Part shown: piece after piece, positions 1-52,994 of the stretch
How positions within the stretch are numbered: the stretch's first letter is position 1
Layout of the letters: every line of letters begins with the position of its first letter
Source: a virus
Taxonomy: Duplodnaviria; Caudoviricetes
IMG/VR virus record: IMGVR_UViG_3300035703_000126
Coordinates: 1-52,994 of that record
Length of the DNA stretch: 52,994 nucleotides
Strand: one strand, 5' to 3'
Notes under the pieces: generated by a model
The model's database searches: none
What the model saw: only the letters and a program-made list of their open reading frames with translations
Told to the model about the DNA's origin: nothing
Made by a program: the position numbers and the translations under genes

Positions 1-543
1 TATCGAAATGCTGGAGGTGTGTTTGCGATTGATAATGGCGCATACAGCGGTTTCGACAGGTTGGCGTTCTCATCATTACTGCAGCGCGAGGACTTACATA
101 AAGAGCGTTGCCTGTTTGTCTCCGTGCCAGACATCGTGGGATCTGCTCGCCGAACTTTGGAAATATGGAGGCATCGGCACAGGATCGTGAGTGGATGGCC
201 GCTGGCGCTGGTTATGCAGGATGGCATGGAGGATATGGATATTCCGTGGGACGATTTGTCGGCTGTGTTCATTGGCGGTTGCGATCCGTGGAAGGACAGT
301 AAAGCGGCGGTTGACATCGTGAAGGCGGCAAAGACCCTGCAAAAGCACGCACACGTCGGCAGGGTCAACACGTTGAAGCGGTACAAACTGTTTGCGGAAG
401 CAGGTGCGGACACCTGCGATGGAAGCGGCGTAGCGATGTACGACCACATGCTGGACGACATCGCAAGAGGATTAAGAACAAAACCAGAACGTGGTTTATT
501 TGATGTTGCTGGCAGAGAACTGACTGCGGCAGGGGATGAGTGA
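1..543 (+). CDS. TGT-fold (DpdA-like / queuine tRNA-ribosyltransferase-like) protein, 5'-truncated
   Basis: Frame is open from base 1. Ordered motifs AIDNGAY, VPDIVG..RT, QDG, FIGG, HVGRVN and DTCDGSG parallel the TGT barrel motifs. Confidence 0.6.
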   Translation, partial: YRNAGGVFAIDNGAYSGFDRLAFSSLLQREDLHKERCLFVSVPDIVGSARRTLEIWRHRHRIVSGWPLALVMQDGMEDMDIPWDDLSAVFIGGCDPWKDSKAAVDIVKAAKTLQKHAHVGRVNTLKRYKLFAEAGADTCDGSGVAMYDHMLDDIARGLRTKPERGLFDVAGRELTAAGDE

Positions 544-823
544 AATGGCAAAACACAAACAGGATTGCGACATGGTCCGAACACACTTCACTTGGTCGAT
601 CGAGCATCCGCGTGGAGAGTGCCCATTCTGTGGCGATAAGACCGTGCTGATAATCGCTCCAGGACTGTGGGATGTTGACGAAGAATCGACCATCGAAACA
701 GTCGGCGAGGACAGGTATGACAACGAGCTCATCGACGGGGTGACGGTCCACGAGGAGTTGACGGGACATTATTGCCCAAAGTGTGACAAGTTGGTTTCGC
801 TGTCGCTGAACACCGGATCGTGA
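536..823 (+). CDS. hypothetical Zn-ribbon protein
   Basis: CPFC...CPKC pairs; overlaps both neighbours. Confidence 0.6.
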   Translation: MSEMAKHKQDCDMVRTHFTWSIEHPRGECPFCGDKTVLIIAPGLWDVDEESTIETVGEDRYDNELIDGVTVHEELTGHYCPKCDKLVSLSLNTGS

Positions 824-1029
824 GCATGGCGATTGTTCCAACACCAGTGCGACTCGACCGCCCGGCGTGGGTGCTGGTCTGGCTGACCGGGCACTACTGC
901 GGGCAGGTTGTGGGCGGGCGCGTGCATGGGTCGGCGGATGATGCGAGGCGGGCGCACAAACGGTTCTGTGTGAAACTGCAGGAGAAGATGGAAGTGCGGC
1001 AGGTTTTGATTCAGGAAGGGGCGGAGTGA
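820..1029 (+). CDS. hypothetical protein
   Basis: GTGA stop/start coupling on both sides. Confidence 0.55.
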   Translation: MSMAIVPTPVRLDRPAWVLVWLTGHYCGQVVGGRVHGSADDARRAHKRFCVKLQEKMEVRQVLIQEGAE

Positions 1030-1283
1030 TGTCTGACTATGCAACAGAGCAGAGCGTACTTAACACGCAATTCAACGCGGCATTGCAGGCCGACATCGCT
1101 GAGCGCCAGCGAGCACGACCTTTCATACTGCTAAGGCCGCGCATGTTTCCGGATGGCAATCAGTGGTGTGCATTGTACGGCGACAATCTGCAAGAGGGTG
1201 TCTGTGGGTTCGGCGACACTCCAGAGGCTGCTGCGGTGGCGTTCGACGAGGCGTGGAAGTCACAGACACTGAAGGGGGCATGA
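1026..1283 (+). CDS. conserved phage protein, possible HicB-like fold
   Basis: DGNQWCALYGDNLQEGVCGFGDTPEAA motif; GGAG RBS. Confidence 0.6.
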   Translation: MMSDYATEQSVLNTQFNAALQADIAERQRARPFILLRPRMFPDGNQWCALYGDNLQEGVCGFGDTPEAAAVAFDEAWKSQTLKGA

Positions 1284-1499
1284 GTGATGGATTCGCAAGG
1301 AGCCATGATCGCGTACTGTGCTGCTGCGGCAATGACTTCCGGATCGTTCCCGACTCATTTGCTGGACACGGCGACGGGCGAACAACGGATTCCGTCGCAC
1401 TTCAGGTATGTGCCTGCGTCTAAGAAACGGAAGCTACCGCGCAACGCTCCGTGCCACTGTGGCAGCGGGCGAAAGTTCAAGAAGTGCTGTGGGAGATGA
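1284..1499 (+). CDS. SEC-C motif protein
   Basis: C-terminal RNAPCHCGSGRKFKKCCG matches the SecA-type zinc-binding motif. Confidence 0.8.
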   Translation: MMDSQGAMIAYCAAAAMTSGSFPTHLLDTATGEQRIPSHFRYVPASKKRKLPRNAPCHCGSGRKFKKCCGR

Positions 1500-1757
1500 G
1501 TGATGGCTGACACAGAAACTCTGCGCCGCGAGTTCGAGGCGGCGTGCCAAGCGGAGATTGATATCGAGGCGTTGGCTGACAAAATCGCCGAGTCGCTAAC
1601 GTCTGCGTATGTTTGCACTCGCGTCTGGAGCGCGTGGAATGTCGGCACTATGACCGAAGACGACTTCAAGCCGGCAGACGAGTCGGAGTTGTCAGGGGAA
1701 ATCGCAGAGAAAGTAGTCGAGTTTATTAGCGGCCAGCGAAAAGCGAGGAAGCCATGA
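1500..1757 (+). CDS. hypothetical protein
   Basis: Tight operon packing; GGAG RBS. Confidence 0.6.
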   Translation: MMADTETLRREFEAACQAEIDIEALADKIAESLTSAYVCTRVWSAWNVGTMTEDDFKPADESELSGEIAEKVVEFISGQRKARKP

Positions 1758-1954
1758 GCCTTGTCCTTAATTCAGAAGCATACCGGAAGCTAATCCGGGA
1801 AGACCTTGACTGGTTACTCAGGCAGCCACGAACGCTGGAGCGTGACCACATCCAGCAGATTCTGGAGTGGCAGATGGAGTATGCCAAAGCCGTGGTCGCC
1901 CATGAGAGAGCGATGGCAGCCTACGAACAAGCAAAGAAGGAGTCGCAGCCATGA
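1754..1954 (+). CDS. hypothetical protein
   Basis: ATGA coupling; GAGG RBS. Confidence 0.6.
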   Translation: MSLVLNSEAYRKLIREDLDWLLRQPRTLERDHIQQILEWQMEYAKAVVAHERAMAAYEQAKKESQP

Positions 1955-2292
1955 GCACACTGCTTGAAGCCGCGAAGGCTATGTGTAAGTGTTTCGATCG
2001 TAATTGTGATGTGTGCGCGGGATCTAGGATAGCAGTTGAGCTTCAAGAATCCATCGCCGCCGAGGAACAGCGGATTGCCAGCGAGCAACTGACGGCGACG
2101 ATGGAGTGGCTGACTGAGGTGCTTGGAGAACCAGAGCCATCACCTCATGGTAACGGAATCTACTGGCATCGAGGTGCAGCCACTGTTTCGATTTTCGACA
2201 CCGGCGAAGTGAGAGTCGGGAACGTGATTCTTGACTCGCCAACCCGCCGGCAGGTGCTGTGCCTGCTCGAAGCGATGGGGGTAAAGCCGTGA
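1951..2292 (+). CDS. hypothetical protein
   Basis: ATGA coupling; AAGGAG RBS. Confidence 0.6.
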   Translation: MSTLLEAAKAMCKCFDRNCDVCAGSRIAVELQESIAAEEQRIASEQLTATMEWLTEVLGEPEPSPHGNGIYWHRGAATVSIFDTGEVRVGNVILDSPTRRQVLCLLEAMGVKP

Positions 2293-2609
2293 ACGACCTA
2301 CTCAATTCCGCGAAGGAGCTACTGGCTGTCTGCGACACGGCTGCCGCGATTGGTACCGGCATCCCGGAAATTACGGCTCTGCGGACAGCTCTGGAAGCGG
2401 CTGAGCGTTCCAACGTGTGTGATCAGTGCGGCAGCGCTGAACTGGAGATTGTGAAGGCCTTCATTGACGTGTGGCAGCCGACAAGCTTCGACGCAGACGA
2501 ACTGGATGCTCATCAGGATCACGACCGCGACAGCGCATGGCACATGGCATTGGCGTGTCCGCAGTGTGATGGCCGAATCGTGCCTGGGACACACTGGATC
2601 GAACCATAA
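2289..2609 (+). CDS. hypothetical Zn-ribbon protein
   Basis: GTGA coupling; CDQC...CPQC. Confidence 0.55.
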   Translation: MNDLLNSAKELLAVCDTAAAIGTGIPEITALRTALEAAERSNVCDQCGSAELEIVKAFIDVWQPTSFDADELDAHQDHDRDSAWHMALACPQCDGRIVPGTHWIEP

Positions 2610-2633
2610 CTGAGCCTGTTTAACGAAGGGGCA

Positions 2634-2954
2634 ATGATGGACCTGCAACAGCATCTCGACCGCCAGCGGGAGTGGAGTCTGGCAACTTTCGGCGAAGGCC
2701 TGCGGACGCGCCAGATTACGGCACATATCCGCAAGGAATGTGATGAGATTGAATCGGCCGTCTCTCCGTGGCACATTCTCGCGGAAGGCTGCGATGTGAT
2801 TGCGCTGGCGTATGATCTGTTGTGGCGATGCGGATTCACGGCTGAAGAAATTTCAGCGGAACTCGACCGCAAACTGACAGTCAACATCAATCGCCAGTGG
2901 CCGCCGATCGGCAAAGACGACGGACAGCCCATTGAGCATGTGAGGGAGCAGTGA
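2634..2954 (+). CDS. DUF550-family dATP/dGTP pyrophosphohydrolase (MazG-like)
   Basis: Pattern QREWSLATFG...HIRKECDEI...EGCDV...KLTVNINRQWP. Confidence 0.8.
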   Translation: MMDLQQHLDRQREWSLATFGEGLRTRQITAHIRKECDEIESAVSPWHILAEGCDVIALAYDLLWRCGFTAEEISAELDRKLTVNINRQWPPIGKDDGQPIEHVREQ

Positions 2955-3184
2955 TGCCAGAAGTCCTGAGCAGCAACGGCATGTTTGAGTGCGATGACAC
3001 CGGGCGCGTAACGAATTTCCGCCCGCTATCAACGGGAGATCCGGACTACCATCGCATCATCCGCCTGGATCTGCCCGCTGGCGAAGGGCCGTTCGATATT
3101 CTCCAGTGTGGCGTTCACACAGACGATGGGCGGTACGATCCGCCGGAGTGGGTACTACAAAAGGGGGAACCTGAACCATGCTGA
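2951..3184 (+). CDS. hypothetical protein
   Basis: GTGA coupling; GGGAG RBS. Confidence 0.5.
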   Translation: MMPEVLSSNGMFECDDTGRVTNFRPLSTGDPDYHRIIRLDLPAGEGPFDILQCGVHTDDGRYDPPEWVLQKGEPEPC

Positions 3185-3501
3185 GACTGATCACCGCGCT
3201 GTGCCTGCTGGCTCCGCTGAGCGCGGCTGCCGAGGACTTCTACGTCGGGCCGCCGGGGTATGCCGGGCCGCCGAACTACCAGTACCACTACCGCTACTGC
3301 CCACAGCCTGCGTATCAACCGCCGGTCTACTGGCAGTTCATCCGGCCGCAGTACAGCTATCTGCCGCAGCCGTACCGTTACCCGCCGGCTCCGATCTGGC
3401 ATCAGCCGATCACGGTGGTCCCGGCGCTCCCTGGAATCTACCGCAGCGACCTCAGCCCCACCGGCTGGGTGCAGCAGCGGGCTTACTGGCCGGGATGGTG
3501 A
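3178..3501 (+). CDS. secreted Pro/Tyr-rich protein
   Basis: Signal peptide MLRLITALCLLAPLSAAA followed by a P/Y/Q-rich body. Confidence 0.65.
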   Translation: MLRLITALCLLAPLSAAAEDFYVGPPGYAGPPNYQYHYRYCPQPAYQPPVYWQFIRPQYSYLPQPYRYPPAPIWHQPITVVPALPGIYRSDLSPTGWVQQRAYWPGW

Positions 3502-3505
3502 CACT

Positions 3506-3691
3506 ATGTTTCCACGCATCTACCACGTCACGAACCGCAACACGTCCGGCGAAGGTTCGCTTTGGCATGGGCTTCGGCGAGCAGCCTGTGAAGCCTATGA
3601 AGGCTCCGAAGACCACACGGTCATCGTCTTTGATGTCTCCGGAAACTTCCCGGTTCCAGCCGGCGAGCACACTGACAATGCTGGAACATGA
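3506..3691 (+). CDS. hypothetical protein
   Basis: Fills the gap between neighbours; ATG start in the frame of ORF 3260..3691. Confidence 0.4.
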   Translation: MFPRIYHVTNRNTSGEGSLWHGLRRAACEAYEGSEDHTVIVFDVSGNFPVPAGEHTDNAGT

Positions 3692-3878
3692 GCCGTTCAG
3701 TTGCGGGCGTGTCAAGGTGCAGATGAGCGAACTGGCCGACGCACTCTTTACTGCTGAACGCTGGATCGAGTCGGAGGATGAAGTCGGTGGCATACCTGAG
3801 TTTGCTGAGAACCACCGCCGCCAGCTGATCCCGCCGAACACTTCGCGGGACGACATCTGCCGCATGTTCTGGAGCTGA
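3678..3878 (+). CDS. hypothetical protein
   Basis: 3' part of ORF 3108..3878; acidic, protein-like composition. Confidence 0.45.
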   Translation: MLEHEPFSCGRVKVQMSELADALFTAERWIESEDEVGGIPEFAENHRRQLIPPNTSRDDICRMFWS

Positions 3879-3893
3879 AAGGAGCGCCACGCA

Positions 3894-4379
3894 ATGGCAT
3901 CGTCACTGAATAAGGTCTTCATCCTGGGCACGCTGACGCGCGACCCGCAGGTGAAATTCACGCCCTCTGGAACCGCCGTCTGCGAGATCGGACTGGCGCT
4001 CAACCGCCGGGTCAAAGGCCGCGACAACCAATGGACCGAAGAGGCCACGTTCGTCGACTGCACTCTGTGGGGTCGGCAGGCCGAAGTCGCCGGCGAGTAT
4101 CTCCGCAAGGGCCGGCAGGCGTTCATCGAAGGACGGCTGCAGCTCGAACAGTGGGACGACAAAGCCACCGGGCAGAAACGCTCGAAGTTGAAAGTCGTCG
4201 CGGAGGAACTCACACTGGTCGGTGATGGCGACCGATCACCGGGCGGAGGCAGCAGCGGTTACAGCCAGTCGCCGCGCGAGAACGGCGCGCCACCGGTCGA
4301 GTCGCCCCCGAACCGCGGCGAGCACCCGCCGGCCCCGAACTACGAAGCCCCGGTCGCAGATGATGACATCCCGTTCTGA
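3894..4379 (+). CDS. ssb: single-stranded DNA-binding protein
   Basis: LNKVFILGTLTRDP, WGRQAE, YLRKG and EGRLQ motifs; C-terminal DDDIPF tail. Confidence 0.97.
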   Translation: MASSLNKVFILGTLTRDPQVKFTPSGTAVCEIGLALNRRVKGRDNQWTEEATFVDCTLWGRQAEVAGEYLRKGRQAFIEGRLQLEQWDDKATGQKRSKLKVVAEELTLVGDGDRSPGGGSSGYSQSPRENGAPPVESPPNRGEHPPAPNYEAPVADDDIPF

Positions 4380-4406
4380 TCAACCTAACCCACGAAAGAC
4401 GCCCGC

Positions 4407-4814
4407 ATGAAAGACATGCCGAAGTTGGTCGCAGAGTCGAAACGCCTTGACGATGCCAGAACAACGCCATTCATCCGCGAAGTGGAAGTCTGCGGAATGA
4501 AACTGGATATCCATGCCAGAAAGCAAGAGGCAGACAGGGATGTCGCCATGTTTCGGTACGCGCCGCACATGGCGATTACCTGCTCTGTGCCGCGAGTTGA
4601 CGATCTTCCTGATTTGTGTCTCGAACAGCGCCTCGTCCGCCACGTCGTCCCGGCGATCGTCCAGGAACTGGTTAACACGCTCCTCTCGGTCACGATCGCT
4701 CACGGAATCGTCGCCGATGATCTGAAGAAACCGCAGTACGAACCGGGAACGCTGCTGGCCGAACTCTTTGACGCTTTACTCGAAGACGAAGAAGCCGCAA
4801 AACGAGCGCTCTGA
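4407..4814 (+). CDS. hypothetical protein
   Basis: Last + strand ORF before the convergent block. Confidence 0.55.
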   Translation: MKDMPKLVAESKRLDDARTTPFIREVEVCGMKLDIHARKQEADRDVAMFRYAPHMAITCSVPRVDDLPDLCLEQRLVRHVVPAIVQELVNTLLSVTIAHGIVADDLKKPQYEPGTLLAELFDALLEDEEAAKRAL

Positions 4815-4889
4815 CAACGACGATAGCCGGACCAGGGACAATTCCCAGCCCGGCTATCAACTCGCGCCAAATGCGATCCTATGCGTTCC

Positions 4890-5294
4890 TCAGGCCACCT
4901 CCTCCACCTGCCCGGTGGCGATGCGGACCTGGCCGACCAGTTCTTCCCAGCGGGCGTTGATGTTCTCCTCGATGATCGGGTTATGCACCGCGCCCGACCG
5001 GTCCGAGGGGTAATACGCGACGCCCTGATGGCAGTCCCAGGCATCGAGTTCATCAATCAGGGTGGCGGGGTTCTTATGTGGTCCGAACACCCACCGCAGG
5101 GACTGCTCAAAGCGGCTCTTGCCCGTGCAGTAGACTGCCTCGGCGATCCAGTTTCCGCCGGCAGTCTTCCACAGCTTCACGCTGAACCAGCGAACGACGC
5201 GCGGGTTCGCGTCCTTCGCTTCGTAGTCCAGCAGTAACTCTCCGGTGAACCGCAGCGGCTGGCCGTCGCGGATCAGGGTAACAGTCTCAGGCAT
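4890..5294 (-). CDS. hypothetical early protein
   Basis: Start MPETVTL with GAGGAG RBS. Confidence 0.65.
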   Translation of the reverse strand: MPETVTLIRDGQPLRFTGELLLDYEAKDANPRVVRWFSVKLWKTAGGNWIAEAVYCTGKSRFEQSLRWVFGPHKNPATLIDELDAWDCHQGVAYYPSDRSGAVHNPIIEENINARWEELVGQVRIATGQVEEVA

Positions 5295-5715
5295 TGACGT
5301 GCTCCTCGTCGATGTAGGGAGATCCGCAATGCGAACACCCCAGCGTCCTCGTTCCATCGGCCAGATCTCCAGCGAGCGGGAAGCCGATTTCCCCGCATTC
5401 TCCGCAGGCAGACTCGACACCTTCGGTCCATTCCGAATCAGCCACCTCCGAATAATGGCTCCAGTCGCCGAGGATGGCGAGAAGATCGTCACGCCCGACG
5501 CTCCACTCGGTAGCGGATTCGTGATCCAGTCGGCGTATGATCACCTCGGTCGGCGATAGTTCCTGCGTGATGGCGTAGCGACCCGGCAGGATGTATCCGC
5601 AGAAGTTGCCGCTGACCCCTTTGGCCTGGCACGCATGAAGCGTGAACTCATCTCCGACATCGAGCGGAAACCTATCGGACCGAATAACACCCCCATGTGC
5701 GTCAGTTACTGGCAT
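5287..5715 (-). CDS. hypothetical protein with C-terminal Zn ribbon
   Basis: CGEC...CSHC; N-terminal FPLDVGDEFTLHACQAKG module. Confidence 0.6.
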   Translation of the reverse strand: MPVTDAHGGVIRSDRFPLDVGDEFTLHACQAKGVSGNFCGYILPGRYAITQELSPTEVIIRRLDHESATEWSVGRDDLLAILGDWSHYSEVADSEWTEGVESACGECGEIGFPLAGDLADGTRTLGCSHCGSPYIDEEHVNA

Positions 5716-5959
5716 CAGATTCCCCCTTCGCCTTCGCGATTGCCGCGCGGGCAGACTTGAACGCATCGACGGTGAATTGATTGCAGCCGAAGCCGGCGGC
5801 GAAATCCTCTGGCGTTGCAGGTGATGGCAATCGGTTGTTGGCTTCAATGGCAAACGCGAGAAGTAATTCCAGTGATGCCAGCAGGATCGCTCGCTGCTGC
5901 TGAGCCAATGCCAGCTTCTGGCACAGACTGTCGATGATCTCGTTGTTTGTGTCGTTCAT
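5702..5959 (-). CDS. hypothetical phage protein
   Basis: Common phage C-terminal ARAAIAKAKGE motif; ATGA coupling. Confidence 0.65.
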   Translation of the reverse strand: MNDTNNEIIDSLCQKLALAQQQRAILLASLELLLAFAIEANNRLPSPATPEDFAAGFGCNQFTVDAFKSARAAIAKAKGESDASN

Positions 5960-6132
5960 GTGCTGTGCCATCCAATTACGATTTTCTCGCCATTCAATAA
6001 TTCATCCTTCGCGACGAATCCAAAACCGCTCTCGAACCGCATGGCGTTTGATCCGTCGTCAATCAGGCGATCAAATAGCAGCGTTCCGTTTTCGCTTGTG
6101 ATGTGAACGCGATTCCCCTGGCATGTCTTCAT
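5956..6132 (-). CDS. small hypothetical protein (58 aa, MKTCQGNRVH...)
   Basis: Read by hand; AAGGGAAAAGCAC-ATG leader; ATGA overlap with the next gene. Confidence 0.5.
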   Translation of the reverse strand: MKTCQGNRVHITSENGTLLFDRLIDDGSNAMRFESGFGFVAKDELLNGEKIVIGWHST

Positions 6133-6177
6133 GTGCTTTTCCCTTAAACCTGAAACCCCTGCCGATACCGTGCAGCC

Positions 6178-6429
6178 CTAGATGCGAGCATGAACCAGCC
6201 AGGTGAAGTGCGTCGAAGGGCATAGGCTTGTTCCTTCGTTTTCTTTGTTGTACGCAATCGTTTTCTTGGGCTGTGAAACATCTTCACAGAATTGATGCAG
6301 AAGCCGAAACGCAGCCCTTGCGGCAGATTCAGACCACGCCTCAACGATGATGTGACTGCCGAAAACGTCGATCTTCTTTGCCTTCAGTGCCTTTTCAAGA
6401 AGCTCTTTGATTTTCTGCTGTGGTGTCAT
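6178..6429 (-). CDS. hypothetical protein
   Basis: AAGGGGAAAGCAA-ATG leader. Confidence 0.6.
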   Translation of the reverse strand: MTPQQKIKELLEKALKAKKIDVFGSHIIVEAWSESAARAAFRLLHQFCEDVSQPKKTIAYNKENEGTSLCPSTHFTWLVHARI

Positions 6430-6440
6430 TTGCTTTCCCC

Positions 6441-6611
6441 TTAAATCAGTTCCACGGAAACAGCCGGAACCATCCTGTCAGTCGGGCATTCTTCTGTGTC
6501 GCCGAACTGGAACAGGTTCCCGACGTAATAACGCTGCGCGTCATCAATCGTGCCGTTGAATCCCGTCGTGATTGTGTTGCCGTCTGCGAATCGAACGCGA
6601 ATGCTGATCAT
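6441..6611 (-). CDS. small phage protein (56 aa, MISIRVRFADGNTITTGFNGT...)
   Basis: Read by hand; ATGA coupling; resembles small phage proteins of type VxFxxGxTITTxxNGT..YY. Confidence 0.6.
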   Translation of the reverse strand: MISIRVRFADGNTITTGFNGTIDDAQRYYVGNLFQFGDTEECPTDRMVPAVSVELI

Positions 6612-6907
6612 GATTTGCCTTCTGGGATGAAGTATTCCGAAACCGGCAATCCGCTGCCTTCCGGAATCTTCTGGACAATTCTGCCATGTTCATTGCGGTC
6701 TCTATCGAGAAATCGCGACGTGTATGGAAAGTTTCCCTCGATTGAAGGATGCACGTCTCTGTGTCCAATGTGCTGCCAGAATTCGGATGCCGTAACTCTC
6801 TGCATGTGCTTCTCCTGTTTTACTGAAACAGCGCTGATCCCCTTCGCCTGGCAGGCGTGCAGAGTAAACTCGTCTCCGACGTTCAACGGAAAATATCTCT
6901 CAGCCAT
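6608..6907 (-). CDS. chimeric hypothetical protein (second start at 6805, MQRVT)
   Basis: N-terminal FPLNVGDEFTLHACQAKG module followed by an internal CAGGAG-RBS ATG. Confidence 0.55.
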   Translation of the reverse strand: MAERYFPLNVGDEFTLHACQAKGISAVSVKQEKHMQRVTASEFWQHIGHRDVHPSIEGNFPYTSRFLDRDRNEHGRIVQKIPEGSGLPVSEYFIPEGKS

Positions 6908-7139
6908 TGCCTTCCCCCTCCGGATTCAGGACCAACCTGGCCGCATCATTCAGTCGGATGTGCGTCAGGTCGAAAACGCCGGGCGCACACTCGTGAGCGA
7001 AAGCCGCCGCACGCAGCACGCCGATCGCCGTTAACCTGTCGATCACAGGCATATCCACAGACCGCACAGTGCGGCCATCAACGCGCGAAGTCACGCGCTG
7101 GTGGCCACTGCGAAGCTGCTCGATGCTCAGCGAAATCAT
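6900..7139 (-). CDS. hypothetical protein
   Basis: AAGGGAG RBS. Confidence 0.55.
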   Translation of the reverse strand: MISLSIEQLRSGHQRVTSRVDGRTVRSVDMPVIDRLTAIGVLRAAAFAHECAPGVFDLTHIRLNDAARLVLNPEGEGNG

Positions 7140-7179
7140 GTCTTTCTCCCTTCGCCCGCACTTACCGGCAGCGGGCTGG

Positions 7180-7201
7180 CTCTCCGTGTCTCTGTGGTGA
7201 A
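7180..7201 (-). repeat. 22-bp intergenic direct repeat, copy 1 (TTCACCACAGAGACACGGAGAG on -)
   Basis: Identical to 7539-7560; an 11-bp partial copy lies at 8501-8511. Confidence 0.9.
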
Positions 7202-7208
7202 TGAACTA

Positions 7209-7532
7209 CTAAGCGAGTTCTTTCGCTCGCCGCAATACCGACGGGTAGATGCCGACCAGGGCCGATTCGAGCGCGGAGTTAAAAGCCTCAATCTCAGCCG
7301 CATCGCCGCCCTGTATGATCGCGAACGCGCCTACCGACTGCTGGTAGGCCTGTATCCACTCGACGCCAGCGTCCGTCAACGCGGTGAGCGTGGCGCTCGC
7401 CAGCTCATCCGCGCACTCATCGTAGTCGGCCAACTCGGTCGAAGCGGAGTCGAGTCCGACCTCCTCTTCCGCTCGCCCTATCAGATCCAGCAGACTATTT
7501 CGCCAGTTCTCGGTCGCGGTGTTCAGTAACAT
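7209..7532 (-). CDS. acidic hypothetical early protein
   Basis: RBS lies within the 22-bp repeat. Confidence 0.65.
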   Translation of the reverse strand: MLLNTATENWRNSLLDLIGRAEEEVGLDSASTELADYDECADELASATLTALTDAGVEWIQAYQQSVGAFAIIQGGDAAEIEAFNSALESALVGIYPSVLRRAKELA

Positions 7533-7538
7533 GATTTT

Positions 7539-7560
7539 CTCTCCGTGTCTCTGTGGTGAA
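7539..7560 (-). repeat. 22-bp intergenic direct repeat, copy 2
   Basis: Identical to 7180-7201. Confidence 0.9.
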
Positions 7561-7565
7561 GGGAA

Positions 7566-7856
7566 CTACTCGGCCGCGGCGAACTCCGCCGGAACCTCAC
7601 ACGCCTCGCCGCCCTCCGGGAGCGGGCGAGCCTGCTCGGCCGTGACCGACGGCACGCAGTCATGCCGCTCATTGATAAGCACGGCCACGAATGGCTCCGT
7701 GCTCCATGCGCGGATATGCTCGTCCGTGTCGCAGTTGCCTCGCGGCTCTACGCGGCAGTCAACATGCACTTCAGCCGCGCCGACAAACTCCACTCGCGTC
7801 TGATCGTGACCGAGCGACGAAGAAAATTGTGACAGTGTGCGGAACCAGTAATACAT
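7566..7856 (-). CDS. hypothetical early protein
   Basis: MYYWFR start after AAAGGG. Confidence 0.5.
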   Translation of the reverse strand: MYYWFRTLSQFSSSLGHDQTRVEFVGAAEVHVDCRVEPRGNCDTDEHIRAWSTEPFVAVLINERHDCVPSVTAEQARPLPEGGEACEVPAEFAAAE

Positions 7857-7955
7857 AGCTGTCCCTTTGGGGCCTGCGGTGAAACTCCTGCGACGGTGCA
7901 GGTTGTTCGGCCCCACGAACTCGAAGTTCAATGGGGCCGTGGAACGTGAACCGTC

Positions 7956-8480
7956 TCAGTCTGCCAGGGCGTTGCGGCGGATGACGATTGCCCGGAGGTC
8001 ATCGAGAGTTCTGGCCGCCACAGCCGCCGCCGCTAGATCGCCATAACCGCAGGCACGGAGGTCCTCCTCAAATCGCGACCCGGTCATGATGTACCTGGGC
8101 GGCTCGGCCAGGTACTGCTCCAGCAACTCTGCGTACCGAGCCAGCCGCTCGGCCTGCAGCGTGGCGTGGCGGGCGGCGTTCCGCGCGGTGGCCGGAGCGG
8201 TGATCACTGTGTGCGAGACGGCATCGACCCACACGAACCACTGGTGGCCCGGCGCAGCAACCCAGTGATCGTCAACAGCCTCAGACCGGCCCTCGACGAG
8301 TCGCTGGGCGCCGACCTGCTGGACGATCACCCGGCGATATCCGGCAGCCACAGCATCAGCGGCAGCTCGCTCGGCAGAAGCCTCAGTCTTGTGAGCGTAG
8401 CTGCCCAGCCAGTGGAGTCCCTCAGAGGGCATCACGCCCTGCACTCGCTCGATCGTGATCGCTTCGGTCGTCGTCGTCAT
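7956..8480 (-). CDS. hypothetical early protein
   Basis: MTTTTEAITI start after CCCCATTGAAGGAAGAAATC. Confidence 0.65.
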   Translation of the reverse strand: MTTTTEAITIERVQGVMPSEGLHWLGSYAHKTEASAERAAADAVAAGYRRVIVQQVGAQRLVEGRSEAVDDHWVAAPGHQWFVWVDAVSHTVITAPATARNAARHATLQAERLARYAELLEQYLAEPPRYIMTGSRFEEDLRACGYGDLAAAAVAARTLDDLRAIVIRRNALAD

Positions 8481-8486
8481 GATTTC

Positions 8487-8500
8487 TTCCTTCAATGGGG
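8487..8500 (-). repeat. 14-bp leader repeat CCCCATTGAAGGAA
   Basis: Identical to 9330-9343; 7927-7938 matches 9334-9345 over 12 bp. Confidence 0.85.
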
Positions 8501-8553
8501 TCTGTGGTGAATTGAAGGCCCGCAACGCGGGCCGGGGAACGCACACCGTCAGC

Positions 8554-9324
8554 TCAGTCAGCGATCGTCGAGCCGATATTGCTCGGCGGAGTGGCGTCAT
8601 CGTTGAGCAGCAGCGCGACGCCGAACTCAGCCAGCTCGTCCTCGTCTGTCAGCTCGCGAGTCTCGCCGGCAATCTCGCAGACCAGCCGGCCAGCGTCATC
8701 CTCTTCTGCTTTGAGCGCGGCCTTTGCGCGCTCGATATGCCGCTCGCGGACCTCGTGCGCGAACTCACCGGCCTCGTAACTCACCGACGTGAGTCCCTGC
8801 TCCCAGGTATCGGTGCGGCGACTGCAGCCGCAGATGCCGCAGACCTCATAAATCTCGACCCCGCCGCCCGATCCGTAGACTCCGGGATTCTCCCGGAGTC
8901 CGCCGACCAGCTCGATCGGCGACTCCCAGCGGTGGTCGTGCCCGTCGAGACAGTCCGGCTCGGTCGGCTCGAGCGCGATCTTGTGCGAGGCGCGCCCGAT
9001 CTTCACGACCTCACCGGACGAGTTGATGCCGCGCCGGTAGGTGTACACCATGACCCATGATGTCTTAGTGACCTCACCCCAGTCGCCAGAGTCAACGTAC
9101 TCCTGAGCTGCGTCCGCCGGGCTGGTCTCGGAGTCATACTCGACCTCAGCGTTGCCGTCATCCGCATAGACGGGCGACGAATCCAGGACGAGGCAGTCGT
9201 CCTCCAGAACCACGCCGATCCAGTCGGCGAGCTGCTCTGGAGTCGTGATTCCGAGGCGGACTGCCTCGGCGAGAGACTCCAGATCGGTCGGGTCCAGCGT
9301 GATTGCGGGGGTCGTTGTGCTCAT
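8554..9324 (-). CDS. acidic early protein with CxxC motif
   Basis: MSTTTPAITL start after the leader repeat; very D/E-rich; CGICGC. Confidence 0.7.
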   Translation of the reverse strand: MSTTTPAITLDPTDLESLAEAVRLGITTPEQLADWIGVVLEDDCLVLDSSPVYADDGNAEVEYDSETSPADAAQEYVDSGDWGEVTKTSWVMVYTYRRGINSSGEVVKIGRASHKIALEPTEPDCLDGHDHRWESPIELVGGLRENPGVYGSGGGVEIYEVCGICGCSRRTDTWEQGLTSVSYEAGEFAHEVRERHIERAKAALKAEEDDAGRLVCEIAGETRELTDEDELAEFGVALLLNDDATPPSNIGSTIAD

Positions 9325-10611
9325 GATCATTCCTTCAATGGGGCCTGAAGCGGGCTGTCTGAGCCGCCCGCGATCGCTCTTCTCGAATCAGAATCCTGCC
9401 AGCAGCAGGGCGCTCATGACGGCCGCACCTCCCGCCGCGCAGCACCGGTGGCGCAGCTCACCGTGCCCCGAATCCCCGGAGCCGGGTCGCAGCCGCATTC
9501 GGCCGCTCATCTATCTATACGCCCCAGCCCAGACACATTCCGCCCCCCTACCCCTTATTTTTTCGGAAGTCGTGAGGAATCAGCACGCCATCACAGGCCG
9601 CAACCACCGCAGAGCTGCGAGAGCACACGCAGGAACTCAGCACGAGGAAGAGGATGAAAGGTGATGCTATCCTCGACGCAAACCCAAGCGGCGGAAGGAC
9701 TTGTGTTGATTCTCCGGGGTTTTCGCGGCCTCGCGTCAACATGGTAGAGCACGGTGACGGGCTGAGAGCAGGTCTGCAGCCAGAGGGGGGTCCCCATTCG
9801 CTGGTTTTTGCCATCGACCCCCGGCCCGCCGTCCCGGCTGGGGTGATAGTTATCCCCTGTCGCTGCCTGCCGATTTTGCGTGTGTGGGTCGAGCGTTGGG
9901 GGTTGGCGTACCTGCGGTTTTGCTGTGGTGTGAAGCGGAGATGTTCGGGGTGCGTTTTGTGGTGGATCGTTGGTTTGGAAGATGGCGCAGAGGTGGCCTT
10001 GTTGCGCAAAGCCCCCCACCCGCACCGCAGAGTTTCTGAGCGATCTGGATGGTGATTCCAGAGTTTTGCTCAGCGGTCCTGCATCGCTTCCCGTGACGAT
10101 GTGATGTTGATCACGGCACTTGGGGAAGTCCTCGACCGGGGTGGAATCCCGGCAGTGTCTCTTGACCTTCGGAGATTGAAGGCTGCCGAGATCATGGCTG
10201 CCGGGTTGGTGGCTGGTCCTCGCGGAGTTGCTGTGGCCGTGGTACGGCAGAGCCATCCAGCCCGCGACGTTCCTGTGGTTCCCTGCCGGATGATGAGTCC
10301 CCCTCTGGTTGATTGAGGGTCAGGCAGGCGACGGTGATACGCGCGTTTTCACCCTGAGCATCTCCGCGTTCGGCCTCGAATAGCGCTCTTTCGAGCTGGG
10401 CCACCCGGAGCGGAAACCGCGCTGTATCCCTGAGTTGTTCGAGTGGGGGCGGGACCGTGGCGCACCTGAGCCGGGTTGCTGCGTCCAGCCGTTCATCCCC
10501 AGTTGAACGGGCAGCGTTTATGTCTGGCGGAGAGCTTATCGAGCTGGAATCCGGCTACCTTGTTGAGTGGTTTGGGGATTACAGTGTTGAACGGGCTGTC
10601 CGTTGAATGCG

Positions 10612-10641
10612 GGGAATACCTGTGCGGGGGCGGGGAGTCAA
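10612..10641 (-). promoter_or_regulatory. putative sigma70-type promoter, leftward
   Basis: TTGACT-17 nt-TATTCC on the - strand. Confidence 0.3.
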
Positions 10642-10674
10642 TACGGGGGGAGTTTTCTTCGGCGGAGGGGCTGT

Positions 10675-11982
10675 ATGACGGAGGGGGTTCCGCGTTACAG
10701 GTCGGAAGATTCTGCGGGCCGTGTGCGAGGGAGGCCGGAGTACAGAGAGGGCGACGAGAGCAGCGTGAGTCAGGTCGGTCGCGTGAGGCTGAACAGCGTG
10801 CAGGTTGTGGGCTTTCTGACCGACACGTCGAAGATCGGGTACGACAATCCGCGTTTCAGTCTGCTTCCGAGCGGCACATTGAAGGCGTGGAGCCGTCTGG
10901 CGGTGATGCACGACTGGTTCAACTTCGGGACCGGGGAGTGGGAGGTTGAAACGACACTTCTGGCGGCGTCATGCGGTGGTATGTTCGCGGACGTGTTGTA
11001 CCGGTGGAAGGAGCCGCGGTTGTGTGTGTCGATGATCGGGTCGTTGCAGCAGATTGACTTTGCTGATTCGGCCGGATTGACGCGGCGAGTGACGTATCTC
11101 AGTGCGGATTCCGTGTCTGTGTGCGAGCCGTTCACGAATTATGTGAATGAATTGCAGATGGTGTGCGTGATCTGCCGGCCGAACAGGCATCCGAATCCTG
11201 ATTTGCGTGTCGGGAATGACGGGAGGTTGTTCGGTCTGGTGCGAGTGGCGGTGTCGAAGTGGAAGTATGCGTACAAAGACACGCCGGGGCATGTTGAGTG
11301 GGTGTTTCTGACGGTGAGAGTGAGTGGATGGATTGCGGATCTGGTGCAGAGGTACGCTGTTCCCGGCCGTGAAATGCTGGTGTATGGGAATCTGACGAAC
11401 CATCGTTACACGATGCCTCACGGCGAGCATCGGTGCGACGTGGAGGTGCGGGCGAATTATCTGGCGTTTCTTGATCGGAAGATTCCAGACGGCCCTGATG
11501 TGGAGATTCGGAACCCGCTGGGGAAGCGTGGGATGGATTTGTACGAAGGGATCAACACGGAGAAGATTCATGACAGACCGGGAAGTAGAGCGCTCCACAA
11601 CGGATACGTCCTGTGCGCCGGAGGGATCAACGTGCCCATCCTGGAATCCACTTACAGAAGAGCTGGACTCAGCGAGGAAGAGATTGGTGCAGGACGGGCG
11701 GTGGATGGCTTTTTTGAAGCTCAGAGACTCTCTGCTGCGCGAGTTGAAAATGGAGCCTCTGCAGGCGGCGCGGACGGCATTGAAGGACTTTCCGCCAATC
11801 GAGGCGTTGACGACGGAGGAGCAGCAGGAGCGGGCGGAGCAGATGCGTCTGGCGTTCATGACTCAGGCGGCAGTGGCGGCGGAGAAGAAGGCGGCGGGCG
11901 GAGGGGGCCGGAGAGCGAAGGAGAAAGCGGGTCCGGATGCCGGTTTGATGGCTCAGGCGGAGGAGAAGCGGCGGGAGATTGA
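10675..11982 (+). CDS. tandem OB-fold SSB-like protein; 3' end overlaps the next gene
   Basis: Two SSB-like units: LNSVQVVGFL...IGSLQ, and VNELQMV...PGREMLVYGNLTNHRY...EVRANYLAFLD; GGAGGGG RBS. Confidence 0.65.
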   Translation: MTEGVPRYRSEDSAGRVRGRPEYREGDESSVSQVGRVRLNSVQVVGFLTDTSKIGYDNPRFSLLPSGTLKAWSRLAVMHDWFNFGTGEWEVETTLLAASCGGMFADVLYRWKEPRLCVSMIGSLQQIDFADSAGLTRRVTYLSADSVSVCEPFTNYVNELQMVCVICRPNRHPNPDLRVGNDGRLFGLVRVAVSKWKYAYKDTPGHVEWVFLTVRVSGWIADLVQRYAVPGREMLVYGNLTNHRYTMPHGEHRCDVEVRANYLAFLDRKIPDGPDVEIRNPLGKRGMDLYEGINTEKIHDRPGSRALHNGYVLCAGGINVPILESTYRRAGLSEEEIGAGRAVDGFFEAQRLSAARVENGASAGGADGIEGLSANRGVDDGGAAGAGGADASGVHDSGGSGGGEEGGGRRGPESEGESGSGCRFDGSGGGEAAGD

Positions 11983-12403
11983 CGAGCAGTTGCGTCAACT
12001 GGCGGCGATGACGGCGGGGATGGAGCCTGATTTCGACCGGGACTGGGCGTGGGCTTACGACAACATGGCGATGCCTGACGCGATGCCGTTGATGGCTCCG
12101 AGTACGTCCGCGTGGGGTCTTCTGGAGTGGGCGCGGGAGAGCAAAGACAAGTTCGTGCAGCAGTATGTCGCGTACCAGGAGAAGCGGCGGAAGGATGGCG
12201 ACGCGAGCACGATGGAGATGGAGACGGATCGCAAGACGCGGTTCAATGTTATTGACCGTCTTCTGTCGTTTCTGGAGACTGATGTGGAGAAATCCGCGCG
12301 TCAGGCGGTGGAATTGAGCGCGGAAGTTGTGGCCGGAGTGCTGAGAGAGGCGGGATGGTCCGTCGCGCGAATGGAGTCCGTCGTTGATACTGCCGGAAAA
12401 TGA
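11570..12403 (+). CDS. putative terminase small subunit
   Basis: Immediately upstream of and overlapping TerL; helical; GGAG RBS; call rests mainly on position. Confidence 0.5.
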   Translation: MTDREVERSTTDTSCAPEGSTCPSWNPLTEELDSARKRLVQDGRWMAFLKLRDSLLRELKMEPLQAARTALKDFPPIEALTTEEQQERAEQMRLAFMTQAAVAAEKKAAGGGGRRAKEKAGPDAGLMAQAEEKRREIDEQLRQLAAMTAGMEPDFDRDWAWAYDNMAMPDAMPLMAPSTSAWGLLEWARESKDKFVQQYVAYQEKRRKDGDASTMEMETDRKTRFNVIDRLLSFLETDVEKSARQAVELSAEVVAGVLREAGWSVARMESVVDTAGK

Positions 12404-14351
12404 CCTGCATGTGCCCGTGGAATACAACTCCGTGGTGTATCGGGGTCTTACACCGCGTGAAATGGAGTTCAATCTGCGGTTTCGGAAAGAGGCGTTGCAG
12501 GCCGGTTATGAAAGCGCGTCCGATGCGCGGGAATTGATTGAGATTTGCAGCCGCGACGTACTGTTTTTCGTGAATACGTTCTGCTGGCTGCTGGAAACAC
12601 GGGATGCAGCGAAGTGGCAGATCGGAAAACGACTGCCGAACAAGCGCCAGATCCCGTTTATCACCCGTCCGTACCAGGATGAGGGCATTCTGCGGTCGGT
12701 GGCGAACCTCGGAAAACGGGACATCGTGGTCCCGAAGTCGCGCGAGACCGGTGTGACGTGGCTGTATGTGTCGATGGCGGCGTGGGACTGGTTGTTTCAC
12801 GAGGAAACACACATCGGGTTCGCGTCGAAGGACGAGAACACCGTTGATAACCCGGCTGACCCGGACTCTTTGATGGCGAAACTGGACTTTCTGCTCAGCC
12901 GGCTGCCGATCTGGATGCTGGATGCGAAGAAAGACCTGGTGCGGAACGTCACATCGCACTCGTTTTTGAACCAGCGGAACGGATCGTCGATCGTGGGCTA
13001 CGCGGCGACGGCCGATCTTGGCCGTGGCGGTCGTAAAAACTGGTGGCTGATGGACGAATTCCACTTTTTCGGGGCCGGAGACGATGAGCGGGCGATGGAA
13101 TCGACGCAAGGTTCCACCCGATGCCGGGTTCTGGTTTCAACCGTGAACCGGATTCGTGGCCAGAGCGGCTCATTCTTCAACTGGGCGACCAGCGAGGAAC
13201 TCGATCGCGAAGTGATCGTCATCGACTGGAAGGATGACCCGGAAAAGCGGCTGGGAATGTACACCTCAGACCGGGTTGGACAGAGCGACGTGTTCAATCT
13301 GCGGATCGTGGACGAGATATTCTGGAGTGGCTACCGCAGAGATAACGGTTTGTACGCGCATCCGATGGAAACGGGGAAGGATTACCCGTTCATTCTGGAT
13401 GGAAAGACGCGGTCGCTGTACTACGACACGGAATGGCGGCGCAGCACGCCTCAGGCGATGGCGGCGGAACTGGATCGCAACTTCGCGGGGGCAACATCGC
13501 AGGTCTGCGACCAGTCCGTACTGGATACCGCCATGATGAAGGCGGACGACTACGAGTTCACGGCGGATGTGAGGCGGGATGACGCTCAGGAAGACCGCCC
13601 GTATGTGGTTGATCCGTATCAGGACGGCAATCTCGGCCTGTGGTGCGAGATGGAGAACAACCGCCCGATCAAGGATGTGTACGCCGTGGGGTGTGACATC
13701 TCGGCGGGGACCGGTGGGGCGTGGTCGTCGTATTCACACATCGCTGTATTCAGCCGGAAGACCGGGAAGCAGGTGGCTGAGTGGCGAAGCAATCGGTTCA
13801 ATCCGCTGGAGTTCGCCGATCTGGCAATGGCCGTGTGCCGGTGGTTTCACAATGCGTACCTGATTCCGGAGTGCAACGGCCCGCTGGGGACGATGTTTGT
13901 GAACCGGGTTACGGAAGTCGGGTACTACAATCTGTTCTACGCGCGGAAAAGTCAGGAAGATGCGACCGCGCTGGCGGGAAGTCGTCCGGGGTACTGGAAC
14001 AACGACGGAGGCAACCGGATTCTGGTTCAGTTGACTCAGGCGTTGCGTGAGGGGCGCGCGGTCGTGAAGTCGAAGATCGCGCTGCGTGAAATGGGTCGGT
14101 ACATCTACCGGGACGGCAAGTGCGTCCATTCGTCCGTGAAGGATGAGTCCGATCATGGAGCGCGCGGGAAGTCACACGGCGACGCGGCCATCGGGACGGC
14201 AGTGGCGTGGCATGGGATTCTGGACCTTCCAGAGATCCGCAAGGAAGCTCCGCCGGACGAAGTGGTGCGTGGATCGTTTCTTGAGCGGCAGATGCGGGCG
14301 AAGCAGGAGCGGGAAGCTCGCGAACGCCATCGAACATACTGGTCAGCGTGA
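12384..14351 (+). CDS. terL: terminase large subunit
   Basis: Walker A VPKSRETGVTW, Walker B LMDEF, nuclease motifs GCDISAG and HGDAAIG. Confidence 0.92.
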   Translation: MILPENDLHVPVEYNSVVYRGLTPREMEFNLRFRKEALQAGYESASDARELIEICSRDVLFFVNTFCWLLETRDAAKWQIGKRLPNKRQIPFITRPYQDEGILRSVANLGKRDIVVPKSRETGVTWLYVSMAAWDWLFHEETHIGFASKDENTVDNPADPDSLMAKLDFLLSRLPIWMLDAKKDLVRNVTSHSFLNQRNGSSIVGYAATADLGRGGRKNWWLMDEFHFFGAGDDERAMESTQGSTRCRVLVSTVNRIRGQSGSFFNWATSEELDREVIVIDWKDDPEKRLGMYTSDRVGQSDVFNLRIVDEIFWSGYRRDNGLYAHPMETGKDYPFILDGKTRSLYYDTEWRRSTPQAMAAELDRNFAGATSQVCDQSVLDTAMMKADDYEFTADVRRDDAQEDRPYVVDPYQDGNLGLWCEMENNRPIKDVYAVGCDISAGTGGAWSSYSHIAVFSRKTGKQVAEWRSNRFNPLEFADLAMAVCRWFHNAYLIPECNGPLGTMFVNRVTEVGYYNLFYARKSQEDATALAGSRPGYWNNDGGNRILVQLTQALREGRAVVKSKIALREMGRYIYRDGKCVHSSVKDESDHGARGKSHGDAAIGTAVAWHGILDLPEIRKEAPPDEVVRGSFLERQMRAKQEREARERHRTYWSA

Positions 14352-14362
14352 AAGGACGCGGC

Positions 14363-16141
14363 ATGAATTCCGAGCAGTTCAACAAGCTGAGGTCAGCGGT
14401 TTCGCGTTCGTATCGCGCTCTGGAGCCGTTCCGGAAACTGCAGCGCGAAGGGCTTCAGCAGATGTGCGGACCGCACTACGGCGAGAACCGCGAGATGGAT
14501 TCAATGCCGGTCAACATGCTGGAGCTGGTCGTCTCAACGCTCCTGCAGGAACTGGTGGCGAAGGAGCCGCAGTGTCTGGTGCTGACCAGGAACATCGGGT
14601 TGAGAGCCTCAGCCGCGGATTTTGAACTGGCTATGAATGAGAAGCTGCTGCGGATGAACGCCGGCGAAGAACTGAAGGCGTTCGTCATGTCCGCCATGTT
14701 CTCGATGGGGATCATGCGCGTCGGGCTGACTCAGGGGGCGACCGTCACGTTCGGAGATGAGCCGGTTACGAACACTGAGATTTTCATGGAAGCGATCCAG
14801 TTCGATGACTGGGTTCACGACACGACGGCAAAGCAGTGGCGACAGCATCTGGTTCGCTTCTGCGGGCATCGGTATCGCCGATCACTTGAGGATGTTCGGA
14901 ACGACGAGAACTACGATCCGGAAGTCCGGCAGAAGGTGCAGTCCACTACGCGAGCGACGGTTGTTGGCGAGATGCCGAACGACTCCGAGACATCGGACGA
15001 TCTGGCGTTCGGGCGCGAGGAACTGGAAGACCAGTTCGATCTGTACCCGACCGTGGAACTGTGGGACATCTTCATCCCGCGCGAACAACTGGTCGTGACG
15101 TATGCAGCCGGCTGCGACCGGCCGCTGCGTGAGGCGAAGTGGATGGGTCCGCCGGACGGACCGTACCGCACGTTCGGATTCAAGCATGTGCTCAACAACA
15201 CGATGCCGCTGCCGCTGGTGGCAAACTGGATGGACATGCACGATCTGGTCAACAAGCTCTACGCGAAGCTGGGGGACCAGAGCAGTCGGCAGAAGACGCT
15301 GACGTTCGCGACCCCGAACGACAAGGTGGACGCCGGCACGATCATGAAGGCCGGCGACGGCGACGTGATCACCGTCAAGAATCCTCAGGGCATCAAAGAA
15401 GCCCGGTACGGCGGCGTCGATCAGCAGACGCTGGGCTTCGCGATCCATGCGCGCGATGTGGTCAGCTACATCATGGGGAATCTCGATGCGATGGCCGGGC
15501 TGGGTCAGCAGGCGGACACGGTCGGCCAGGAGAAGATCATCAAGGAGTCGGGGAACCAGCGTCTGCGCGCCATGCAGTCGGCGGTGATGAAGGTGTTCCG
15601 GGCGATTCTGCGGGACATCGCATGGTGGATGTGGAACAACCCGATGGAAGACATGCAGTTGACCAAGCGGATTTCCGGGACGGATATCGAGATCAACACG
15701 TCCTGGCCGATTCAGGAGGAATGGAACGGCTTCGAGTACGTTGAGTCCGATGTGCGCGAGGGCGTTGATTTCAATGTGTTCCAGATCGACATCGAGCCGT
15801 ACAGCCTGCAGGACATCTCGCCGTCCGAGCGGATGCAGGCAATCCGGACGATCTGGCAGCAGGATATTATCCCGCTGCAGCAAATGGGCGTTGTTCCGGA
15901 CGTGGAGCAGTACCTGCGGCTCATCTCGAAATACGGCGACCTGCCGGAGATCGACGCGCTGGCCACGCTGTCTCCCGACCCGATGATGTCGAAGGCTGGC
16001 GGCGGAAGTGCAATGCCGTCAACAGGTTTCGGCAAGCCGAACGGGCAGTACACGCGGACGAACGTGTCTGGCGGGATGACTCCACAGGCTGCCTCGCAGC
16101 AGGCCATGATGACCGCGATGACCGCCGGACAGCCGCAGTGA
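14363..16141 (+). CDS. portal protein
   Basis: About 590 aa directly after TerL; podovirus-like portal size and composition. Confidence 0.85.
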   Translation: MNSEQFNKLRSAVSRSYRALEPFRKLQREGLQQMCGPHYGENREMDSMPVNMLELVVSTLLQELVAKEPQCLVLTRNIGLRASAADFELAMNEKLLRMNAGEELKAFVMSAMFSMGIMRVGLTQGATVTFGDEPVTNTEIFMEAIQFDDWVHDTTAKQWRQHLVRFCGHRYRRSLEDVRNDENYDPEVRQKVQSTTRATVVGEMPNDSETSDDLAFGREELEDQFDLYPTVELWDIFIPREQLVVTYAAGCDRPLREAKWMGPPDGPYRTFGFKHVLNNTMPLPLVANWMDMHDLVNKLYAKLGDQSSRQKTLTFATPNDKVDAGTIMKAGDGDVITVKNPQGIKEARYGGVDQQTLGFAIHARDVVSYIMGNLDAMAGLGQQADTVGQEKIIKESGNQRLRAMQSAVMKVFRAILRDIAWWMWNNPMEDMQLTKRISGTDIEINTSWPIQEEWNGFEYVESDVREGVDFNVFQIDIEPYSLQDISPSERMQAIRTIWQQDIIPLQQMGVVPDVEQYLRLISKYGDLPEIDALATLSPDPMMSKAGGGSAMPSTGFGKPNGQYTRTNVSGGMTPQAASQQAMMTAMTAGQPQ

Positions 16142-16190
16142 GATAACCGAGGTTATCAATATCATTTGAAACGATCGGCATAAATATGCC
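16142..16190. promoter_or_regulatory. AT-rich intergenic region with two palindromes
   Basis: GATAACC-ga-GGTTATC and GGCATA-aa-TATGCC. Confidence 0.45.
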
Positions 16191-16258
16191 TCATTTGCTG
16201 TTTACTTCAGGATAAAGTCTGCGCACTCTTTCCCCTGCTGGCTGGCAGGGGAAATGGA

Positions 16259-16588
16259 GTGTCCACGCATCGCGTCGTGATCAAGCGCGGCAACCGCACG
16301 ATTTTCGGTCGCAGAAGCGACTTTGAGAGAAGCGGTCCGGCCAGCAGCCTGAATGTCGGAGTGTTCGGCCAGTCGCCTTCCGGGTGGCCTTTGCATTCCG
16401 ACGCCCTGGGCGTTGATCCATCAACCGTTCCTGAGTGGATGGAGTTCGATGCGGCCCACGGTTGCAAGGTCGATTACGACAAGGATGGATGCCCGGTCTT
16501 CACAAGTCCCCGCCAGCGCAAGCGATACGCCGAAGCCCACGGTTATTTCGACCGGAATGGCGGCTACGGCGATCCGATGCCGACGTAA
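16259..16588 (+). CDS. conserved head-module protein of unknown function
   Basis: Lies between portal and scaffold; GWPLHSDALGV...DRNGGYGD. Confidence 0.6.
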   Translation: MSTHRVVIKRGNRTIFGRRSDFERSGPASSLNVGVFGQSPSGWPLHSDALGVDPSTVPEWMEFDAAHGCKVDYDKDGCPVFTSPRQRKRYAEAHGYFDRNGGYGDPMPT

Positions 16589-16600
16589 GGGGACTCCGGA

Positions 16601-17752
16601 ATGCTGTTCAATGACGAGTGGAACCGCTGGGTTCTGATGGAGGAAGAGGCTGGCGCCGGCGGAGATGATGGCGGCGCCGGCGGCGGTGCGGCGACGGCGG
16701 AAGCAACTGAGGTTGACACTTCCGCGCCGGAATCGGACAACACATCCGCGGAACGCATCCCCTCATTCTTTGAGGGCGATGAGTACGACACAGAGGATAA
16801 TCCGTCATCCGATGACAATCCGGATGGCGATGACGCCGGCTCCGAAACGGAAGCCGATGACGCGGCCACGGGCGAGCAGCCGTCCGGCAATGGCCATGCG
16901 AAGCTGCCGGAGATCACTCCGGAACTTCAGCAGCGAGCTGCGGTACTCGGTTTCACGCTGGCAGATTACCAGCGGTTCGGAACTCCTGAGGCACTGGCTG
17001 CCGCCGTTGATACCGCCGAACGTGTCGCTCTCACGCTGATGGAATATCAGCAGGCGCAGGCACAGCAGGCTGGTCAGCAGCAGCAGAACACAACCCAGCA
17101 GCCGCAGCAGGATTCGGCCACTCAGGCCGTCAATCAGTCCGCCGCGAAGATTCAGGCTCTGCGTGAACGGATCGAGAAGCTGAGGGACGACGGCTACAGC
17201 GACGAAGACCTGGCATCCCGTATCGAGATGCTGGACGTGCTGGAAACCCAGCATCAGTCGCTCGTGACGCAGATGGAGCAGATCAACCAGTTCATGCAGC
17301 AATCGCAGCAGGAACGGGTTCATCGGCAACGGGAAGTCGCCCGCGAGCAGGCAACGCAGGCTTTGAACGAGTTCGACCGGGACATCAGCAGCCTTCCTCC
17401 GGAGTACGAGTCACTCCTGGGCAAGGGGCCGACAACCGCGATCGACCGGACCAGTCCGCAGTTCGCCAATCGCGACCGGGTTCTCGGCCTGATGCGAGTC
17501 ATCGCCGCCGACGCGCAGCAACGTGGTCTCACGATGACCAGAGAAGAGTTGAAGCTGGCCGCCGTCAGCGCGGCATTCCCGACACAGGCACATTCGATCG
17601 CACGGAACGAACTCAGGAACAAGCTGAAGACGGCCGGCAGCCAGACTCTCGCGAAGCCCGCAAGGTCATCGCAGGAACCGGCTCTCAGCCCGGAAGAGAA
17701 GGCCTTCACGAACTTCGAGCAGGGTCTTCGGAGAATCATGCGGAACTCCTGA
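16601..17752 (+). CDS. capsid scaffolding protein
   Basis: Acidic disordered N-terminus plus coiled coils; directly precedes the capsid gene. Confidence 0.75.
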   Translation: MLFNDEWNRWVLMEEEAGAGGDDGGAGGGAATAEATEVDTSAPESDNTSAERIPSFFEGDEYDTEDNPSSDDNPDGDDAGSETEADDAATGEQPSGNGHAKLPEITPELQQRAAVLGFTLADYQRFGTPEALAAAVDTAERVALTLMEYQQAQAQQAGQQQQNTTQQPQQDSATQAVNQSAAKIQALRERIEKLRDDGYSDEDLASRIEMLDVLETQHQSLVTQMEQINQFMQQSQQERVHRQREVAREQATQALNEFDRDISSLPPEYESLLGKGPTTAIDRTSPQFANRDRVLGLMRVIAADAQQRGLTMTREELKLAAVSAAFPTQAHSIARNELRNKLKTAGSQTLAKPARSSQEPALSPEEKAFTNFEQGLRRIMRNS

Positions 17753-17792
17753 GCCGCACCGGCGAGCAACCATAAACGAAGGATGATTGAAC

Positions 17793-18884
17793 ATGACTGC
17801 ACGGACCGCAGAGGACATTGCTGATCTGGTAGCCGGGACGCTGCGCGATCTTGGCCAGCTCAAGTTTGAGAACGTGGCGGACACTCTTCAGGACTGTCCG
17901 GTCATGAACCAGTGGCTGAAGAAGGACAAGATCCTGATCGACGGCGGCTACGGCATTCAGCGCACGCTGATGACGCAGTTGTCCCGTCAGGCGGCACACG
18001 TTTCGTTGAATGCGGAAGACAACACCGACATTCCCGATCTGTCCGCTCAGCTTCAGGTTCCGTGGCGGTTCGCTCGAACCACCTGGGGCTACGAGTATCG
18101 GACCGACATCCTGATGAACCAGCGGGCCGGCGGGTCGAAGAAGATTTTCGACACGCTGAAGATGCGTCGTGCCGATGCGATGCAGTCTCTCGCTGAGGAA
18201 CTGGAAGCGAAGGGATGGTCCACTCCGGCCTCCACCAACGACACCGAGCCTTACGGCATCCCGTACTGGGTTGTGTACAACGCGACCACGGGATTCAACG
18301 GTGGTCTGCCGAGCGGCCATTCCACTCTGGCTGGTGTGAATCTGACGACTCACGCCAACTGGAAGAACTACACGGCGAACTACTCGACCGTGTCGAAGGC
18401 TGACCTGTTCGCGAAGATGCGGACCGGCCTGCGGAAGATGCGCTGGGCGCGGCATCCGGACGATTACTCGAAGCCGCAGACCCGGATGATGATCTACACC
18501 GACAACGACCGCATCGAAGCGTTCGAGAATGTCGGTGAGGCGCAGAACGAGAACCTCGGTCGCGACCTGGCTCCGTATCAGGCTGGTGCGCGGCGGCCAG
18601 AGGATAAGCAGGTGGATGTGAACGGCGAACTGGTGTTCCGCCGGTATCCGGTCTGCTGGGTTCCGCAACTGGACGACACCGCTGTCTACACCGCGGCAAC
18701 GGCGCCGATCTACTGCATCGACCACAGCACGTTCGCTCCGTATGTGCTGGAAGGCGACTACCTCCGGGAAAGCAAGCCGGAGAAAGATCCCAACAAGCAC
18801 AACTGGTTCAGGGTCTTTGTGGACCTGTCCTACAACTACATCTGCCTGAACCGGCGAAGGAACGCGATCTTCGCGACCGGGTAA
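17793..18884 (+). CDS. major capsid protein
   Basis: About 363 aa after the scaffold gene; HK97-fold-like size; typical C-terminus ...CLNRRRNAIF. Confidence 0.85.
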   Translation: MTARTAEDIADLVAGTLRDLGQLKFENVADTLQDCPVMNQWLKKDKILIDGGYGIQRTLMTQLSRQAAHVSLNAEDNTDIPDLSAQLQVPWRFARTTWGYEYRTDILMNQRAGGSKKIFDTLKMRRADAMQSLAEELEAKGWSTPASTNDTEPYGIPYWVVYNATTGFNGGLPSGHSTLAGVNLTTHANWKNYTANYSTVSKADLFAKMRTGLRKMRWARHPDDYSKPQTRMMIYTDNDRIEAFENVGEAQNENLGRDLAPYQAGARRPEDKQVDVNGELVFRRYPVCWVPQLDDTAVYTAATAPIYCIDHSTFAPYVLEGDYLRESKPEKDPNKHNWFRVFVDLSYNYICLNRRRNAIFATG

Positions 18885-18925
18885 TGAGACTGCTGCCCCC
18901 GTCTGCCATTGAGCAGCGAAAAGCG

Positions 18926-19000
18926 TCCGTGGGGGCACGGAACCCCAGGCCGGTTTGCATGGTGCGAGCCGGCCGAATGTCCGCCGGTGGGGATCGGCGG
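18926..19000 (+). other. three consecutive hairpins after the capsid gene
   Basis: CCGTG/CACGG, GGCCGG../..CCGGCC and CCGCCG/CGGCGG stems. Confidence 0.5.
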
Positions 19001-19030
19001 CGATGCAGCAGACCATGAAAGGGTCGCATC

Positions 19031-19843
19031 ATGACGAATCGCACGCAGTATGCGGGTCAGTTGACTGAGGATACCACCCGCCTCTGGTGCTCCTCCATCT
19101 GGGGTGATTGCCCGGTGGAAGCCATTCGGGCCGGCGACGAAAACGGGATTCTCGTTTTCGACGACTTTGAGTTCGGTCCAATAGTCGCTGCCGGAGCAGA
19201 AGCCGCGACGGGACTTTACAAAGGCTTTGCGTCCACTGGCGGTTCTGTGGCAGCCGGTGATGAATGGGGCGGAACGCTGGTTCTGTCGAGCGACGGCGAC
19301 AATGAAGGCGCGTCGTTCGGAATGCGAAACTTTCCGTTCCAGATCAGCCGGTCTCATGGCAAGTTCTGGTTCGAGTGCCGCATCAAGACCTCGACGATCA
19401 CCGACACCAAGCACGGAATCTTCGTGGGCCTGATCGACAATTCGACGTTGTCGGCGACGGTTCCGATCGCGGCGGATGGAACTCTGGCCGACGAGAATTT
19501 CGTTGGTTTCCACCGGCTGGAAGGCGACGGCGACTACTTCGACACCGTCTACAAGGCGGACGGTGTGACTCAGGTGAGCGTTGGAGCCGATGCAATCCAG
19601 ATCGCGGCGGACACCTACGTCAAACTGGGCATGAAGTTCGATCCGCGCACCAACAAGCTGACGTTCTACAAGAACGGTGTGATCGCTGGCGCCACTAAGA
19701 CGATTCCGTCCGCTGCGGGCACGGACTTTCCGAACGACGTTCGGCTCGGCCTGGTAATTGCCGTTCTGAATGCGACCGGCACGACTCCCGGCGAGACTGA
19801 AATTGACTGGTGGCGTTGTGCCCAGGTCGGCGTGACGGGCTGA
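19031..19843 (+). CDS. capsid decoration / lectin-like beta-sandwich virion protein
   Basis: Follows the capsid gene; beta-rich; FYKNG and IDWWRCAQ motifs. Confidence 0.55.
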   Translation: MTNRTQYAGQLTEDTTRLWCSSIWGDCPVEAIRAGDENGILVFDDFEFGPIVAAGAEAATGLYKGFASTGGSVAAGDEWGGTLVLSSDGDNEGASFGMRNFPFQISRSHGKFWFECRIKTSTITDTKHGIFVGLIDNSTLSATVPIAADGTLADENFVGFHRLEGDGDYFDTVYKADGVTQVSVGADAIQIAADTYVKLGMKFDPRTNKLTFYKNGVIAGATKTIPSAAGTDFPNDVRLGLVIAVLNATGTTPGETEIDWWRCAQVGVTG

Positions 19844-19890
19844 TGCGATTCCGGCCGGTGGCCACGGAGGGCTGCCGGCTTTCTGCGATT

Positions 19891-19956
19891 GAGTCGGCCC
19901 GGTCTGTCTGCTGCGTCCCCGGACTCCCCTCGGCAGCAGCCGGGCTGACTCCTTTC
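19891..19956 (+). terminator. long stem-loop, putative terminator
   Basis: GAGTCGGCCCGG/CCGGGCTGACTC plus CTGCTGC/GCAGCAG, followed by CTTTCT. Confidence 0.45.
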
Positions 19957-19972
19957 TCAAGAGGGGTGAGTC

Positions 19973-20392
19973 ATGGGGATTTCTGCTGCTCAGGCTGAAA
20001 AGCTGCGGCACGTTCTGAACCTGTCAAACACTGATCCACTGCCGGATGAGCTGTGCGAACTGGTCCGACGTTGCGATGCGCGGCTGCAGCCATTCAGCAA
20101 GTCGCTCGACATTCAGGGCATGGTGATGGCGGTCGAGATGTGGCAGTTCATGGCCAACATCCAGCCGGCTCAGGTTCCGGATGACGACACGGCCGCGGGC
20201 ATTCCGGTCGAGCATCAAGCCGCGTTCGCAAAGCTGAAGAAGAACGATCCGGTCATGGCGCTCATCGACGGCTCGATGCAGGAAGCAACGTACCTCGGTC
20301 GCGACCGCAAGGGCTGGGTCCGCGTCAGGAAGACGGGCGAAGAGCGTTTCCGGCTGGTTCCGATTGCGCAGGTGGAAACCATCAAGGCGTGA
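19973..20392 (+). CDS. hypothetical protein with C-terminal SH3/KOW-like segment
   Basis: GAGGGG RBS; beta-rich C-terminus. Confidence 0.6.
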   Translation: MGISAAQAEKLRHVLNLSNTDPLPDELCELVRRCDARLQPFSKSLDIQGMVMAVEMWQFMANIQPAQVPDDDTAAGIPVEHQAAFAKLKKNDPVMALIDGSMQEATYLGRDRKGWVRVRKTGEERFRLVPIAQVETIKA

Positions 20393-20400
20393 GGTAAGCC

Positions 20401-21315
20401 GTGGCGGAGAGTTCGCTCACTGTCGATTACATGCACCTGGTGCGCGTGCTGGCCCGCCAGATGGGCGGCTACGCCACCTACTCGACAGGAACGATCACTG
20501 TTTCGTCCGGCACAATCACACTGACTGGCGGGACGTTTCCGACATGGGCGGGAACCACATCGGTCGGAACGTCCGCCATCAACATCGCCGGCAGCTACTA
20601 CCCGATTGCAACGCGGGCCAGCGGCACAAGCCTGACAATCTCGGACACGTCCGTTTCGGCGTCCGGCGTTCGGTATGTGCTGGTGCAATCGAATCTGGAG
20701 CGGCTGGAAGATGTTCTGCACGACATCGACGACTGCATCCGGGACGGCTGCCGGGAGTTCTATTTCCCGACGCCGCTCGACGGTCAGCAGGAGCCGATGA
20801 CTGGGTGGAGCTTCCTGCGGAAGCAGGCCACGTTGAGTCTCAGTGCGTCGGATTACGACTACGACCTTCCGGACGATTTCGGGCAGCACATCTTCTGGGC
20901 GCTGTGGGGATCAGCTTCGGAGATTCGCCCGGTCAACATTGTGACTCGCGCGGAGCTGTTGAACTACCGGGCGGTCGCGTCACAGAGCGGCACGCCGACG
21001 AATCTGTCCTGGCAGGACAAAACCTTCGATGCCGCAACAGGCCGGCGGTTCGAGGCGCTGCTGTATCCCACTCCGGATGCCAGCCTGACGCTGACCTACT
21101 CCTACCTGTTCATCCCGGAAATGCTGACTCCGACGAACCGGTATCCGGTCTGCGGATCCATTCACGGCGACACGCTGCTGAAGGGCTGTCAGGCGTCGAT
21201 GGAACGTCTGCTGGATGACACGTCCGGCATTCATCAGGAAGCGTTCATGCGGCGTCTGGCTGCGTCAATTCAGCTTGATATGCGGCCCGCCAGACTCGAA
21301 GGGACGGTGAGCTGA
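20401..21315 (+). CDS. head-tail adaptor-like protein A
   Basis: YDYDLPDDF and LYPTPDASLTLTYSY motifs; Thr/Gly-rich inserted beta domain. Confidence 0.7.
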   Translation: MAESSLTVDYMHLVRVLARQMGGYATYSTGTITVSSGTITLTGGTFPTWAGTTSVGTSAINIAGSYYPIATRASGTSLTISDTSVSASGVRYVLVQSNLERLEDVLHDIDDCIRDGCREFYFPTPLDGQQEPMTGWSFLRKQATLSLSASDYDYDLPDDFGQHIFWALWGSASEIRPVNIVTRAELLNYRAVASQSGTPTNLSWQDKTFDAATGRRFEALLYPTPDASLTLTYSYLFIPEMLTPTNRYPVCGSIHGDTLLKGCQASMERLLDDTSGIHQEAFMRRLAASIQLDMRPARLEGTVS

Positions 21316-22094
21316 TGACAGGCATCTTCCCGCAAACCAGACCGACGTATGGCAGCTACCAGTGGTTTCAGTCGCAGATCGGGCGAATGCTGCCGGATCT
21401 GAAGCCGGACCCGAAGCAGTGGCAGCGCGATGTTCGCGAGGAAATTCACGACATCATCAACCGCGGCGTGCAGCGTGTGTATGTGCCTGATGTGGCTGGC
21501 GATCCGACATTCCGCTGGTCCTGGATGGTACTGCCCTTCACGTTCGTCACGGCCGCTGACCAGGAAGACTACGAACTGCCGGAGAACTGCGCGGGAATCG
21601 TCGGCAACCTGCAGTACACGGCGAGCGACAACTCCTACATCGAAGTCGTGAAGACGAATTACGACACGATCCTGCGTCGCCGCTCATTGAACGACACCGG
21701 CGCGACCTATCCCGCCATCTTCGCGGAACTGCCGCTGGAAGGCAGCGGGACCGAGCATCAGGGGATGCGGATCACGCTGTGGCCCTCGCCATCGACGACC
21801 TACACGATGAAGGGTCTGTACGACGCGATCCCGCGCGACATCACGGAAGACCAGCCGTATCCGCTGGGCGGCCGGCCCATGACGGAACTGTTTCTGGCTT
21901 CGATGCTGGCGATCGTGAATCCGAAGACGCTGCCTGATTTCGAGCGGCGATTGATGGCGGCGATCCAGCACGACCTGACCCGCAGAACCGGTGAGAACCT
22001 GGGCTACAACGGGAACGGCGACAAATCATGGCGCGGCGACCGTCGCTCGCGCGGTTGGCAGAGGGAGTTTGAAGTGACCTACGGCGGTCAGTAA
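21315..22094 (+). CDS. head-tail adaptor-like protein B (paralog)
   Basis: EDYELPENC and LWPSPSTTYTMKGLY motifs. Confidence 0.7.
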   Translation: MTGIFPQTRPTYGSYQWFQSQIGRMLPDLKPDPKQWQRDVREEIHDIINRGVQRVYVPDVAGDPTFRWSWMVLPFTFVTAADQEDYELPENCAGIVGNLQYTASDNSYIEVVKTNYDTILRRRSLNDTGATYPAIFAELPLEGSGTEHQGMRITLWPSPSTTYTMKGLYDAIPRDITEDQPYPLGGRPMTELFLASMLAIVNPKTLPDFERRLMAAIQHDLTRRTGENLGYNGNGDKSWRGDRRSRGWQREFEVTYGGQ

Positions 22095-22109
22095 AAGGAG
22101 TACGAATCC

Positions 22110-22550
22110 ATGTCGCGCGCACCGAATCTTCACACCGCACTGGGCGTCATCGCGGAAACCCCGAACTCCGGCATCCTGCTGGCCTACGGGACCACAGTGC
22201 CAGCGGATGCGTCCGCCGGCTACGCCACCGGCTGTCTCTTCATTCACACGGACGGCGGCGAGAACACGGCCATCTATGTGAATGACGGCTCGAAGACCTC
22301 GTCCGACTTCAACGCGATGAGCACGACCGGTCCGGGTGCGGCATTGACTGCAGCCTTGACCACGATCACGCCAGCCGATGCTGAGGGAACTCCAGACTAC
22401 GCCATCGCCGGCGTGACCAACACGTCGGCTTACGGGTTTGCGTCGGCTCAAGAAGCGATCACGGTTCTCTATGTCATCAAGAATCTCCAGACACGGCAGG
22501 CGGAAATCGAAGCCCGTCTGGAAGCCGCTGGAATCGTGGCCGCCAACTGA
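22110..22550 (+). CDS. small fibre-like virion protein
   Basis: GTTVP..GY..GCLFIHTDG motif; C-terminal LEAAGIVA as in head-fibre proteins. Confidence 0.55.
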   Translation: MSRAPNLHTALGVIAETPNSGILLAYGTTVPADASAGYATGCLFIHTDGGENTAIYVNDGSKTSSDFNAMSTTGPGAALTAALTTITPADAEGTPDYAIAGVTNTSAYGFASAQEAITVLYVIKNLQTRQAEIEARLEAAGIVAAN

Positions 22551-22559
22551 GGATGAATC

Positions 22560-23006
22560 ATGGCATCGACAGTCCGGTTCTTCTCGTACCTTGAAGTTGA
22601 GATCGAGGGCGAGAAGCACCGCATCGGTTCTCTGTCCGAAGCCCGCACGCTCAGCGTGACGGGCGCGGCTCTTGATCTGCGCAAGATCATCGGCACGTCC
22701 ACCACATGGGATGTGTGGGAGTCCGGCGCCGAGGAACCGATGACGGACTTCGACGTGCTGTGCATCGAGTCCGAACTGTCGGGCGTCATTGTCGAGTTGA
22801 CGGCGGATAAGGGCGGCGAGGTGGGAACCCGCGTCTTCACAGTCGAGTTGACGGCGGACTGTCCGTTCTTTCTCTTCAGCGATGGAAGCTGGGCGAATTA
22901 CACGGCGGACTTTGCCGCCGGCACTCTGGATGTGATCGACCGCATCCGCATCCGAAATGTGAACGCGAGCAGCACGGCGTCTGTTCGCGTTCTCATGCTG
23001 ACGTAA
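22560..23006 (+). CDS. hypothetical structural protein
   Basis: Beta-rich; GAGG RBS. Confidence 0.6.
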   Translation: MASTVRFFSYLEVEIEGEKHRIGSLSEARTLSVTGAALDLRKIIGTSTTWDVWESGAEEPMTDFDVLCIESELSGVIVELTADKGGEVGTRVFTVELTADCPFFLFSDGSWANYTADFAAGTLDVIDRIRIRNVNASSTASVRVLMLT

Positions 23007-23012
23007 AGGAAC

Positions 23013-23294
23013 ATGATGGCATCCCCACTGCGGAATGTGATCGTCACGGCGGTTGCGAACGACAACAACGAAAAGTCGCACGTTTTTGATTCCAACATGC
23101 ACACCTTCACGCTGAAGGCCATCGGAGCGGCAGTGGACCTGCGGCTGGAGTCCGGAGAGACAACGCACATCTGGACGCTGGCGGTTGGAATGCCGGAGTC
23201 CTTCGCGCTGCCATCCTTCGCCGGCGCAACGATCTATTTCATCGGGGCGTCTGGTTCGCTTCAGATCATGGAATTCCTCAATACGAATGCGTGA
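23013..23294 (+). CDS. hypothetical structural protein
   Basis: Beta-rich; AAGGA RBS. Confidence 0.6.
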   Translation: MMASPLRNVIVTAVANDNNEKSHVFDSNMHTFTLKAIGAAVDLRLESGETTHIWTLAVGMPESFALPSFAGATIYFIGASGSLQIMEFLNTNA

Positions 23295-23303
23295 GGTGCG
23301 GAA

Positions 23304-24266
23304 ATGGCGGGGACACGTCCGGGACTTCAGCATGGCCGGTCAACATGGACTGGCCCGTATCCGTCCGCCTCAGTCGCAAACGAAGGCGTCTGGTCCGGCA
23401 CGCTGGAGATGAAACCGTGGCAGTATCCAGTCACGGTTGTGATTCCACATCGCGACCTGATGGCCGGGCTGAAGCAGACCATTAAGACGCTGCGTCTTCA
23501 GACCGTTCGGCCTTACATCGTCATCGTGGATAACGGCAGCAACCCGGCACAACTGGCCGAACTACGAGCGATGGAAGCGGCATCGCCGGACATCGAGGTT
23601 CACGAACTGCGATCAAAAGGCCGGCGCTGGGCGTGCGAAGTGGTGACTGCGTCGATGGACCTGGCGTTTTCAATCTGCCAGACGAAGTTCCTGTACGCGA
23701 CGCATTCGGACGTGTTTCTAAAGCGGCCCGATTACATCGAGTTCCTGCTGGCTCACTGCGGAGAGCGACATCCCGTTGTGGGCTACCAGATGAGTCCACG
23801 CTGGACCACGGAGCACTGGAAGGACACCGCAAGTCACACAGCGACGATGTATCACATGCCGTCCATGCGGAAATACGGCGTTGTCTGGTCGATGGATCGA
23901 GTGGTGGAAGCGTTCGGATGCACTCCGGACGAGATGAATCAGGGCTGGCCAGATACGGAATCGTCCCTGTGGTACGCGCTGCGTCAGGCCGGAGTTCGGA
24001 CGGAATGGATTGGCAAGGCGATCGGGACCGATCCGTCCGTGCTGCTGATCGGCGAGGAATCCAATTCGACCTACGAAGACGACAACCTGATTCACGTTCG
24101 CAGTGCCACGGTGCGTTCGCATCTCGGCGGTCAGGCGTGGCAGGTCAGCGCGGAACTGGGGCTGGCTATCGCGCGGTCTCAGGAGATCGTGTCGCACTGG
24201 AAGCGGCCGGCAGCACGCATGAAGGTCTGGATGAACCGGATTCGGAACATGCTGGCCATGCTGTGA
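23304..24266 (+). CDS. glycosyltransferase, GT-A/GT2-like
   Basis: VTVVIPHR, IVIVDNGS and the DxD-equivalent THSD. Confidence 0.8.
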   Translation: MAGTRPGLQHGRSTWTGPYPSASVANEGVWSGTLEMKPWQYPVTVVIPHRDLMAGLKQTIKTLRLQTVRPYIVIVDNGSNPAQLAELRAMEAASPDIEVHELRSKGRRWACEVVTASMDLAFSICQTKFLYATHSDVFLKRPDYIEFLLAHCGERHPVVGYQMSPRWTTEHWKDTASHTATMYHMPSMRKYGVVWSMDRVVEAFGCTPDEMNQGWPDTESSLWYALRQAGVRTEWIGKAIGTDPSVLLIGEESNSTYEDDNLIHVRSATVRSHLGGQAWQVSAELGLAIARSQEIVSHWKRPAARMKVWMNRIRNMLAML

Positions 24267-24296
24267 GGCAGCAGTCGGACGGAATGGAGTGAAGCG

Positions 24297-26948
24297 ATGG
24301 CGTCCCAGCTCGTCAGCCTGCCGTTTCCAGTGAGAGGACTGGATGAGGGACTGGCATTCGATGCGCAGAAGCCGCTGACGACTCCCGGCATCATGAACAT
24401 GATTGCCGGAGATCCTGTCACTGGACGCGATCGAGGGGCACAGCGTCCCGGATTGACGAAGTTCGTGGATGACACGATCGACTCGTCCGCGTCCATTCAG
24501 GAAATCTGTCACACCATCGGCCCGTTCTTCACCGATTCTGAAGGCCAGGGTCAACTGGTGTACTCGGCGGCCACCGGTGCGGCATGGGGAACGCTGAGTG
24601 ATGCTGGCGTTGAGCTTGGCGAAGGCGGTGCTTCGTCGGCGGTTTACCTGATGAGTTGCTGGGATGCGTCGGGGAATCTGTATGTCGCGACCCGGACCGG
24701 TGCGACCACGGACACGGTCACAATCGTGCGGTCGGCTGTGGACGGGACGATCGCGTGGACGAAGTCGGTCGTGCATGGTTCCACGTCATCGCCGTCGCCC
24801 GTGATGGGGATGCTCTGCATCGGAGCGACGCTGTACGTCCTGTGGGGCGGAACCAGTTCCTACGCCTCGGCGATCTACCGCTACAGCACGACGGACGGAA
24901 CTCAGATTGATGCGGGAGCGTGGAAGTCGAACGGAGGCGGCGCGAACGACATCAGCGGAACTGTCTTCACGACCGGGACAGCGCAAAGCCTTGTGCTGGC
25001 CGGAAACCGTCTGGTGGTCATCACCCGGACCGGCACGGAAGGCACGACCGGACCGCAGACAATCCGCGGCGACATCTTCAACTACTCAAACGGGACGCGG
25101 ACGGACTCGGATGTGCTGGTGACAGTGTCTGGAAGCACGAGCGACCAACTGCGTTTCTATGGCGTCTGCCCCGGCGATCCCGGCCGGTTCTACTTCGCGG
25201 CCCAGAAGCGGGCCGGAGCATCGACCTACACGAACTACGTCCAGAAACACATCAACGCGATTGCAGATTTCCCAACTCCACTATGGAGCAAAACATCGTC
25301 CGATTCAGACGGCGCGCCGCTCGGCATCGCCTACGACGCAAAGAACAATCGGCTGGGTGTTGTCGGGGCGAATGTGGACGGAACCGGGCACAGCTTCGCG
25401 GTGATGGCGGGGACGAACGGAGCGACCAGCGGCAACTCCGATGTGAACAGCGTCACGACATGGCATCGCATCGCGGCGGGAGTCGATGGAGATTTCCGGC
25501 TGCTGCGGAATTCATCCGGCAACAACATCATCGGGCTGAACTCAGATTTGACGACTGTGGACTGGCAGATCAATGTCTCTGACAACCAGGACATCGTCTG
25601 CAGCATCAACACGTTCGCCACTGTGTCGCAGCCTGTGTTCCGCGAGCGTAACGTGCGCACGCTGGCTGTGGCGGCTGGGTCGGTCTTCCGGATCGACAAC
25701 GATGTTGTCACGGAAGTGACGGATGGATCGAACGCTCTGAGTCTGCGTCCCGTTGTGTTCGCGACCTCGTACTACCCGAACATCTTTTTCGCGGACGGTG
25801 ATCACGTTCGGTATTACCTGAGTTCCACGAACACGCTGGCGACATGGACTCCGACTGCTGGCTCGCTGCCGGTGGACGACGACGGATTCCGCGCACGGCT
25901 GATCTGCACATGGCAGGGCCGGATCGTTCTGTCCGGGCTTCCGGGGGACGCGCAGAACTGGTTCATGTCGTCGATCAACGATCCGTTCGACTGGGACTAC
26001 TCGCCCGCCACAACGACCGAAGGACAGGCCATCGCCGGAAACAACGCGGATGCCGGCGAGGTTCAGGACGTGATCACCGCGCTGATTCCGTACAACAACG
26101 ACTACCTGATCTTCGGCGGCGATCATTCGATCTGGCAGATGACCGGCAACCCGGTCGCGGGCGGGCGGCTGGATGAGGTGTCGGACATCACCGGCATCGC
26201 GTGGGGGCGGGCATTCACCCGCGATCCATTCGGCAATATCTGGTTTGTCGGTTCGCGAGGCGGTCTGTACCGGATGATTCCCGGATCGAAGCCGGAGCGC
26301 ATTTCATCCGAGTCGATCGACGACCGGCTGACCGACATCGACATGGGCGCCAACATCATCCGGCTGGCGTGGGACGATAAGCACCAGATGCTGGTGATCT
26401 GCATCACGAATCAGGACTCTGTCGCGACGACGACGCACTACTTCTACGACCCCCGGAATCAGGGCTTCTTCCCGTTTCAGTTCGCCGATCTGGATCACAA
26501 TCCGAAAGTGGTCTACCTGTACGACGGCGACGATCCGGATGACCGCGTGATCCTGATGGGCGGCTGGGACGGCTATGTCCGCAAGCTGGATTCATCGGCG
26601 AAGTCAGACGACGGGACGGCGATTGATGCGTACTACTTCGCCGGTCCCATTCAGGACGAACGACGCAATCTGATCCTGATGAATGAAATGCGGGCGATCC
26701 TCAGCAGCACGTCCGATCCAGTGACCGCGACCGTGCATGTAGGAGCGTCGGCGGAAGAGGCGTTATCGGCCGCATCGCACTTCGGCGCAAGACTGGTGGC
26801 GGGACGGTCGCGAGCAATCCGCACTCGCGCGATGGGGCATTCACTGTTCGTCAAACTGAGGAATGCGACGCTGGGGGAATCGTTCTCGGTCGAGTCGATT
26901 CAGGCTGGGCTGATTCCGAAGCAGGGCGCGTACAGCCGGAGGTTCTGA
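24297..26948 (+). CDS. tail nozzle / stabilisation protein (P22 gp10- or T7 gp12-like) with extra beta-propeller
   Basis: N-terminal RGAQRPG; WQGRIVLSG...WFMSSINDPFDW; ITALIPY; beta-propeller-like repeats. Confidence 0.7.
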   Translation: MASQLVSLPFPVRGLDEGLAFDAQKPLTTPGIMNMIAGDPVTGRDRGAQRPGLTKFVDDTIDSSASIQEICHTIGPFFTDSEGQGQLVYSAATGAAWGTLSDAGVELGEGGASSAVYLMSCWDASGNLYVATRTGATTDTVTIVRSAVDGTIAWTKSVVHGSTSSPSPVMGMLCIGATLYVLWGGTSSYASAIYRYSTTDGTQIDAGAWKSNGGGANDISGTVFTTGTAQSLVLAGNRLVVITRTGTEGTTGPQTIRGDIFNYSNGTRTDSDVLVTVSGSTSDQLRFYGVCPGDPGRFYFAAQKRAGASTYTNYVQKHINAIADFPTPLWSKTSSDSDGAPLGIAYDAKNNRLGVVGANVDGTGHSFAVMAGTNGATSGNSDVNSVTTWHRIAAGVDGDFRLLRNSSGNNIIGLNSDLTTVDWQINVSDNQDIVCSINTFATVSQPVFRERNVRTLAVAAGSVFRIDNDVVTEVTDGSNALSLRPVVFATSYYPNIFFADGDHVRYYLSSTNTLATWTPTAGSLPVDDDGFRARLICTWQGRIVLSGLPGDAQNWFMSSINDPFDWDYSPATTTEGQAIAGNNADAGEVQDVITALIPYNNDYLIFGGDHSIWQMTGNPVAGGRLDEVSDITGIAWGRAFTRDPFGNIWFVGSRGGLYRMIPGSKPERISSESIDDRLTDIDMGANIIRLAWDDKHQMLVICITNQDSVATTTHYFYDPRNQGFFPFQFADLDHNPKVVYLYDGDDPDDRVILMGGWDGYVRKLDSSAKSDDGTAIDAYYFAGPIQDERRNLILMNEMRAILSSTSDPVTATVHVGASAEEALSAASHFGARLVAGRSRAIRTRAMGHSLFVKLRNATLGESFSVESIQAGLIPKQGAYSRRF

Positions 26949-26949
26949 G

Positions 26950-29127
26950 ATGGCCTGGAAGGGTTTTGGCCGTCCAGCCTTCAACGAGGTGGACCCGGCC
27001 ACGCGGCGGTTTCTGGATCGACTGGCTCGCGCTGTGGAGCTGTGGGCCACGTCGAGCGGCAGTGTCACGATCGGCGACAGCGGCTTGCTGGAAGTCGTCA
27101 TTGATCCAAACGGTCTGCTGGTGAGCACGGCGGATGGGCTGTCGGTCAACGGGATCGGCACGACGGCCCAGGGCGACCTGCTGTATGTGTCGGCGTCCAA
27201 CACCCTGACGGTCCTCAACAAGAGTGCCACCGCCACGCGGTATCTGTCGAACACAGGGACGAACAACAATCCCGCCTGGGCACAGGTAGACCTGACGAAC
27301 GGAGTCAGTGGAACGCTGCCGGTGGCCAACGGCGGAACCGGTTCCGGAACGGCCTTCAACAACAACCGCATTCTGGTGAGTGCAGCCGGAGCAGTGGCGG
27401 AAGCGGCGGCTCTGACGAACGGGCAGTTGCTGATTGGCTCGACCGGTGCGGCTCCAGTGGCGGCCGGGCTGACAGGCACATCGAATCAGATCACCGTCAC
27501 GACAGGGGCGGGTTCGATCACGCTGTCGCTGCCGCAGAACATCCATTCGGCGGCGACTCCAACCTTCACCACGCTGACGTTGAGCCAGACGACGGGCACG
27601 GCTCCGTTGACGATCAGTTCCACCACGCTGGTGACGAACCTGAATGCCGACCTGCTGGATGGTCAGCACGGGTCGTACTATCTGGACTCGGCCAATTTCA
27701 CAGGGACCAACTGGACCGATCTGACGGACGGAGGAGCATCCACGCTCCACAAGCACGATCACGGGGGGCAGGATGGATTGTCCGACGACGATCACACGCA
27801 GTACGCATTGCTGGCGGGTCGATCGGGCGGGCAGACGCTCATCGGCGGAACGGCGTCTGGCAACGACCTGACGCTGCAGAGCACGTCGAATGCGACGCGA
27901 GGCTCGATCTACTTCGGCACGTTCATGGAGATCAACGAAGCGACGGCGGCGGCGGCGATGGGCGGGGCCGTCATCGCGACCGATTCGATCCTGAGTATCG
28001 GCGGAAATCCAACGCAGGTCACGCGGTACAAGCTGGGATTTGGCGGAGACTACACGAATACTTCCGGATCGCAGGCGGGCGGCATCTTCAACCTGAATGC
28101 CGACCCGGGTTCATCGTCGTCGGCGTCCACATACGGGGCGTGGGGAGAAGGCGGCACTGCGACCGGCAATTCATCTGCATTAACGAGCGCGCTGGCTCTG
28201 GTGGGCGTGCGCGGCGGCGTGCGACATCGCGGAACCGGAACCGTCACTGCGGCAATCACGATGTATGCCGCACCGGTGGCTATTCCCAATGCCGGAGCGA
28301 TCACGACCACCTACGGCGTCTACATCGACAACCAGAGCGTCTCCGGCAAGACAACCACGACGTGGGGGCTGTATCAGGACGACGCGAACGATCTGAACTA
28401 CTTCGAGGGGCATGTCGGCTTCAATGTGACGCCGACAACTCCGATTCACGCGAAGGGTCCGGACAACACCACGATCATGACTCTGGAGTTCGCGGCCACT
28501 CAGGCGAACGTCACCGGCGCGGACACATTCATCGACTTCCGCTCCAGCAGCGGTTCTGAAGGTTCCGTCGCGGGAACCGGAGTCGCGGGAGTGATCGCGT
28601 ACAACACTTTCACCGGCAGCCATTTCACCGTTGTCCGTTCCTCTGATCGAGCGGAACTGCAGCCGCTGATGCTGCTGGAAATCGTGGATGGTCCACTGCC
28701 GACAATGCGGGCGCACAAGCAGCAGCGACGCTTTCAGGTGCAGAAGACAGACCGCGACACAGGGGAGACCTGGGTTGAGGATCGCATTGAGGAGTATGAG
28801 GCGAAGGCGGCCGACAAGCCGCACCTGTTCCGAACGCGGATCTGCAGGACTCGAAAAAGCAAGGCGGCGATCGGCGTGTTTGGAGGAACGGACAAGGAGG
28901 GCCGGGACATGGTGCTGTGCATGGGCACGGCTCCGGGCCTGGTGACGAACACCGGGAAGGATATTGAGATCGGCGACCTGCTGTGCTCGTCGGATGTGCC
29001 TGGTCATCTGGAGATTCAGGGCGACGACATTCTGCGATCAACGACGATTGCGAAGGCGACTCAGACGGTAAAGTGGCAGGCGGGCGAAACGTCGCGGCGA
29101 GTGAACCTGATTTTTGTCAGCGGCTGA
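26950..29127 (+). CDS. tail fibre/spike with putative C-terminal chaperone or autocleavage domain
   Basis: GTLPVANGGTG, LNADLLDG and GLSDDDHTQY fibre motifs; YNTFTGSH...IGDLLCSS..G..Q.DDILRS.TIAKA. Confidence 0.8.
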   Translation: MAWKGFGRPAFNEVDPATRRFLDRLARAVELWATSSGSVTIGDSGLLEVVIDPNGLLVSTADGLSVNGIGTTAQGDLLYVSASNTLTVLNKSATATRYLSNTGTNNNPAWAQVDLTNGVSGTLPVANGGTGSGTAFNNNRILVSAAGAVAEAAALTNGQLLIGSTGAAPVAAGLTGTSNQITVTTGAGSITLSLPQNIHSAATPTFTTLTLSQTTGTAPLTISSTTLVTNLNADLLDGQHGSYYLDSANFTGTNWTDLTDGGASTLHKHDHGGQDGLSDDDHTQYALLAGRSGGQTLIGGTASGNDLTLQSTSNATRGSIYFGTFMEINEATAAAAMGGAVIATDSILSIGGNPTQVTRYKLGFGGDYTNTSGSQAGGIFNLNADPGSSSSASTYGAWGEGGTATGNSSALTSALALVGVRGGVRHRGTGTVTAAITMYAAPVAIPNAGAITTTYGVYIDNQSVSGKTTTTWGLYQDDANDLNYFEGHVGFNVTPTTPIHAKGPDNTTIMTLEFAATQANVTGADTFIDFRSSSGSEGSVAGTGVAGVIAYNTFTGSHFTVVRSSDRAELQPLMLLEIVDGPLPTMRAHKQQRRFQVQKTDRDTGETWVEDRIEEYEAKAADKPHLFRTRICRTRKSKAAIGVFGGTDKEGRDMVLCMGTAPGLVTNTGKDIEIGDLLCSSDVPGHLEIQGDDILRSTTIAKATQTVKWQAGETSRRVNLIFVSG

Positions 29128-29194
29128 TGCGGCGCGGGATTGCTGGTGAGCGGAAAGATAGGGACAATTCCAGCGGGAGTTCACGGAGGGAATA

Positions 29195-29833
29195 ATGGCT
29201 ACTCGCGACGAAGTCCTGCAGATGCTGCAGCAGATTTCCGCATCCAACGCCCAGCGCGCCGCAGATGTCAGCACCTATGCTCCACAAGCATTGAATGTCG
29301 GGCAGCGATACACGCCGCGTGGAAACCTGTTCGTGTCAACTCCTGGGTACACACAGGCGGCCCAGGCGTCTCAAGCAGCCGCGACGAACCTGGCAAATGC
29401 GAAGACGCAACTGCGTGCGCCGGCGCAGTATATAGACCCGACATTTTCAATCAGCCTTCCATCATGGTTGCAACTTAGCACTGTCACACCAAGCCAGTAT
29501 CAACTAAACCCGAATGCGTATATCCAAAACCCAAACTACGCAGCGGATCTAAAGGCTTACAACGACGCGCGTTCGGGAGCGGACGCAATTCTGGCGGCAC
29601 GCACAGGCAATCTGGCGCAGGCGTCGCAATACGAACGGCAGTTGAAGCGAGGCGCTCAGGATGTCCGGTCGCAGGAATCCCGCGCTCAGCAGATACCAGC
29701 ACTGAAGCAGATGGCCGTTGATCGTGTCCGGTCTGCAATGGCGCAGCGCAATCAGACCCCGAAAGAGCTTCAGGTGCCAGGTGCGGACTCTCTGAGTCTG
29801 GACGCCCTTCTTGCAATGAGTGGAGGCAAATAA
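29195..29833 (+). CDS. putative internal virion/ejection protein
   Basis: Q/A-rich; GGAGGG RBS; position after the fibre gene. Confidence 0.55.
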   Translation: MATRDEVLQMLQQISASNAQRAADVSTYAPQALNVGQRYTPRGNLFVSTPGYTQAAQASQAAATNLANAKTQLRAPAQYIDPTFSISLPSWLQLSTVTPSQYQLNPNAYIQNPNYAADLKAYNDARSGADAILAARTGNLAQASQYERQLKRGAQDVRSQESRAQQIPALKQMAVDRVRSAMAQRNQTPKELQVPGADSLSLDALLAMSGGK

Positions 29834-30195
29834 TGGCCGGAATGTCAATGTCGTCCAGTGGTGGTGGCGGATCAGGATTGCTCGGCTTACTGGACGACGC
29901 ATACGGAACATGGGAATACGAAACAATGGGTCCAGAGCGGGGAAGGCGAATGCCCAGCGGCAGGAAGGCCGCCGCTGCGGAGATGCTGTTCAGGCAGCAC
30001 AGCGACCTTGATCTGGAAGAACGCCGTAACAGATTGAAGATGATTCAGGCTGCCCTTCAGTCGCTCGGCCTCGACAATCAACTGAAGCGCCAGTTGCAGT
30101 TTGGAGCGGCAACGCCGGTCACTCCAGCTCCACGCGCAGAGATTCCAACCGCATTTCAGGCTCCGCCTCCGCCCGCCGCTAACATGAGAAGGTAA
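29833..30195 (+). CDS. putative internal virion protein
   Basis: TAATG coupling; GGAGG RBS. Confidence 0.55.
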   Translation: MAGMSMSSSGGGGSGLLGLLDDAYGTWEYETMGPERGRRMPSGRKAAAAEMLFRQHSDLDLEERRNRLKMIQAALQSLGLDNQLKRQLQFGAATPVTPAPRAEIPTAFQAPPPPAANMRR

Positions 30196-30199
30196 CAGC

Positions 30200-32473
30200 A
30201 TGGCTCTTGCCGTAACCTCACCGACGTTACCGCAGTTCGGAACCAGTCCGACACCGGTGAATACGTTCGGACCGCAGTTACCCAAATACATCAGCCCAGG
30301 CGGAACAACGTCGAACCCGCTTGTGCCGAACCAGAATCCACTCGGCACATCAGCCACGATCAACTCCACCGGGACCGGCATCACGACGCAGGGCACTGGA
30401 ATCATTGGTGCAATGCAGCGCGTCGGGTACGGAACGGGAACGGCATACACGCAGCCGGAAAGAGACCGGCAGATTCGAGCGGCCGAGTTGATGCTGGCCA
30501 TGCAGAACGCTTACGGAGCCGGAACGGCGAACCGTGAGAATCTGATGCGCCAGATTCAATCCGTACACGACGCGCGGATTCCAGACCTGCTGAACCGCAA
30601 TGCGTCGTTGGGGCAGAACGTCCTCAACACCTACGCCACCGGAGCGAATCAGGTGGCCGGCGACTGGGACACTCGTGCGACCGGCGCGAATCAGGCACTG
30701 GCGGATGCGGGCCAGACGGCGATCGACAAGATGATCACCGCCTACAACAGCAGCGGACCGACTGGCCTGAACAGGATGGCGGGCGACCGCGAGACGAACA
30801 TCAACAACCTGATGGCGTTGATTCAGCAGGCGCAGGGCAATCGCACATCCGCCGTGCAGGGCCTGCAGGGCGGCATTGAATCCGGCTACGACACCCGGGC
30901 GCAGAACCTGGGTACATCGCAGGCGGGAATCAACACCGGCTACGGAACCAGAGAGGCGGACCTGACCGGAGCGTACACGGGACCGGCAGGCGTGAATGCC
31001 GGCTACGGCAATCTGCAGTCGCAGATCGGGAACCTGTATTCCGGGACCGGCGGAATCCTCGGCCAGCTCGATTCGCGAACGACCGATCTGACCGGGCGGT
31101 ACGACCAGACGCTGACCGGCTACGGTAACCGCGCGGCAACGCTGGGAACCGACTACTCGCCGATCAACACTGGTTACGGCAATCGCGCGACGACACTCGG
31201 CACGGATTACTCTCCAATCAACACCGGTTACGAAGGGCGAACGGCGACGCTGGGAGCGGATTACGATCCGATCACGGCTGGATTCAACACGCTGGCGTCG
31301 GACTTGAACACGTCCTACGGCGGCGTCGAAAGCGGGTATCAGAACCGCGTCGGCGAGTTGACGGGGCTGCTGGATCTGTCCGGCCGGGAAGCCGGCGAGC
31401 GAATCGGGCAGCAGTTCGATCGGGCCGGAGCGAAAGCAACCTCCAGTCTGGCCTCACGCGGGCTGACGAACACAACCGTGACAGACTCTGTGCAGCGAGG
31501 CATCAACGAGGACCGCAGCCGGGAACTGCGAGGCCTCGAAGAGCAATTGCGGGCACAGGAACTCGGACTCCGGCAGACGCTGGGTGGGGAAGCTCTGGCG
31601 GCTCAGGAGCGGGGAATCGCCGCTCGGCAGCAGGCTGGCGCGCAGACGCTGGGGGCGATGGAACGGGAGGCCGGTCTGCGTCAGGCCGCGCTCGGCGATC
31701 AGTTGTCAGCACGGGAACGCGAAGCAGCAATGCGCCAGTCCGCCCTGGGGGATCAGCTTTCCGCACGCGAGCGGGAAGCGGCGATGCGCCAGTCCGCTCT
31801 TGGCGACCAGCTGTCCGCCAGCGAACGAGCGATCGGGCTGCGGCAGCAGACAACCGGGGACCGTATTGCGGCCGGAGAACGAGCGGCCGGAATTCAGCAG
31901 GATCTTGGCCTGCAAGGTCTGTCGGCACGGGAGCGCGGCATCGGTCTTCAGCAGCAGGTCAGCGGAGACACGCTGGCGGCGCGGGAACGCGGACAGGCTG
32001 TTACGGATGCCGCGAATCTCGATCTGCTTCAACAGCGGGCGCAGGGGCGGGACATCACCTCCGGCCTTCTGGCAGATCAGATTTCCCAGCAGAACCGCAA
32101 CGCGGACGTGGCCAGCCAACTGTCTCAGGACAAGATCGACATGCGGCGGCAGGGCACGCTTGATGAACTGGCTCAGCGTGAACGCACGCGGCAGGAGCAG
32201 GCTCAGCAGCGTCAGGCCTACGATCAGGCGTGGCTTGGGTTCGCCGGTCAGACTCCGGAACGGATGGCACAACTGGCGGAACAGCAGCGGGCCACGGACA
32301 CGGCACTGGCTCGCGATCTGACCGGGCAGCGGCTGGACTTCATGAACCAGAGCCTGTTGAACCGTGACTATCCCAGCCTCAACGAGTTGTACAACCTGGC
32401 GATTCAGGCCGGGTCTGACGTGCCGTATCCGGTTCAGTCATCTGGCGGCGGACTCGCCAGCCTGCTGGGCTGA
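30200..32473 (+). CDS. ejection protein with two 18-aa repeat arrays
   Basis: G/Q/A-rich; central SRGLTNTTV; repeats PINTGYGNRATTLGTDYS and MRQSALGDQLSAREREAA. Confidence 0.7.
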   Translation: MALAVTSPTLPQFGTSPTPVNTFGPQLPKYISPGGTTSNPLVPNQNPLGTSATINSTGTGITTQGTGIIGAMQRVGYGTGTAYTQPERDRQIRAAELMLAMQNAYGAGTANRENLMRQIQSVHDARIPDLLNRNASLGQNVLNTYATGANQVAGDWDTRATGANQALADAGQTAIDKMITAYNSSGPTGLNRMAGDRETNINNLMALIQQAQGNRTSAVQGLQGGIESGYDTRAQNLGTSQAGINTGYGTREADLTGAYTGPAGVNAGYGNLQSQIGNLYSGTGGILGQLDSRTTDLTGRYDQTLTGYGNRAATLGTDYSPINTGYGNRATTLGTDYSPINTGYEGRTATLGADYDPITAGFNTLASDLNTSYGGVESGYQNRVGELTGLLDLSGREAGERIGQQFDRAGAKATSSLASRGLTNTTVTDSVQRGINEDRSRELRGLEEQLRAQELGLRQTLGGEALAAQERGIAARQQAGAQTLGAMEREAGLRQAALGDQLSAREREAAMRQSALGDQLSAREREAAMRQSALGDQLSASERAIGLRQQTTGDRIAAGERAAGIQQDLGLQGLSARERGIGLQQQVSGDTLAARERGQAVTDAANLDLLQQRAQGRDITSGLLADQISQQNRNADVASQLSQDKIDMRRQGTLDELAQRERTRQEQAQQRQAYDQAWLGFAGQTPERMAQLAEQQRATDTALARDLTGQRLDFMNQSLLNRDYPSLNELYNLAIQAGSDVPYPVQSSGGGLASLLG

Positions 32474-32499
32474 TACACCTGTAAAACAAAGGCAGAGCA

Positions 32500-34449
32500 A
32501 TGCCAGTCCGCTTTCTGGATTCGAGCGTCACGTCGCTTCTCAGTGCGCTGATGAGGGACAGCGGCGTGGATCTTGGCTCCCAGCCGCGATGGTCAAACTC
32601 AACGTCGTTTTACGGTTCTGATCGCTTGCCGATGGCGGCGCCACCTTCAAATGCAATCGCACCTCAGAACGATTATTCGCCGGAAGCACGACAGAGACGG
32701 GCGGCAGCCGCGCAGCAAATGGCTCTCCAGCAGATGGATATGGAGCTGCAGGCGGCGCGAATCGCCAACGCGCAGGCAGAAACAGCCCAGCGAGCGGCCC
32801 TGATGGCGCAGCCGAGAACTGGAGGTGGAGTCGGCGGATCAGCAGGAATGATGGCTGGTACGCAGAAGCCGATGACTCCGGCCGAGTACCGGACGATGTA
32901 CGACCGGGCGGTTGAGAAGCAGCAGTCACAGGCCAATCAACTGAGAGCACGACTGCGTGCTGGTCAGATCAGTCCGGAGATGATTAAGCAGCAGGGCTTC
33001 GATGTTCTTGAGCGTCCCGCAAACGATGAAGACGTAAACGCCGGGCAGGTTGATGCTATTCGCAATGGCGTAGCGTACCGCTACGACCTGTTTCCATTGG
33101 GCGGTGATGCTGCGATCAATCGACTGATGCAGGATGAATTGCGGGCGTATCAAAACTTCATCTCTGGAGGAAATCCAGAGGCCGTCAATCCTCCTGATAT
33201 CGTGAACCAGCCACAGCCTCCCGGCCAGCCGGGCGGCATTCAAGTTCCGCAACCGCCGGCTCCGCCGGGACCGCAGCCGCCTCCAGAGCAGGCTCAGTTT
33301 CAGCAGCGGCGGCAGGCCTGGCAGCAGATGGTCGAAGCAGCCGACGCGGAAGGAAAGGAGTTCACGCCGCAGCAGCAGGCGACGCTCAAGACGCTGGACC
33401 AGCAGGAAGCTCAAATCCTTAAAGACCCACGACTCAGCGGCACGGACCGCAACCGGGCGCTGCTGTTCATTCAGGAAGCCAGGGAGCGACTGACTCCCGA
33501 TCAGAAGAAGATGACCCCGCAGCGGGTGTATCAGGAAAAGGTTATGGAGTTGCCGGACGGCAACAAGGTCACGGTGAACCAGCACGGTCAGCCGGAGATC
33601 ATGATGCCGCCGGCGGACAGCGTGCAGAGACGCGAGCGGGAACTGGACTCGAACATCCGCAATTCCGCGATGGTCGAATGGCAGAAGCTGCTGGACCGTG
33701 GATTCGACGCGGCTCAGGCCACCGCGATCATCGAAGACTTGTTCAAGATTGAGCTGCCGCTTCAGATGCGGTCCGCCCCGCCGTTGCCTGCACCGACTCA
33801 GAGCCAGCCGGCGCCCGCACCGGCCGCGATGCCGGAATCATCTCCGACTGCACCTGGAATGCCGATTCGCCGGCAGACGCTGATGCGATCGGACATGAGC
33901 GGCGTGCCGATCGAAGTGGATCGCATGGCAGTTCAACAGCAGGGAGAAATGCCGCCGGATGTCGCACAGTACATCAACGAAATGATGCAGCGGCCGACTG
34001 CCGGCATTGGCGGTCCGCAGCCGGGCATGGCCCCCGTGATTACGGATGTCGAAGCGGCAATGCGTGCCCGGCCGGCTCCCGCGTCGATCGGAGGTCCGAT
34101 GGGAGTTCCGCAGTCCGCCGTGGAAAGCGCGGTCGGAATCAACCGCAGCGCGCCGATGCCGCCGGCTGGTGCGAGACCGGGAATGCTGAATGACGGCACG
34201 GACCCGTTCGCTCCGAAGACCGATCCTTACGCGAACATGCCGGCCGACCTGCAGGAACTCGGCCGCATGAAGGACACATTCAAGCAGTTCCGGGACGAAA
34301 CGCGGGACCGTCCAATCCGAAAAGCGGCGGCAGACCTGTTCAATCTGAAGAAGAAGATCGCGGCGGGGCAGAAGCTGACTCCGCAGGACATGCAGGTGCG
34401 CGACCGGGCCGTTGAGTTTCTCATGAATGAGGGAGTGCTGTCGCCATGA
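32500..34449 (+). CDS. ejection protein, Q/P-rich
   Basis: Low complexity; precedes the giant protein with ATGA coupling. Confidence 0.65.
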   Translation: MPVRFLDSSVTSLLSALMRDSGVDLGSQPRWSNSTSFYGSDRLPMAAPPSNAIAPQNDYSPEARQRRAAAAQQMALQQMDMELQAARIANAQAETAQRAALMAQPRTGGGVGGSAGMMAGTQKPMTPAEYRTMYDRAVEKQQSQANQLRARLRAGQISPEMIKQQGFDVLERPANDEDVNAGQVDAIRNGVAYRYDLFPLGGDAAINRLMQDELRAYQNFISGGNPEAVNPPDIVNQPQPPGQPGGIQVPQPPAPPGPQPPPEQAQFQQRRQAWQQMVEAADAEGKEFTPQQQATLKTLDQQEAQILKDPRLSGTDRNRALLFIQEARERLTPDQKKMTPQRVYQEKVMELPDGNKVTVNQHGQPEIMMPPADSVQRRERELDSNIRNSAMVEWQKLLDRGFDAAQATAIIEDLFKIELPLQMRSAPPLPAPTQSQPAPAPAAMPESSPTAPGMPIRRQTLMRSDMSGVPIEVDRMAVQQQGEMPPDVAQYINEMMQRPTAGIGGPQPGMAPVITDVEAAMRARPAPASIGGPMGVPQSAVESAVGINRSAPMPPAGARPGMLNDGTDPFAPKTDPYANMPADLQELGRMKDTFKQFRDETRDRPIRKAAADLFNLKKKIAAGQKLTPQDMQVRDRAVEFLMNEGVLSP

Positions 34450-37400
34450 GCAGGCTGAGTCTGTCCGGTCTGGCGGATCTGTATCCGGAACGACAGCAGG
34501 GGCAACCAGCCCGCGATTACCGGATGCAGCCGCAGCCGGGTGGCAGGCCGTTGTCCGTGGGTGGCTATGACCTCGTGTCGCCGGACATGCGTGACACGGC
34601 CGCGCAGGACGCCGCGATTGCCGAACAGGCTCGTCGCGCGGATGCACAGCAAAAGGAACTGGATCGACTGTCCTGGTGGGAGCGGTTCAAGAACATTGGG
34701 GCACGACTCGGCGCCGGCATGAACCCGGACGCTCAGGTGTCACCGGCGGAAATGCCGCTGCCCGATCCGCAGGCAGAAGCCGCGCGAATCATGGAAGAGC
34801 AGCGGAAGGAGCAGGTCCGGAAGTCGAGTCCGTACTACCAGCAGGCGTTGATCGAACTGCAGGCGGAAGACCGGCTGAAACGGCTTGATGCTCAGTACCA
34901 GCGTGAAGCGGATGAGCGGCTCAAGGGCGTCGGACTGCCGCGCATCGGTCTGCGTCCCGGCCAGCAGCCGCCCACGATGGGCCAGGCGATGGCGGAGGAG
35001 ATCGCTCAACGGACCCGCGAGGACCGGGCACGGGAGTCCGGCTATCAGTACGAGACCGGGGCACTGGCGGAAGACCCGTTTGGACGCACTCAGATGCGTT
35101 CCGGAACGCCCGGAGAGAGTCCGCAGTATCCTTTGCTGCGTGACATCGGCATGGGGCTGAGAAACGCTGGCGGTGCTCTCGGCTCTGTGGCGCTCCGGAT
35201 GTTCGGATCGGACGATCTGGCGAATCAGGCGCAGGCCTACATTGAAGGCCAGCGGATGCGTCAGGAGCAGGAACGAACCGGCGACCGATTTCCGTCCATG
35301 ACTCGTGCAGCGGCAGGAGCTACGGAGTCGGCGGCAACGCTTCTCGGAGCCAGTGCTGTCGGCGGGATGCCGGCCGTGATCGCCACCTACGGCGCGGAGG
35401 CCTTCGATCAGGGGCTGTACGACGCGAAGCAGGCCGGGCTGGTTGGAAACGACCAGTTGCGCTACGCAGCCGGCGAGGCGGCCATTGCGAGCCTTGTGTC
35501 GCCGATCATGGATCGACTCGGCATGTCCGGCGTTGAGAAGGCGGCGATGGCACAGCGCGTCGCCAATCGGACGATGCGGAATGCCTTCGGAAACCTGGCA
35601 AAGACGGAGGCCGGTGAATTTGGTCAGGAGCTTCTGGAGCTGTCGCTGTCGTCCGCATTGCAGGCGGAAACCGGCGTCGATCCGCAGGCACTGGAACTCA
35701 GCACGTTCATGCCGCGAGTGGCTGATACGGCTTTGACGACGATGCTGACAGTCGGCGCCGTCGAGTCCCCGAACATTGCAGCGGCAGTGGATCGGTTCAT
35801 CCGCGAGCCAAGCCGGAAGAACTACGCCGGCCTGCCGGAGGAAATCCGCGCGCCGCTGGGCGACACCGTGAAGTCCTCGGCGGACCGGCAGCGACTGGCC
35901 GAACAACTGATCGCGAATCAGACGCCGCCGCAAACGGAACCGCTTGAAACCGCTCGAAACCGCTCGAAACCGGAGGAAGCACTTCAGCCCGGCGTTACTT
36001 CGCCGCCGGGACCGTCCGCCGGGAGTCCTCAGCTACCGATGGGGACTCCCGGTGTCCAACCAGAAGATCAAGGCGTCCCGTCTCAGGTTCCAGTTCTCAG
36101 TCCCGGAGAGGAGGTGATCGTTGATGAAGAGCGGATGCAAAGGGGGCCGGAAGGGCGGCAAAGGGAAGTAGTCGCGCCACCGGTTCCCGATCCGACAGAG
36201 CAGGCCGGCGGCATCCCCGTCGCCGCCGAGCCTGCTGCTGCTCCTGCTGAAACAGCTCCCGCGCAATGGATGCTGACTCCGGAAGACACTGCGATCGCTG
36301 AGAGGGCTATTCGCGACGTGATCAGGGCTGGCAAGCCGCGCATCCAGGACGCGGATGTCGATGATCTGACCGGCAAGGTTCTCGATGTTGTCGCGACGCA
36401 GTTTTCTCCGGAGCGTGGGAACCTGCGAAACTACGCGCGGAAACTTGCGAAGAATGCCCGAACGACCTTCATGCGAGAGCGGCAGCGCGGTCCTGAGCAG
36501 ATGCCGGAAGGTGTTACCGATTCTGGTGCAGTCGATCCGGCGATCGAGGCGCAGATCAACGAACGCGCCCGGGCGGAAGGCATCGACATCAACGTGCCGG
36601 AAGTCCCCGATGTGCCGCAGGTCGGCAACGCGCCGCCACAGCCAGATCCCGGACAGGCGGCAACGGACATGCCGAAGATCAGGGCCAACAACGTATGGGT
36701 CGGACAATCCGGTCCCGTGCGGATCAACAGCACCAAAGGCGGACTGGTGACATTCAAACCCGTTGGCGCCGCAGGGGAACCGCAGACCCTTCCGGAGAAT
36801 GAGTTCCGCCAGCAGTACACTCCACGCGGAGCGACCCAGCCACCAGCCCAACCCGTCGAACCAGTCACGACTGAAAGACCGCTGTATGACCGAGCGGTTG
36901 ACTTTGCTGTCGGCAAAGGTGTCGTGAGCACTGGAATGCTGCAAAGGGAGTTTGGACTCGGATACACCGGCGCGGCACAACTGATCGACCAGATGACAGA
37001 CTCTGGCGTGATCGCCCCATCAACCGGAGCGCAGGAGCGAAAGGTATTGCTGACTTCAGCACCGCAGGCAGTCGCTCCACCAGCACAACCTTCCGTGCCG
37101 CCCACAGAGCAGCCGCAACAGGCAGGACTGCAAACGCCTTCCCCGCAACCGGTGGACACGATCGCCGGCCGGATGGATCTGACTGAGTTCGAGACGAAGG
37201 GGTACGCGCCGGAGCAGGTCACGCGGCAGGACTGGATCAACCTGCAGAGGGCTGAGCGTCGTCGGCTGGGGCAGCCGGAAGAATCCGGGACGCAGTACGC
37301 TCCGTTTGCTGACTACGAAGAGTTCCATCGCGACGCTGTCAGGCAGGCAGTCGCGCGCGGCGATGAAGTTGATCCCCAGGTTCTGGCGGACTATCCCGAT

Positions 37401-40400
37401 CTGGCTCCCGCGTCGTCGGCCGTCGAGCCGGAGAAGACGATCGGCCAGCAGGCAGAGCCGGAGTCACAGCCAACTCCGGCAATAAGCTTCGAGCAGTTCG
37501 CCGACGCGATGGAGCGATCTGAACGAGGGGCGAAGCGTGATGGATCACTGGTGTCATTCGGAGACCTCCGGCGAGAAACAGGCCTCAGCAAGCCGGACTT
37601 CGACGCAACCGTCCTGCGATTCAAAGCGGAGGGCAAGCTGAATCTGCACACCGACGACTTCCCCGGCAACAGAACTGCCGAGGAACGTGAGCGGTTCATC
37701 CCAACAAAGACAGAGCGCGGCGACACATACTTTCTTGGCGCGTCAATCAGCGAAACTGCGCGCGACGAACTGGCCAGGCAGCCGGCTGCCACTCCACAGG
37801 CCACACCGGAGGCGACTCCTGCGCCGCCCGCCGAATCGCCGCAGAAACCAGTGAAGCCGCGAACGCCGGGCAAGCCACTCAATCGCACGCAGAAAGATGC
37901 AGCCCTGCGGCATCACTTCACGCCTGGAAAAATTGTCCCGTCATACAGCGGACAGGATCGGGTGATCGCATTCAATCCGGGCGGCCCTGAGTCCACATGG
38001 AGCGTGGACGTGCAGGCTGTTGACGAAAGCGGTACTCCTATCGAGGGCGAGGTTGTTCGACGGCACGGCACGGAGCCGGACGCGAAGACGCTCCTGAAGG
38101 CCTACGATGATCTGGTGGCATCGCAGCAGGCAACCGCCCGGCCGACAGAGCCAGAGGCGAAGCCCGCCAGGAAGAGGAAGGAATCACCAGAGCGGGAACC
38201 ATACCGCAGGACAACTGACGCATCGCCGGAAGGGCGAGCGCTGCTGCGATCACAAACGGAAGCATATCGTGACAGAATCACTGAGCTTGAGCCTCGGCTT
38301 AAAGATGCCAGAAAACGTCTGGCCAACACGCGATCTAACGCACACAAGAAGCGAGGCGAAATTCAGACTGAGATCAACGAGATCGAAAACGAAATAGGCC
38401 GATGGAGACGCATGGAGCAAAAGGCGGCAGACGAGTACCGCCGTGCTGCAATTGAGGACGCGATGGAGGATCCGAAATCAGACCTGCATCGTCAGGCTGG
38501 TCTTCGCGAACTCGCCATGCTCGATTTTCGGGAGGCGGAACGGCGAGGTGCAGATGCCCGCGAGAAACGAGATCGAGGGTCGTATGACGCGGCCATGAAG
38601 CAGATGAGCAGCCTGGAAGACAGAATCCGTGCGATGGATCACGATCTTGAAGCTGGGTTTTCTCAGATCGCCATTGAAAGGCACGGGGATGCTCTGACTC
38701 CAAACGAGATCGCATCAGTCGCATCGCTGTCAAAATATGACTTCAACGTGGATTCGCGAGGCACTCCGGAATCAGTCATCGACAGTCGCGCCGAAGAACA
38801 GATTGCCGGTCGCAAGAACAACGTGAGCCTGGCGGATATCAGCGGGCTTCCTGAGGATGATCGGCAACGGCTGGAAAAGCAGATCGAGGATGACCTGCGA
38901 AAGAAGGAGTGGCACGAAACCGTTACGCGAGTGCGGAATGAGGCGTCTGAGATTGCCAGAACCGCACGAGAGGAATCACAGAAGCGGAAAGCGAAGGAGG
39001 CGCAGGAAGCTGCTGAGGAGAAAAGAAAGTCAGATATTGCAGAGGCCAAAGAGAAGTATGCGCAGCGCAAGTCAAGCTCCACCGAACTGCGATACTGGAA
39101 GCAACTGAAGGAACGTGCCAGCAAGATCAAGACACAGAAGGATGTGTCAGGAAAGTATGGCGACGATGCTGTGAAAGGGGACGCCGTCGGCGAGACCTGG
39201 CTAATTTACGCCGCCGGAAAGGGGGATTACGTCCTGATTCACCGTCCATCCGGCATTGGAGTGACGCACGCCACGAATCCGAGCAACGCTAAACAGCTCA
39301 TTTTGATGCTGGAAGACGCCGGCATTGATATGTCGAAGTACGAAACGGCCGACTCTATCCCGGCAGATGTCGCGAAGCTCGCCGGGCAGATCGTTCGCGC
39401 ATGGGATAATGAGGACTTCCAGCAGATCACCGACGATGGGAAGCGTGGCGATATTTTGTCGCGAGTCCAGAAGCCTGATGTTGGGGTGAAGTTCGATATC
39501 GAAGTCGATGCGGCTGATGTTGAGAGTGCGAAGAAGATTGGAAGTAAATCTGCAGAGCAGCGACTGCGAGAGTTTGTCCGCGAGGTTCCGGAGTTCGGCT
39601 ACAACCCCGTCTTCACGGTGGATGACAACAAAAGACTGGTCTTCAAGGATGGTTTCAAGTTTGCGCTGAACCCGGAATTATTCGGGATCGACGCCGACAT
39701 TCTGGAGCCGGGATTTCGCGTTGCCGTCAATCTGGAAGACATTGGCATCGCGCGGCCGACTGCCGCCGAAGTCGTGAAGGATGTGCTGAGCCGCGAATTC
39801 AAAGTGACCAAGAGCGGTCCATCCGTGTTCGCCGTCAAGCCGCTGGATAAGCCCGATGGTCCGGCTGTCGTGGTTCGACAGGGCAGCGGAGAAGAATGGA
39901 TCGCCGGAACCGGATCGGACGCTCCGCACTACGCACGAGTCGAACAACTCCTGAAGGGCATCCCGTGGCGGGAAAGCGAGCAGGTTGCAAAGAACGACAA
40001 GGCGGCCGACGCCGACGCACAAGAGTCGCTTCCGCCAGTTGTCGCCGCTCCATACAAGGATGACTTCGCAAGGATTCTGCCAGTTTTAGACCGTCAGGTC
40101 AGGGCGGAAATCAGCCCGAATAAACAGAAGACTATTGCCATCAGCCACATGGATGGCGAGCCGCCGGCAATTCAGCGGGCTATTGCAGAACGCCTGCAGC
40201 AAATTGCTCCGGATGCGGTTCGGAGTGCCATCGCTCAGCCAAAGTCTGTTCCGATTGGCATGATGGCTCATTTCAGGGCGGTCACCACTGAGCTTGACTC
40301 TGAACGACCTGGTGGATCATCGGCGGTCGGAATGCCGGCGAAATCATCGAAGCCGGTTCCCGCTGTGCCACGGGACATGCCGCTGTTGTTGCCGCCGGCC

Positions 40401-43400
40401 GGAGACACCGGGAAGCCTGTGGCGATCCGCACCATCATGAATGCTCTGGAGCAGGCGGTATCCCTGCTCGGCAATGAAGTGCCGATTCGCGTCGGAAAAA
40501 TGTCGCAACGAACGGCACTCGGCATCTTCAAGGTTCACGATGAAGTCGCGCGCATCCGAGAAGCCAACGACCTTGAAACGGCCGCTCATGAAATGGGACA
40601 CGCCATCGACAAGTTGATCAATGGCTGGCCTAAGGGTGGACCGTGGAAAACGCCGCGAGTGCAAAAGCTGGTGCAGGATGAACTGACAGCAATCGGCCGA
40701 TCCCTCTACGTCGATACCGCGCCAACCGGAGGATACAAGCGCGAAGGCTGGGCGGAGTTTGCCCGGCTGTGGCTGACTGATCCGGAGTCGGCCGCGAAAT
40801 TTGCCCCACATACGTCGGAGTGGTATCGAGACACATTTGAGAAGGCGTATCCGAAAGCCGCTGCGGCTCTGCGGGAAGTGCAAGGCATGATTACGAAATG
40901 GAGAGAGCAGGGAGCGAAAGCACGACAGAGTACGGCGATCATCGACACCGGCAGTGTTCCGCAGAGAGTTGAGCGCATTAAAAAGTGGGCAAAGCACGCC
41001 GTCAGCATGGAAGCCCATATCGAGATGCTGGAGCCGCTGTGGGGTTTGGCCAGAGAAGCCGAGAAGCGAACTGGCAGGGAGCTGGCTGCGACAGACGATC
41101 CATACGCTATCGCGGATGCCTTGCGGATGGTTCATCATGCGCGAGTCGAGACATGGGTTCGGCACGGCATGACCGACCTGGCCGGAATGCCGACAGGAGT
41201 GAAACCGCTCAGTGACGTCGGAAAGCTGATTCCAGAACAAGAGCGGAACGACTTTGTGCTGTATTTGTGGGCGAGACGGGCACTGGCCTTGATTCTCGAT
41301 CCCCGTGGCCCGCGAAATCCCGGCATGTCGCTCAACGAAGCGGAATACCTCATCGCCGAGCTTGATAACCCGCGATTCCGGGAAGCGGCGCAGATCGTGT
41401 ACGACTGGAATGATGGCGTTCTGGATTACGCGGCTTCTGCCAGTCCAGTGTTCGCTGATGTTGTTCAACGAATCCGTGCGCGTGATCCCGGCGCATACAT
41501 TCCTCTTGCCCGATACTTCCGGGAACTCGATGAGATTTACAGCCGGAGCGGTGGCGGCAACGACATGATGGGCACGTTGATGGGCAAGTTGCGAGGGTCC
41601 GGCCGGGAAATCAAAGACCCGATTCCGCAGATGATCGCCAACGCCACAAAGATGGCGCACGCGGCGCATGACCGCATGATTCTGGACGCGATTCAAAAGC
41701 TGTCCGCGAACGTGCAGGGGCTGGGGAAGTACATCGAGAAAGTGCCGCGCGATAAAGTTCCGGCGGCGGCCGTGTCCGTCGAGGAACTTCTGCGGACACT
41801 GGAAAAGAAACTGTCGGAGCAGGAAATCGACATGACACTGACTCGTTACGACGAGCCAGTTGAGAAAGAAGACCTTCAGGATCTGATTGGCGAGACAGTC
41901 ACGTTCTTTACGACGGCAATCAATCCGTCAGGTCCGTATCCGATCATGCCGATGTATGACGCGACAACGAAGAAGATTGAGTGGTTCTATCTCAACGGCA
42001 ACCTGTATCACGCACTTGGCGCCATCGAGATGGCGGGGCTTCCAATGATTGGAGGGTTCAATCTACTGGCTCCGCTGGCCGCATTGAATCGACTGCGGAA
42101 AGCGGGAACTGTCGGCTTGCGAGCGGCATTCCAGTTGTTCACAAACCCGACTCGCGATCTTCAGACACTGCTTCAGAACACGCAGTCGCGGGCGACTCTA
42201 CCTAAAGTCGCATGGGAGTACGCACGCCAGACTCTAGGTGCCGCATGGAATCTCCTGCCAGGAACCCAGCCGACATCGGCAATGCAGTTCTGGAGAAACG
42301 CGGGCGGGCATGTCGCGCAGATGCTTGGCGAAGATACAGCACGCACACGAGAGTTAGGCAGTGAGGTGTTCGGTAAGAAGTTCAGCCGGCGACTGCTGCC
42401 GTCGAACTGGTGGAGCAACGTCAAAGACGCATACGACATTTACAAGGACATCGTCCAGATTCCGGAAGCAACAGCCCGCGCCACTGAGGTGCAGTTGCTG
42501 ATGGACGAAATGGGCATCAAACCTGGGGACCGCATCACGCTGGAGCAATCCCTGCGGCTGCTGACGGCGGGCAAGAAGGTTACGGTGGACTTCAGCGCCG
42601 CCGGCGAGTTTGCGCGGGTCTGGAATCAGCTCGCTCCGTTTTACAACGTCGCCATTCAGGGACCGCGTTCTATGGTGCGAGCGGCGCAGAAGAACCCGTT
42701 TGTTTTCACCGTGCGACTGGCGCAGGTGGCTGCACTGTCCGCGCTGTTGTGGTGGCGGAATAAGGATGAGGAATGGTATCGCAAGCTGAACACACGGCTG
42801 AAGACGATGTACTGGAGCTTTCGATATGGCGATCAGGTCATACTGCTTCCCAAAGCATTCGAGAACGGTGTCGGAGTGGCCGGCTTTGTTGAGTCCATGC
42901 TGGATCAGCAGTACGGACAGAATCCTGAGGCCGTGACGGAGTGGTTTCACCAGTTTATGGAAACTGCCACCCCGAACTACATACCGGGCGTTGCCGATGA
43001 GGTTCTGGCTCAGGCGATGAATGAAGACCTGTTCTGGAAGACGCCGATTGAGTCGCCGGAATTGCAGCGCATGCCGCGTCATGAGCGATTTAATGAGTAC
43101 ACGTCAGGCGTGGCAAAGTGGCTCGGCAAAACCATGAAGTGGTCGCCAGCTCGCATTGATCACGCTTTGCGCGGCATTGCGGGACCAATGGCTGGAGATG
43201 TGACGAGAACACTTGATGAGATTGTCGGAGTCAGCACGAAGCGAACGAGAGAGTGGGAGCCGGCAGACCTTCCGGTGATCGGTAAGGCGTTTCAACGTGG
43301 CGGAATCCACGGAACCCGCACGGCGAACATTGACAGGCTGTATGAGCGGCGAGCGGAAATGAACCTGCGGTCAAACAGTAAGGAGAACCCGGAAACGCCA

Positions 43401-43796
43401 CAGCAGCGACAGCAACGGCTGATGTTGAATGATGCCGCAGAGGCGGTGTCGGATATCTATCAGGCGCGGCGACAAATGGAAAAGACAGAAGATCGCGGCA
43501 AGGCGACTGATGAAGCGGATCGTATCGCGACTGATGCGCTGAAACGCCTTGAGTCCGGGACGCTGCCGCCGGAGCGCATCGCCATCCTGGTCGAGAACGC
43601 CATCTCTGAGGGGAAGTCCGAGAAGGCTCAGCAGGAGTCCCGCGAGGCACTGCTGATCCTCAAGCAGTCAGGGCTGTCCGCGCGGGAAATCACACAGGCC
43701 TACACGAAGAAGAAGCGAGCGGACAAGGAGCGTGTTCTGCCGTCGAACCTCAACAGGCTGAGGCTGCGGCTGTCGCGAACGAAGGCCGAAGAATGA
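34446..43796 (+). CDS. giant (3116 aa) polyvalent ejection protein with sigma70-r2-like, FtsK-gamma, wHTH, zincin HExxH and LPD38-like domains
   Basis: FSPERGNLRNYARKLAKN; PLYDRAVDF...LQREFGLGY..AA.LIDQM; AAHEMGHAID; C-terminal W..DEEWY...YW...LPK...SPARIDHALRG. Confidence 0.8.
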   Translation: MSRLSLSGLADLYPERQQGQPARDYRMQPQPGGRPLSVGGYDLVSPDMRDTAAQDAAIAEQARRADAQQKELDRLSWWERFKNIGARLGAGMNPDAQVSPAEMPLPDPQAEAARIMEEQRKEQVRKSSPYYQQALIELQAEDRLKRLDAQYQREADERLKGVGLPRIGLRPGQQPPTMGQAMAEEIAQRTREDRARESGYQYETGALAEDPFGRTQMRSGTPGESPQYPLLRDIGMGLRNAGGALGSVALRMFGSDDLANQAQAYIEGQRMRQEQERTGDRFPSMTRAAAGATESAATLLGASAVGGMPAVIATYGAEAFDQGLYDAKQAGLVGNDQLRYAAGEAAIASLVSPIMDRLGMSGVEKAAMAQRVANRTMRNAFGNLAKTEAGEFGQELLELSLSSALQAETGVDPQALELSTFMPRVADTALTTMLTVGAVESPNIAAAVDRFIREPSRKNYAGLPEEIRAPLGDTVKSSADRQRLAEQLIANQTPPQTEPLETARNRSKPEEALQPGVTSPPGPSAGSPQLPMGTPGVQPEDQGVPSQVPVLSPGEEVIVDEERMQRGPEGRQREVVAPPVPDPTEQAGGIPVAAEPAAAPAETAPAQWMLTPEDTAIAERAIRDVIRAGKPRIQDADVDDLTGKVLDVVATQFSPERGNLRNYARKLAKNARTTFMRERQRGPEQMPEGVTDSGAVDPAIEAQINERARAEGIDINVPEVPDVPQVGNAPPQPDPGQAATDMPKIRANNVWVGQSGPVRINSTKGGLVTFKPVGAAGEPQTLPENEFRQQYTPRGATQPPAQPVEPVTTERPLYDRAVDFAVGKGVVSTGMLQREFGLGYTGAAQLIDQMTDSGVIAPSTGAQERKVLLTSAPQAVAPPAQPSVPPTEQPQQAGLQTPSPQPVDTIAGRMDLTEFETKGYAPEQVTRQDWINLQRAERRRLGQPEESGTQYAPFADYEEFHRDAVRQAVARGDEVDPQVLADYPDLAPASSAVEPEKTIGQQAEPESQPTPAISFEQFADAMERSERGAKRDGSLVSFGDLRRETGLSKPDFDATVLRFKAEGKLNLHTDDFPGNRTAEERERFIPTKTERGDTYFLGASISETARDELARQPAATPQATPEATPAPPAESPQKPVKPRTPGKPLNRTQKDAALRHHFTPGKIVPSYSGQDRVIAFNPGGPESTWSVDVQAVDESGTPIEGEVVRRHGTEPDAKTLLKAYDDLVASQQATARPTEPEAKPARKRKESPEREPYRRTTDASPEGRALLRSQTEAYRDRITELEPRLKDARKRLANTRSNAHKKRGEIQTEINEIENEIGRWRRMEQKAADEYRRAAIEDAMEDPKSDLHRQAGLRELAMLDFREAERRGADAREKRDRGSYDAAMKQMSSLEDRIRAMDHDLEAGFSQIAIERHGDALTPNEIASVASLSKYDFNVDSRGTPESVIDSRAEEQIAGRKNNVSLADISGLPEDDRQRLEKQIEDDLRKKEWHETVTRVRNEASEIARTAREESQKRKAKEAQEAAEEKRKSDIAEAKEKYAQRKSSSTELRYWKQLKERASKIKTQKDVSGKYGDDAVKGDAVGETWLIYAAGKGDYVLIHRPSGIGVTHATNPSNAKQLILMLEDAGIDMSKYETADSIPADVAKLAGQIVRAWDNEDFQQITDDGKRGDILSRVQKPDVGVKFDIEVDAADVESAKKIGSKSAEQRLREFVREVPEFGYNPVFTVDDNKRLVFKDGFKFALNPELFGIDADILEPGFRVAVNLEDIGIARPTAAEVVKDVLSREFKVTKSGPSVFAVKPLDKPDGPAVVVRQGSGEEWIAGTGSDAPHYARVEQLLKGIPWRESEQVAKNDKAADADAQESLPPVVAAPYKDDFARILPVLDRQVRAEISPNKQKTIAISHMDGEPPAIQRAIAERLQQIAPDAVRSAIAQPKSVPIGMMAHFRAVTTELDSERPGGSSAVGMPAKSSKPVPAVPRDMPLLLPPAGDTGKPVAIRTIMNALEQAVSLLGNEVPIRVGKMSQRTALGIFKVHDEVARIREANDLETAAHEMGHAIDKLINGWPKGGPWKTPRVQKLVQDELTAIGRSLYVDTAPTGGYKREGWAEFARLWLTDPESAAKFAPHTSEWYRDTFEKAYPKAAAALREVQGMITKWREQGAKARQSTAIIDTGSVPQRVERIKKWAKHAVSMEAHIEMLEPLWGLAREAEKRTGRELAATDDPYAIADALRMVHHARVETWVRHGMTDLAGMPTGVKPLSDVGKLIPEQERNDFVLYLWARRALALILDPRGPRNPGMSLNEAEYLIAELDNPRFREAAQIVYDWNDGVLDYAASASPVFADVVQRIRARDPGAYIPLARYFRELDEIYSRSGGGNDMMGTLMGKLRGSGREIKDPIPQMIANATKMAHAAHDRMILDAIQKLSANVQGLGKYIEKVPRDKVPAAAVSVEELLRTLEKKLSEQEIDMTLTRYDEPVEKEDLQDLIGETVTFFTTAINPSGPYPIMPMYDATTKKIEWFYLNGNLYHALGAIEMAGLPMIGGFNLLAPLAALNRLRKAGTVGLRAAFQLFTNPTRDLQTLLQNTQSRATLPKVAWEYARQTLGAAWNLLPGTQPTSAMQFWRNAGGHVAQMLGEDTARTRELGSEVFGKKFSRRLLPSNWWSNVKDAYDIYKDIVQIPEATARATEVQLLMDEMGIKPGDRITLEQSLRLLTAGKKVTVDFSAAGEFARVWNQLAPFYNVAIQGPRSMVRAAQKNPFVFTVRLAQVAALSALLWWRNKDEEWYRKLNTRLKTMYWSFRYGDQVILLPKAFENGVGVAGFVESMLDQQYGQNPEAVTEWFHQFMETATPNYIPGVADEVLAQAMNEDLFWKTPIESPELQRMPRHERFNEYTSGVAKWLGKTMKWSPARIDHALRGIAGPMAGDVTRTLDEIVGVSTKRTREWEPADLPVIGKAFQRGGIHGTRTANIDRLYERRAEMNLRSNSKENPETPQQRQQRLMLNDAAEAVSDIYQARRQMEKTEDRGKATDEADRIATDALKRLESGTLPPERIAILVENAISEGKSEKAQQESREALLILKQSGLSAREITQAYTKKKRADKERVLPSNLNRLRLRLSRTKAEE
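35941..35970 (+). repeat. 3 x 10-bp tandem repeat CGCT(T/C)GAAAC inside the giant gene
   Basis: cgcttgaaac cgctcgaaac cgctcgaaac. Confidence 0.85.
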
Positions 43797-43840
43797 CAAA
43801 AGCCACCCCGGCTGCTGGCTGTTACAACCGGGGTGGCCTT
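43797..43840 (-). terminator. intrinsic terminator, U-tract on the - strand
   Basis: GCCACCCGG...CCGGGGTGGC followed by TTTTG on -. Confidence 0.55.
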
Positions 43841-43875
43841 CACCACGAAGACGCCACAAGGCGACTGACATACGC

Positions 43876-43904
43876 AGATTGCACGACAAACTCTTTGATG
43901 TCAA
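43876..43904 (-). promoter_or_regulatory. putative sigma70 promoter for a short antisense RNA
   Basis: TTGACA-17 nt-CAATCT on the - strand. Confidence 0.45.
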
Positions 43905-44011
43905 CTCCATCCTGCCTACCATTCACAGCATGGCCCAGCCGAACGACGGGCAGGTCGATTGAGCAGGGGCACTCTAACAGCACATCGAGGTTCTGAAATG
44001 GATGCCGTGAC

Positions 44012-44605
44012 ATGCCGTGGCTCAACTCCGCGTCGCTGGACGTACTCCGATTCTGGATCAGAGAAACGCCGTGCCCGATGCTCGTCGTTGCTCAGGACTC
44101 ACGAATCCTCTGGTGTAACCCTGCCTTCGAGCACCTCTGCGACTACTCACTCGTTGAGTTCACCCGACCAGACGCCCCGGTCAATATCGACTCGCTCATT
44201 ACTGACCGCAGCGATTCTGATGCTTATCGCAGTCTCGTTACAGACTGTCTGTCGGGCTTTCGACCCCACTTCCAGCTCACACTGAGCCTCCGTCGAAAGA
44301 ACGCGGCCAGCGTCACAGCCATCGCGCACTTCCTGCGTGTTCCATCGCAAGGCGACATGCAATACAGCATCGTCACGCTCTACCCACTCGAAAAAGCAGC
44401 CACGGAAGTGTTATCCGAACTACAGGCAATCCGCGCCGCTCTGGACTCTTCTACCGGAGTCCAGTTCAGCAAGCTGGTGGAGTGGGCGGATAAGAATCCC
44501 CGCAAGGCCGCGTTGCTCATTCTCATCGTCTGCGGAGCCATCTTCGGGACCAGTTTCTTCGACATCGCGCAGAGAGCGCTCAGCATTCTGCGCGCTTCCG
44601 AATAA
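44012..44605 (+). CDS. PAS-domain protein with C-terminal transmembrane helix
   Basis: PCPMLVVAQDSRILWCNPAFEHLCDYSLVEF and LRRKNA; TM segment AALLILIVCGAIFG. Confidence 0.75.
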   Translation: MPWLNSASLDVLRFWIRETPCPMLVVAQDSRILWCNPAFEHLCDYSLVEFTRPDAPVNIDSLITDRSDSDAYRSLVTDCLSGFRPHFQLTLSLRRKNAASVTAIAHFLRVPSQGDMQYSIVTLYPLEKAATEVLSELQAIRAALDSSTGVQFSKLVEWADKNPRKAALLILIVCGAIFGTSFFDIAQRALSILRASE

Positions 44606-44701
44606 ATTGAGCCGGTCTGACATTGATCCTCTTTCGCATCGCGATAACCTGCCGATCCTGTATCCGGGGGGATTCAACGCTGAAGGGGAGAGGATCACAT
44701 C

Positions 44702-45457
44702 ATGCCCGACGCGGTCATCTACAGCCGCTTCTCGCCGCGGCCGGAAAAGGCCGGCGATCAGGAACTCAAAGCCCGCGCCGAAGACGCAGCCACGATCCAG
44801 CAGCAGATCGACGCCTGCCGGCGATACTGCGACATGAAGGGCTTCACAGTCACTCAGGTCATTCGCGATCCGGAAACATCAGCCCGGCACACGAAGCTCT
44901 TCGAGCGACCCGGCGGATCAGCACTGCTCGAACTGCCGCCAGGCACGCACATCGTCGCCGCCAAGCTCGACAGGCTCTTCCGTAACACGATCGACGGACT
45001 GTCCTCGATGTCCACGCTGCGGCGGAATGGACTCACGCTGCACCTCGCCGATCAGGGTGGATGCACGATCGACACCAACACCGCCATCGGGGAACTCATC
45101 ACCACGATGCTGCTCAGCGTCGCCGCCTTCGAGCCGCGACAGACAGCCGAACGGGTCAGCAAGGGAATGCGCTACCGCCAGAACACGCTTCGCCAGCGCA
45201 TGTCCGCCAACGTCCCGTTCGGATTCAGGCTCTGCCCGGACACCAATCTACTGATCGACGACGAACACGAACGGCAGCTCATGAAACGCTGCCATGCCCT
45301 TCGCAAGCAGGGCTTCTCCCTTCGGGAGATCATCGCAATCCTCGTCAGGGACGGCGACGAGAAATGCCGCGGGAAACAGTGGCACCCCAACACGATCCAG
45401 CGGCTGATCGAAGCGCACGAGAAGCATCTGGTCCCAGCAGGAGCAGCATCGGCATGA
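44702..45457 (+). CDS. serine recombinase (resolvase family with recombinase-domain tail)
   Basis: YSRFS catalytic Ser, RPG, KLDRLFRN, TAIGEL, ERVSKGM, VPFGF. Confidence 0.9.
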   Translation: MPDAVIYSRFSPRPEKAGDQELKARAEDAATIQQQIDACRRYCDMKGFTVTQVIRDPETSARHTKLFERPGGSALLELPPGTHIVAAKLDRLFRNTIDGLSSMSTLRRNGLTLHLADQGGCTIDTNTAIGELITTMLLSVAAFEPRQTAERVSKGMRYRQNTLRQRMSANVPFGFRLCPDTNLLIDDEHERQLMKRCHALRKQGFSLREIIAILVRDGDEKCRGKQWHPNTIQRLIEAHEKHLVPAGAASA

Positions 45458-45864
45458 ACTACAACGGTATTTTCATTCCCGCGTGTATCGCCATCATCGC
45501 CGCAACGGCAGACGCGGAGGCTCCTCCGCCGCGAGGCATTACAACCACGGCGAAGGTCGTCAGAGTCCTCGACGGGGACACGCTCGATGTCGCGGTCACA
45601 ACGATCGTCCGCGTCAGAATCAAAGACTGCTGGGCGCCGGAGTCTCGCACAAAAGACCTGGCCGAAAAGGCCAGAGGAATCGCCGCGCGAGACAATCTGA
45701 AGTCGCTGCTTCCAGTGGACTCCACAGTCACGATCCACATCCCGACAACAGGCCGGCTGATGGATTCGCTCACACTCGAACGAGTCGTCGCGGATGTCTG
45801 GAAGGACTCTGACAAAGTCGCGGACCTGCAGATTGAAGCAGGACACGCGCGGCCATCGAAGTGA
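45454..45864 (+). CDS. thermonuclease (SNase-like), probably exported
   Basis: VVRVLDGDT, RVRIKDCWAPE and GIAARDNL; hydrophobic N-terminus. Confidence 0.85.
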   Translation: MNYNGIFIPACIAIIAATADAEAPPPRGITTTAKVVRVLDGDTLDVAVTTIVRVRIKDCWAPESRTKDLAEKARGIAARDNLKSLLPVDSTVTIHIPTTGRLMDSLTLERVVADVWKDSDKVADLQIEAGHARPSK

Positions 45865-45899
45865 CCGCTACCAGCGCCTCATTCGCTACGCTCTGAGGC

Positions 45900-45936
45900 A
45901 CGACACAGCCCCTGACGGGGCAGGTCGTTTTGCTTT
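45900..45936 (+). terminator. terminator between convergent operons
   Basis: ACGAC..GCCCC-tgac-GGGGC..GTCGT followed by TTTGCTTT. Confidence 0.5.
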
Positions 45937-46011
45937 GCTCCTGAGGTGGGCGCAGCTCTCGCTTCGACGGTGCGAATTGTCATCACAGGCTGTCATTCGT
46001 CAAGCCCGGAA

Positions 46012-46353
46012 TCATCCCCGCGTCATCTTCAGGAACTCGCCCGCTGAGGCCGGCACGGTGAAGCCGAAGATTTCCTTGAACCGTCGCGCGGACTCCGGAT
46101 CGCTGCCGATGAACTTCAGGATCGCACTCAGCAGCTTCAGCATCTCCAGCCACTTCCCGTTCAGGAACCGCACTCCGCTGCCGAGTGCCAGGCTGCCGGC
46201 CGACAGAGCGGCATACGTTCCGACGTAGGTGGCATACGGTCCGCTCGCCGACACGTTGCCCTCAAGCTGGATATGCGACGCGCCCGCCAGACCGCCGAAC
46301 AACGCCGCCAGAATCTGCAGAATCAGCGGCAACAGTTGAATCAGAAACGCCAT
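46012..46353 (-). CDS. small membrane protein, holin-like
   Basis: Two hydrophobic helices and an amphipathic C-terminus. Confidence 0.5.
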   Translation of the reverse strand: MAFLIQLLPLILQILAALFGGLAGASHIQLEGNVSASGPYATYVGTYAALSAGSLALGSGVRFLNGKWLEMLKLLSAILKFIGSDPESARRFKEIFGFTVPASAGEFLKMTRG

Positions 46354-46377
46354 GACCTGGGACTCCTTGCCCTGTGG

Positions 46378-46917
46378 TTACTTCACCCCGACCTCACGCA
46401 GTGCCTGCTGAGCTGTCGGACCGCCCGACTGCCACATCTGCGGCGCCCACGTTCTTCCGCGATACCGGATCGTCGGATACGACTCCGCCGGCTCACCCTT
46501 CACAACCCGCACCGTGTAGCCCAGCGCTCGGAAATCCGCGACCGCCAGATCGCACGCCAGGCAGCCATCCATCGACAACACCTCGATCACCGGCTTCTCG
46601 AACTCCGACGCCGAACGCAGAGGACGAGGATCGACACGAATCTGCGGCAACTCAGGCATGTTCCCGAAACGGTTTTCGGCAACACCGGAGCACCCACAGC
46701 CAGCCTTCCCGCAGCCGCATTCGCAGGTGTCAGCCGCCGGTGAACCGCCCCCCTCGTTGACGATCCGCCGCGTCTCCTTCACCTCGACCTGCAACTGGAT
46801 CGGGATCACCGTCGCAGCCACCGCGCCACCACCGCCCTCCGGCGGATTCACTCGCGGGATGAACGCCCCGCCGTTACAGCCGGCAAGAGCCAGCACCATC
46901 AGACTGATCCATCGCAT
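46378..46917 (-). CDS. lipoprotein with Cys cluster and thioredoxin/glutaredoxin-like CxxC domain
   Basis: Lipobox LAGC; CECGCGKAGCGC; VLSMDGCLAC...SYPTI. Confidence 0.7.
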   Translation of the reverse strand: MRWISLMVLALAGCNGGAFIPRVNPPEGGGGAVAATVIPIQLQVEVKETRRIVNEGGGSPAADTCECGCGKAGCGCSGVAENRFGNMPELPQIRVDPRPLRSASEFEKPVIEVLSMDGCLACDLAVADFRALGYTVRVVKGEPAESYPTIRYRGRTWAPQMWQSGGPTAQQALREVGVK

Positions 46918-47102
46918 GATTCGTCACTCCCTTTGAGTTTGTGCGCTACGGCATGGTACTCATTAACGATCTGGTCCAACTGTTCATACACATTGGCCGA
47001 CCAGATCAACACGCAACTGCAATCCGGATGCCTCGCACACTCAGCACGCACAAGTTGCCCCGCAATGATTGCATTAACAATCTGCTCTCCAACGGATGGC
47101 AT
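46899..47102 (-). CDS. hypothetical protein
   Basis: Short ORF in the leftward operon; lower GC than neighbours. Confidence 0.5.
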   Translation of the reverse strand: MPSVGEQIVNAIIAGQLVRAECARHPDCSCVLIWSANVYEQLDQIVNEYHAVAHKLKGSDESCDGSV

Positions 47103-47159
47103 GTCATTGCCCTTCCCTCACACTATCCGCCCGTAAATCCGGCTCCGGATATCGTCTAG

Positions 47160-47540
47160 TTAGGTAAACCGAAAAAACTCCAGCACATAGCCAGCTTCCG
47201 CCTGCTCTTCTTGTTTGGCGTACTTGCCGCTTTTGAGCTTCCTCAGATACACGACGGACGGACTCTCTGCTTTCCAGAAAGGAGCTACAACCCGCAGTAG
47301 CTTTACTGTTTCATCGCCGTCGGAAAACTCCAAAATGCCTTCTCTCGTGTCCCACTCGTCACCAAATTTCTCTTCGAGCTTATCCTGAAAAAGCGCAACT
47401 GTTGCAATTTCCCATTTTTTCCTACGCACCTCAGCTTCGATAGCAGCCTCTACGGCGGCGTCGCGAAGCCGTTCCACGAGCTGTTCGTCTACCTCGAAAC
47501 TGACTCCACGCATGCTATACACGCTTCGTTTTTTGTTCAC
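47160..47540 (-). CDS. cassette-borne hypothetical protein
   Basis: Its stop TAA is the TTA of the cassette core site; lower GC. Confidence 0.7.
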   Translation of the reverse strand: MNKKRSVYSMRGVSFEVDEQLVERLRDAAVEAAIEAEVRRKKWEIATVALFQDKLEEKFGDEWDTREGILEFSDGDETVKLLRVVAPFWKAESPSVVYLRKLKSGKYAKQEEQAEAGYVLEFFRFT

Positions 47541-47628
47541 GGCACGCCTAACTAACGGTTGCAGCCGAGCCGCCTCATAGCTGCATGTGAGTCAAAGCCG
47601 TGGGCGGCGGCACAGCTGAACCTGGGCG
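47160..47628 (+). mobile_element. integron-type gene cassette (469 bp) with antisense ORF
   Basis: Starts at G^TTAGGT (47159-47165) and ends in an attC whose R'' (GCCTAAC) complements that core. Confidence 0.8.
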
Positions 47629-47634
47629 TTCACA
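47546..47634 (+). repeat. attC recombination site
   Basis: R'' GCCTAAC, 5 nt, L'' GTTGCAGC, GCCGCC/GGCGGC stem, L' GCTGAAC, 6 nt, GTT; one extra base in L''. Confidence 0.85.
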
Positions 47635-48142
47635 GAATCCACGGCGCCACGGTCACGTTCGGCAGGCGAGCCAGATCGCCAGGCGTCGTCTCCGCTGGAA
47701 CACCGAACTTCGGAACTCCGACCAGCATCAACGCGAACGCTGCCAGCTCCGAACAGAACCACCGCTCGGCGTGCAGGTCAGTTTTCAACTTCCACGCCCG
47801 GCTGATCCGACGCCACACCCACGAAAACGATCGCACGAACTGACGCGGCGAAGCGTACTCCTCACCGATCCGATGCAGCAGGAACCGCTTGATCTCCTGC
47901 CGCTGCTCGCCATCCAGCCCGTCCACCCGCCCGATCGCACAGTGACCGCGCCACTGCTGCCAGACATACGGCCGAACGATCCGCACGCCCTTGCCTTCGA
48001 GCGCCTCCACGATCCACAACTGGCCCTCGACCTCGACGAACACGCCGACGTGCGACCACTCCGACCCCGACCGCAGCCGGATCAGCCGCGACCACAGCCG
48101 CCTTCCGCTGAACAACGCCAGATCGCCCGTCCGTGGCTCCAT
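47630..48142 (-). CDS. permuted NlpC/P60 papain-like amidase (YiiX/YebB-like)
   Basis: GDLALFSG, WSHVGV, FCSEL and TPGDL. Confidence 0.85.
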   Translation of the reverse strand: MEPRTGDLALFSGRRLWSRLIRLRSGSEWSHVGVFVEVEGQLWIVEALEGKGVRIVRPYVWQQWRGHCAIGRVDGLDGEQRQEIKRFLLHRIGEEYASPRQFVRSFSWVWRRISRAWKLKTDLHAERWFCSELAAFALMLVGVPKFGVPAETTPGDLARLPNVTVAPWIL

Positions 48143-48157
48143 TGGTCTGCTCCGTCG

Positions 48158-48529
48158 TTATCGAAACCGCTGGTTCAACTCTTCTATGCGAGCACGCAGA
48201 TGCTGCACGTCGCCGATGATCGTGTTGATTGCGGCCACCACATCACTGCATAGCTGCGCCGGGACAGCATCATTTGGTCCGTCGGCGGCTGTCTTAGCTG
48301 GAACCAGAAATGGCCCCAACAGAAACATCAGATCGCTGAGAGCATTGTGTGCCGCGCCAACGCAGTCGTGGGCTACAGCCAGTCGGTCTTCGATCGACGT
48401 GATTTCTCGCCCGGTGGCGACCGCTGGCCCACCATTGCAATGTGCGTTCATTCGCGCAAGCCCCTCTTCGCCTCGATCCGAGAACCCAACACTCATTCCG
48501 CCCATACGAACCATTTCAACCTGATTCAC
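48158..48529 (-). CDS. hypothetical protein flanked by 10-bp direct repeats
   Basis: TCCGTCGTTA at 48151-48160 and 48555-48564. Confidence 0.6.
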   Translation of the reverse strand: MNQVEMVRMGGMSVGFSDRGEEGLARMNAHCNGGPAVATGREITSIEDRLAVAHDCVGAAHNALSDLMFLLGPFLVPAKTAADGPNDAVPAQLCSDVVAAINTIIGDVQHLRARIEELNQRFR

Positions 48530-48561
48530 TCTGCATCCCCTTTGATAAAAGACATCCGTCG

Positions 48562-49380
48562 TTACCTCTTAACCTTCGGCAGCGGCTGTGCCTGCTTTGC
48601 CGCCCGGATCGCATACGCCCGGTGAAACCGGATCGTCCGCTCCAGGTGGCCCGATCGCAGCAACGCACGGCCGCTTGAACCCCACCTCACGCCCCACGAA
48701 TTGGACATCGTGAAGGCCAGTTCGCCGTCCGCCCACGCCAGCCCGTCCGCCAGAACCGCGTGATTCCCGGCTCCGTTGTCGATCCCCGCGAAGCCGTTCC
48801 GATCCAGCTTCGAGAACGAATCGCCTACATGCACGGCCAGCACCAGATCGAAACCCATCGCCAGAGCTGTGAACGCCCCGCGAACGGTCTCGACGGCATA
48901 GCACTCATGCGCCCGGTACAGCTTCGCTTCCCGGTCCGCCTGCTGAACGTCGTACTGGTTGCGGTAAATCTGATGCGGCCTCACCGTTGGCTCCGACGCG
49001 CAGCCGCGATCCATCAACGCTGCCATGCCGCGGTGCAGCGTGGAACCCTCGTCCCGGCCGTCGTTGACCAGCGAGTACAAATACGACCCGGACAGGTCCA
49101 CGCGGTCCTGACCACCGCGAACCCTCGCCCGCGCCAGAGCCATCGCTCCGGCCCAGCCATTACAGGAACCTGCCGCGCCCTGGTCTTTGATCCAGTTGCG
49201 GTCCTCGAACAGCGTGCGGCCGTCGAGCTTCCCGGTTCTGGCGATCTTCTCCAGTGCGCTGTCGGACATCTCCGGCACTGCGAAGACCGGCATCGACAGC
49301 TTCAAGCCCGGTTCCGGCAGCAGAGTCGCCAGCTTGCGCTCCACGCCGTCAATCACAATCACTGGCAGAGACTGAGTCAT
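48562..49380 (-). CDS. papain-family (C1) cysteine peptidase
   Basis: KDQGAAGSC, LSGSYLY, GNHAV and NSWG.RWG. Confidence 0.88.
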   Translation of the reverse strand: MTQSLPVIVIDGVERKLATLLPEPGLKLSMPVFAVPEMSDSALEKIARTGKLDGRTLFEDRNWIKDQGAAGSCNGWAGAMALARARVRGGQDRVDLSGSYLYSLVNDGRDEGSTLHRGMAALMDRGCASEPTVRPHQIYRNQYDVQQADREAKLYRAHECYAVETVRGAFTALAMGFDLVLAVHVGDSFSKLDRNGFAGIDNGAGNHAVLADGLAWADGELAFTMSNSWGVRWGSSGRALLRSGHLERTIRFHRAYAIRAAKQAQPLPKVKR

Positions 49381-49398
49381 GCGACATCCTTAACCTGA

Positions 49399-50196
49399 CT
49401 ACCAATCAACGCACGTTTCGCACATAGGAAGGCCATCATCCACAAACAACCTCATCTGTGCGGCATCCGCTGCAACGAGAGACTCCCAGCTCCAGTGTCT
49501 CCCAAGACCCTTGACTACATTGAGACCGCCGCGTTCGCGTGCGTTCTGCTCCATCTCAACAGCCCTCTGGAAGAGATCGGGGTACTCTCTGGCCAGAGCC
49601 AGCACTTCCGGCTTTCGCATCGCAGGGCAATAAAAGCACGCTGACTTTTCTGGAACATATCCAACAGCACGCACACATGCGGCCTCGCAGTCTTCCTGTC
49701 GCCACTTCCATTCTCTCAACGGGAAGCGGTAGGTGAACTGCGCGTCGTCGGGAATCTTTCCTCGTTTCGTCTCTCCGTAATGAATGCCGATGACTCGCTG
49801 CACGCGCTGTCCGCGTTCCCATGCCGCTTGCGCTGCAGGCCACGCCTTGACCCACTTATCCATCGGGTAGCGTTTCCACTTTTGAGAACAACCGCCGAAC
49901 CCGAACGCCTTGCTGGGCAGCGTACCGTTTGTGTGGCATTCATCTTCCAGGCTTGCGTGCCGGCTGGTGTCGCTGTATCGCACGATGATCAGTTCGGGAA
50001 ACCCGACATCAACACACCACCGCTGCATTCGCTCCAGGTGCCTGTATGTGCCCGGTTTCTCGCCGCCAGTATCGGCAAACAGGATTGCGTCCGGTCGCTC
50101 GCCGCGCTCAAGCATCCCTTGAAGTATTGCAGTGCTGTTTGTCCCGGCGCCGAAGCTGACCACTGACGGGCTATGACCTGGCAGTTCCGTTGCCAT
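49399..50196 (-). CDS. PAPS-reductase-like PP-loop protein
   Basis: VVSFGAGTNST, FADTGGE, CSQKWK..P, FPL and KSACFYCP. Confidence 0.8.
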   Translation of the reverse strand: MATELPGHSPSVVSFGAGTNSTAILQGMLERGERPDAILFADTGGEKPGTYRHLERMQRWCVDVGFPELIIVRYSDTSRHASLEDECHTNGTLPSKAFGFGGCSQKWKRYPMDKWVKAWPAAQAAWERGQRVQRVIGIHYGETKRGKIPDDAQFTYRFPLREWKWRQEDCEAACVRAVGYVPEKSACFYCPAMRKPEVLALAREYPDLFQRAVEMEQNARERGGLNVVKGLGRHWSWESLVAADAAQMRLFVDDGLPMCETCVDW

Positions 50197-50218
50197 TGCT
50201 TACTCCTGAGTTCTCTGG

Positions 50219-50545
50219 CTATTCCAACTCGCTCACGGCTGCGAATATCGCCGCTGCCGTTCCCGCTTTCTCAGTCGCTCCATGCACTTTGAGTCTGTGA
50301 ATCAATTCCCTCAGGTTTACAGGAACAACTTCCGGGCGATGCACCAACTCCAACTGCCTGGCGTAAACCTCGTATGACGGGTCCACCTGCAAACGTCCGT
50401 TAATCATTCGCTCAACAGCAACAAGTACACTGCTTCCGACCTGGTCCTGCCTGACGACACCTTCGACGCCCTCCAGAAACCCTCCGCCTGAAAAACTCTG
50501 CAACGACCATACCCTGACAATGTCGCCAGCTTTGTATTCACACAT
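50219..50545 (-). CDS. hypothetical protein (SH3/KOW-like start)
   Basis: YKAGDIVRV; GAGG RBS. Confidence 0.6.
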   Translation of the reverse strand: MCEYKAGDIVRVWSLQSFSGGGFLEGVEGVVRQDQVGSSVLVAVERMINGRLQVDPSYEVYARQLELVHRPEVVPVNLRELIHRLKVHGATEKAGTAAAIFAAVSELE

Positions 50546-50566
50546 GCGTTGCCTCGCTTTTCGTCG

Positions 50567-50977
50567 TCACTTCCCGATCACCGCAGAGACTCCGGCCGTC
50601 GTGTCCGGCAGCCGAACTGCTTTTGCCACTCGAACGCCATCGCCGTCCGGGACCAGCACCAGTAATGCCGGTCGAATCTCGCCAGCCGCAGCGACGTAGC
50701 CCGCGTCGATCGCGGACTGGTCGTCGTCGTCGAGGATGCGCCAGTCGATGCCGCGCTGCTTCAGCGACTGCCAGAACCGGAGGTCGGACAGAACAGCCGC
50801 TCGCGCCGGATCGTGCTGCCGGGAATCGGACTCTTCGATCACGACCACCAGAGCGGCGTCGATCACCGGTGCTGGCGATGGCTCCGGATCAGGCGTCGGT
50901 CCCGGCGGCAGCGGATCAGGCAGGCAGCCCGCCGTCAGCAGCAGGAATGCCAGAAACAATCTGCAAACGTGCGTCAT
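50567..50977 (-). CDS. lipoprotein with Pro-rich linker
   Basis: Lipobox LLLTAGC, PPGPTPDPEP linker, then a globular domain. Confidence 0.7.
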   Translation of the reverse strand: MTHVCRLFLAFLLLTAGCLPDPLPPGPTPDPEPSPAPVIDAALVVVIEESDSRQHDPARAAVLSDLRFWQSLKQRGIDWRILDDDDQSAIDAGYVAAAGEIRPALLVLVPDGDGVRVAKAVRLPDTTAGVSAVIGK

Positions 50978-51018
50978 CGCGCGTTCTCCACTTCTCTATG
51001 TGACACATGCGGCGCATC

Positions 51019-51047
51019 AGTATTGTCGCGGTTCTCAAAACTGTCTA
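51019..51047 (-). promoter_or_regulatory. putative leftward sigma70 promoter
   Basis: TAGACA-17 nt-AATACT on -. Confidence 0.45.
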
Positions 51048-51058
51048 GATGCAGCCTC

Positions 51059-51087
51059 TTGATTTTTAATGGATTCCGAAAGATACT
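51059..51087 (+). promoter_or_regulatory. putative rightward sigma70 promoter
   Basis: TTGATT-17 nt-GATACT; back-to-back with the leftward promoter. Confidence 0.5.
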
Positions 51088-51110
51088 GACGCCCGCAGGA
51101 GGAAAGATCA

Positions 51111-51302
51111 ATGGAACTGAGTAAGCTGAAATCGCTGCGGCAAGTGGCGAAAGAGATGGAATTGAGCGACTCGCGAATCAGCCAGCTTTGCAAAGAAGCG
51201 GGAGTGGAAGGCCGGCGTGTGGGAACGGCGCGTTTGCTGTCTCCGAAGGAAGTCGAGACACTGAAAAGCGTTGCGCGTCGTCCGTATCAGAAGGCGAACT
51301 GA
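51111..51302 (+). CDS. small helix-turn-helix DNA-binding protein (Xis/Cro-like)
   Basis: SLRQVAKEMELSDSRISQLC...GRRVGTARLL; AGGAGG RBS. Confidence 0.8.
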   Translation: MELSKLKSLRQVAKEMELSDSRISQLCKEAGVEGRRVGTARLLSPKEVETLKSVARRPYQKAN

Positions 51303-51469
51303 CTTCAATCCATTTTTGGAATTTTCAGCATTGCTGGCTTGTCTAAAACTTCGGACTCGATTAGAAACTAAGCCCGTCAGGCATGGGACTGACGCGGGAG
51401 ACGAACGCAAGTCTCCTGCATGAGGCAGTTGAGCCAGTCACGGGCGCGTGACTGGAACGGAACGAGGAC

Positions 51470-51586
51470 ATGAGCTTCGACGCCTACGGCCTGCTTCTGC
51501 TGGGCCTGCTCATCGTCAGTGGCGTGGCGGCGGCCTACGTCGTGTCGCGCCCGCAGCAGTTCTCAGACACCGGGAGCGAATCATGA
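51470..51586 (+). CDS. 38-aa single-pass membrane peptide
   Basis: Read by hand: MSFDAYGLLLLGLLIVSGVAAAYVVSR...; GAGGA RBS; ATGA coupling. Confidence 0.55.
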   Translation: MSFDAYGLLLLGLLIVSGVAAAYVVSRPQQFSDTGSES

Positions 51587-52095
51587 GCGACCGATTCTCT
51601 ATTCGCTGGATGGTCCGCAAAGACATGGACCAGGTTGTTCAGATCGAGCGGCTTTGCTTTGGTCAGCACGCATGGACCACGGAAGACTTCTTTGACGCAC
51701 TGCGTAACCGCCGCGTCATTAGTCATGTGGCGACGCTCGCCGGCGAGTCGGACCGCGTCATCGGCTACGCGATCAAGTTGCTTCGGCCGAAGCGTATCGA
51801 GTTATGGAACATCGCCGTGCATCCGGAGTGGCAGCGGTCGGGCATCGGCACGCTGCTGCTGCATCACGTCGCTCGCGGCGTTGGCGACCACGGCCGAACC
51901 GAGCTGACTGCCCAGGTTCGCGACGGCAACCTGCCGGGCCAGCTCTTTCTGAAACACAACGGGCTGGTCTGCGAGTCGATCGTCCATCGGCCCTACGAGG
52001 CCTGCGACGACGACGGCTATGTGTTCCGGCTGCGCGTCGGCGACCGGAAGCCCGATGAGAATACCTGTGAGAGCGGCCCTGTGAGCCGGGGCTGA
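51583..52095 (+). CDS. RimI-like GNAT acetyltransferase
   Basis: IRWMVRKDM, WTTEDF, NIAVHPEWQRSGIG and VRDGNL. Confidence 0.85.
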   Translation: MSDRFSIRWMVRKDMDQVVQIERLCFGQHAWTTEDFFDALRNRRVISHVATLAGESDRVIGYAIKLLRPKRIELWNIAVHPEWQRSGIGTLLLHHVARGVGDHGRTELTAQVRDGNLPGQLFLKHNGLVCESIVHRPYEACDDDGYVFRLRVGDRKPDENTCESGPVSRG

Positions 52096-52168
52096 GCGTC
52101 ACAAATGAACTGCGGAGAGGCTCCCGGCAGCGGTAAATGGGGAGCTTGACCCGGTGAGAGACCGGGGT

Positions 52169-52261
52169 TGCTCGTGGGCCAACGGTGGCGGCGAGGCACA
52201 AGCCGACGAATGAGCGGTGGTGAATTGCCTGGCGTGCCCGGTTCGATTCCGGGGCGAGCAA
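52169..52261 (+). ncRNA. tRNA-like RNA with a 27-nt anticodon loop
   Basis: Acceptor TGCTCGT/GCGAGCA; T-arm CCCGG-TTCGATT-CCGGG; D stem GCCA/TGGC; anticodon stem AGGCA/TGCCT. Confidence 0.55.
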
Positions 52262-52349
52262 GTTCGACTCTGCGTCAGTGATTCAAACGGCCGGATTTCT
52301 GACGGCCGGTGTGTTGCCGGTGCTTCGCGGCCGGAGTCGATGTTTACAA

Positions 52350-52422
52350 CGGGCTGTAGTTCAGGTGGAGCAGAACATGACCAGACGTGGTCAAGGCGTG
52401 CGTTCGAGTCGCACCAGTCCGG
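52350..52422 (+). ncRNA. tRNA-like RNA with a 6-nt (or 4-nt) anticodon loop
   Basis: Acceptor CGGGCTG/CAGTCCG; TA; D-arm GTTC..GAAC; TGACC-AGACGT-GGTCA; T-arm GTGCG-TTCGAGT-CGCAC. Confidence 0.75.
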
Positions 52423-52613
52423 TTTCACACAAAGAGCGGCGGCGTTTGAGAACTCTGGATCGCCAGATCGGGCAGTTGGACAGGCAGCTTCAATCTGCTT
52501 TCTGGCCCGGATACTTCAACAGGGCAACCATTGAAAAACGCCAGCGGCTGGATGCAGAGCGTAAGGCATTGCGGATCGCCATCAAGCGACCGGTGGTTCT
52601 GGAGACTCAGTAG
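52377..52613 (+). CDS. small basic coiled-coil protein; start uncertain
   Basis: The best ATG lies inside the tRNA-like element, with GGAG supplied by its D-loop. Confidence 0.45.
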   Translation: MTRRGQGVRSSRTSPVSHKERRRLRTLDRQIGQLDRQLQSAFWPGYFNRATIEKRQRLDAERKALRIAIKRPVVLETQ

Positions 52614-52632
52614 CAAACAAGGAGCGAGGTTT

Positions 52633-52994
52633 ATGCTGGAGCAGTTTGACACATTAATTAAGCAGCGTGCGGAATTGAAGAAATGGTGGACGCTCCGCAG
52701 CACTGTGGCAGCATACGATCAGAAGCGACATAAACTACGTGTTGATGTTGCTGCGCCAACGATGGTCGCTTTCTGCGGTCAGGCGTACGCCGGAGCAACC
52801 AATTATCACGACGCGCCGAAGTGGTTTATCAGTGCCATCAGAGCGGAAATGCAAAACGAGGCAGATCGAATCACCGAGCAGGCGTATCACGCAGAGATGG
52901 CGCGGTTGAATTCGGAAATACAGAAGCATCACGATGTCGTGATGCAGGCTTTAAGGGAAGTAGACAAGGAGGTTGAAGATGCTTGTGTTGTCAC
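52633..52994 (+). CDS. hypothetical protein, 3'-truncated
   Basis: AAGGAG..GAGG RBS; frame open to the window end. Confidence 0.6.
   Translation, partial: MLEQFDTLIKQRAELKKWWTLRSTVAAYDQKRHKLRVDVAAPTMVAFCGQAYAGATNYHDAPKWFISAIRAEMQNEADRITEQAYHAEMARLNSEIQKHHDVVMQALREVDKEVEDACVV
52979..52994 (+). CDS. probable start of a CsrA-like regulator (MLVLS...)
   Basis: AAGGAGG RBS then ATG CTT GTG TTG TCA C; only five codons visible. Confidence 0.35.

Follow-up and report, generated by a model that had tools for sequence, protein, structure and literature searches.

An FtsK-gamma winged-helix cassette in a giant, putatively polyvalent phage protein

The giant ORF and its modules

The window, meaning here the whole stretch of 52,994 nucleotides that was analysed, is IMG/VR virus record IMGVR_UViG_3300035703_000126 (Duplodnaviria; Caudoviricetes), a contig with an estimated completeness of only 68%. 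Its forward strand contains a giant ORF (34446..43796, +) that encodes 3116 amino acids in an uninterrupted frame and is annotated here as a phage-type polyvalent (putative ejection) protein carrying the cassette described below. The ATG of this ORF overlaps the stop codon of the upstream ORF (32500-34449) in the form ATGA. It is the final gene of a same-strand late-gene run that starts at 10603 and contains a terminase-like gene (12384-14351) and a major-head-like gene (17787-18884). Such a placement among late or virion genes characterizes phage-type polyvalent proteins, and the LPD38 gene of Bacillus phage Palmer occupies an equivalent position, directly before the holin genes. Immediately downstream of the giant ORF is a serine recombinase gene.

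The N-terminal region of the carrier protein (residues 1-470; 34446..35855, +) includes an Ala/Gly-rich hydrophobic stretch at about residues 284-450, within which residues 284-406 weakly match (E 5e-6) the N-terminal part of a 1562-aa relative from locus L003. This region belongs to a longer portion (residues 1-806) that shares 79% identity with a sibling protein, P0152, which is encoded on a contig of 56,112 bases. Ahead of the cassette, a sigma-70 region-2-like module (residues about 636-683; 36351..36494, +) forms a cargo bead of its own; the Pfam Sigma70_r2 profile matches it weakly (13.5 bits, E 0.066, cut-off 24), and the equivalent slot of P0152 scores above that cut-off (26.9 bits, E 4.3e-6). 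For the remaining cargo beads, Pfam searches on ten sub-segments returned nothing above cut-off, and a protein atlas queried with residues 1000-1105 returned only unnamed clusters. The conserved C-terminal module (residues 1952-3045; 40299..43580, +) is common to relatives of about 1.5 kaa, with 37% identity over 1112 alignment columns to the 1562-aa L003 protein and 32% over 1242 columns to a 1544-aa protein from L004, and it matches PHROG 9854 (E 6e-24). Within it, a HEMGH zincin motif (residues 2047-2051; 40584..40598, +) was read directly from the sequence, followed about 50 residues later by the glutamate of an EGWAEF motif (about 2099-2104). Both motifs are kept in the alignments to the L003 and L004 proteins, while the Pfam peptidase profiles gave no match to the 3116-aa protein. 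An LPD38 domain (residues 2775-2944; 42768..43277, +) was identified by Pfam PF18857 (E 2.9e-28, 99.7 bits, cut-off 27) and is also found in L002, L003 and L004.

The combination of large size, proline-rich linkers and several unrelated domains that include an LPD (FtsK_gamma, LPD38 and the sigma-70 region-2-like slot) is that of polyvalent proteins, and by homology and gene position the carrier is classified as a phage-type member. The earlier note on this DNA, which had called it a giant ejection protein, agrees with its predicted placement in a class of giant virion-packaged, co-ejected proteins. Many phages are thought to bring ready-made tools into the cell by means of such proteins, very few of whose cargo domains have been put to the test. 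Two of them have been detected in virions by mass spectrometry: gp69 of Burkholderia phage JC1, an LPD38 giant (PMC9144972), and gp47 of the E. coli Stx phage phi24B (2811 aa, LPD38), which was proposed to be an ejection protein (bioRxiv 10.64898/2026.04.10.717836). Like the carrier, both are described as very large late products whose LPD38 lies close to the C-terminus, a likeness that consists of a shared Pfam domain and gene position; both also have a metallopeptidase module, of which the zincin-like motif of the carrier is a putative counterpart. Unlike the carrier's, their cargo comprises methylase/helicase, LPD1/3/5 and lytic transglycosylase domains, and the passages on the two proteins mention no FtsK gamma in either.

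The motor of FtsK was sought separately. Neither the 3116-aa protein nor the 68%-complete contig matches PF01580, and the protein contains neither the Walker-A pattern G....GK[ST] nor a Pfam match to PF17854 (alpha/beta motor), in line with the statement of the earlier note that the gamma-like piece has no motor domain. From its sequence, the protein is not classified as an FtsK; only its gamma domain is assigned to that family. Unlike a genuine FtsK gamma, which forms the C-terminus of a translocase, the domain lies in the middle of a phage protein that has no alpha/beta motor.

The gamma domain and its cassette

The peptide that the earlier note had aligned by eye with FtsK gamma was located in frame 1 of 36876-37052, inside the 3116-aa ORF, and profile searches bore out the resemblance. 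Residues 810-869 (36873..37052, +) match positions 3-62 of the 63 in Pfam FtsK_gamma (PF09397) with an E-value of 1e-16 and 60.8 bits, against a curated gathering cut-off of 30.6 bits. The 59-aa piece by itself scores 67.3 bits, and a six-frame search of the contig with the same profile found one place only (67.6 bits). Searching PDB sequences with phmmer yielded six distinct matches, all of them FtsK (2j5p, E 2.9e-7; 5dcf; 2j5o; 2ve8/2ve9; 2ius; 2iut), aligned without gaps. The AlphaFold2 model, based on an 87-row alignment, has a mean pLDDT of 86.3, with 92-98 in the core and only 58-70 at the ends that adjoin the linkers; it is a winged helix with helices H1 (813-824), H2 (829-836) and H3 (840-853) and a wing strand (865-867). 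Foldseek ranked FtsK gamma chains in all of the first ten places (rmsd 1.2-3.8 Å, target-normalised TM 0.69-0.86), with E <= 0.001 for rank 1 only, as expected for a 60-residue domain. The structures of E. coli (2J5P, 5DCF) and Pseudomonas aeruginosa FtsK gamma (2J5O, 2VE8, 2VE9) belong to the same Pfam family and share the arrangement of three helices and a wing, at 35-38% identity and, for most chains, an rmsd of 1.2-2.2 Å.

The core motif of FtsK gamma, S-x-x-LQR...GY-x-x-AA...D-x-M...G...P...G...R-x-VL, is retained. The fold-defining residues kept are L813, A817, S828, L832, Q833, R834, G839, Y840, A843, D848, G854, P858, G861, R865, V867 and L868, each of which is the majority residue among the 300 nearest gamma instances. 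These instances come from the 150 top-scoring proteins of a search that used this domain as its query, a biased sample and not the whole family (4591 proteins at E <= 0.001). On the profile matches and the predicted fold, residues 810-869 are a genuine FtsK-gamma winged-helix domain.

Pairwise alignment with MAFFT placed the domain within a 71-residue cassette (residues 803-873; 36852..37064, +) that is absent from P0152. The flanks, ...PRGAT(Q)PPAQ on one side and QAVAPPAQPSVPP... on the other, are common to both proteins, and P0152 shows a clean gap of 71 residues between them. With a custom gamma HMM, the domain E-values in P0152-P0155 were 1.3 at best, so that no gamma domain was detected there, and Pfam found none in the relatives from L002-L004. 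Both flanks are common to P0152 only; P0153-P0155 share just residues about 869-1025, and modules are swapped between the sibling proteins. Because P0152 has near-identical flanks and lacks exactly these 71 residues, the gamma domain is, as judged from sequence, an optional cassette within a proline-rich linker, an extra rather than a core part. The pair differs by a single FtsK-gamma cassette and represents a clean natural experiment in which the contribution of the domain should be directly measurable. A foreign origin was considered on the basis of composition and rejected: the GC3 of the cassette (0.577, compared with 0.68-0.69 in the flanks) corresponds to the 14th percentile of the gene's 71-codon windows, which is not significant.

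No close homologue of the cassette variant was found, and it is a singleton in the searches made. When 1.84 billion cluster representatives (50% identity) were searched exhaustively with HMMER, the nearest domain was 52% identical. Residues 780-900, used as a query for a word-based search among giant proteins, recovered only the 3116-aa protein out of 142 candidates. Scanning IMG/VR with the cassette produced one distant locus, L005, and with the N-terminal 800 aa no locus. A metagenome scan produced five loci, two of FtsK size (about 800 aa), one 440-aa frame and two that end at contig ends; the helix reads GYNRAAR in four of them and GYGRAAR in one. The nine loci of a genome scan, all in MAGs of diverse bacteria, match the gamma part of the query only (33-55% identity) and include no prophage relative.

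The recognition helix and related domains

According to DSSP on the model, the recognition helix H3 comprises residues 840-853 (model helix 41-54; 36963..37004, +) and contains no Lys or Arg. In E. coli, KOPS is read by N1296, R1300 and E1303, to which the 'blind' allele adds E1306 (PMC2533119, PMC2680272). The ungapped alignment places T841, Q845, D848 and T851 at these four positions, and R1297 is replaced by glycine. The earlier note had reported T, Q and D at the N, R and E positions; these substitutions are correct in the HMMER alignment, in which the window's GYTGAAQLID gives N1296->T, R1300->Q and E1303->D, but two of them are not unusual, and R1297->G and E1306->T had been left out. 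Most of the family has aspartate where E. coli has E1303 (78% of the 300 nearest instances), and no one residue prevails at the position of T841 (A 34%, G 21%, S 13%, N 10%). Three residues are truly unusual: G842, at a position with R or K in 85% of the 300 instances and with glycine here alone, Q845 (R/K in 64%) and T851 (E in 85%). The E. coli-type set N,R,R,[DE],E is itself not general, since it occurs in only 12 of the 300 sampled instances.

The loss of positive charge extends beyond single positions. Family-dominant basic residues are missing at 826, 835, 842, 845 and 863; positions 841-852 are free of K/R in 12 of the 300 nearest instances, and positions 826-866, which have three K/R here, have three or fewer in six of the 300. 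A non-basic residue at 842 is often seen in one copy of tandem gamma arrays, and such copies look like degenerate repeats.

No Walker-A pattern of the motor is present in 130 of the 150 best proteins of the gamma search, and the 149 that remain when the carrier is set aside have a median length of 217 aa. Motor-less phage examples include a fusion to the small terminase in Bacillus phages Sam46 and Sam112, small tandem-gamma proteins and RdgC-like fusions; according to the Sam46 authors, it is not known what such genes do (PMC8190038). These are small proteins or terminase and recombination fusions that mostly keep the GY-x-R-AA-R helix, whereas the cassette is a single copy in a giant late protein, with its helix stripped of basic residues. 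A similar architecture is seen in P0116, a 2202-aa metagenomic protein. It is likewise a motor-less giant, whose N-terminal part includes a stretch rich in Gly and Ala and whose gamma domains precede a HEMGH motif, and both of its gamma domains resemble the cassette in having no basic residue where E. coli has R1297 and R1300. It differs from the carrier in having two tandem gamma domains rather than one, in lacking LPD38 and in showing no detectable similarity outside gamma. Although unrelated to the carrier, P0116 may also be seen as a precedent for a DNA tether.

Possible roles of the cassette

The cassette is predicted not to be a KOPS reader, because the four E. coli KOPS residues are replaced and basic residues are missing from helix 3; for the same reasons, a single copy should bind DNA weakly. 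Its most likely function, proposed with about as much confidence as doubt, is to serve, within the variable cargo region of the polyvalent protein, as a bead that binds dsDNA with low sequence specificity. The carrier, consisting of the N-terminal region, a zincin-like HExxH...E module and the LPD38 C-terminus, would be packed into the virion and leave it with the DNA, as homology and gene position suggest. The cassette would then anchor the cargo part to double-stranded DNA, the most plausible candidate being the phage genome, either inside the head or as it enters the cell. Since a single cassette is expected to bind weakly, the tether would require the joint action of several giant-protein copies. 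In keeping with this, gamma monomers are poor KOPS binders, and a covalent trimer was needed (PMC3384302). Few basic residues are left on the surface that would face the DNA, and the cassette could have little or no affinity for DNA.

The earlier note had suggested a re-targeted DNA-binding module, an idea that weak negative results from the contig do not support. No 7-10-mer in the 68%-complete contig is notable for strand skew or for its excess relative to a maximal-order Markov model (best z about 3), and canonical KOPS, a motif that may not be the host's, is found twice in it where 6.3 occurrences are expected, fewer than by chance. That the contig shows no such oligomer to act as a binding site also speaks against the tether.

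FtsK winged helices have been listed among the infrequent domains of polyvalent proteins that are predicted to bind dsDNA (Iyer, Burroughs, Anand, de Souza and Aravind; Iyer et al. 2017, J Bacteriol, PMC5512222). The idea is the same as here, a rare FtsK winged helix in a large phage or conjugative protein delivered together with DNA, and tethering is the role that these authors predicted for it. Their example is a Cupriavidus protein, likened to the cassette by description only. The paper devotes one sentence to the FtsK winged helix and analyses no residues; the presence or absence of the cassette between siblings and its loss of basic residues in helix 3 are described here. The cassette confirms and refines a published theme and opens no new one.

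Beyond the tether, one unlikely possibility is a KOPS-blind, XerD-directed module: the injected gamma would bind XerD of the host, or a tyrosine recombinase related to it, and turn XerCD on or block it independently of FtsK, so that phage DNA multimers could be resolved or host chromosome segregation disturbed. In E. coli, a single surface of gamma serves both KOPS and XerD, and the key XerD contact is R1289, together with Q1288 (PMC5052618). This pair is kept as Q833/R834, along with G839 and Y840. Moreover, the most unusual changes of the cassette are at positions whose substitution in E. coli spares XerCD-dif recombination: the R1300A, E1303A and triple 'blind' mutants lose KOPS reading and fully support recombination (PMC2680272), and R1297 is among the residues not seen to bind XerD directly, changes in which leave recombination at the wild-type level (PMC5052618). 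At the positions mutagenized in E. coli, the pattern would remove KOPS reading and spare XerD activation. The nine residues 1289-1297 are reported to be sufficient to stimulate recombination when fused to XerC; however, only four of the nine are identical in the cassette. Among the six XerD-contact residues, Q1288, R1289 and G1294 are identical and I1293->L is conservative, but R1292->G and N1296->T are changed. Retention of the Q833/R834 pair is uninformative, since the two residues are conserved in about 90% of the gamma instances sampled. In addition, the contig, 68% complete, contains no tyrosine recombinase and no dif-like site within three mismatches of a gamma-proteobacterial pattern that may not be the host's, and the cassette is dispensable in the sibling P0152. 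It is quite doubtful that the cassette is a natural separation-of-function gamma that has lost the KOPS-reading residues of helix 3, kept the XerD-gripping Q-R pair and is injected to switch host XerCD without FtsK. If this were true, the phage would control the machinery of chromosome-dimer resolution from the first moment of infection. With its pattern of changes, the cassette would be a convenient probe of whether motor-less phage gammas act on DNA or on Xer recombinases.

Decay has a comparably low probability. Under this explanation, the cassette is a passenger domain gained by the shuffling typical of giant proteins that is losing its DNA-binding surface and has no new function. Its singleton status, its absence from P0152 and from every other relative examined, and the loss of the five family-dominant basic residues are all compatible with decay, as is the frequency of non-basic residues at 842 in seemingly degenerate copies of tandem arrays. 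Nevertheless, the frame is intact, all fold-defining positions are kept and the model is confident, though this confidence owes much to the family alignment. Both gamma domains of P0116, the only other giant carrier in the sample, are non-basic at 842 and 845, compared with 21 of the 297 other instances. This hints at a shared adaptation at these two positions rather than random decay, in a comparison of two proteins from a biased sample.

A takeover of transcription is improbable. Here, the sigma-70 region-2-like module, which lies about 130 residues ahead of gamma, would bind DNA by means of the latter, and the two together would mimic a two-domain sigma factor on the entering DNA. The P0152 slot matches Sigma70_r2 above its cut-off (26.9 vs 24 bits), the window's own copy matches weakly, and injected proteins that redirect transcription, such as the N4 virion RNA polymerase and T4 Alt, are known in this class (PMC5512222). 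However, P0152 has the sigma-like module without gamma, so that they form no fixed pair, and the window's match, at 13.5 bits, is below the threshold.

The decoy of the earlier note, if taken as a domain that occupies host KOPS or competes with host FtsK and derails chromosome segregation, has homology to a KOPS-reading domain in its favour and is barely credible, since none of the four residues at which a change to alanine makes E. coli FtsK blind to KOPS is retained, helix 3 lacks basic residues and even a canonical single gamma binds KOPS poorly (PMC3384302).

The FtsK-gamma domain and its recognition helix

The open reading frame at 34446-43796 (+) encodes a protein of 3116 aa without interruption and encloses positions 36876-37052, whose in-frame translation is the peptide that the earlier note had read as an FtsK-gamma domain with no motor. 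This identity was borne out by the profile search and the structure prediction that the note had proposed, as well as by sequence matches in the PDB. Residues 810-869 matched the Pfam FtsK_gamma profile (PF09397) almost end to end (positions 3-62 of 63; E 1e-16), scoring 60.8 bits where the curated cut-off is 30.6, and a six-frame search found this match to be unique in the contig, a linear IMG/VR record of 52,994 bases with an estimated completeness of 68%. A phmmer search of PDB sequences with the gamma domain returned six distinct matches, all of them FtsK and all aligned without gaps. The AlphaFold2 model (87-row alignment; mean pLDDT 86.3, with 92-98 in the core) consists of three helices and a wing, and Foldseek ranks 1-10 were all FtsK gamma chains from E. 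coli and P. aeruginosa, mostly with an rmsd of 1.2-2.2 Å; only rank 1 reached E ≤ 0.001, as is usual for a 60-residue query. The lack of a motor domain was likewise confirmed: the giant protein contains neither an FtsK motor profile (Pfam) nor a Walker-A pattern (pattern search), and PF01580 has no match anywhere in the ~68%-complete contig.

Ungapped alignment with E. coli FtsK revealed the substitutions N1296->T841, R1297->G842, R1300->Q845, E1303->D848 and E1306->T851. Roles in KOPS reading have been described for N1296, R1300 and E1303 of E. coli FtsK gamma (PMC2533119), and the R1300A and E1303A changes and the 'blind' allele R1300A/E1303A/E1306A are reported in PMC2680272. These positions were compared with 300 gamma instances from the best 150 of 4591 proteins (exhaustive HMMER search, E ≤ 0.001), a sample that is biased towards the query, the window's gamma domain. 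Position 842 is R or K in 85% of the sample and G in the window's domain only; position 845 is R or K in 64% and Q in 5%; position 851 is E in 85% and T in 3%. The proposal of an altered recognition helix therefore holds in substance, but two of the three positions originally flagged are not informative: D848 is the family majority (78%), and T841 occupies a variable site (A 34%, G 21%, S 13%, N 10%). Helix 3 is devoid of Lys and Arg, as in 12 of the 300 sampled instances, and positions 826-866 hold three K/R residues, a count of three or fewer being found in only 6/300. The closest single-domain relatives all keep GY-N/S-R-AA-R. All fold-defining positions are kept relative to the sample. The domain thus has an intact fold, but none of the canonical KOPS-reading residues remains, and much of the positive charge has gone from the DNA-facing surface.

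The cassette and its carrier protein

A search with residues 600-1950 identified a sibling protein, P0152 (4423 aa, encoded on a contig of 56,112 bases), with 79% identity to the giant protein across residues 1-806, including long identical runs. Pairwise alignment showed flanks common to both proteins (...PRGAT(Q)PPAQ and QAVAPPAQPSVPP...), between which P0152 has a clean gap of 71 residues opposite residues 803-873 of the giant protein (nt 36852-37064). A custom gamma HMM, built from 300 gamma instances and run without filters, detected no gamma domain in P0152 or in three further relatives, P0153-P0155 (best domain E 1.3 or worse), and recovered the window's own copy at 75.6 bits; by Pfam, none was found in the relatives on the viral contigs L002-L004. 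Among the relatives compared, only P0152 has both flanks of the cassette. Other slots, too, differ between the two siblings, as does the enzyme cargo, which in P0152 includes a Strawberry-notch-type ATPase; domain shuffling of this kind is what one expects in polyvalent proteins. By these alignments, the gamma domain is an optional cassette. Its GC3 is below that of the flanks, a difference that is not significant. A 14-base direct repeat (36840-36853 and 37077-37090, 13/14 identical), which encodes PPAQP, brackets the cassette; a deletion scar was ruled out, since P0152 keeps both PPAQ copies, and the repeat is therefore a linker feature.

Besides FtsK_gamma, the only Pfam domain above cut-off in the giant protein is LPD38 (residues 2775-2944, 99.7 bits). 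Residues 1952-3045 form a module common to complete 1.5-kaa proteins of L003 and L004 (32-37% identity), with a partial copy on L002. Within this module, HEMGH and a downstream EGWAEF, both kept in the two aligned relatives, make up a zincin signature, but without a match to any Pfam peptidase model. The gene closes a same-strand run that begins at ~10.6 kb and includes SSB-domain, terminase-large-like and major-head-like genes; its start and the stop of the preceding gene overlap. The C-terminal 416 aa have matches in 29 of 50,697 phage records, among them Bacillus Pagevirus phages, Pelagibacter phages and a product annotated as 'putative virion structural protein' in an Aeromonas phage. The matching gene of Bacillus phage Palmer (1678 aa) immediately precedes the holin genes. 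Two LPD38 giants have been found in purified virions by mass spectrometry: JC1 gp69 (PMC9144972, Table 6) and phi24B gp47, which its authors proposed as an ejection protein (bioRxiv 10.64898/2026.04.10.717836). On the basis of this family and the gene position, it is reasonable to infer that the 3116-aa protein is a putative giant ejection protein.

Possible roles of the cassette

The cassette is real and represents a new instance of a published theme, since Iyer et al. 2017 (PMC5512222) describe the FtsK winged helix as a dsDNA-binding domain that occurs infrequently in polyvalent proteins. In the preferred reading, which as a whole we give an even chance, it would be one bead among the variable cargo of a polyvalent protein delivered by the virion, would bind duplex DNA with little sequence preference, and would help to hold the cargo part on DNA, as predicted for such winged helices by the same authors. 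Poor binding is seen even for canonical gamma monomers (PMC3384302), so the cassette would need several copies of the giant protein working in concert. The search for a specific DNA target gave negatives that are weak for an incomplete contig and for motifs that may not be those of its host: in the ~68%-complete contig, canonical KOPS occurs twice (6.3 expected), no 7-10-mer is over-represented or skewed between the strands, and there is no dif-like site within three mismatches of a gamma-proteobacterial pattern and no tyrosine recombinase or integrase.

An unlikely alternative is a KOPS-blind, XerD-directed module, and the significance of the cassette would grow mainly if this were true. In E. 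coli, gamma contacts XerD through Q1288, R1289, R1292, I1293, G1294 and N1296, with R1289 being critical (PMC5052618, section 4, Table 1); this surface also takes up KOPS DNA, and recombination is stimulated by no more than residues 1289-1297 fused to XerC (PMC5052618). The unusual positions (1297, 1300, 1303 and 1306) are sites where E. coli changes reportedly spare XerD activation, and the Q, R and G contacts are kept here, with I replaced by L, a pattern compatible with a KOPS-blind module that might remain XerD-competent. However, R1292 and N1296 are changed to G and T, and Q and R are also kept in ~90% of sampled gamma domains, so that their presence is not specific evidence for XerD. It is equally improbable that the cassette, with its intact fold, is a decaying passenger. 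A partnership with the upstream sigma-70 region-2-like module (36351-36494 (+), residues ~636-683) is very doubtful. The window copy of this module is diverged and below the Sigma70_r2 cut-off of 24 (13.5 bits, E 0.066); the P0152 counterpart (residues ~628-745) passes it with 26.9 bits (E 4.3e-6). Iyer et al. 2017 do not use the word 'sigma' in their main text. A KOPS decoy, finally, is hardly credible for a domain that has lost the KOPS reading set. A small share of the probability is assigned to none of these readings.

Other gamma proteins and neighbouring genes

Motor-less gamma domains are uncommon among sequenced phages: of 50,697 records, 72 matched the window's domain (tblastn, E ≤ 1e-3), and among the 60 matches listed, many of them in records without annotation, no annotated record bears the label 'virion protein'. 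Sam46/Sam112 also carry a motor-less gamma domain, but as a small-terminase fusion; the paper on them describes stand-alone gamma genes as being of unknown role (PMC8190038). Other motor-less proteins are RdgC-like fusions and small tandem-gamma proteins. The main texts searched on polyvalent proteins with FtsK, LPD38 and phage or virion FtsK gamma yielded no description of the cassette indel or the helix-3 pattern; supplements may differ. P0116 (2202 aa, HEMGH motif) is also a giant carrier, but with two gamma domains, neither of which has a basic residue at position 842 or 845; the same is true of the window's domain and of 21/297 instances elsewhere. This shared lack in giant carriers is suggestive, with two proteins compared.

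The nearest relatives of the window's domain are mostly not FtsK. Among the best 150 of 4591 gamma proteins, 130 miss the motor Walker-A pattern. Most of these 150 have two to four tandem gamma domains, and the median length is 217 aa for the 149 that remain when the window's own is excluded; small tandem-gamma proteins seem to be a large class that is little described. Two fusions, P0016 (310 aa; TIR_2 and two gamma domains) and P0014 (892 aa; FtsK alpha/beta motor, two gamma domains and TIR_2), look like defence-type proteins in which gamma may serve as DNA sensor. On L005, a 9.3-kb viral contig, a 181-aa protein (7254-7799 (+), beside 8030-9076 (+)) combines a short RdgC C-terminal match with a gamma domain (73.7 bits) in whose helix 3 R1300 is likewise replaced by Q; its gene is flanked by a P2 gpD-like tail gene and a tyrosine integrase gene.

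In the window, the long same-strand run is headed by a 459-aa protein (10603-11982 (+)), unusually long for an SSB, with the SSB domain (Pfam SSB, E 7e-11) confined to residues 198-289. The giant gene is followed, after ~0.9 kb, by a serine recombinase gene (44702-45457 (+), 251 aa; Pfam Resolvase, E 2.9e-23, 83 bits), and a tRNA-like gene at 52350-52422 (+) was found by ARAGORN without an anticodon call. Two papain-like cysteine peptidase/amidase genes on the opposite strand (47630-48142 (-) and 48562-49380 (-)), one matching Pfam Peptidase_C92 (28.8 bits, cut-off 27) and the other Peptidase_C1 (30 bits, cut-off 20.7), may encode lysis or cell-wall enzymes.

What the first reader, a model, noticed from the sequence alone, without database searches (positions are those of the whole stretch)
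47159..47634. Complete integron gene cassette in a phage operon, antisense ORF, no integrase in the window
Seen: a canonical attC layout (R'' GCCTAAC, 5 nt, 8-nt L'' with one unpaired base, central stem, 7-nt L', 6 nt, GTT). 469 bp upstream of that GTT lies G^TTAGGT, which complements R'' as expected if the unit excises as a circle. The only ORF is inverted relative to attC, so it reads with the phage's leftward operon, and its stop codon is the TTA of the core site. The reconstructed empty site is ctaG^TTcaca, right at the stop of the YiiX-like gene. Known: IntI can insert attC cassettes at non-att GNT-type sites. Inference: the phage gains genes by borrowing a host integron integrase, and antisense cassettes carrying phage-like genes may be a phage-adapted cassette pool.
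Basis: partly seen in the sequence, partly recalled or inferred. Interest (0 to 1): 0.88.

Follow-up and report, generated by a model that had tools for sequence, protein, structure and literature searches.

The report
Integron gene cassette inside a phage
A small gene carrying a genuine integron recombination site sits inside a phage operon at a spot that is empty in related phages, so this phage very likely gained it through a bacterial integron integrase; integron parts in phages have been reported before.

Summary
The attC-like site is real. A box scan finds only this site in the window (expected 0.05 per shuffled window). Its boxes recur in at least 179 sites of 120 bacterial loci, many in arrays beside integron integrases. 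Two home-made covariance models score it at 44.6 and 32.0 bits; the next hits score 10.8 and 9.7 bits.

Related phages from four other samples lack the region. Their junction falls exactly on the G^TT at the attC 3' end, next to the stop of the YiiX-like gene.

The missing block is 693 bp (46935/6-47627/8), not 469 bp. It also holds a 224-bp low-GC piece with an orphan 67-codon ORF.

The inner boundary G^TTAGGT at 47159 is still supported:
- it is a rare motif;
- it gives 6 of 7 pairs with R'';
- it overlaps the ORF's stop codon;
- a foreign contig's similarity ends 3 nt past it.

Best reading: a single cassette with an antisense gene, captured at a GTT secondary (attG-type) site. The extra 224 bp was either already there or was carried along.

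Cassettes outside integrons, and integron parts in phages, are published. This is a new member of a known kind, with good natural junction evidence. The gene's function is unknown.

The parts
46935..47628 (.). Block absent from related phages. It is 693 bp, either 46935-47627 or 46936-47628, because one G is ambiguous. GC is 0.527 against 0.645 and 0.654 in the flanks.
   Evidence: contigs of runs X2, X3 and X4 (three studies) join 46934 to 47628. JGI contig L129 aligns up to 46933 and from 47628.
46936..47159 (.). Extra 224-bp low-GC piece (GC 0.522) of unknown origin. It lies inside the inserted block but outside the canonical cassette. No attC was found in it.
   Evidence: Neither covariance model hits here at E<=10. 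A GTT lies at 46937-46939, 2 nt inside the left breakpoint.
46899..47102 (-). ORF67, an orphan. Its last about 11 codons are encoded by phage flank DNA beyond the block. It overlaps the start of the 179-codon gene.
   Evidence: No homolog other than itself. No Pfam or PHROG match.
47128..47162 (.). 35-nt stretch that also occurs (3 mismatches) in a 542-nt contig of run X4, with different DNA on both sides. The similarity ends 3 nt past the G^TT at 47159.
   Evidence: tables 7 and 8, record 16. Single copy in the window. A 20-nt part of it is absent from viral contigs.
47159..47165 (+). G^TTAGGT, the inferred left boundary of the cassette. It would be the R' core of the circular form.
   Evidence: It makes 6 of 7 pairs with R''. 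GTTAGGT is the fourth commonest R' among 179 natural sites (11 of 179).
47160..47628 (+). Canonical cassette, 469 bp, from TT to G.
   Evidence: The size lies within the 226-1929 bp range of 73 natural cassettes.
47160..47540 (-). Cassette gene, antisense to the attC. It has 126 codons from GTG 47540, or 117 from ATG 47513 (P0001). Predicted fold is a long helix plus a four-stranded sheet. Function unknown.
   Evidence: Four homologs at 50-79% identity. 27 representative clusters. No Pfam or PHROG match. Model pLDDT 79.7. No PDB fold match at E<=0.001.
47546..47634 (+). attC site. R'' 47546-52, L'' 47558-65 (bulged G), L' 47615-21, G^TT 47628-30. The present R' is GTTCACA, which is non-canonical because the bases from TT onward belong to the phage.
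   Evidence: Model R1 gives 44.6 bits, E 1.6e-7. Model R2 gives 32.0 bits, E 2.8e-6. The present R' makes 3 of 7 pairs with R''; 2 of 176 natural sites are that low.
47630..48142 (-). Upstream phage gene, a Peptidase_C92 (YaeF/YiiX-like) protein. Its stop TGA overlaps the GTT target.
46378..46917 (-). Downstream phage gene (179 codons, no family). Its ribosome-binding region abuts the left breakpoint.

Best explanation
The segment 47160-47628 is a true integron gene cassette. It consists of a 117/126-codon gene of unknown function plus a functional-looking attC.

The attC belongs to a large class with the layout CTAAC-N5-GTTNCAGC...GCTGAAC-N6-GTT. Complete integrons of many environmental bacteria use this class.

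How it arrived (inferred). A host integron integrase, not encoded in the contig, recombined the folded bottom strand of the attC with a GTT. That GTT lies directly after the stop codon of the phage's YiiX-like gene. It is a secondary (attG-type, GWT) site. The insertion left the attC with a foreign R' (GTTCACA).

Expression (inferred). The GTT is on the + strand, so the cassette sits head-on to the phage's leftward operon. Its gene is coded antisense to the attC, so the operon reads it.

The unsettled part. Compared with the nearest relatives, the phage gained 693 bp. That is the 469-bp cassette plus 224 bp carrying orphan ORF67. Two routes fit:
(b) The cassette had first entered a GTT in another genome and was later re-excised with an upstream GTT (46937). 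It then entered the phage as a roughly 691-bp TT...G circle.
I hold (a) and (b) about equally likely.

Shown: attC identity, the right junction, the rarity of the core motif, and the absence of IntI and of a second attC. Inferred: IntI action, the order of events, and expression.
For: 1. Geometry. There is 1 strict hit in the window against 0.053 expected.

2. The site's own boxes, searched as a 22-nt pattern.
My estimate of chance hits is about 2, assuming a uniform base composition.
- Many hits are in arrays: 11 in L008, 5 each in L028 and L051.
- The positions left free in the pattern come out as canonical attC. R' is GTTAGGC in 65, GTTAGAC in 25, GTTGGGC in 14 and GTTAGGT in 11 of 179. R'' is GCCTAAC in 83 of 179. 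The bulge is G in 140 of 179. The second spacer reads ..GGGC. The window site shares GCCTAAC, the bulged G and GGGC.

3. These arrays belong to integrons.
- 5 of 5 genomes holding such arrays have an IntI above the TIGR02249 cut-off.
- attCs lie within about 1.5 kb of intI in L124, L126, L127 and L128.

4. Covariance models.
- R1 was built from 110 pattern-chosen sites. The window site scores 44.6 bits; the next hit scores 10.8.
- R2 was built from 58 array attCs that do not match the pattern (58 of 118). The window site scores 32.0 bits, E 2.8e-6; the next hit scores 9.7.

5. Right junction.
- Contigs in X2, X3 and X4, about 95-97% identical in the flanks, join 46934 to 47628 with one ambiguous G.
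- L129 (88-93% identical) has the same empty slot with GTT intact.
- So the junction is the G^TT cleavage point.

6. Right R'. GTTCACA makes 3 of 7 pairs with R''. Of 176 natural sites, 159 make 5 or more. The 47159 core makes 6 of 7.

7. Left core. The motif is rare, it coincides with the ORF's stop codon, and the similarity of X4 record 16 ends at 47162.

8. Low GC of the block.

9. Literature.
- IntI inserts cassettes at GWT genome sites. Excision can use the insertion point or nearby sites. This is from the Loot et al. preprint 10.1101/2022.09.11.507474, where I read passages and section 30.
- Phage attCs are recombined by IntI1. This is from Qi et al. 2023, PMC9892861, where I read the abstract and section 3.4.
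Against: - The left breakpoint of the indel actually observed (46934/5) is not a G^TT junction. The block begins G|AGTTTG. Route (b) therefore needs two extra spacer bases in the ancestor, and route (a) needs an unseen ORF67-only ancestor.
- No relative with the 224-bp piece alone was found.
- No IntI, no host and no donor integron are known. The nearest natural attC is only 76% identical.
- The genomic contexts of the four ORF homologs were not seen.
- Both covariance models are my own. R1 is circular for its fixed positions. R2's training sites were themselves found with R1. IntegronFinder's model was not available, and Rfam gave no attC hit.
- The authors of IntegronFinder treat isolated attC hits as ambiguous, with 0.03-0.72 false positives per Mb (PMC4889954, passages).
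- The hairpin's folding energy is ordinary.
- Antisense genes are the minority in natural arrays: 8 of 73, most of them ambiguous calls.
Confidence: 0.8

Rival explanations
1. The attC is real, but no integrase ever acted on the phage. Under this rival, the 693-bp block was copied from integron-bearing or cassette-bearing DNA. The route would be illegitimate recombination, or homologous exchange with another phage. The phage slot is simply a moron hot spot.
For: - The indel is 693 bp and its left end is not G^TT.
- X5 carries a different 325-nt filling in the same slot, between 46933 and 47632, so the slot varies by other routes too.
- Both parts of the block share low GC, 0.522 and 0.505.
- Qi et al. 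2023 (PMC9892861, section 3.4) suggest illegitimate recombination as a route for phage CALINs.
Against: - The right breakpoint coincides to the base with the attC cleavage point G^TT. A random crossover would hit it rarely; my estimate is about 1 in 20-40.
- The attC is complete up to its G and stops there.
- Exchange between related phages would only move the IntI event back to an earlier phage that had the same YiiX-like flank.
Confidence: 0.13
2. An ordinary phage moron. On this view the upstream hairpin resembles an attC only by chance, or it serves another role such as RNA structure or an attenuator.
For: - The fold energy is not exceptional.
- It is a single site with no integrase.
- Across a scan of very many windows, some chance box matches are expected. 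One search gives 0.053 per window for the bare geometry.
Against: - The match goes beyond geometry. It includes the exact L boxes, the bulge identity and the spacer of a class with at least 179 natural members, many in arrays.
- 5 of 5 genomes checked with such arrays carry IntI.
- The models give 44.6 and 32.0 bits, against 10.8 or less for anything else in 106 kb of two strands.
- There is no terminator-like T-run and no promoter-like site.
Confidence: 0.04
3. An assembly chimera. On this view an integron cassette from a bacterium was mis-joined into a phage contig.
For: The source is a metagenome assembly. The block differs in GC from its flanks.
Against: - Run X1 holds all sampled words of 46700-48100 in an independent Logan assembly.
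- Both flanks are syntenic with relatives, and the breakpoints fall in a roughly 20-nt intergenic spacer without damaging either gene.
- ORF67 reads across the left junction.
Confidence: 0.02

Closest known systems
Integron gene cassettes and attC (59-base element) sites of chromosomal and mobile integrons
   Same: - The R''/L''/L'/R' box order, the 5- and 6-nt spacers and the bulged base in L''.
- The AAC/GTT triplets.
- A cassette size of 469 bp and a start of TTAGGT.
- The boxes are identical to those in arrays next to intI.
   Different: - It stands alone in a phage operon, with no attI, no intI and no second attC.
- The present R' is GTTCACA.
- The gene is antisense to the attC. That is the minority arrangement in the arrays I checked (8 of 73).
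SALIN / attG insertion: single cassettes inserted by IntI at genomic 5'-GWT-3' sites (Loot et al., Nat Microbiol 2024; preprint 10.1101/2022.09.11.507474, of which I read passages and section 30)
   Same: - A single attC without an integrase.
- A GTT target that is intact in empty relatives.
- A junction between G and TT.
- Possible re-excision at a nearby site that carries flanking DNA, which would account for the extra 224 bp.
   Different: - The target is a phage genome, not a bacterial chromosome.
- The observed indel is larger than the cassette, and its left end is 2 nt away from a GTT.
- No experiment was done.
Integrons and CALINs in phage genomes (Qi et al. 2023, PMC9892861; I read the abstract and section 3.4)
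   Same: attC sites and cassettes carried by phages. Methylase cassettes are reported there, and L133 here is an example.
   Different: - That survey kept only clusters of two or more attC sites.
- In the parts I read, it gave no empty-site comparison.
- Here there is one cassette, with junctions defined against four to five relatives.
Cassettes at secondary sites in plasmids, for example aadB in an RSF1010 derivative (Recchia & Hall 1995; Recchia et al. 1994). I saw these only as entries in the reference list of PMC4889954; what they contain is recalled.
   Same: Precise insertion of one cassette outside an integron, at a short G-T-type site. This leaves an attC with a foreign R'.
   Different: Those are plasmids and resistance genes in clinical bacteria. 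This is an uncultivated phage with a gene of unknown function.
Phage morons (extra genes inserted between conserved phage genes)
   Same: Low-GC DNA lies exactly between two conserved genes. The slot also holds other fillings in relatives.
   Different: There is no promoter-like or terminator-like signal of its own. One boundary is a site-specific recombination point.

Membership tests
attC site (integron cassette recombination site) | R'' RYYYAAC and R' starting GTT, with L''/L' inverted repeats between them and spacers of about 5 and 6 nt | tested here: met
   GCCTAAC, 5 nt, GTTGCAGC ... GCTGAAC, 6 nt, GTT. It is the only such site in the window. Expected 0.053 per shuffle.
attC site (integron cassette recombination site) | An extrahelical base in L'' and a bottom-strand hairpin | tested here: met
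   fold: 4 + 6 + 6 pairs with one bulge and one mismatch. The bulged base has the same position and identity (top-strand G) as in 140 of 179 natural sites. The fold energy itself is not unusual (z -0.84).
attC site (integron cassette recombination site) | A match to a covariance model of attC sites | tested here: met
   My own models: R1 gives 44.6 bits. R2, from pattern-independent array sites, gives 32.0 bits. IntegronFinder's model was not available. Rfam gave no attC hit.
attC site (integron cassette recombination site) | R' GTTRRRY complementary to R'' | tested here: inconclusive
   The present R' GTTCACA makes 3 of 7 pairs and has 1 of 4 RRRY positions. That is as expected after insertion at a non-att site. 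With the 47159 core (GTTAGGT) it makes 6 of 7.
attC site (integron cassette recombination site) | Recombination by an integron integrase | not testable with these tools
   This needs an attC x attI conjugation assay of the kind used in PMC9892861.
Complete integron or CALIN | intI nearby, or at least two attC sites within about 4 kb | tested here: not met
   No TIGR02249 or PF00589 match in the contig. No second attC at E<=10 above 10.8 bits. The contig is 68% complete.
SALIN / attG-type insertion | A single cassette flanked by target G on the left and target TT on the right, with the GWT site intact in empty genomes | tested here: inconclusive
   The right side is met: relatives have GTT and the junction is at G^TT. 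The left side is met only at the inner site 47159. The observed indel ends 224 bp further left, 2 nt from a GTT.
Phage moron | A foreign-composition gene between conserved genes, with its own promoter and terminator | tested here: inconclusive
   Composition and position are met. There are 0 promoter-like sites, and no terminator-like site at the block's ends. This was a simple consensus scan only.

The most novel reading that the evidence does not exclude
The 693-bp block is a natural record of two successive integrase events. First, a cassette entered a GTT in some other genome, at the inner G^TTAGGT (47159). Second, it was re-excised with an upstream GTT (46937), so that it took about 222 bp of non-cassette DNA (ORF67) with it. 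The enlarged TT...G circle then entered a GTT inside a phage operon.

That would be field evidence that 'excision outside the insertion point' enlarges cassettes with new flanking DNA. It would also show that phages draw on this pool. The draw would favour antisense-coded genes that their own operons can read; L133's antisense methylase cassette is a second case.
Probability: 0.25. Interest if true: 0.75.

Novelty: new member of a known kind. Interest (0 to 1): 0.55.

Why it matters
This shows, with base-level junctions from natural populations, that a phage can pick up a single integron cassette at a plain GTT site inside an operon. That adds phages to the targets of the attG route, which was described for bacterial chromosomes. 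It also links two gene pools that are usually studied apart: integron cassettes and phage accessory genes.

The attC class defined here has conserved L boxes. It occurs in contigs labelled as several phyla, and in 11 IMG/VR contigs. It gives a simple handle for finding more such events.

The gene itself is of unknown function, so no phenotype can be claimed.

Tried and rejected
Searches that found nothing.
- Rfam scan of 46500-48500: only two chance-level hits.
- Relatives of the ORF in viral contigs, genome contigs and metagenome contigs: none.
- Relatives of the ORF in INPHARED phages and PLSDB plasmids by tblastn, and of the block by blastn in phages: none.
- Relatives of the ORF in the 140 fetched loci, 0.9 Mb: none.
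- The YiiX-like gene as a query in viral contigs: none.
- The PAPS-reductase-like gene found L001-L003, which share only that gene and not the slot.

Ideas rejected.
- A second attC or an attI in the 224-bp piece: no model hit, no box pattern, and the fold is ordinary.
- ORF67 as the N-terminus of an IntI: no TIGR02249 candidate in six frames.
- The whole 693 bp as one canonical cassette: its start would make only 1 of 7 pairs with R''.
- Contig counts from the listing of cluster members were ambiguous and are not used.

Function of the ORF.
- Pfam and PHROGs: none.
- PDB fold search: 0 hits at E<=0.001.
- Atlas: only weak structural neighbours, TM 0.51-0.53, which are viral hypothetical clusters.
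- The C-termini of distant homologs vary, so 'stop codon inside the core site' is not a family-wide rule.

Other limits.
- Donor or host: the nearest natural attC is 76% identical, so no donor can be named.
Parts of the stretch without cover are not evidence.
Supplementary Tables S1 and S2 of PMC9892861, which list phage attC sites and boundaries, may bear on novelty.
- Whether phage-borne single cassettes are in print rests on searches only.

Full report
WHAT IS THERE. The window is one whole IMG/VR viral contig of 52,994 bp, with estimated completeness 68%. It carries a large terminase. Between about 46.3 and 50.5 kb lies a leftward block of accessory genes. These include a PAPS-reductase-like gene, a papain-like peptidase and a Peptidase_C92/YiiX-like protein.

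The finding's coordinates are exact:
- R'' GCCTAAC at 47546-52.
- Spacer TAACG.
- L'' GTTGCAGC at 47558-65.
- An imperfect central stem.
- L' GCTGAAC at 47615-21.
- Spacer CTGGGC.
- GTT at 47628-30.

G^TTAGGT lies at 47159-65, 469 bp to the left. Between the two lies a minus-strand ORF, 47160-47540. It has 126 codons from GTG and 117 from ATG 47513. Its stop codon is the TTA of the core motif.

IS THE attC REAL? Four lines of evidence say yes.

(i) A scan written from the textbook geometry alone finds this one site on both strands. The mean in 150 dinucleotide-preserving shuffles is 0.053.

(ii) I turned the site's own boxes into a pattern with 22 fixed bases and scanned one genome per GTDB species.
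My estimate for chance is about 2.
- Many hits form arrays with 250-1900 bp spacing.
- At the positions the pattern left free, the sites show the attC signature. R' is GTTAGGC in 65, GTTAGAC in 25, GTTGGGC in 14 and GTTAGGT in 11 of 179. R'' is GCCTAAC in 83 of 179. The bulge is G in 140 of 179. The second spacer ends GGGC.
- The window site has the commonest state at each of those positions.

(iii) All 5 of 5 genomes that I checked with such arrays encode an integron integrase above the curated TIGR02249 cut-off. attCs lie within about 1.5 kb of intI in four of the five intI loci.

(iv) Two covariance models agree.
- R1 was built from 110 of 138 non-redundant pattern-chosen sites. It scores the window site at 44.6 bits, E 1.6e-7. 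The next hit in the window scores 10.8 bits. R1 is circular for the fixed positions.
- To reduce that circularity I built R2 from the 58 of 118 array attCs that do not match the pattern. Many of these carry compensating changes in both L boxes. They were, however, originally found with R1.
- R2 gives 32.0 bits, E 2.8e-6. The next hit scores 9.7 bits.

Against: the folding energy is ordinary. Rfam gave no attC hit. IntegronFinder's authors regard isolated hits as ambiguous (PMC4889954, passages).

THE JUNCTIONS. One search for sequencing runs found eight partial holders besides the probable source. I laid four of them, from four studies.

Contigs of X2, X3 and X4 are about 95-97% identical to the flanks. 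Each joins 46934 directly to 47628, skipping 693 bp, with one ambiguous G. A JGI contig, L129, is 88-93% identical. It has the same empty slot with one extra spacer base and the GTT intact.

So the right breakpoint is the G^TT cleavage point of the attC, to the base. The bases from TT onward (TTCACAG) are phage DNA. This explains why the present R' (GTTCACA) makes only 3 of 7 pairs with R''. Of 176 natural sites, 159 make five or more.

The block also includes 224 bp (46936-47159, GC 0.522). This piece carries the start and most of an orphan 67-codon ORF. X5 has a different 325-nt filling in the same slot, so the slot is variable.

THE INNER BOUNDARY. The G^TTAGGT at 47159 still looks like a true cassette end, for five reasons:
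- GTTAGGY occurs only 4 times in 106 kb of two strands.
- It makes 6 of 7 pairs with R''.
- It is a common natural R' and cassette start.
- It overlaps the gene's stop codon.
- A 542-nt contig in X4 shares 35 nt (47128-47162, 3 mismatches) with different DNA on both sides. Its similarity ends 3 nt after the G.

HOW IT LIKELY HAPPENED. IntI inserts cassettes at genomic 5'-GWT-3' sites. [quoted passage not shown] 2024, seen only as a reference-list entry). Two routes fit.

(a) The 224-bp piece was already in the slot, and the cassette entered at its terminal G followed by TTCACAG.

(b) The cassette first entered a GTT in another genome. It was then re-excised with the GTT at 46937 and entered the phage as a roughly 691-bp circle. 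Route (b) explains the single indel and the shared low GC. It needs two more spacer bases in the ancestor than in X2-X4. L129 shows that this spacer does vary.

No integrase, tyrosine recombinase or second attC lies in the contig. The enzyme must therefore come from a host that remains unknown.

THE GENE. It has no Pfam or PHROG family. It has four homologs at 50-79% identity and 27 representative clusters among 1.84 billion proteins. The predicted fold is a long helix plus a four-stranded sheet, with pLDDT 79.7 for the best model only. There is no PDB match at E<=0.001, and only weak Atlas neighbours among viral hypothetical proteins.

It is antisense to the attC. In 73 cassettes of eight natural arrays, my longest-ORF call gave 62 sense, 8 antisense (mostly near-ties) and 3 with no ORF.

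WIDER CONTEXT. The same pattern hits 11 IMG/VR contigs. Seven of them carry 2-12 attCs and four carry a single one.

One of the single-site contigs, L133, is clearly a phage, with portal and terminase genes. Its single attC is preceded by an antisense C5 DNA methylase (PF00145, E 2.6e-37). That gene ends on a G^TTAGCC core and starts a few bases from R''. It is co-directional with its neighbours.

Qi et al. 2023 (PMC9892861, abstract and section 3.4) reported integrons and CALINs with two or more attCs in 21 phages. They showed IntI1 recombination of five phage attCs. The kind is therefore known. The new elements here are the single cassette, the natural empty sites and the composite block.

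VERDICT. This is a genuine integron cassette captured by a phage at a GTT secondary site (confidence 0.8). The origin of the adjoining 224 bp is unresolved.

Noticed in passing
L133:6930-7765 (IMG/VR contig, 9.4 kb): A phage contig (portal, terminase) has a single attC of the same class. Next to it is an antisense C5 DNA methylase gene that ends on a G^TTAGCC core. The gene is co-directional with its neighbours. This is a second 'antisense cassette in a phage operon'.
   Followed up: partly
L130-L140 (11 IMG/VR contigs): The same attC pattern occurs in 11 viral contigs. L132 (4.5 kb) is almost wholly an array of about 12 attCs, so it is either an integron array filed as viral or one carried by a virus. 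L137 and L140 have single attCs with non-canonical R' (GTTCTAC, GTTACTC).
   Followed up: partly
window 46933-47632, run X5: A relative in a lagoon metagenome has a different 325-nt filling in the same intergenic slot. The slot is therefore a hot spot for gene turnover. The 325 letters were not shown.
   Followed up: no
window 47128-47162: A 35-nt stretch containing a small palindrome (TCCGG CT CCGGA) recurs in an unrelated 542-nt contig of run X4. It is single copy in the window. A 20-nt part of it is absent from IMG/VR. Its nature is unknown.
   Followed up: partly
L004-L123 (GTDB contigs): One attC class with invariant L boxes (GTTNCAGC / GCTGAAC) occurs in contigs labelled Acidobacteriota, Gemmatimonadota, Gammaproteobacteria, Cyanobacteria, Chloroflexi, Verrucomicrobiota and others. 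Within arrays, variant boxes change on both sides together (for example CATCCAGC with GCTGATG).
   Followed up: partly
L126 (G003:C33:102366-106313): In this integron, intI and the attCs are on the same strand with the array downstream. This is the 'inverted integrase' layout.
   Followed up: no
window 34446-43796 (+), 44702-45457 (+), 52350-52422 (+): Three other features of the window: a 3116-codon ORF; a small serine recombinase (Resolvase domain, E 2.9e-23); and a tRNA-like gene whose anticodon ARAGORN could not assign.
   Followed up: no
run X8: A run labelled with a single organism ('organism A'), not a metagenome, holds 6% of the words of 46700-48100. It could point to a host or a prophage relative.
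   Followed up: no

What the first reader, a model, noticed from the sequence alone, without database searches (positions are those of the whole stretch)
52105..52422. Cluster of tRNA-shaped RNAs with intact acceptor, D and T arms but non-decoding anticodon arms
Seen: 52350-52422 is a clean cloverleaf whose anticodon loop is 6 nt (AGACGT, or a GACG tetraloop) with no U33. 52169-52261 keeps a 7-bp acceptor stem and a perfect T-arm but has a 27-nt loop. Between them is a third closed multi-stem (TCGACTCT/GGAGTCGA, 52264-52340), and two more hairpins lie upstream. Neither RNA encodes CCA. Inference: stems preserved with only the anticodon broken, twice, suggests tRNA mimics rather than random decay. 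They could be decoys for anticodon nucleases or tRNA-sensing defences, or RNase P/Z processing signals for the early transcript.
Basis: partly seen in the sequence, partly recalled or inferred. Interest (0 to 1): 0.75.

Follow-up and report, generated by a model that had tools for sequence, protein, structure and literature searches.

The report
Non-decoding tRNA-shaped RNAs in a phage
An uncultured phage carries two tRNA-derived RNAs that cannot read codons, and one of them, with a six-base loop in place of the anticodon loop, appears to be kept in distant relatives directly in front of the same small gene, so it looks like a working tRNA mimic and not a dead gene.

Summary
52350-52422 is a true tRNA by covariance model (42.8 bits, threshold 29) with a 6-nt loop and no U33. 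52169-52261 has a 7-bp acceptor stem and a textbook T arm, but it fails tRNA models. The strict T-arm motif occurs twice in the 53 kb, both here, against 0.12 per shuffled window.

Database proteins that read in frame through the 3' two-thirds of element 3 show the 6-nt spacing in 7 of 8 variants. They also show an invariant T-arm translation and compensatory T-stem changes, while the attached small ORF falls to 31-50% identity. Only relatives whose loop keeps the frame could be seen.

Elements 1-2 plus the hairpins form a separate cassette of about 300 nt. It is near-identical in four metagenomes with different flanks. Element 3 belongs to a different module. A relative has a normal tRNA-Lys in the same slot.

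Best reading (0.4): non-decoding tRNA mimics that act in cis as RNase P/Z processing signals, like plant mitochondrial t-elements. Decoy or RNP, a translational operator, and decay remain open. There are no expression data and no nucleotide-level covariation.

The parts
51583..52095 (+). RimI-like GNAT acetyltransferase gene. Its last ~20 codons (52036-52095) already lie in the conserved non-coding cassette.
   Evidence: Pfam Acetyltransf_1 2e-11. TIGR01575 rimI 8.5e-17, below cut-off. Best PDB hits are RimI. Homologues at 82% and 50% identity keep the 20-aa tail 20/20 and 19/20, and the 61% homologue lacks it.
52036..52348 (+). Conserved non-coding cassette of about 300 nt (hairpins, element 1, element 2), exchanged as a unit between phages.
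   Evidence: read laying: X2 matches to 52348 and then runs on unlike. X3 joins 51459 to 52054 and stops at 52348. X9 holds 52073-52357 with a 114-nt insert at 52100. There are 1 to 7 differences per contig. GC at the three codon positions is flat on both strands, and the longest ORF has no protein homologue.
52118..52166 (+). Two predicted hairpins (52118-52147 and 52150-52166) directly 5' of element 1.
   Evidence: MFE -25.3 kcal/mol, z -1.97, 6 of 200 shuffles fold as well. No Rfam family.
52169..52261 (+). Element 1: a tRNA-derived RNA with a 7-bp acceptor stem, a short D arm, a canonical T arm, and a long arm with a 27-nt loop in place of the anticodon arm. Discriminator A, no CCA.
   Evidence: In X4, contigs join 52168 to 52261 and 52166 to 52263, so the element is missing or replaced. 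Another contig holds 52170-52259 with a different continuation.
52264..52340 (+). Element 2: a predicted closed four-way junction (9-bp closing stem, three hairpins).
   Evidence: MFE -34.7 kcal/mol, z -2.17. No Rfam family. The differences listed in relatives lie in loops (52285, 52286, 52291, 52292, 52315, 52326), or turn G.U into A-U (52280) (54 further rows were not shown).
52350..52422 (+). Element 3: a complete tRNA body with a 6-nt loop (AGACGT) instead of a 7-nt anticodon loop. C1-G72, G73, no CCA.
   Evidence: ARAGORN. RF00005 at 42.8 bits. Conservation in relatives was inferred from in-frame translations.
52377..52613 (+). Small basic coiled-coil ORF. Annotated as 78 aa from ATG 52377 (tRNA positions 26-28; GGAG at 52367-52370). 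The more likely form is 55 aa from TTG 52446.
   Evidence: P0012 is the 78-aa form, found on 3 Logan contigs. The protein atlas holds the form that starts at residue 24. Residue 24 is M in 3 and L in 5 of 8 homologues. Codons 1-23, counted by hand, have GC2 0.70 and GC3 0.52, which is not coding-like. 52446-52613 has GC1/2/3 of 0.59/0.41/0.66.
52633..52992 (+). Gene of unknown function, open at the window end.
   Evidence: Translation. No Pfam, PHROG or phage match.
52980..52994 (+). Start of a CsrA-like gene (MLVLS...), cut by the contig end.
   Evidence: Read. The relative L003 has the full CsrA-like ORF behind a similar ACAAGGAGGT ribosome-binding context.

Best explanation
The 350-nt gap between the GNAT gene and the next ORF is a variable 'tRNA slot' of a phage operon (small membrane ORF, GNAT, RNAs, small ORF, unknown gene, CsrA). 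In this phage the slot holds only tRNA-derived RNAs that cannot decode.

Element 3 belongs to a conserved lineage of tRNA-shaped RNAs. In this lineage the body is kept (T arm, stems, tertiary-contact bases). The anticodon loop is 6 nt long and free to change in sequence. The RNA always sits directly in front of one family of small basic coiled-coil ORFs.

Most likely it works in cis, like a plant-mitochondrial t-element. The operon transcript folds into the L-shape. RNase P cuts at 52349/52350 and RNase Z cuts after G52422, which is followed by U. This separates the upstream message from the small-ORF message and gives each a defined end. A stable tRNA-shaped by-product is released, and its 6-nt loop keeps it out of translation.

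The hairpins, element 1 and element 2 form a second, independently exchanged cassette that is probably processed in the same way.

Shown: tRNA descent, the non-decoding loops, conservation, and modular exchange. Inferred: transcription, cleavage by RNase P/Z, and any effect on the neighbouring genes.
For: (1) tRNA descent. RF00005 gives 42.8 bits for element 3. The only two strict T-arm motifs in 53 kb lie here, against 0.12 per shuffled window.

(2) Not recent decay. The frame 52377-52613 has seven database homologues. In 7 of the 8 sequences, the window's own form (P0012) included, M lies exactly 5 codons before the Q codon, so the loop is 2 codons, or 6 nt (RR, RR, RY, NS, GR, RR, RN). P0016 fits a 9-nt loop best.

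(3) Selection on the body. Residues 6-13 correspond to tRNA positions 42-66. They are 8/8 identical in P0011, P0013, P0014 and P0015, whose residues 27-78 are only 16-26 of 52 identical. Window against P0011 is 16/17 versus 28/60, binomial P 4.8e-5, and the conserved stretch ends within 5 nt of the tRNA 3' end.

(4) Compensation. The three T-stem types (VR|RT, PR|RG, GG|PS) each allow 5 of 5 pairs with their own partner. All 6 cross-combinations allow only 2-4.

(5) Residue 16 is V or I in all 8, so the sequence reads R73 then U. RNase Z cuts directly after the discriminator of CCA-less precursors (PMC8549757, passages).

(6) Placement. The elements are packed 2-9 nt apart between ORFs, with no sigma-70 promoter or terminator on the + strand. 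In L003 a normal tRNA-Lys (58 bits) starts inside the last codons of the GNAT ORF.

(7) The 52054-52348 cassette is near-identical in 4 of 4 runs laid, with at least four different flank arrangements.

(8) Precedent. T-elements are cut by RNase P/Z at mRNA ends, some inside ORF ends (PMC1920247, passages). The T4 tRNA cluster transcript also yields species I and II RNAs (PMC2330249, passage).
Against: No expression or end-mapping data exist.

The conservation is read from amino-acid translations, not DNA. Only relatives whose loop length keeps the ATG in frame, and whose gene call includes the extension, could be found. Relatives with 7-nt loops would therefore be invisible.

The anticodon-stem signal is weak. 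Codon-2/codon-5 complementarity holds in 6 of 6 distinct pairs, but 20 of 30 cross-pairings are also compatible.

The T stem is identical at the amino-acid level in 6 of 8. That is more than structure alone requires, and it could mean the extension is translated.

Thermodynamic support is weak (z -0.84 to -2.2). Element 1 loses its cloverleaf in the context fold and fails tRNA models.

Both cassettes are dispensable. X2, X3 and X9 lack element 3, and some X4 contigs lack or replace element 1.

Near-identity of the cassette could reflect recent recombination and not selection.
Confidence: 0.4

Rival explanations
1. Trans-acting tRNA mimic. After processing, the tRNA-shaped RNAs act as decoys or as the RNA half of an RNP, possibly with the small basic coiled-coil protein encoded directly downstream. 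They would bind host proteins that recognise the acceptor/T-arm/elbow of tRNA, such as processing or modification enzymes, toxins that act on the tRNA 3' end, or tRNA-sensing defences.
For: The whole L-shape is kept, including the D/T tertiary-contact bases, and not just an acceptor/T minihelix. The RNA and the small ORF stay linked across homologues at 39-57% identity. The loop sequence varies while its length does not. Precedents: phage tRNAs counter tRNA-cutting defences (PMC10264068, PMC11464382, PMC11555353; listings and abstract starts only), and AcrIIIA1 is a phage protein that works bound to t(m)RNA fragments (PMC11662646, passages).
Against: Anticodon nucleases read the anticodon loop, which here is non-canonical and not conserved. 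No defence or anti-defence gene was identified nearby. Linkage to one ORF is equally expected for a cis element. There are no binding data of any kind.
Confidence: 0.2
2. Translational operator or dual coding. The 78-aa form is really made from ATG 52377. The tRNA-like fold hides its Shine-Dalgarno (GGAG in the D loop) and its start codon (positions 26-28), so that folding or processing sets how much long form and short form is made.
For: GGAG at 52367-52370 lies 6 nt before the ATG. The frame is open and M is at the same place in 7 of 8 homologues. The T-arm-encoded QGVRSSRT is identical in 6 of 8, which is more than RNA structure alone needs.
Against: Codons 1-23 have a non-coding-like composition (GC2 0.70, GC3 0.52, counted by hand), against GC2 0.41 and GC3 0.66 for 52446-52613. 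Residue 24 is M or L in all 8, and it is TTG in the window. An independent gene call starts there. Residues 18-26 are poorly conserved (2-5 of 9). The in-frame ATG is partly an ascertainment effect.
Confidence: 0.12
3. Decaying tRNA genes without function. A phage tRNA island is in turnover. Element 3 lost one loop base, element 1 gained an insertion in its anticodon loop, and both are carried along by linkage.
For: Phage tRNA clusters often hold disabled copies (earlier scan note e1-5840905). A relative has a normal tRNA-Lys in the same slot. Both elements are absent from some close relatives. Element 1 fails tRNA models.
Against: The 6-nt spacing and the T arm persist in homologues whose linked ORF has fallen to 31-50% identity. 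The changes seen are in the loop or are compensatory. The element-1 cassette is near-invariant in four flank contexts, while the GNAT gene beside it differs by 4-19% in X4 contigs.
Confidence: 0.12
4. Element 1 is a Y-RNA-like (YrlA-type) tRNA mimic in tRNA order. Its long arm would carry a Ro/Rsr-binding site.
For: YrlA RNAs combine T, D and acceptor-like arms with a GNCGAAN0-1G motif, occur in phages, and one is cut by RNase P and gets CCA added (PMC4201824, passages). GACGAATG at 52205-52212 fits that motif (read). My estimate of the chance of this in the 27-nt loop is about 0.01-0.05.
Against: There is no RF02553 match. No TROVE/Rsr gene lies in the window. In YrlA the motif lies in a paired 5'-terminal helix, and here it lies at the apex of a loop. 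The match was noticed post hoc.
Confidence: 0.05
5. Element 3 is an attP-type copy of a host tRNA gene used for integration.
For: Mosaic breakpoints lie at its 5' edge (52348 and 52357). A serine recombinase gene lies 7 kb away.
Against: Its 24-nt 3' segment has no exact match in the 185,579 species genomes. It is a full cloverleaf with a non-functional loop. The recombinase is a small resolvase/invertase type and is not adjacent.
Confidence: 0.03

Closest known systems
t-elements of plant mitochondria (PMC1920247; passages read)
   Same: They are tRNA-like folds with a conserved T arm and non-canonical cloverleaves. They sit at, or even inside, the ends of ORFs in polycistronic transcripts. 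RNase P and RNase Z cut them, which defines mRNA ends and releases a stable small RNA that can receive non-encoded C/CA.
   Different: They occur in an organelle, not a phage. No t-element lineage with a fixed 6-nt loop tied to one ORF family is described there. Processing is untested here.
Phage T4 tRNA gene cluster with species I and II RNAs (PMC2330249; one passage read; the tRNA-like shape and unknown function of these RNAs are recalled, not checked)
   Same: It is a phage tRNA island transcribed as one precursor. The precursor also yields small stable non-tRNA RNAs and carries small ORFs. The content of the island differs between related phages.
   Different: T4 has eight decoding tRNAs, and this window has none. 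There is no sequence relation.
Bacterial and phage Y RNAs of the YrlA type (PMC4201824; passages read)
   Same: They are non-decoding tRNA mimics with T, D and acceptor-like arms. They occur in phages. M. smegmatis YrlA is cut by RNase P and gets CCA added. D. radiodurans Yrn1 can be drawn with a 5-bp 'anticodon' stem and a 6-nt loop.
   Different: The topology is permuted: in YrlA the ends lie at the anticodon side. YrlA lies within 4 kb of an Rsr gene. Here there is no YrlA model match and no Rsr gene in the window.
Phage tRNAs that evade or neutralise tRNA-cutting defences (PMC10264068, PMC11464382, PMC11555353; listings and abstract starts only)
   Same: They are phage-borne tRNA genes whose anticodon loops differ from the host's, and they are read as counter-defence.
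   Different: Those tRNAs still decode and have 7-nt loops. These RNAs cannot decode.
Disabled tRNA genes in phage tRNA clusters (earlier scan note e1-5840905; general knowledge)
   Same: They are tRNA-shaped genes with a shortened anticodon arm in a phage tRNA island.
   Different: In that case relatives kept the intact gene. Here the visible relatives keep the 6-nt loop.

Membership tests
tRNA (Rfam RF00005) | Covariance-model score at or above the gathering score (29 bits). | tested here: met
   Element 3 scores 42.8 bits, E 1.3e-8. Wider scans missed it. Element 1 gives no RF00005 match and only tRNA-Sec at 13.2 bits, so the feature is met for element 3 only.
tRNA (functional, decoding) | A 7-nt anticodon loop with U33 and a purine at position 37. 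| tested here: not met
   Element 3 has the 6-nt loop AGACGT, and ARAGORN reports a two-base 'anticodon'. Element 1 has a 27-nt loop. By my hand enumeration, no removal of 20 consecutive nt leaves a U33 loop, and the ARAGORN intron model gives CGTGAAT with G33.
tRNA (functional, decoding) | Aminoacylation and use on the ribosome. | not testable with these tools
   By reading, element 3 has C1-G72, G73 and G4.U69, and no G3.U70. Element 1 has U1-A72 and A73. No identity set could be assigned.
t-element-like cis processing signal | A tRNA-like fold with the conserved T-arm motif GGTTCRANYCC, placed at gene borders. | tested here: met
   Element 1 has GGTTCGATTCC exactly. Element 3 has CGTTCGAGTCG with a 5-bp stem, G53-C61 and a TTCRANY loop. 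Both lie between ORFs.
t-element-like cis processing signal | The ends of the element coincide with mapped transcript ends made by RNase P/Z. | not testable with these tools
   No RNA run holding the stretch was listed.
YrlA / Y RNA-like (RF02553) | A match to the family model. | tested here: not met
   No match at E up to 10. A permuted form would escape the model.
YrlA / Y RNA-like (RF02553) | A Ro60/Rsr (TROVE) gene within about 4 kb on the same strand. | tested here: not met
   There is no TROVE match in the 52,994-base record. The record ends 570 nt downstream and is 68% complete, so absence from the phage is not shown.
YrlA / Y RNA-like (RF02553) | The GNCGAAN0-1G motif in the Rsr-binding helix. 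| tested here: inconclusive
   GACGAATG at 52205-52212 fits the letters but lies in the apical loop.
tmRNA | A tRNA-like domain formed by the two ends, plus a tag reading frame. | tested here: not met
   ARAGORN at default finds no tmRNA. Only threshold-70 runs give calls, and those also litter the region with spurious tRNAs.

The most novel reading that the evidence does not exclude
Element 3 represents a widespread, so far undescribed class of phage tRNA mimic. It has a full L-shaped body with a fixed 6-nt loop of free sequence, and it is genetically coupled to a small basic coiled-coil protein. Together they would form an RNP, or the RNA would control the protein. The pair would hijack or block a host factor that reads tRNA shape, such as a tRNA-directed defence or a processing enzyme. 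The element-1/element-2 cassette would be a second, freely exchanged RNA of the same kind.
Probability: 0.17. Interest if true: 0.85.

Novelty: new variant of a known kind. Interest (0 to 1): 0.6.

Why it matters
Phage tRNA genes are currently explained by codon supply or by escape from tRNA-cutting defences, and both explanations need decoding tRNAs. A tRNA body with no usable anticodon cannot serve either role. Here such a body appears to be kept while the ORF beside it diverges to 31-50% identity.

That points to a use of tRNA shape itself in phages, either as RNA punctuation or as mimicry. Such elements may be systematically discarded as 'pseudo' or 'undetermined' calls.

It also offers a simple handle for study: a 73-nt RNA and a 55-aa protein that can be tested in laboratory strains.

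Tried and rejected
Exact-pattern scans. Stretches of the cassette and of elements 1 and 3 gave 0 matches in viral, metagenome and genome collections.

Protein-anchored scans. P0002 and P0003 found no relatives in viral contigs. The GNAT alignment gave one true relative, L003, among 80 metagenome loci, and 18 distant RimI-like loci in viral contigs. The small-ORF alignment gave none in viral contigs.

CsrA as an anchor. Only 4 of 80 viral CsrA loci have any tRNA within 3 kb, so there is no general link.

Other DNA comparisons. blastn against phage records gave only a 24-nt T-arm match to a phage tRNA-Met. The islands of the window and L003 share no sequence.

Coding reading of the gap. GC is flat at the three codon positions, and the 109-aa minus-strand ORF has no homologue.

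Antisense role of the 27-nt loop. The best complementary run in the window is 15, and shuffled loops reach 12-17.

GNAT as a tRNA-acetylating toxin. The best solved relatives are RimI and N-terminal acetyltransferases.

CsrA sponge. By my hand count there are about 5 GGA motifs in 350 nt, which is about chance.

An 11-nt direct repeat, ACAACGGGCTG, lies at 51956 and 52346. I expect about 0.08 such pairs by chance, and I did not pursue it.

No RNA holder of the stretch was listed. The protein atlas gave no named relatives of the small ORF.

Literature. Four phrasings of 'six-nucleotide anticodon loop' found 0 papers. Searches found no description of such phage elements. Subscription journals and supplements were not searched.
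Full report
**Setting.** The window is a linear IMG/VR virus record of 52,994 bases, estimated 68% complete. It has about 60% G+C and no close relative among deposited phages. It encodes a large terminase, a 3,116-aa polyvalent protein and a small serine recombinase. Around the finding the + strand reads as follows:
- a 38-aa membrane-like ORF;
- a RimI-like GNAT gene at 51583-52095;
- 350 nt without coding signal (flat GC at the three codon positions; the longest ORF has no homologue);
- a small ORF ending at 52613;
- a gene of unknown function from 52633;
- at 52980, the first codons of a CsrA-like gene.

No sigma-70-like promoter or terminator lies on the + strand between 51000 and 52994. 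Co-transcription is therefore assumed, not shown.

By reading, all the usual tertiary-contact bases are present, and only the loop is abnormal (no U33). An independent metagenome contig (run X4, 52316-52616) has the same loop with no indel. Assembly error is therefore unlikely.

Element 1 (52169-52261) folds alone into a cloverleaf. It has a 7-bp acceptor stem, a 4-bp D stem with a 4-nt loop, an 8-bp arm closed by a 27-nt loop, and a textbook T arm. It is a weaker case. ARAGORN finds it only in intron mode or at lowered thresholds. Rfam gives only 13 bits to tRNA-Sec. The cloverleaf is lost in the MFE of the 313-nt context.

Against chance, ARAGORN at default gave 2 hits in 100 dinucleotide shuffles of the window. 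Intron mode gave 18 in 100, of which only 3 had no intron or one of 30 nt or less. A strict T-arm motif (5-bp stem, G53-C61, loop TTCRANY) occurs exactly twice in the window, both here, against 0.12 per shuffle and none with two.

Element 2 and the two hairpins are MFE predictions with z about -2. The whole gap has z -0.84. Neither RNA is followed by CCA.

**The three RNAs are two modules.** I laid contigs of four runs from four studies on 51400-52994.
- An X2 contig is identical from 51400 to 52348 (1 difference) and then continues with unrelated sequence.
- An X3 contig joins 51459 directly to 52054, so it has no GNAT gene. It also stops matching at 52348.
- A contig from an organism-labelled run (X9) holds 52073-52357 with 2 differences and a 114-nt insert at 52100, and has other sequence beyond.
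- X4 holds 52316-52616 as in the window. It also has contigs that join 52168 to 52261 and 52166 to 52263, so element 1 is missing or replaced (the tool could not say which). Another X4 contig holds 52170-52259 with a different continuation.

GNAT homologues at 82% and 50% identity keep the last 20 residues 20/20 and 19/20, while a 61% homologue lacks this tail. The conserved unit therefore begins near 52036, inside the GNAT ORF's 3' end.

Thus 52036-52348 (hairpins, element 1, element 2) behaves as a cassette that is exchanged between phages and kept almost unchanged. X4 contigs over the GNAT gene differ by 4-19% (8/185, 9/188, 9/217, 29/217 and 35/188 differences). Among the rows shown (54 more were not shown), the differences inside the cassette lie at 52105-07, 52201, 52285, 52286, 52291, 52292, 52315 and 52326, which are unpaired in the local folds. 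The one at 52280 turns G.U into A-U.

Element 3 lies outside this cassette and travels with the ORF behind it.

**A relative with a normal tRNA.** The only true relative in the searchable collections is L003, a 3,412-nt metagenome contig. It has the same small membrane ORF and a GNAT at 61% identity. Starting inside the last codons of that ORF is a canonical tRNA-Lys(UUU). About 250 nt of non-coding sequence and a CsrA gene follow. The two islands share no sequence. The slot is therefore a tRNA slot whose content is replaced wholesale.

**Does element 3 keep its odd loop in relatives?** Gene callers have annotated the frame 52377-52613 as a 78-aa protein. Its ATG is tRNA positions 26-28, and GGAG in the D loop lies 6 nt upstream. 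This gives an indirect view of the RNA in relatives whose DNA I could not fetch. The word-index search found P0010 (99%) and P0011 (57%). The cluster also holds P0012, identical to the window, on 3 contigs. The exhaustive search of 1.84 billion representatives added P0013, P0014, P0015, P0016 and P0017 at 39-51%.

The N-termini read M-x4-QGVRSSRT(S/G)P. Mapping codons to tRNA positions shows that QGVRSSRT is the translation of positions 42-66, which are the variable region and the T arm.
- This stretch is 8/8 identical in P0011, P0013, P0014 and P0015, whose residues 27-78 are only 16-26 of 52 identical. It is 5/8 identical in P0017 and 4/8 in P0016.
- For P0011 the first 17 residues are 16/17 identical against 28/60 for the rest (binomial P 4.8e-5). 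The conserved stretch ends within 5 nt of the tRNA 3' end. The single change is in the second loop codon.
- In 7 of the 8 sequences M is exactly five codons before Q. With 3 + 3 stem bases this leaves two codons, or 6 nt, for the loop. The loop residues differ (RR, RR, RY, NS, GR, RR, RN). P0016 fits a 9-nt loop best.
- The T stem occurs in three amino-acid types (VR|RT in 6, PR|RG in P0017, GG|PS in P0016). Each allows 5 of 5 pairs with its own partner strand, and all six cross-combinations allow only 2-4. The changes are therefore compensatory.
- The stem codons 2 and 5 are always reverse-complement compatible (6 of 6 distinct pairs). This test is weak, because 20 of 30 cross-pairings are compatible too and the random expectation is 0.16-0.26.

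Residue 24 is M in three and L in five homologues. It is TTG in the window, and another gene call starts there. Residues 18-26 are poorly conserved. Codons 1-23 have GC2 0.70 and GC3 0.52 by my count, the reverse of the coding pattern in this phage. I therefore think the real protein is the 55-aa form and the extension is the RNA read in frame.

There is an important limit. Only relatives in which the ATG stays in frame (loop length a multiple of three) and in which the extension was annotated could be found. Shorter calls would score too weakly. This shows that the 6-nt form is old and widespread. It does not show that 7-nt forms are absent.

**What it most likely is and does.** Shown:
- tRNA descent of elements 1 and 3;
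- loops that cannot decode;
- conservation of the body of element 3 with a free loop sequence;
- physical coupling of element 3 to one small-ORF family;
- cassette-like exchange of elements 1-2.

Inferred: the operon transcript is cut by RNase P at the 5' ends and by RNase Z after the discriminators. RNase Z cuts there in CCA-less precursors (PMC8549757, passages). Residue 16 is V or I in all 8, so the sequence reads R73 followed by U. The preference of RNase Z for a U there is recalled, not checked. Cutting would separate the messages and release stable tRNA-shaped RNAs.

The closest working analogue is the plant-mitochondrial t-element. It has a conserved T arm and a non-canonical cloverleaf, is placed at or inside ORF ends, is cleaved by RNase P/Z, and yields a stable by-product (PMC1920247, passages). 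The T4 tRNA cluster, whose precursor also yields species I and II RNAs, is the closest phage analogue (PMC2330249, passage).

I give this cis-processing reading 0.4. It explains the linkage to the ORF and the retention of RNase P/Z determinants. It also explains why a loop that keeps the RNA out of translation would be tolerated or favoured.

**Rivals.**
- A trans-acting mimic or RNP with the small protein (0.2) explains why the whole L-shape is kept, and not just a minihelix. It has precedents in phage tRNA counter-defence and in AcrIIIA1 (PMC10264068, PMC11464382, PMC11555353: listings and abstract starts; PMC11662646: passages).
- A translational operator or dual coding (0.12) is suggested by the SD and ATG buried in the fold, and by T-stem identity beyond what structure needs.
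- Plain decay (0.12) is now unlikely for element 3 but remains possible for element 1.
- A Y-RNA-like reading of element 1 (0.05) rests on a post hoc match to GNCGAAN0-1G (PMC4201824). There is no model match and no Rsr gene in the window.
- An attP reading (0.03) is not supported.

**Novelty.** tRNA-like processing signals, tRNA mimics and disabled phage tRNA genes are all known. I did not find a description of a phage tRNA-shaped RNA lineage with a fixed 6-nt loop tied to a small ORF (searches; supplements and subscription journals not covered). I rate it a new variant of a known kind.

The evidence is indirect: translations instead of DNA, no RNA data, and weak thermodynamics. The verdict on mechanism stays open.

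Noticed in passing
window 52350-52422 (method): Rfam scans of 271 nt or more, and the whole-record search with RF00005, did not report an element that scores 42.8 bits in an 89-nt scan (against 61). Blank Rfam results on long stretches of this scan may hide odd tRNAs.
   Followed up: yes
window 1-543 (+): The C-terminal part of a DpdA-like tRNA-guanine transglycosylase homologue (phrog_15826, 1e-31). It is 51% identical to proteins of Synechococcus phages and is annotated DpdA-like in Arthrobacter and Mycobacterium phages. This suggests 7-deazaguanine DNA modification.
   Followed up: partly
window 49399-50196 (-): A PAPS-reductase-like protein (phrog_424, 2e-30). Papain-like (48562-49380) and C92 amidase-like (47630-48142) genes are its neighbours.
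   Followed up: no
window 34446-43796 (+): A 3,116-aa polyvalent protein with LPD38 and FtsK-gamma domains. A small serine recombinase lies at 44702-45457.
   Followed up: no
window 52980-52994; L003 2639-2821: A phage-borne CsrA-like gene closes the operon in both relatives. 188 viral stretches encode CsrA relatives, but only 4 of the 80 loci kept have a tRNA within 3 kb.
   Followed up: partly
L003 2311-2316: The stop codon of the GNAT ORF lies inside the acceptor stem of tRNA-Lys. RNase P processing of the tRNA would therefore remove the stop codon from that message.
   Followed up: no
L088 5064-5155: An unrelated viral contig has a 92-nt class-II-like tRNA-??? with an 8-nt loop and no U33, 37 nt upstream of a RimI-like GNAT gene. 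L083 has tRNA-Met and tRNA-Trp about 280 nt upstream of its GNAT. In all, 2 of 18 viral GNAT loci have tRNA calls.
   Followed up: partly
window 52384-52414 (run X3): A 675-nt contig at depth 49 matches 30 of 31 bases of element 3 (loop to T arm) inside otherwise unrelated sequence. It could be a CRISPR spacer or a captured fragment. The contig could not be fetched.
   Followed up: no
window 52205-52212: GACGAATG in the big loop of element 1 fits the YrlA motif GNCGAAN0-1G (PMC4201824).
   Followed up: partly
window 51956-51966 and 52346-52356: An 11-nt direct repeat, ACAACGGGCTG. One copy lies inside the GNAT gene and the other spans the mosaic breakpoint in front of element 3.
   Followed up: no
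L003 2388-2603: The non-coding stretch behind tRNA-Lys folds (MFE only) into a 15-bp closing stem around six hairpins. Rfam gave only a weak YrlA match at 23.8 bits, driven by the tRNA T arm.
   Followed up: partly
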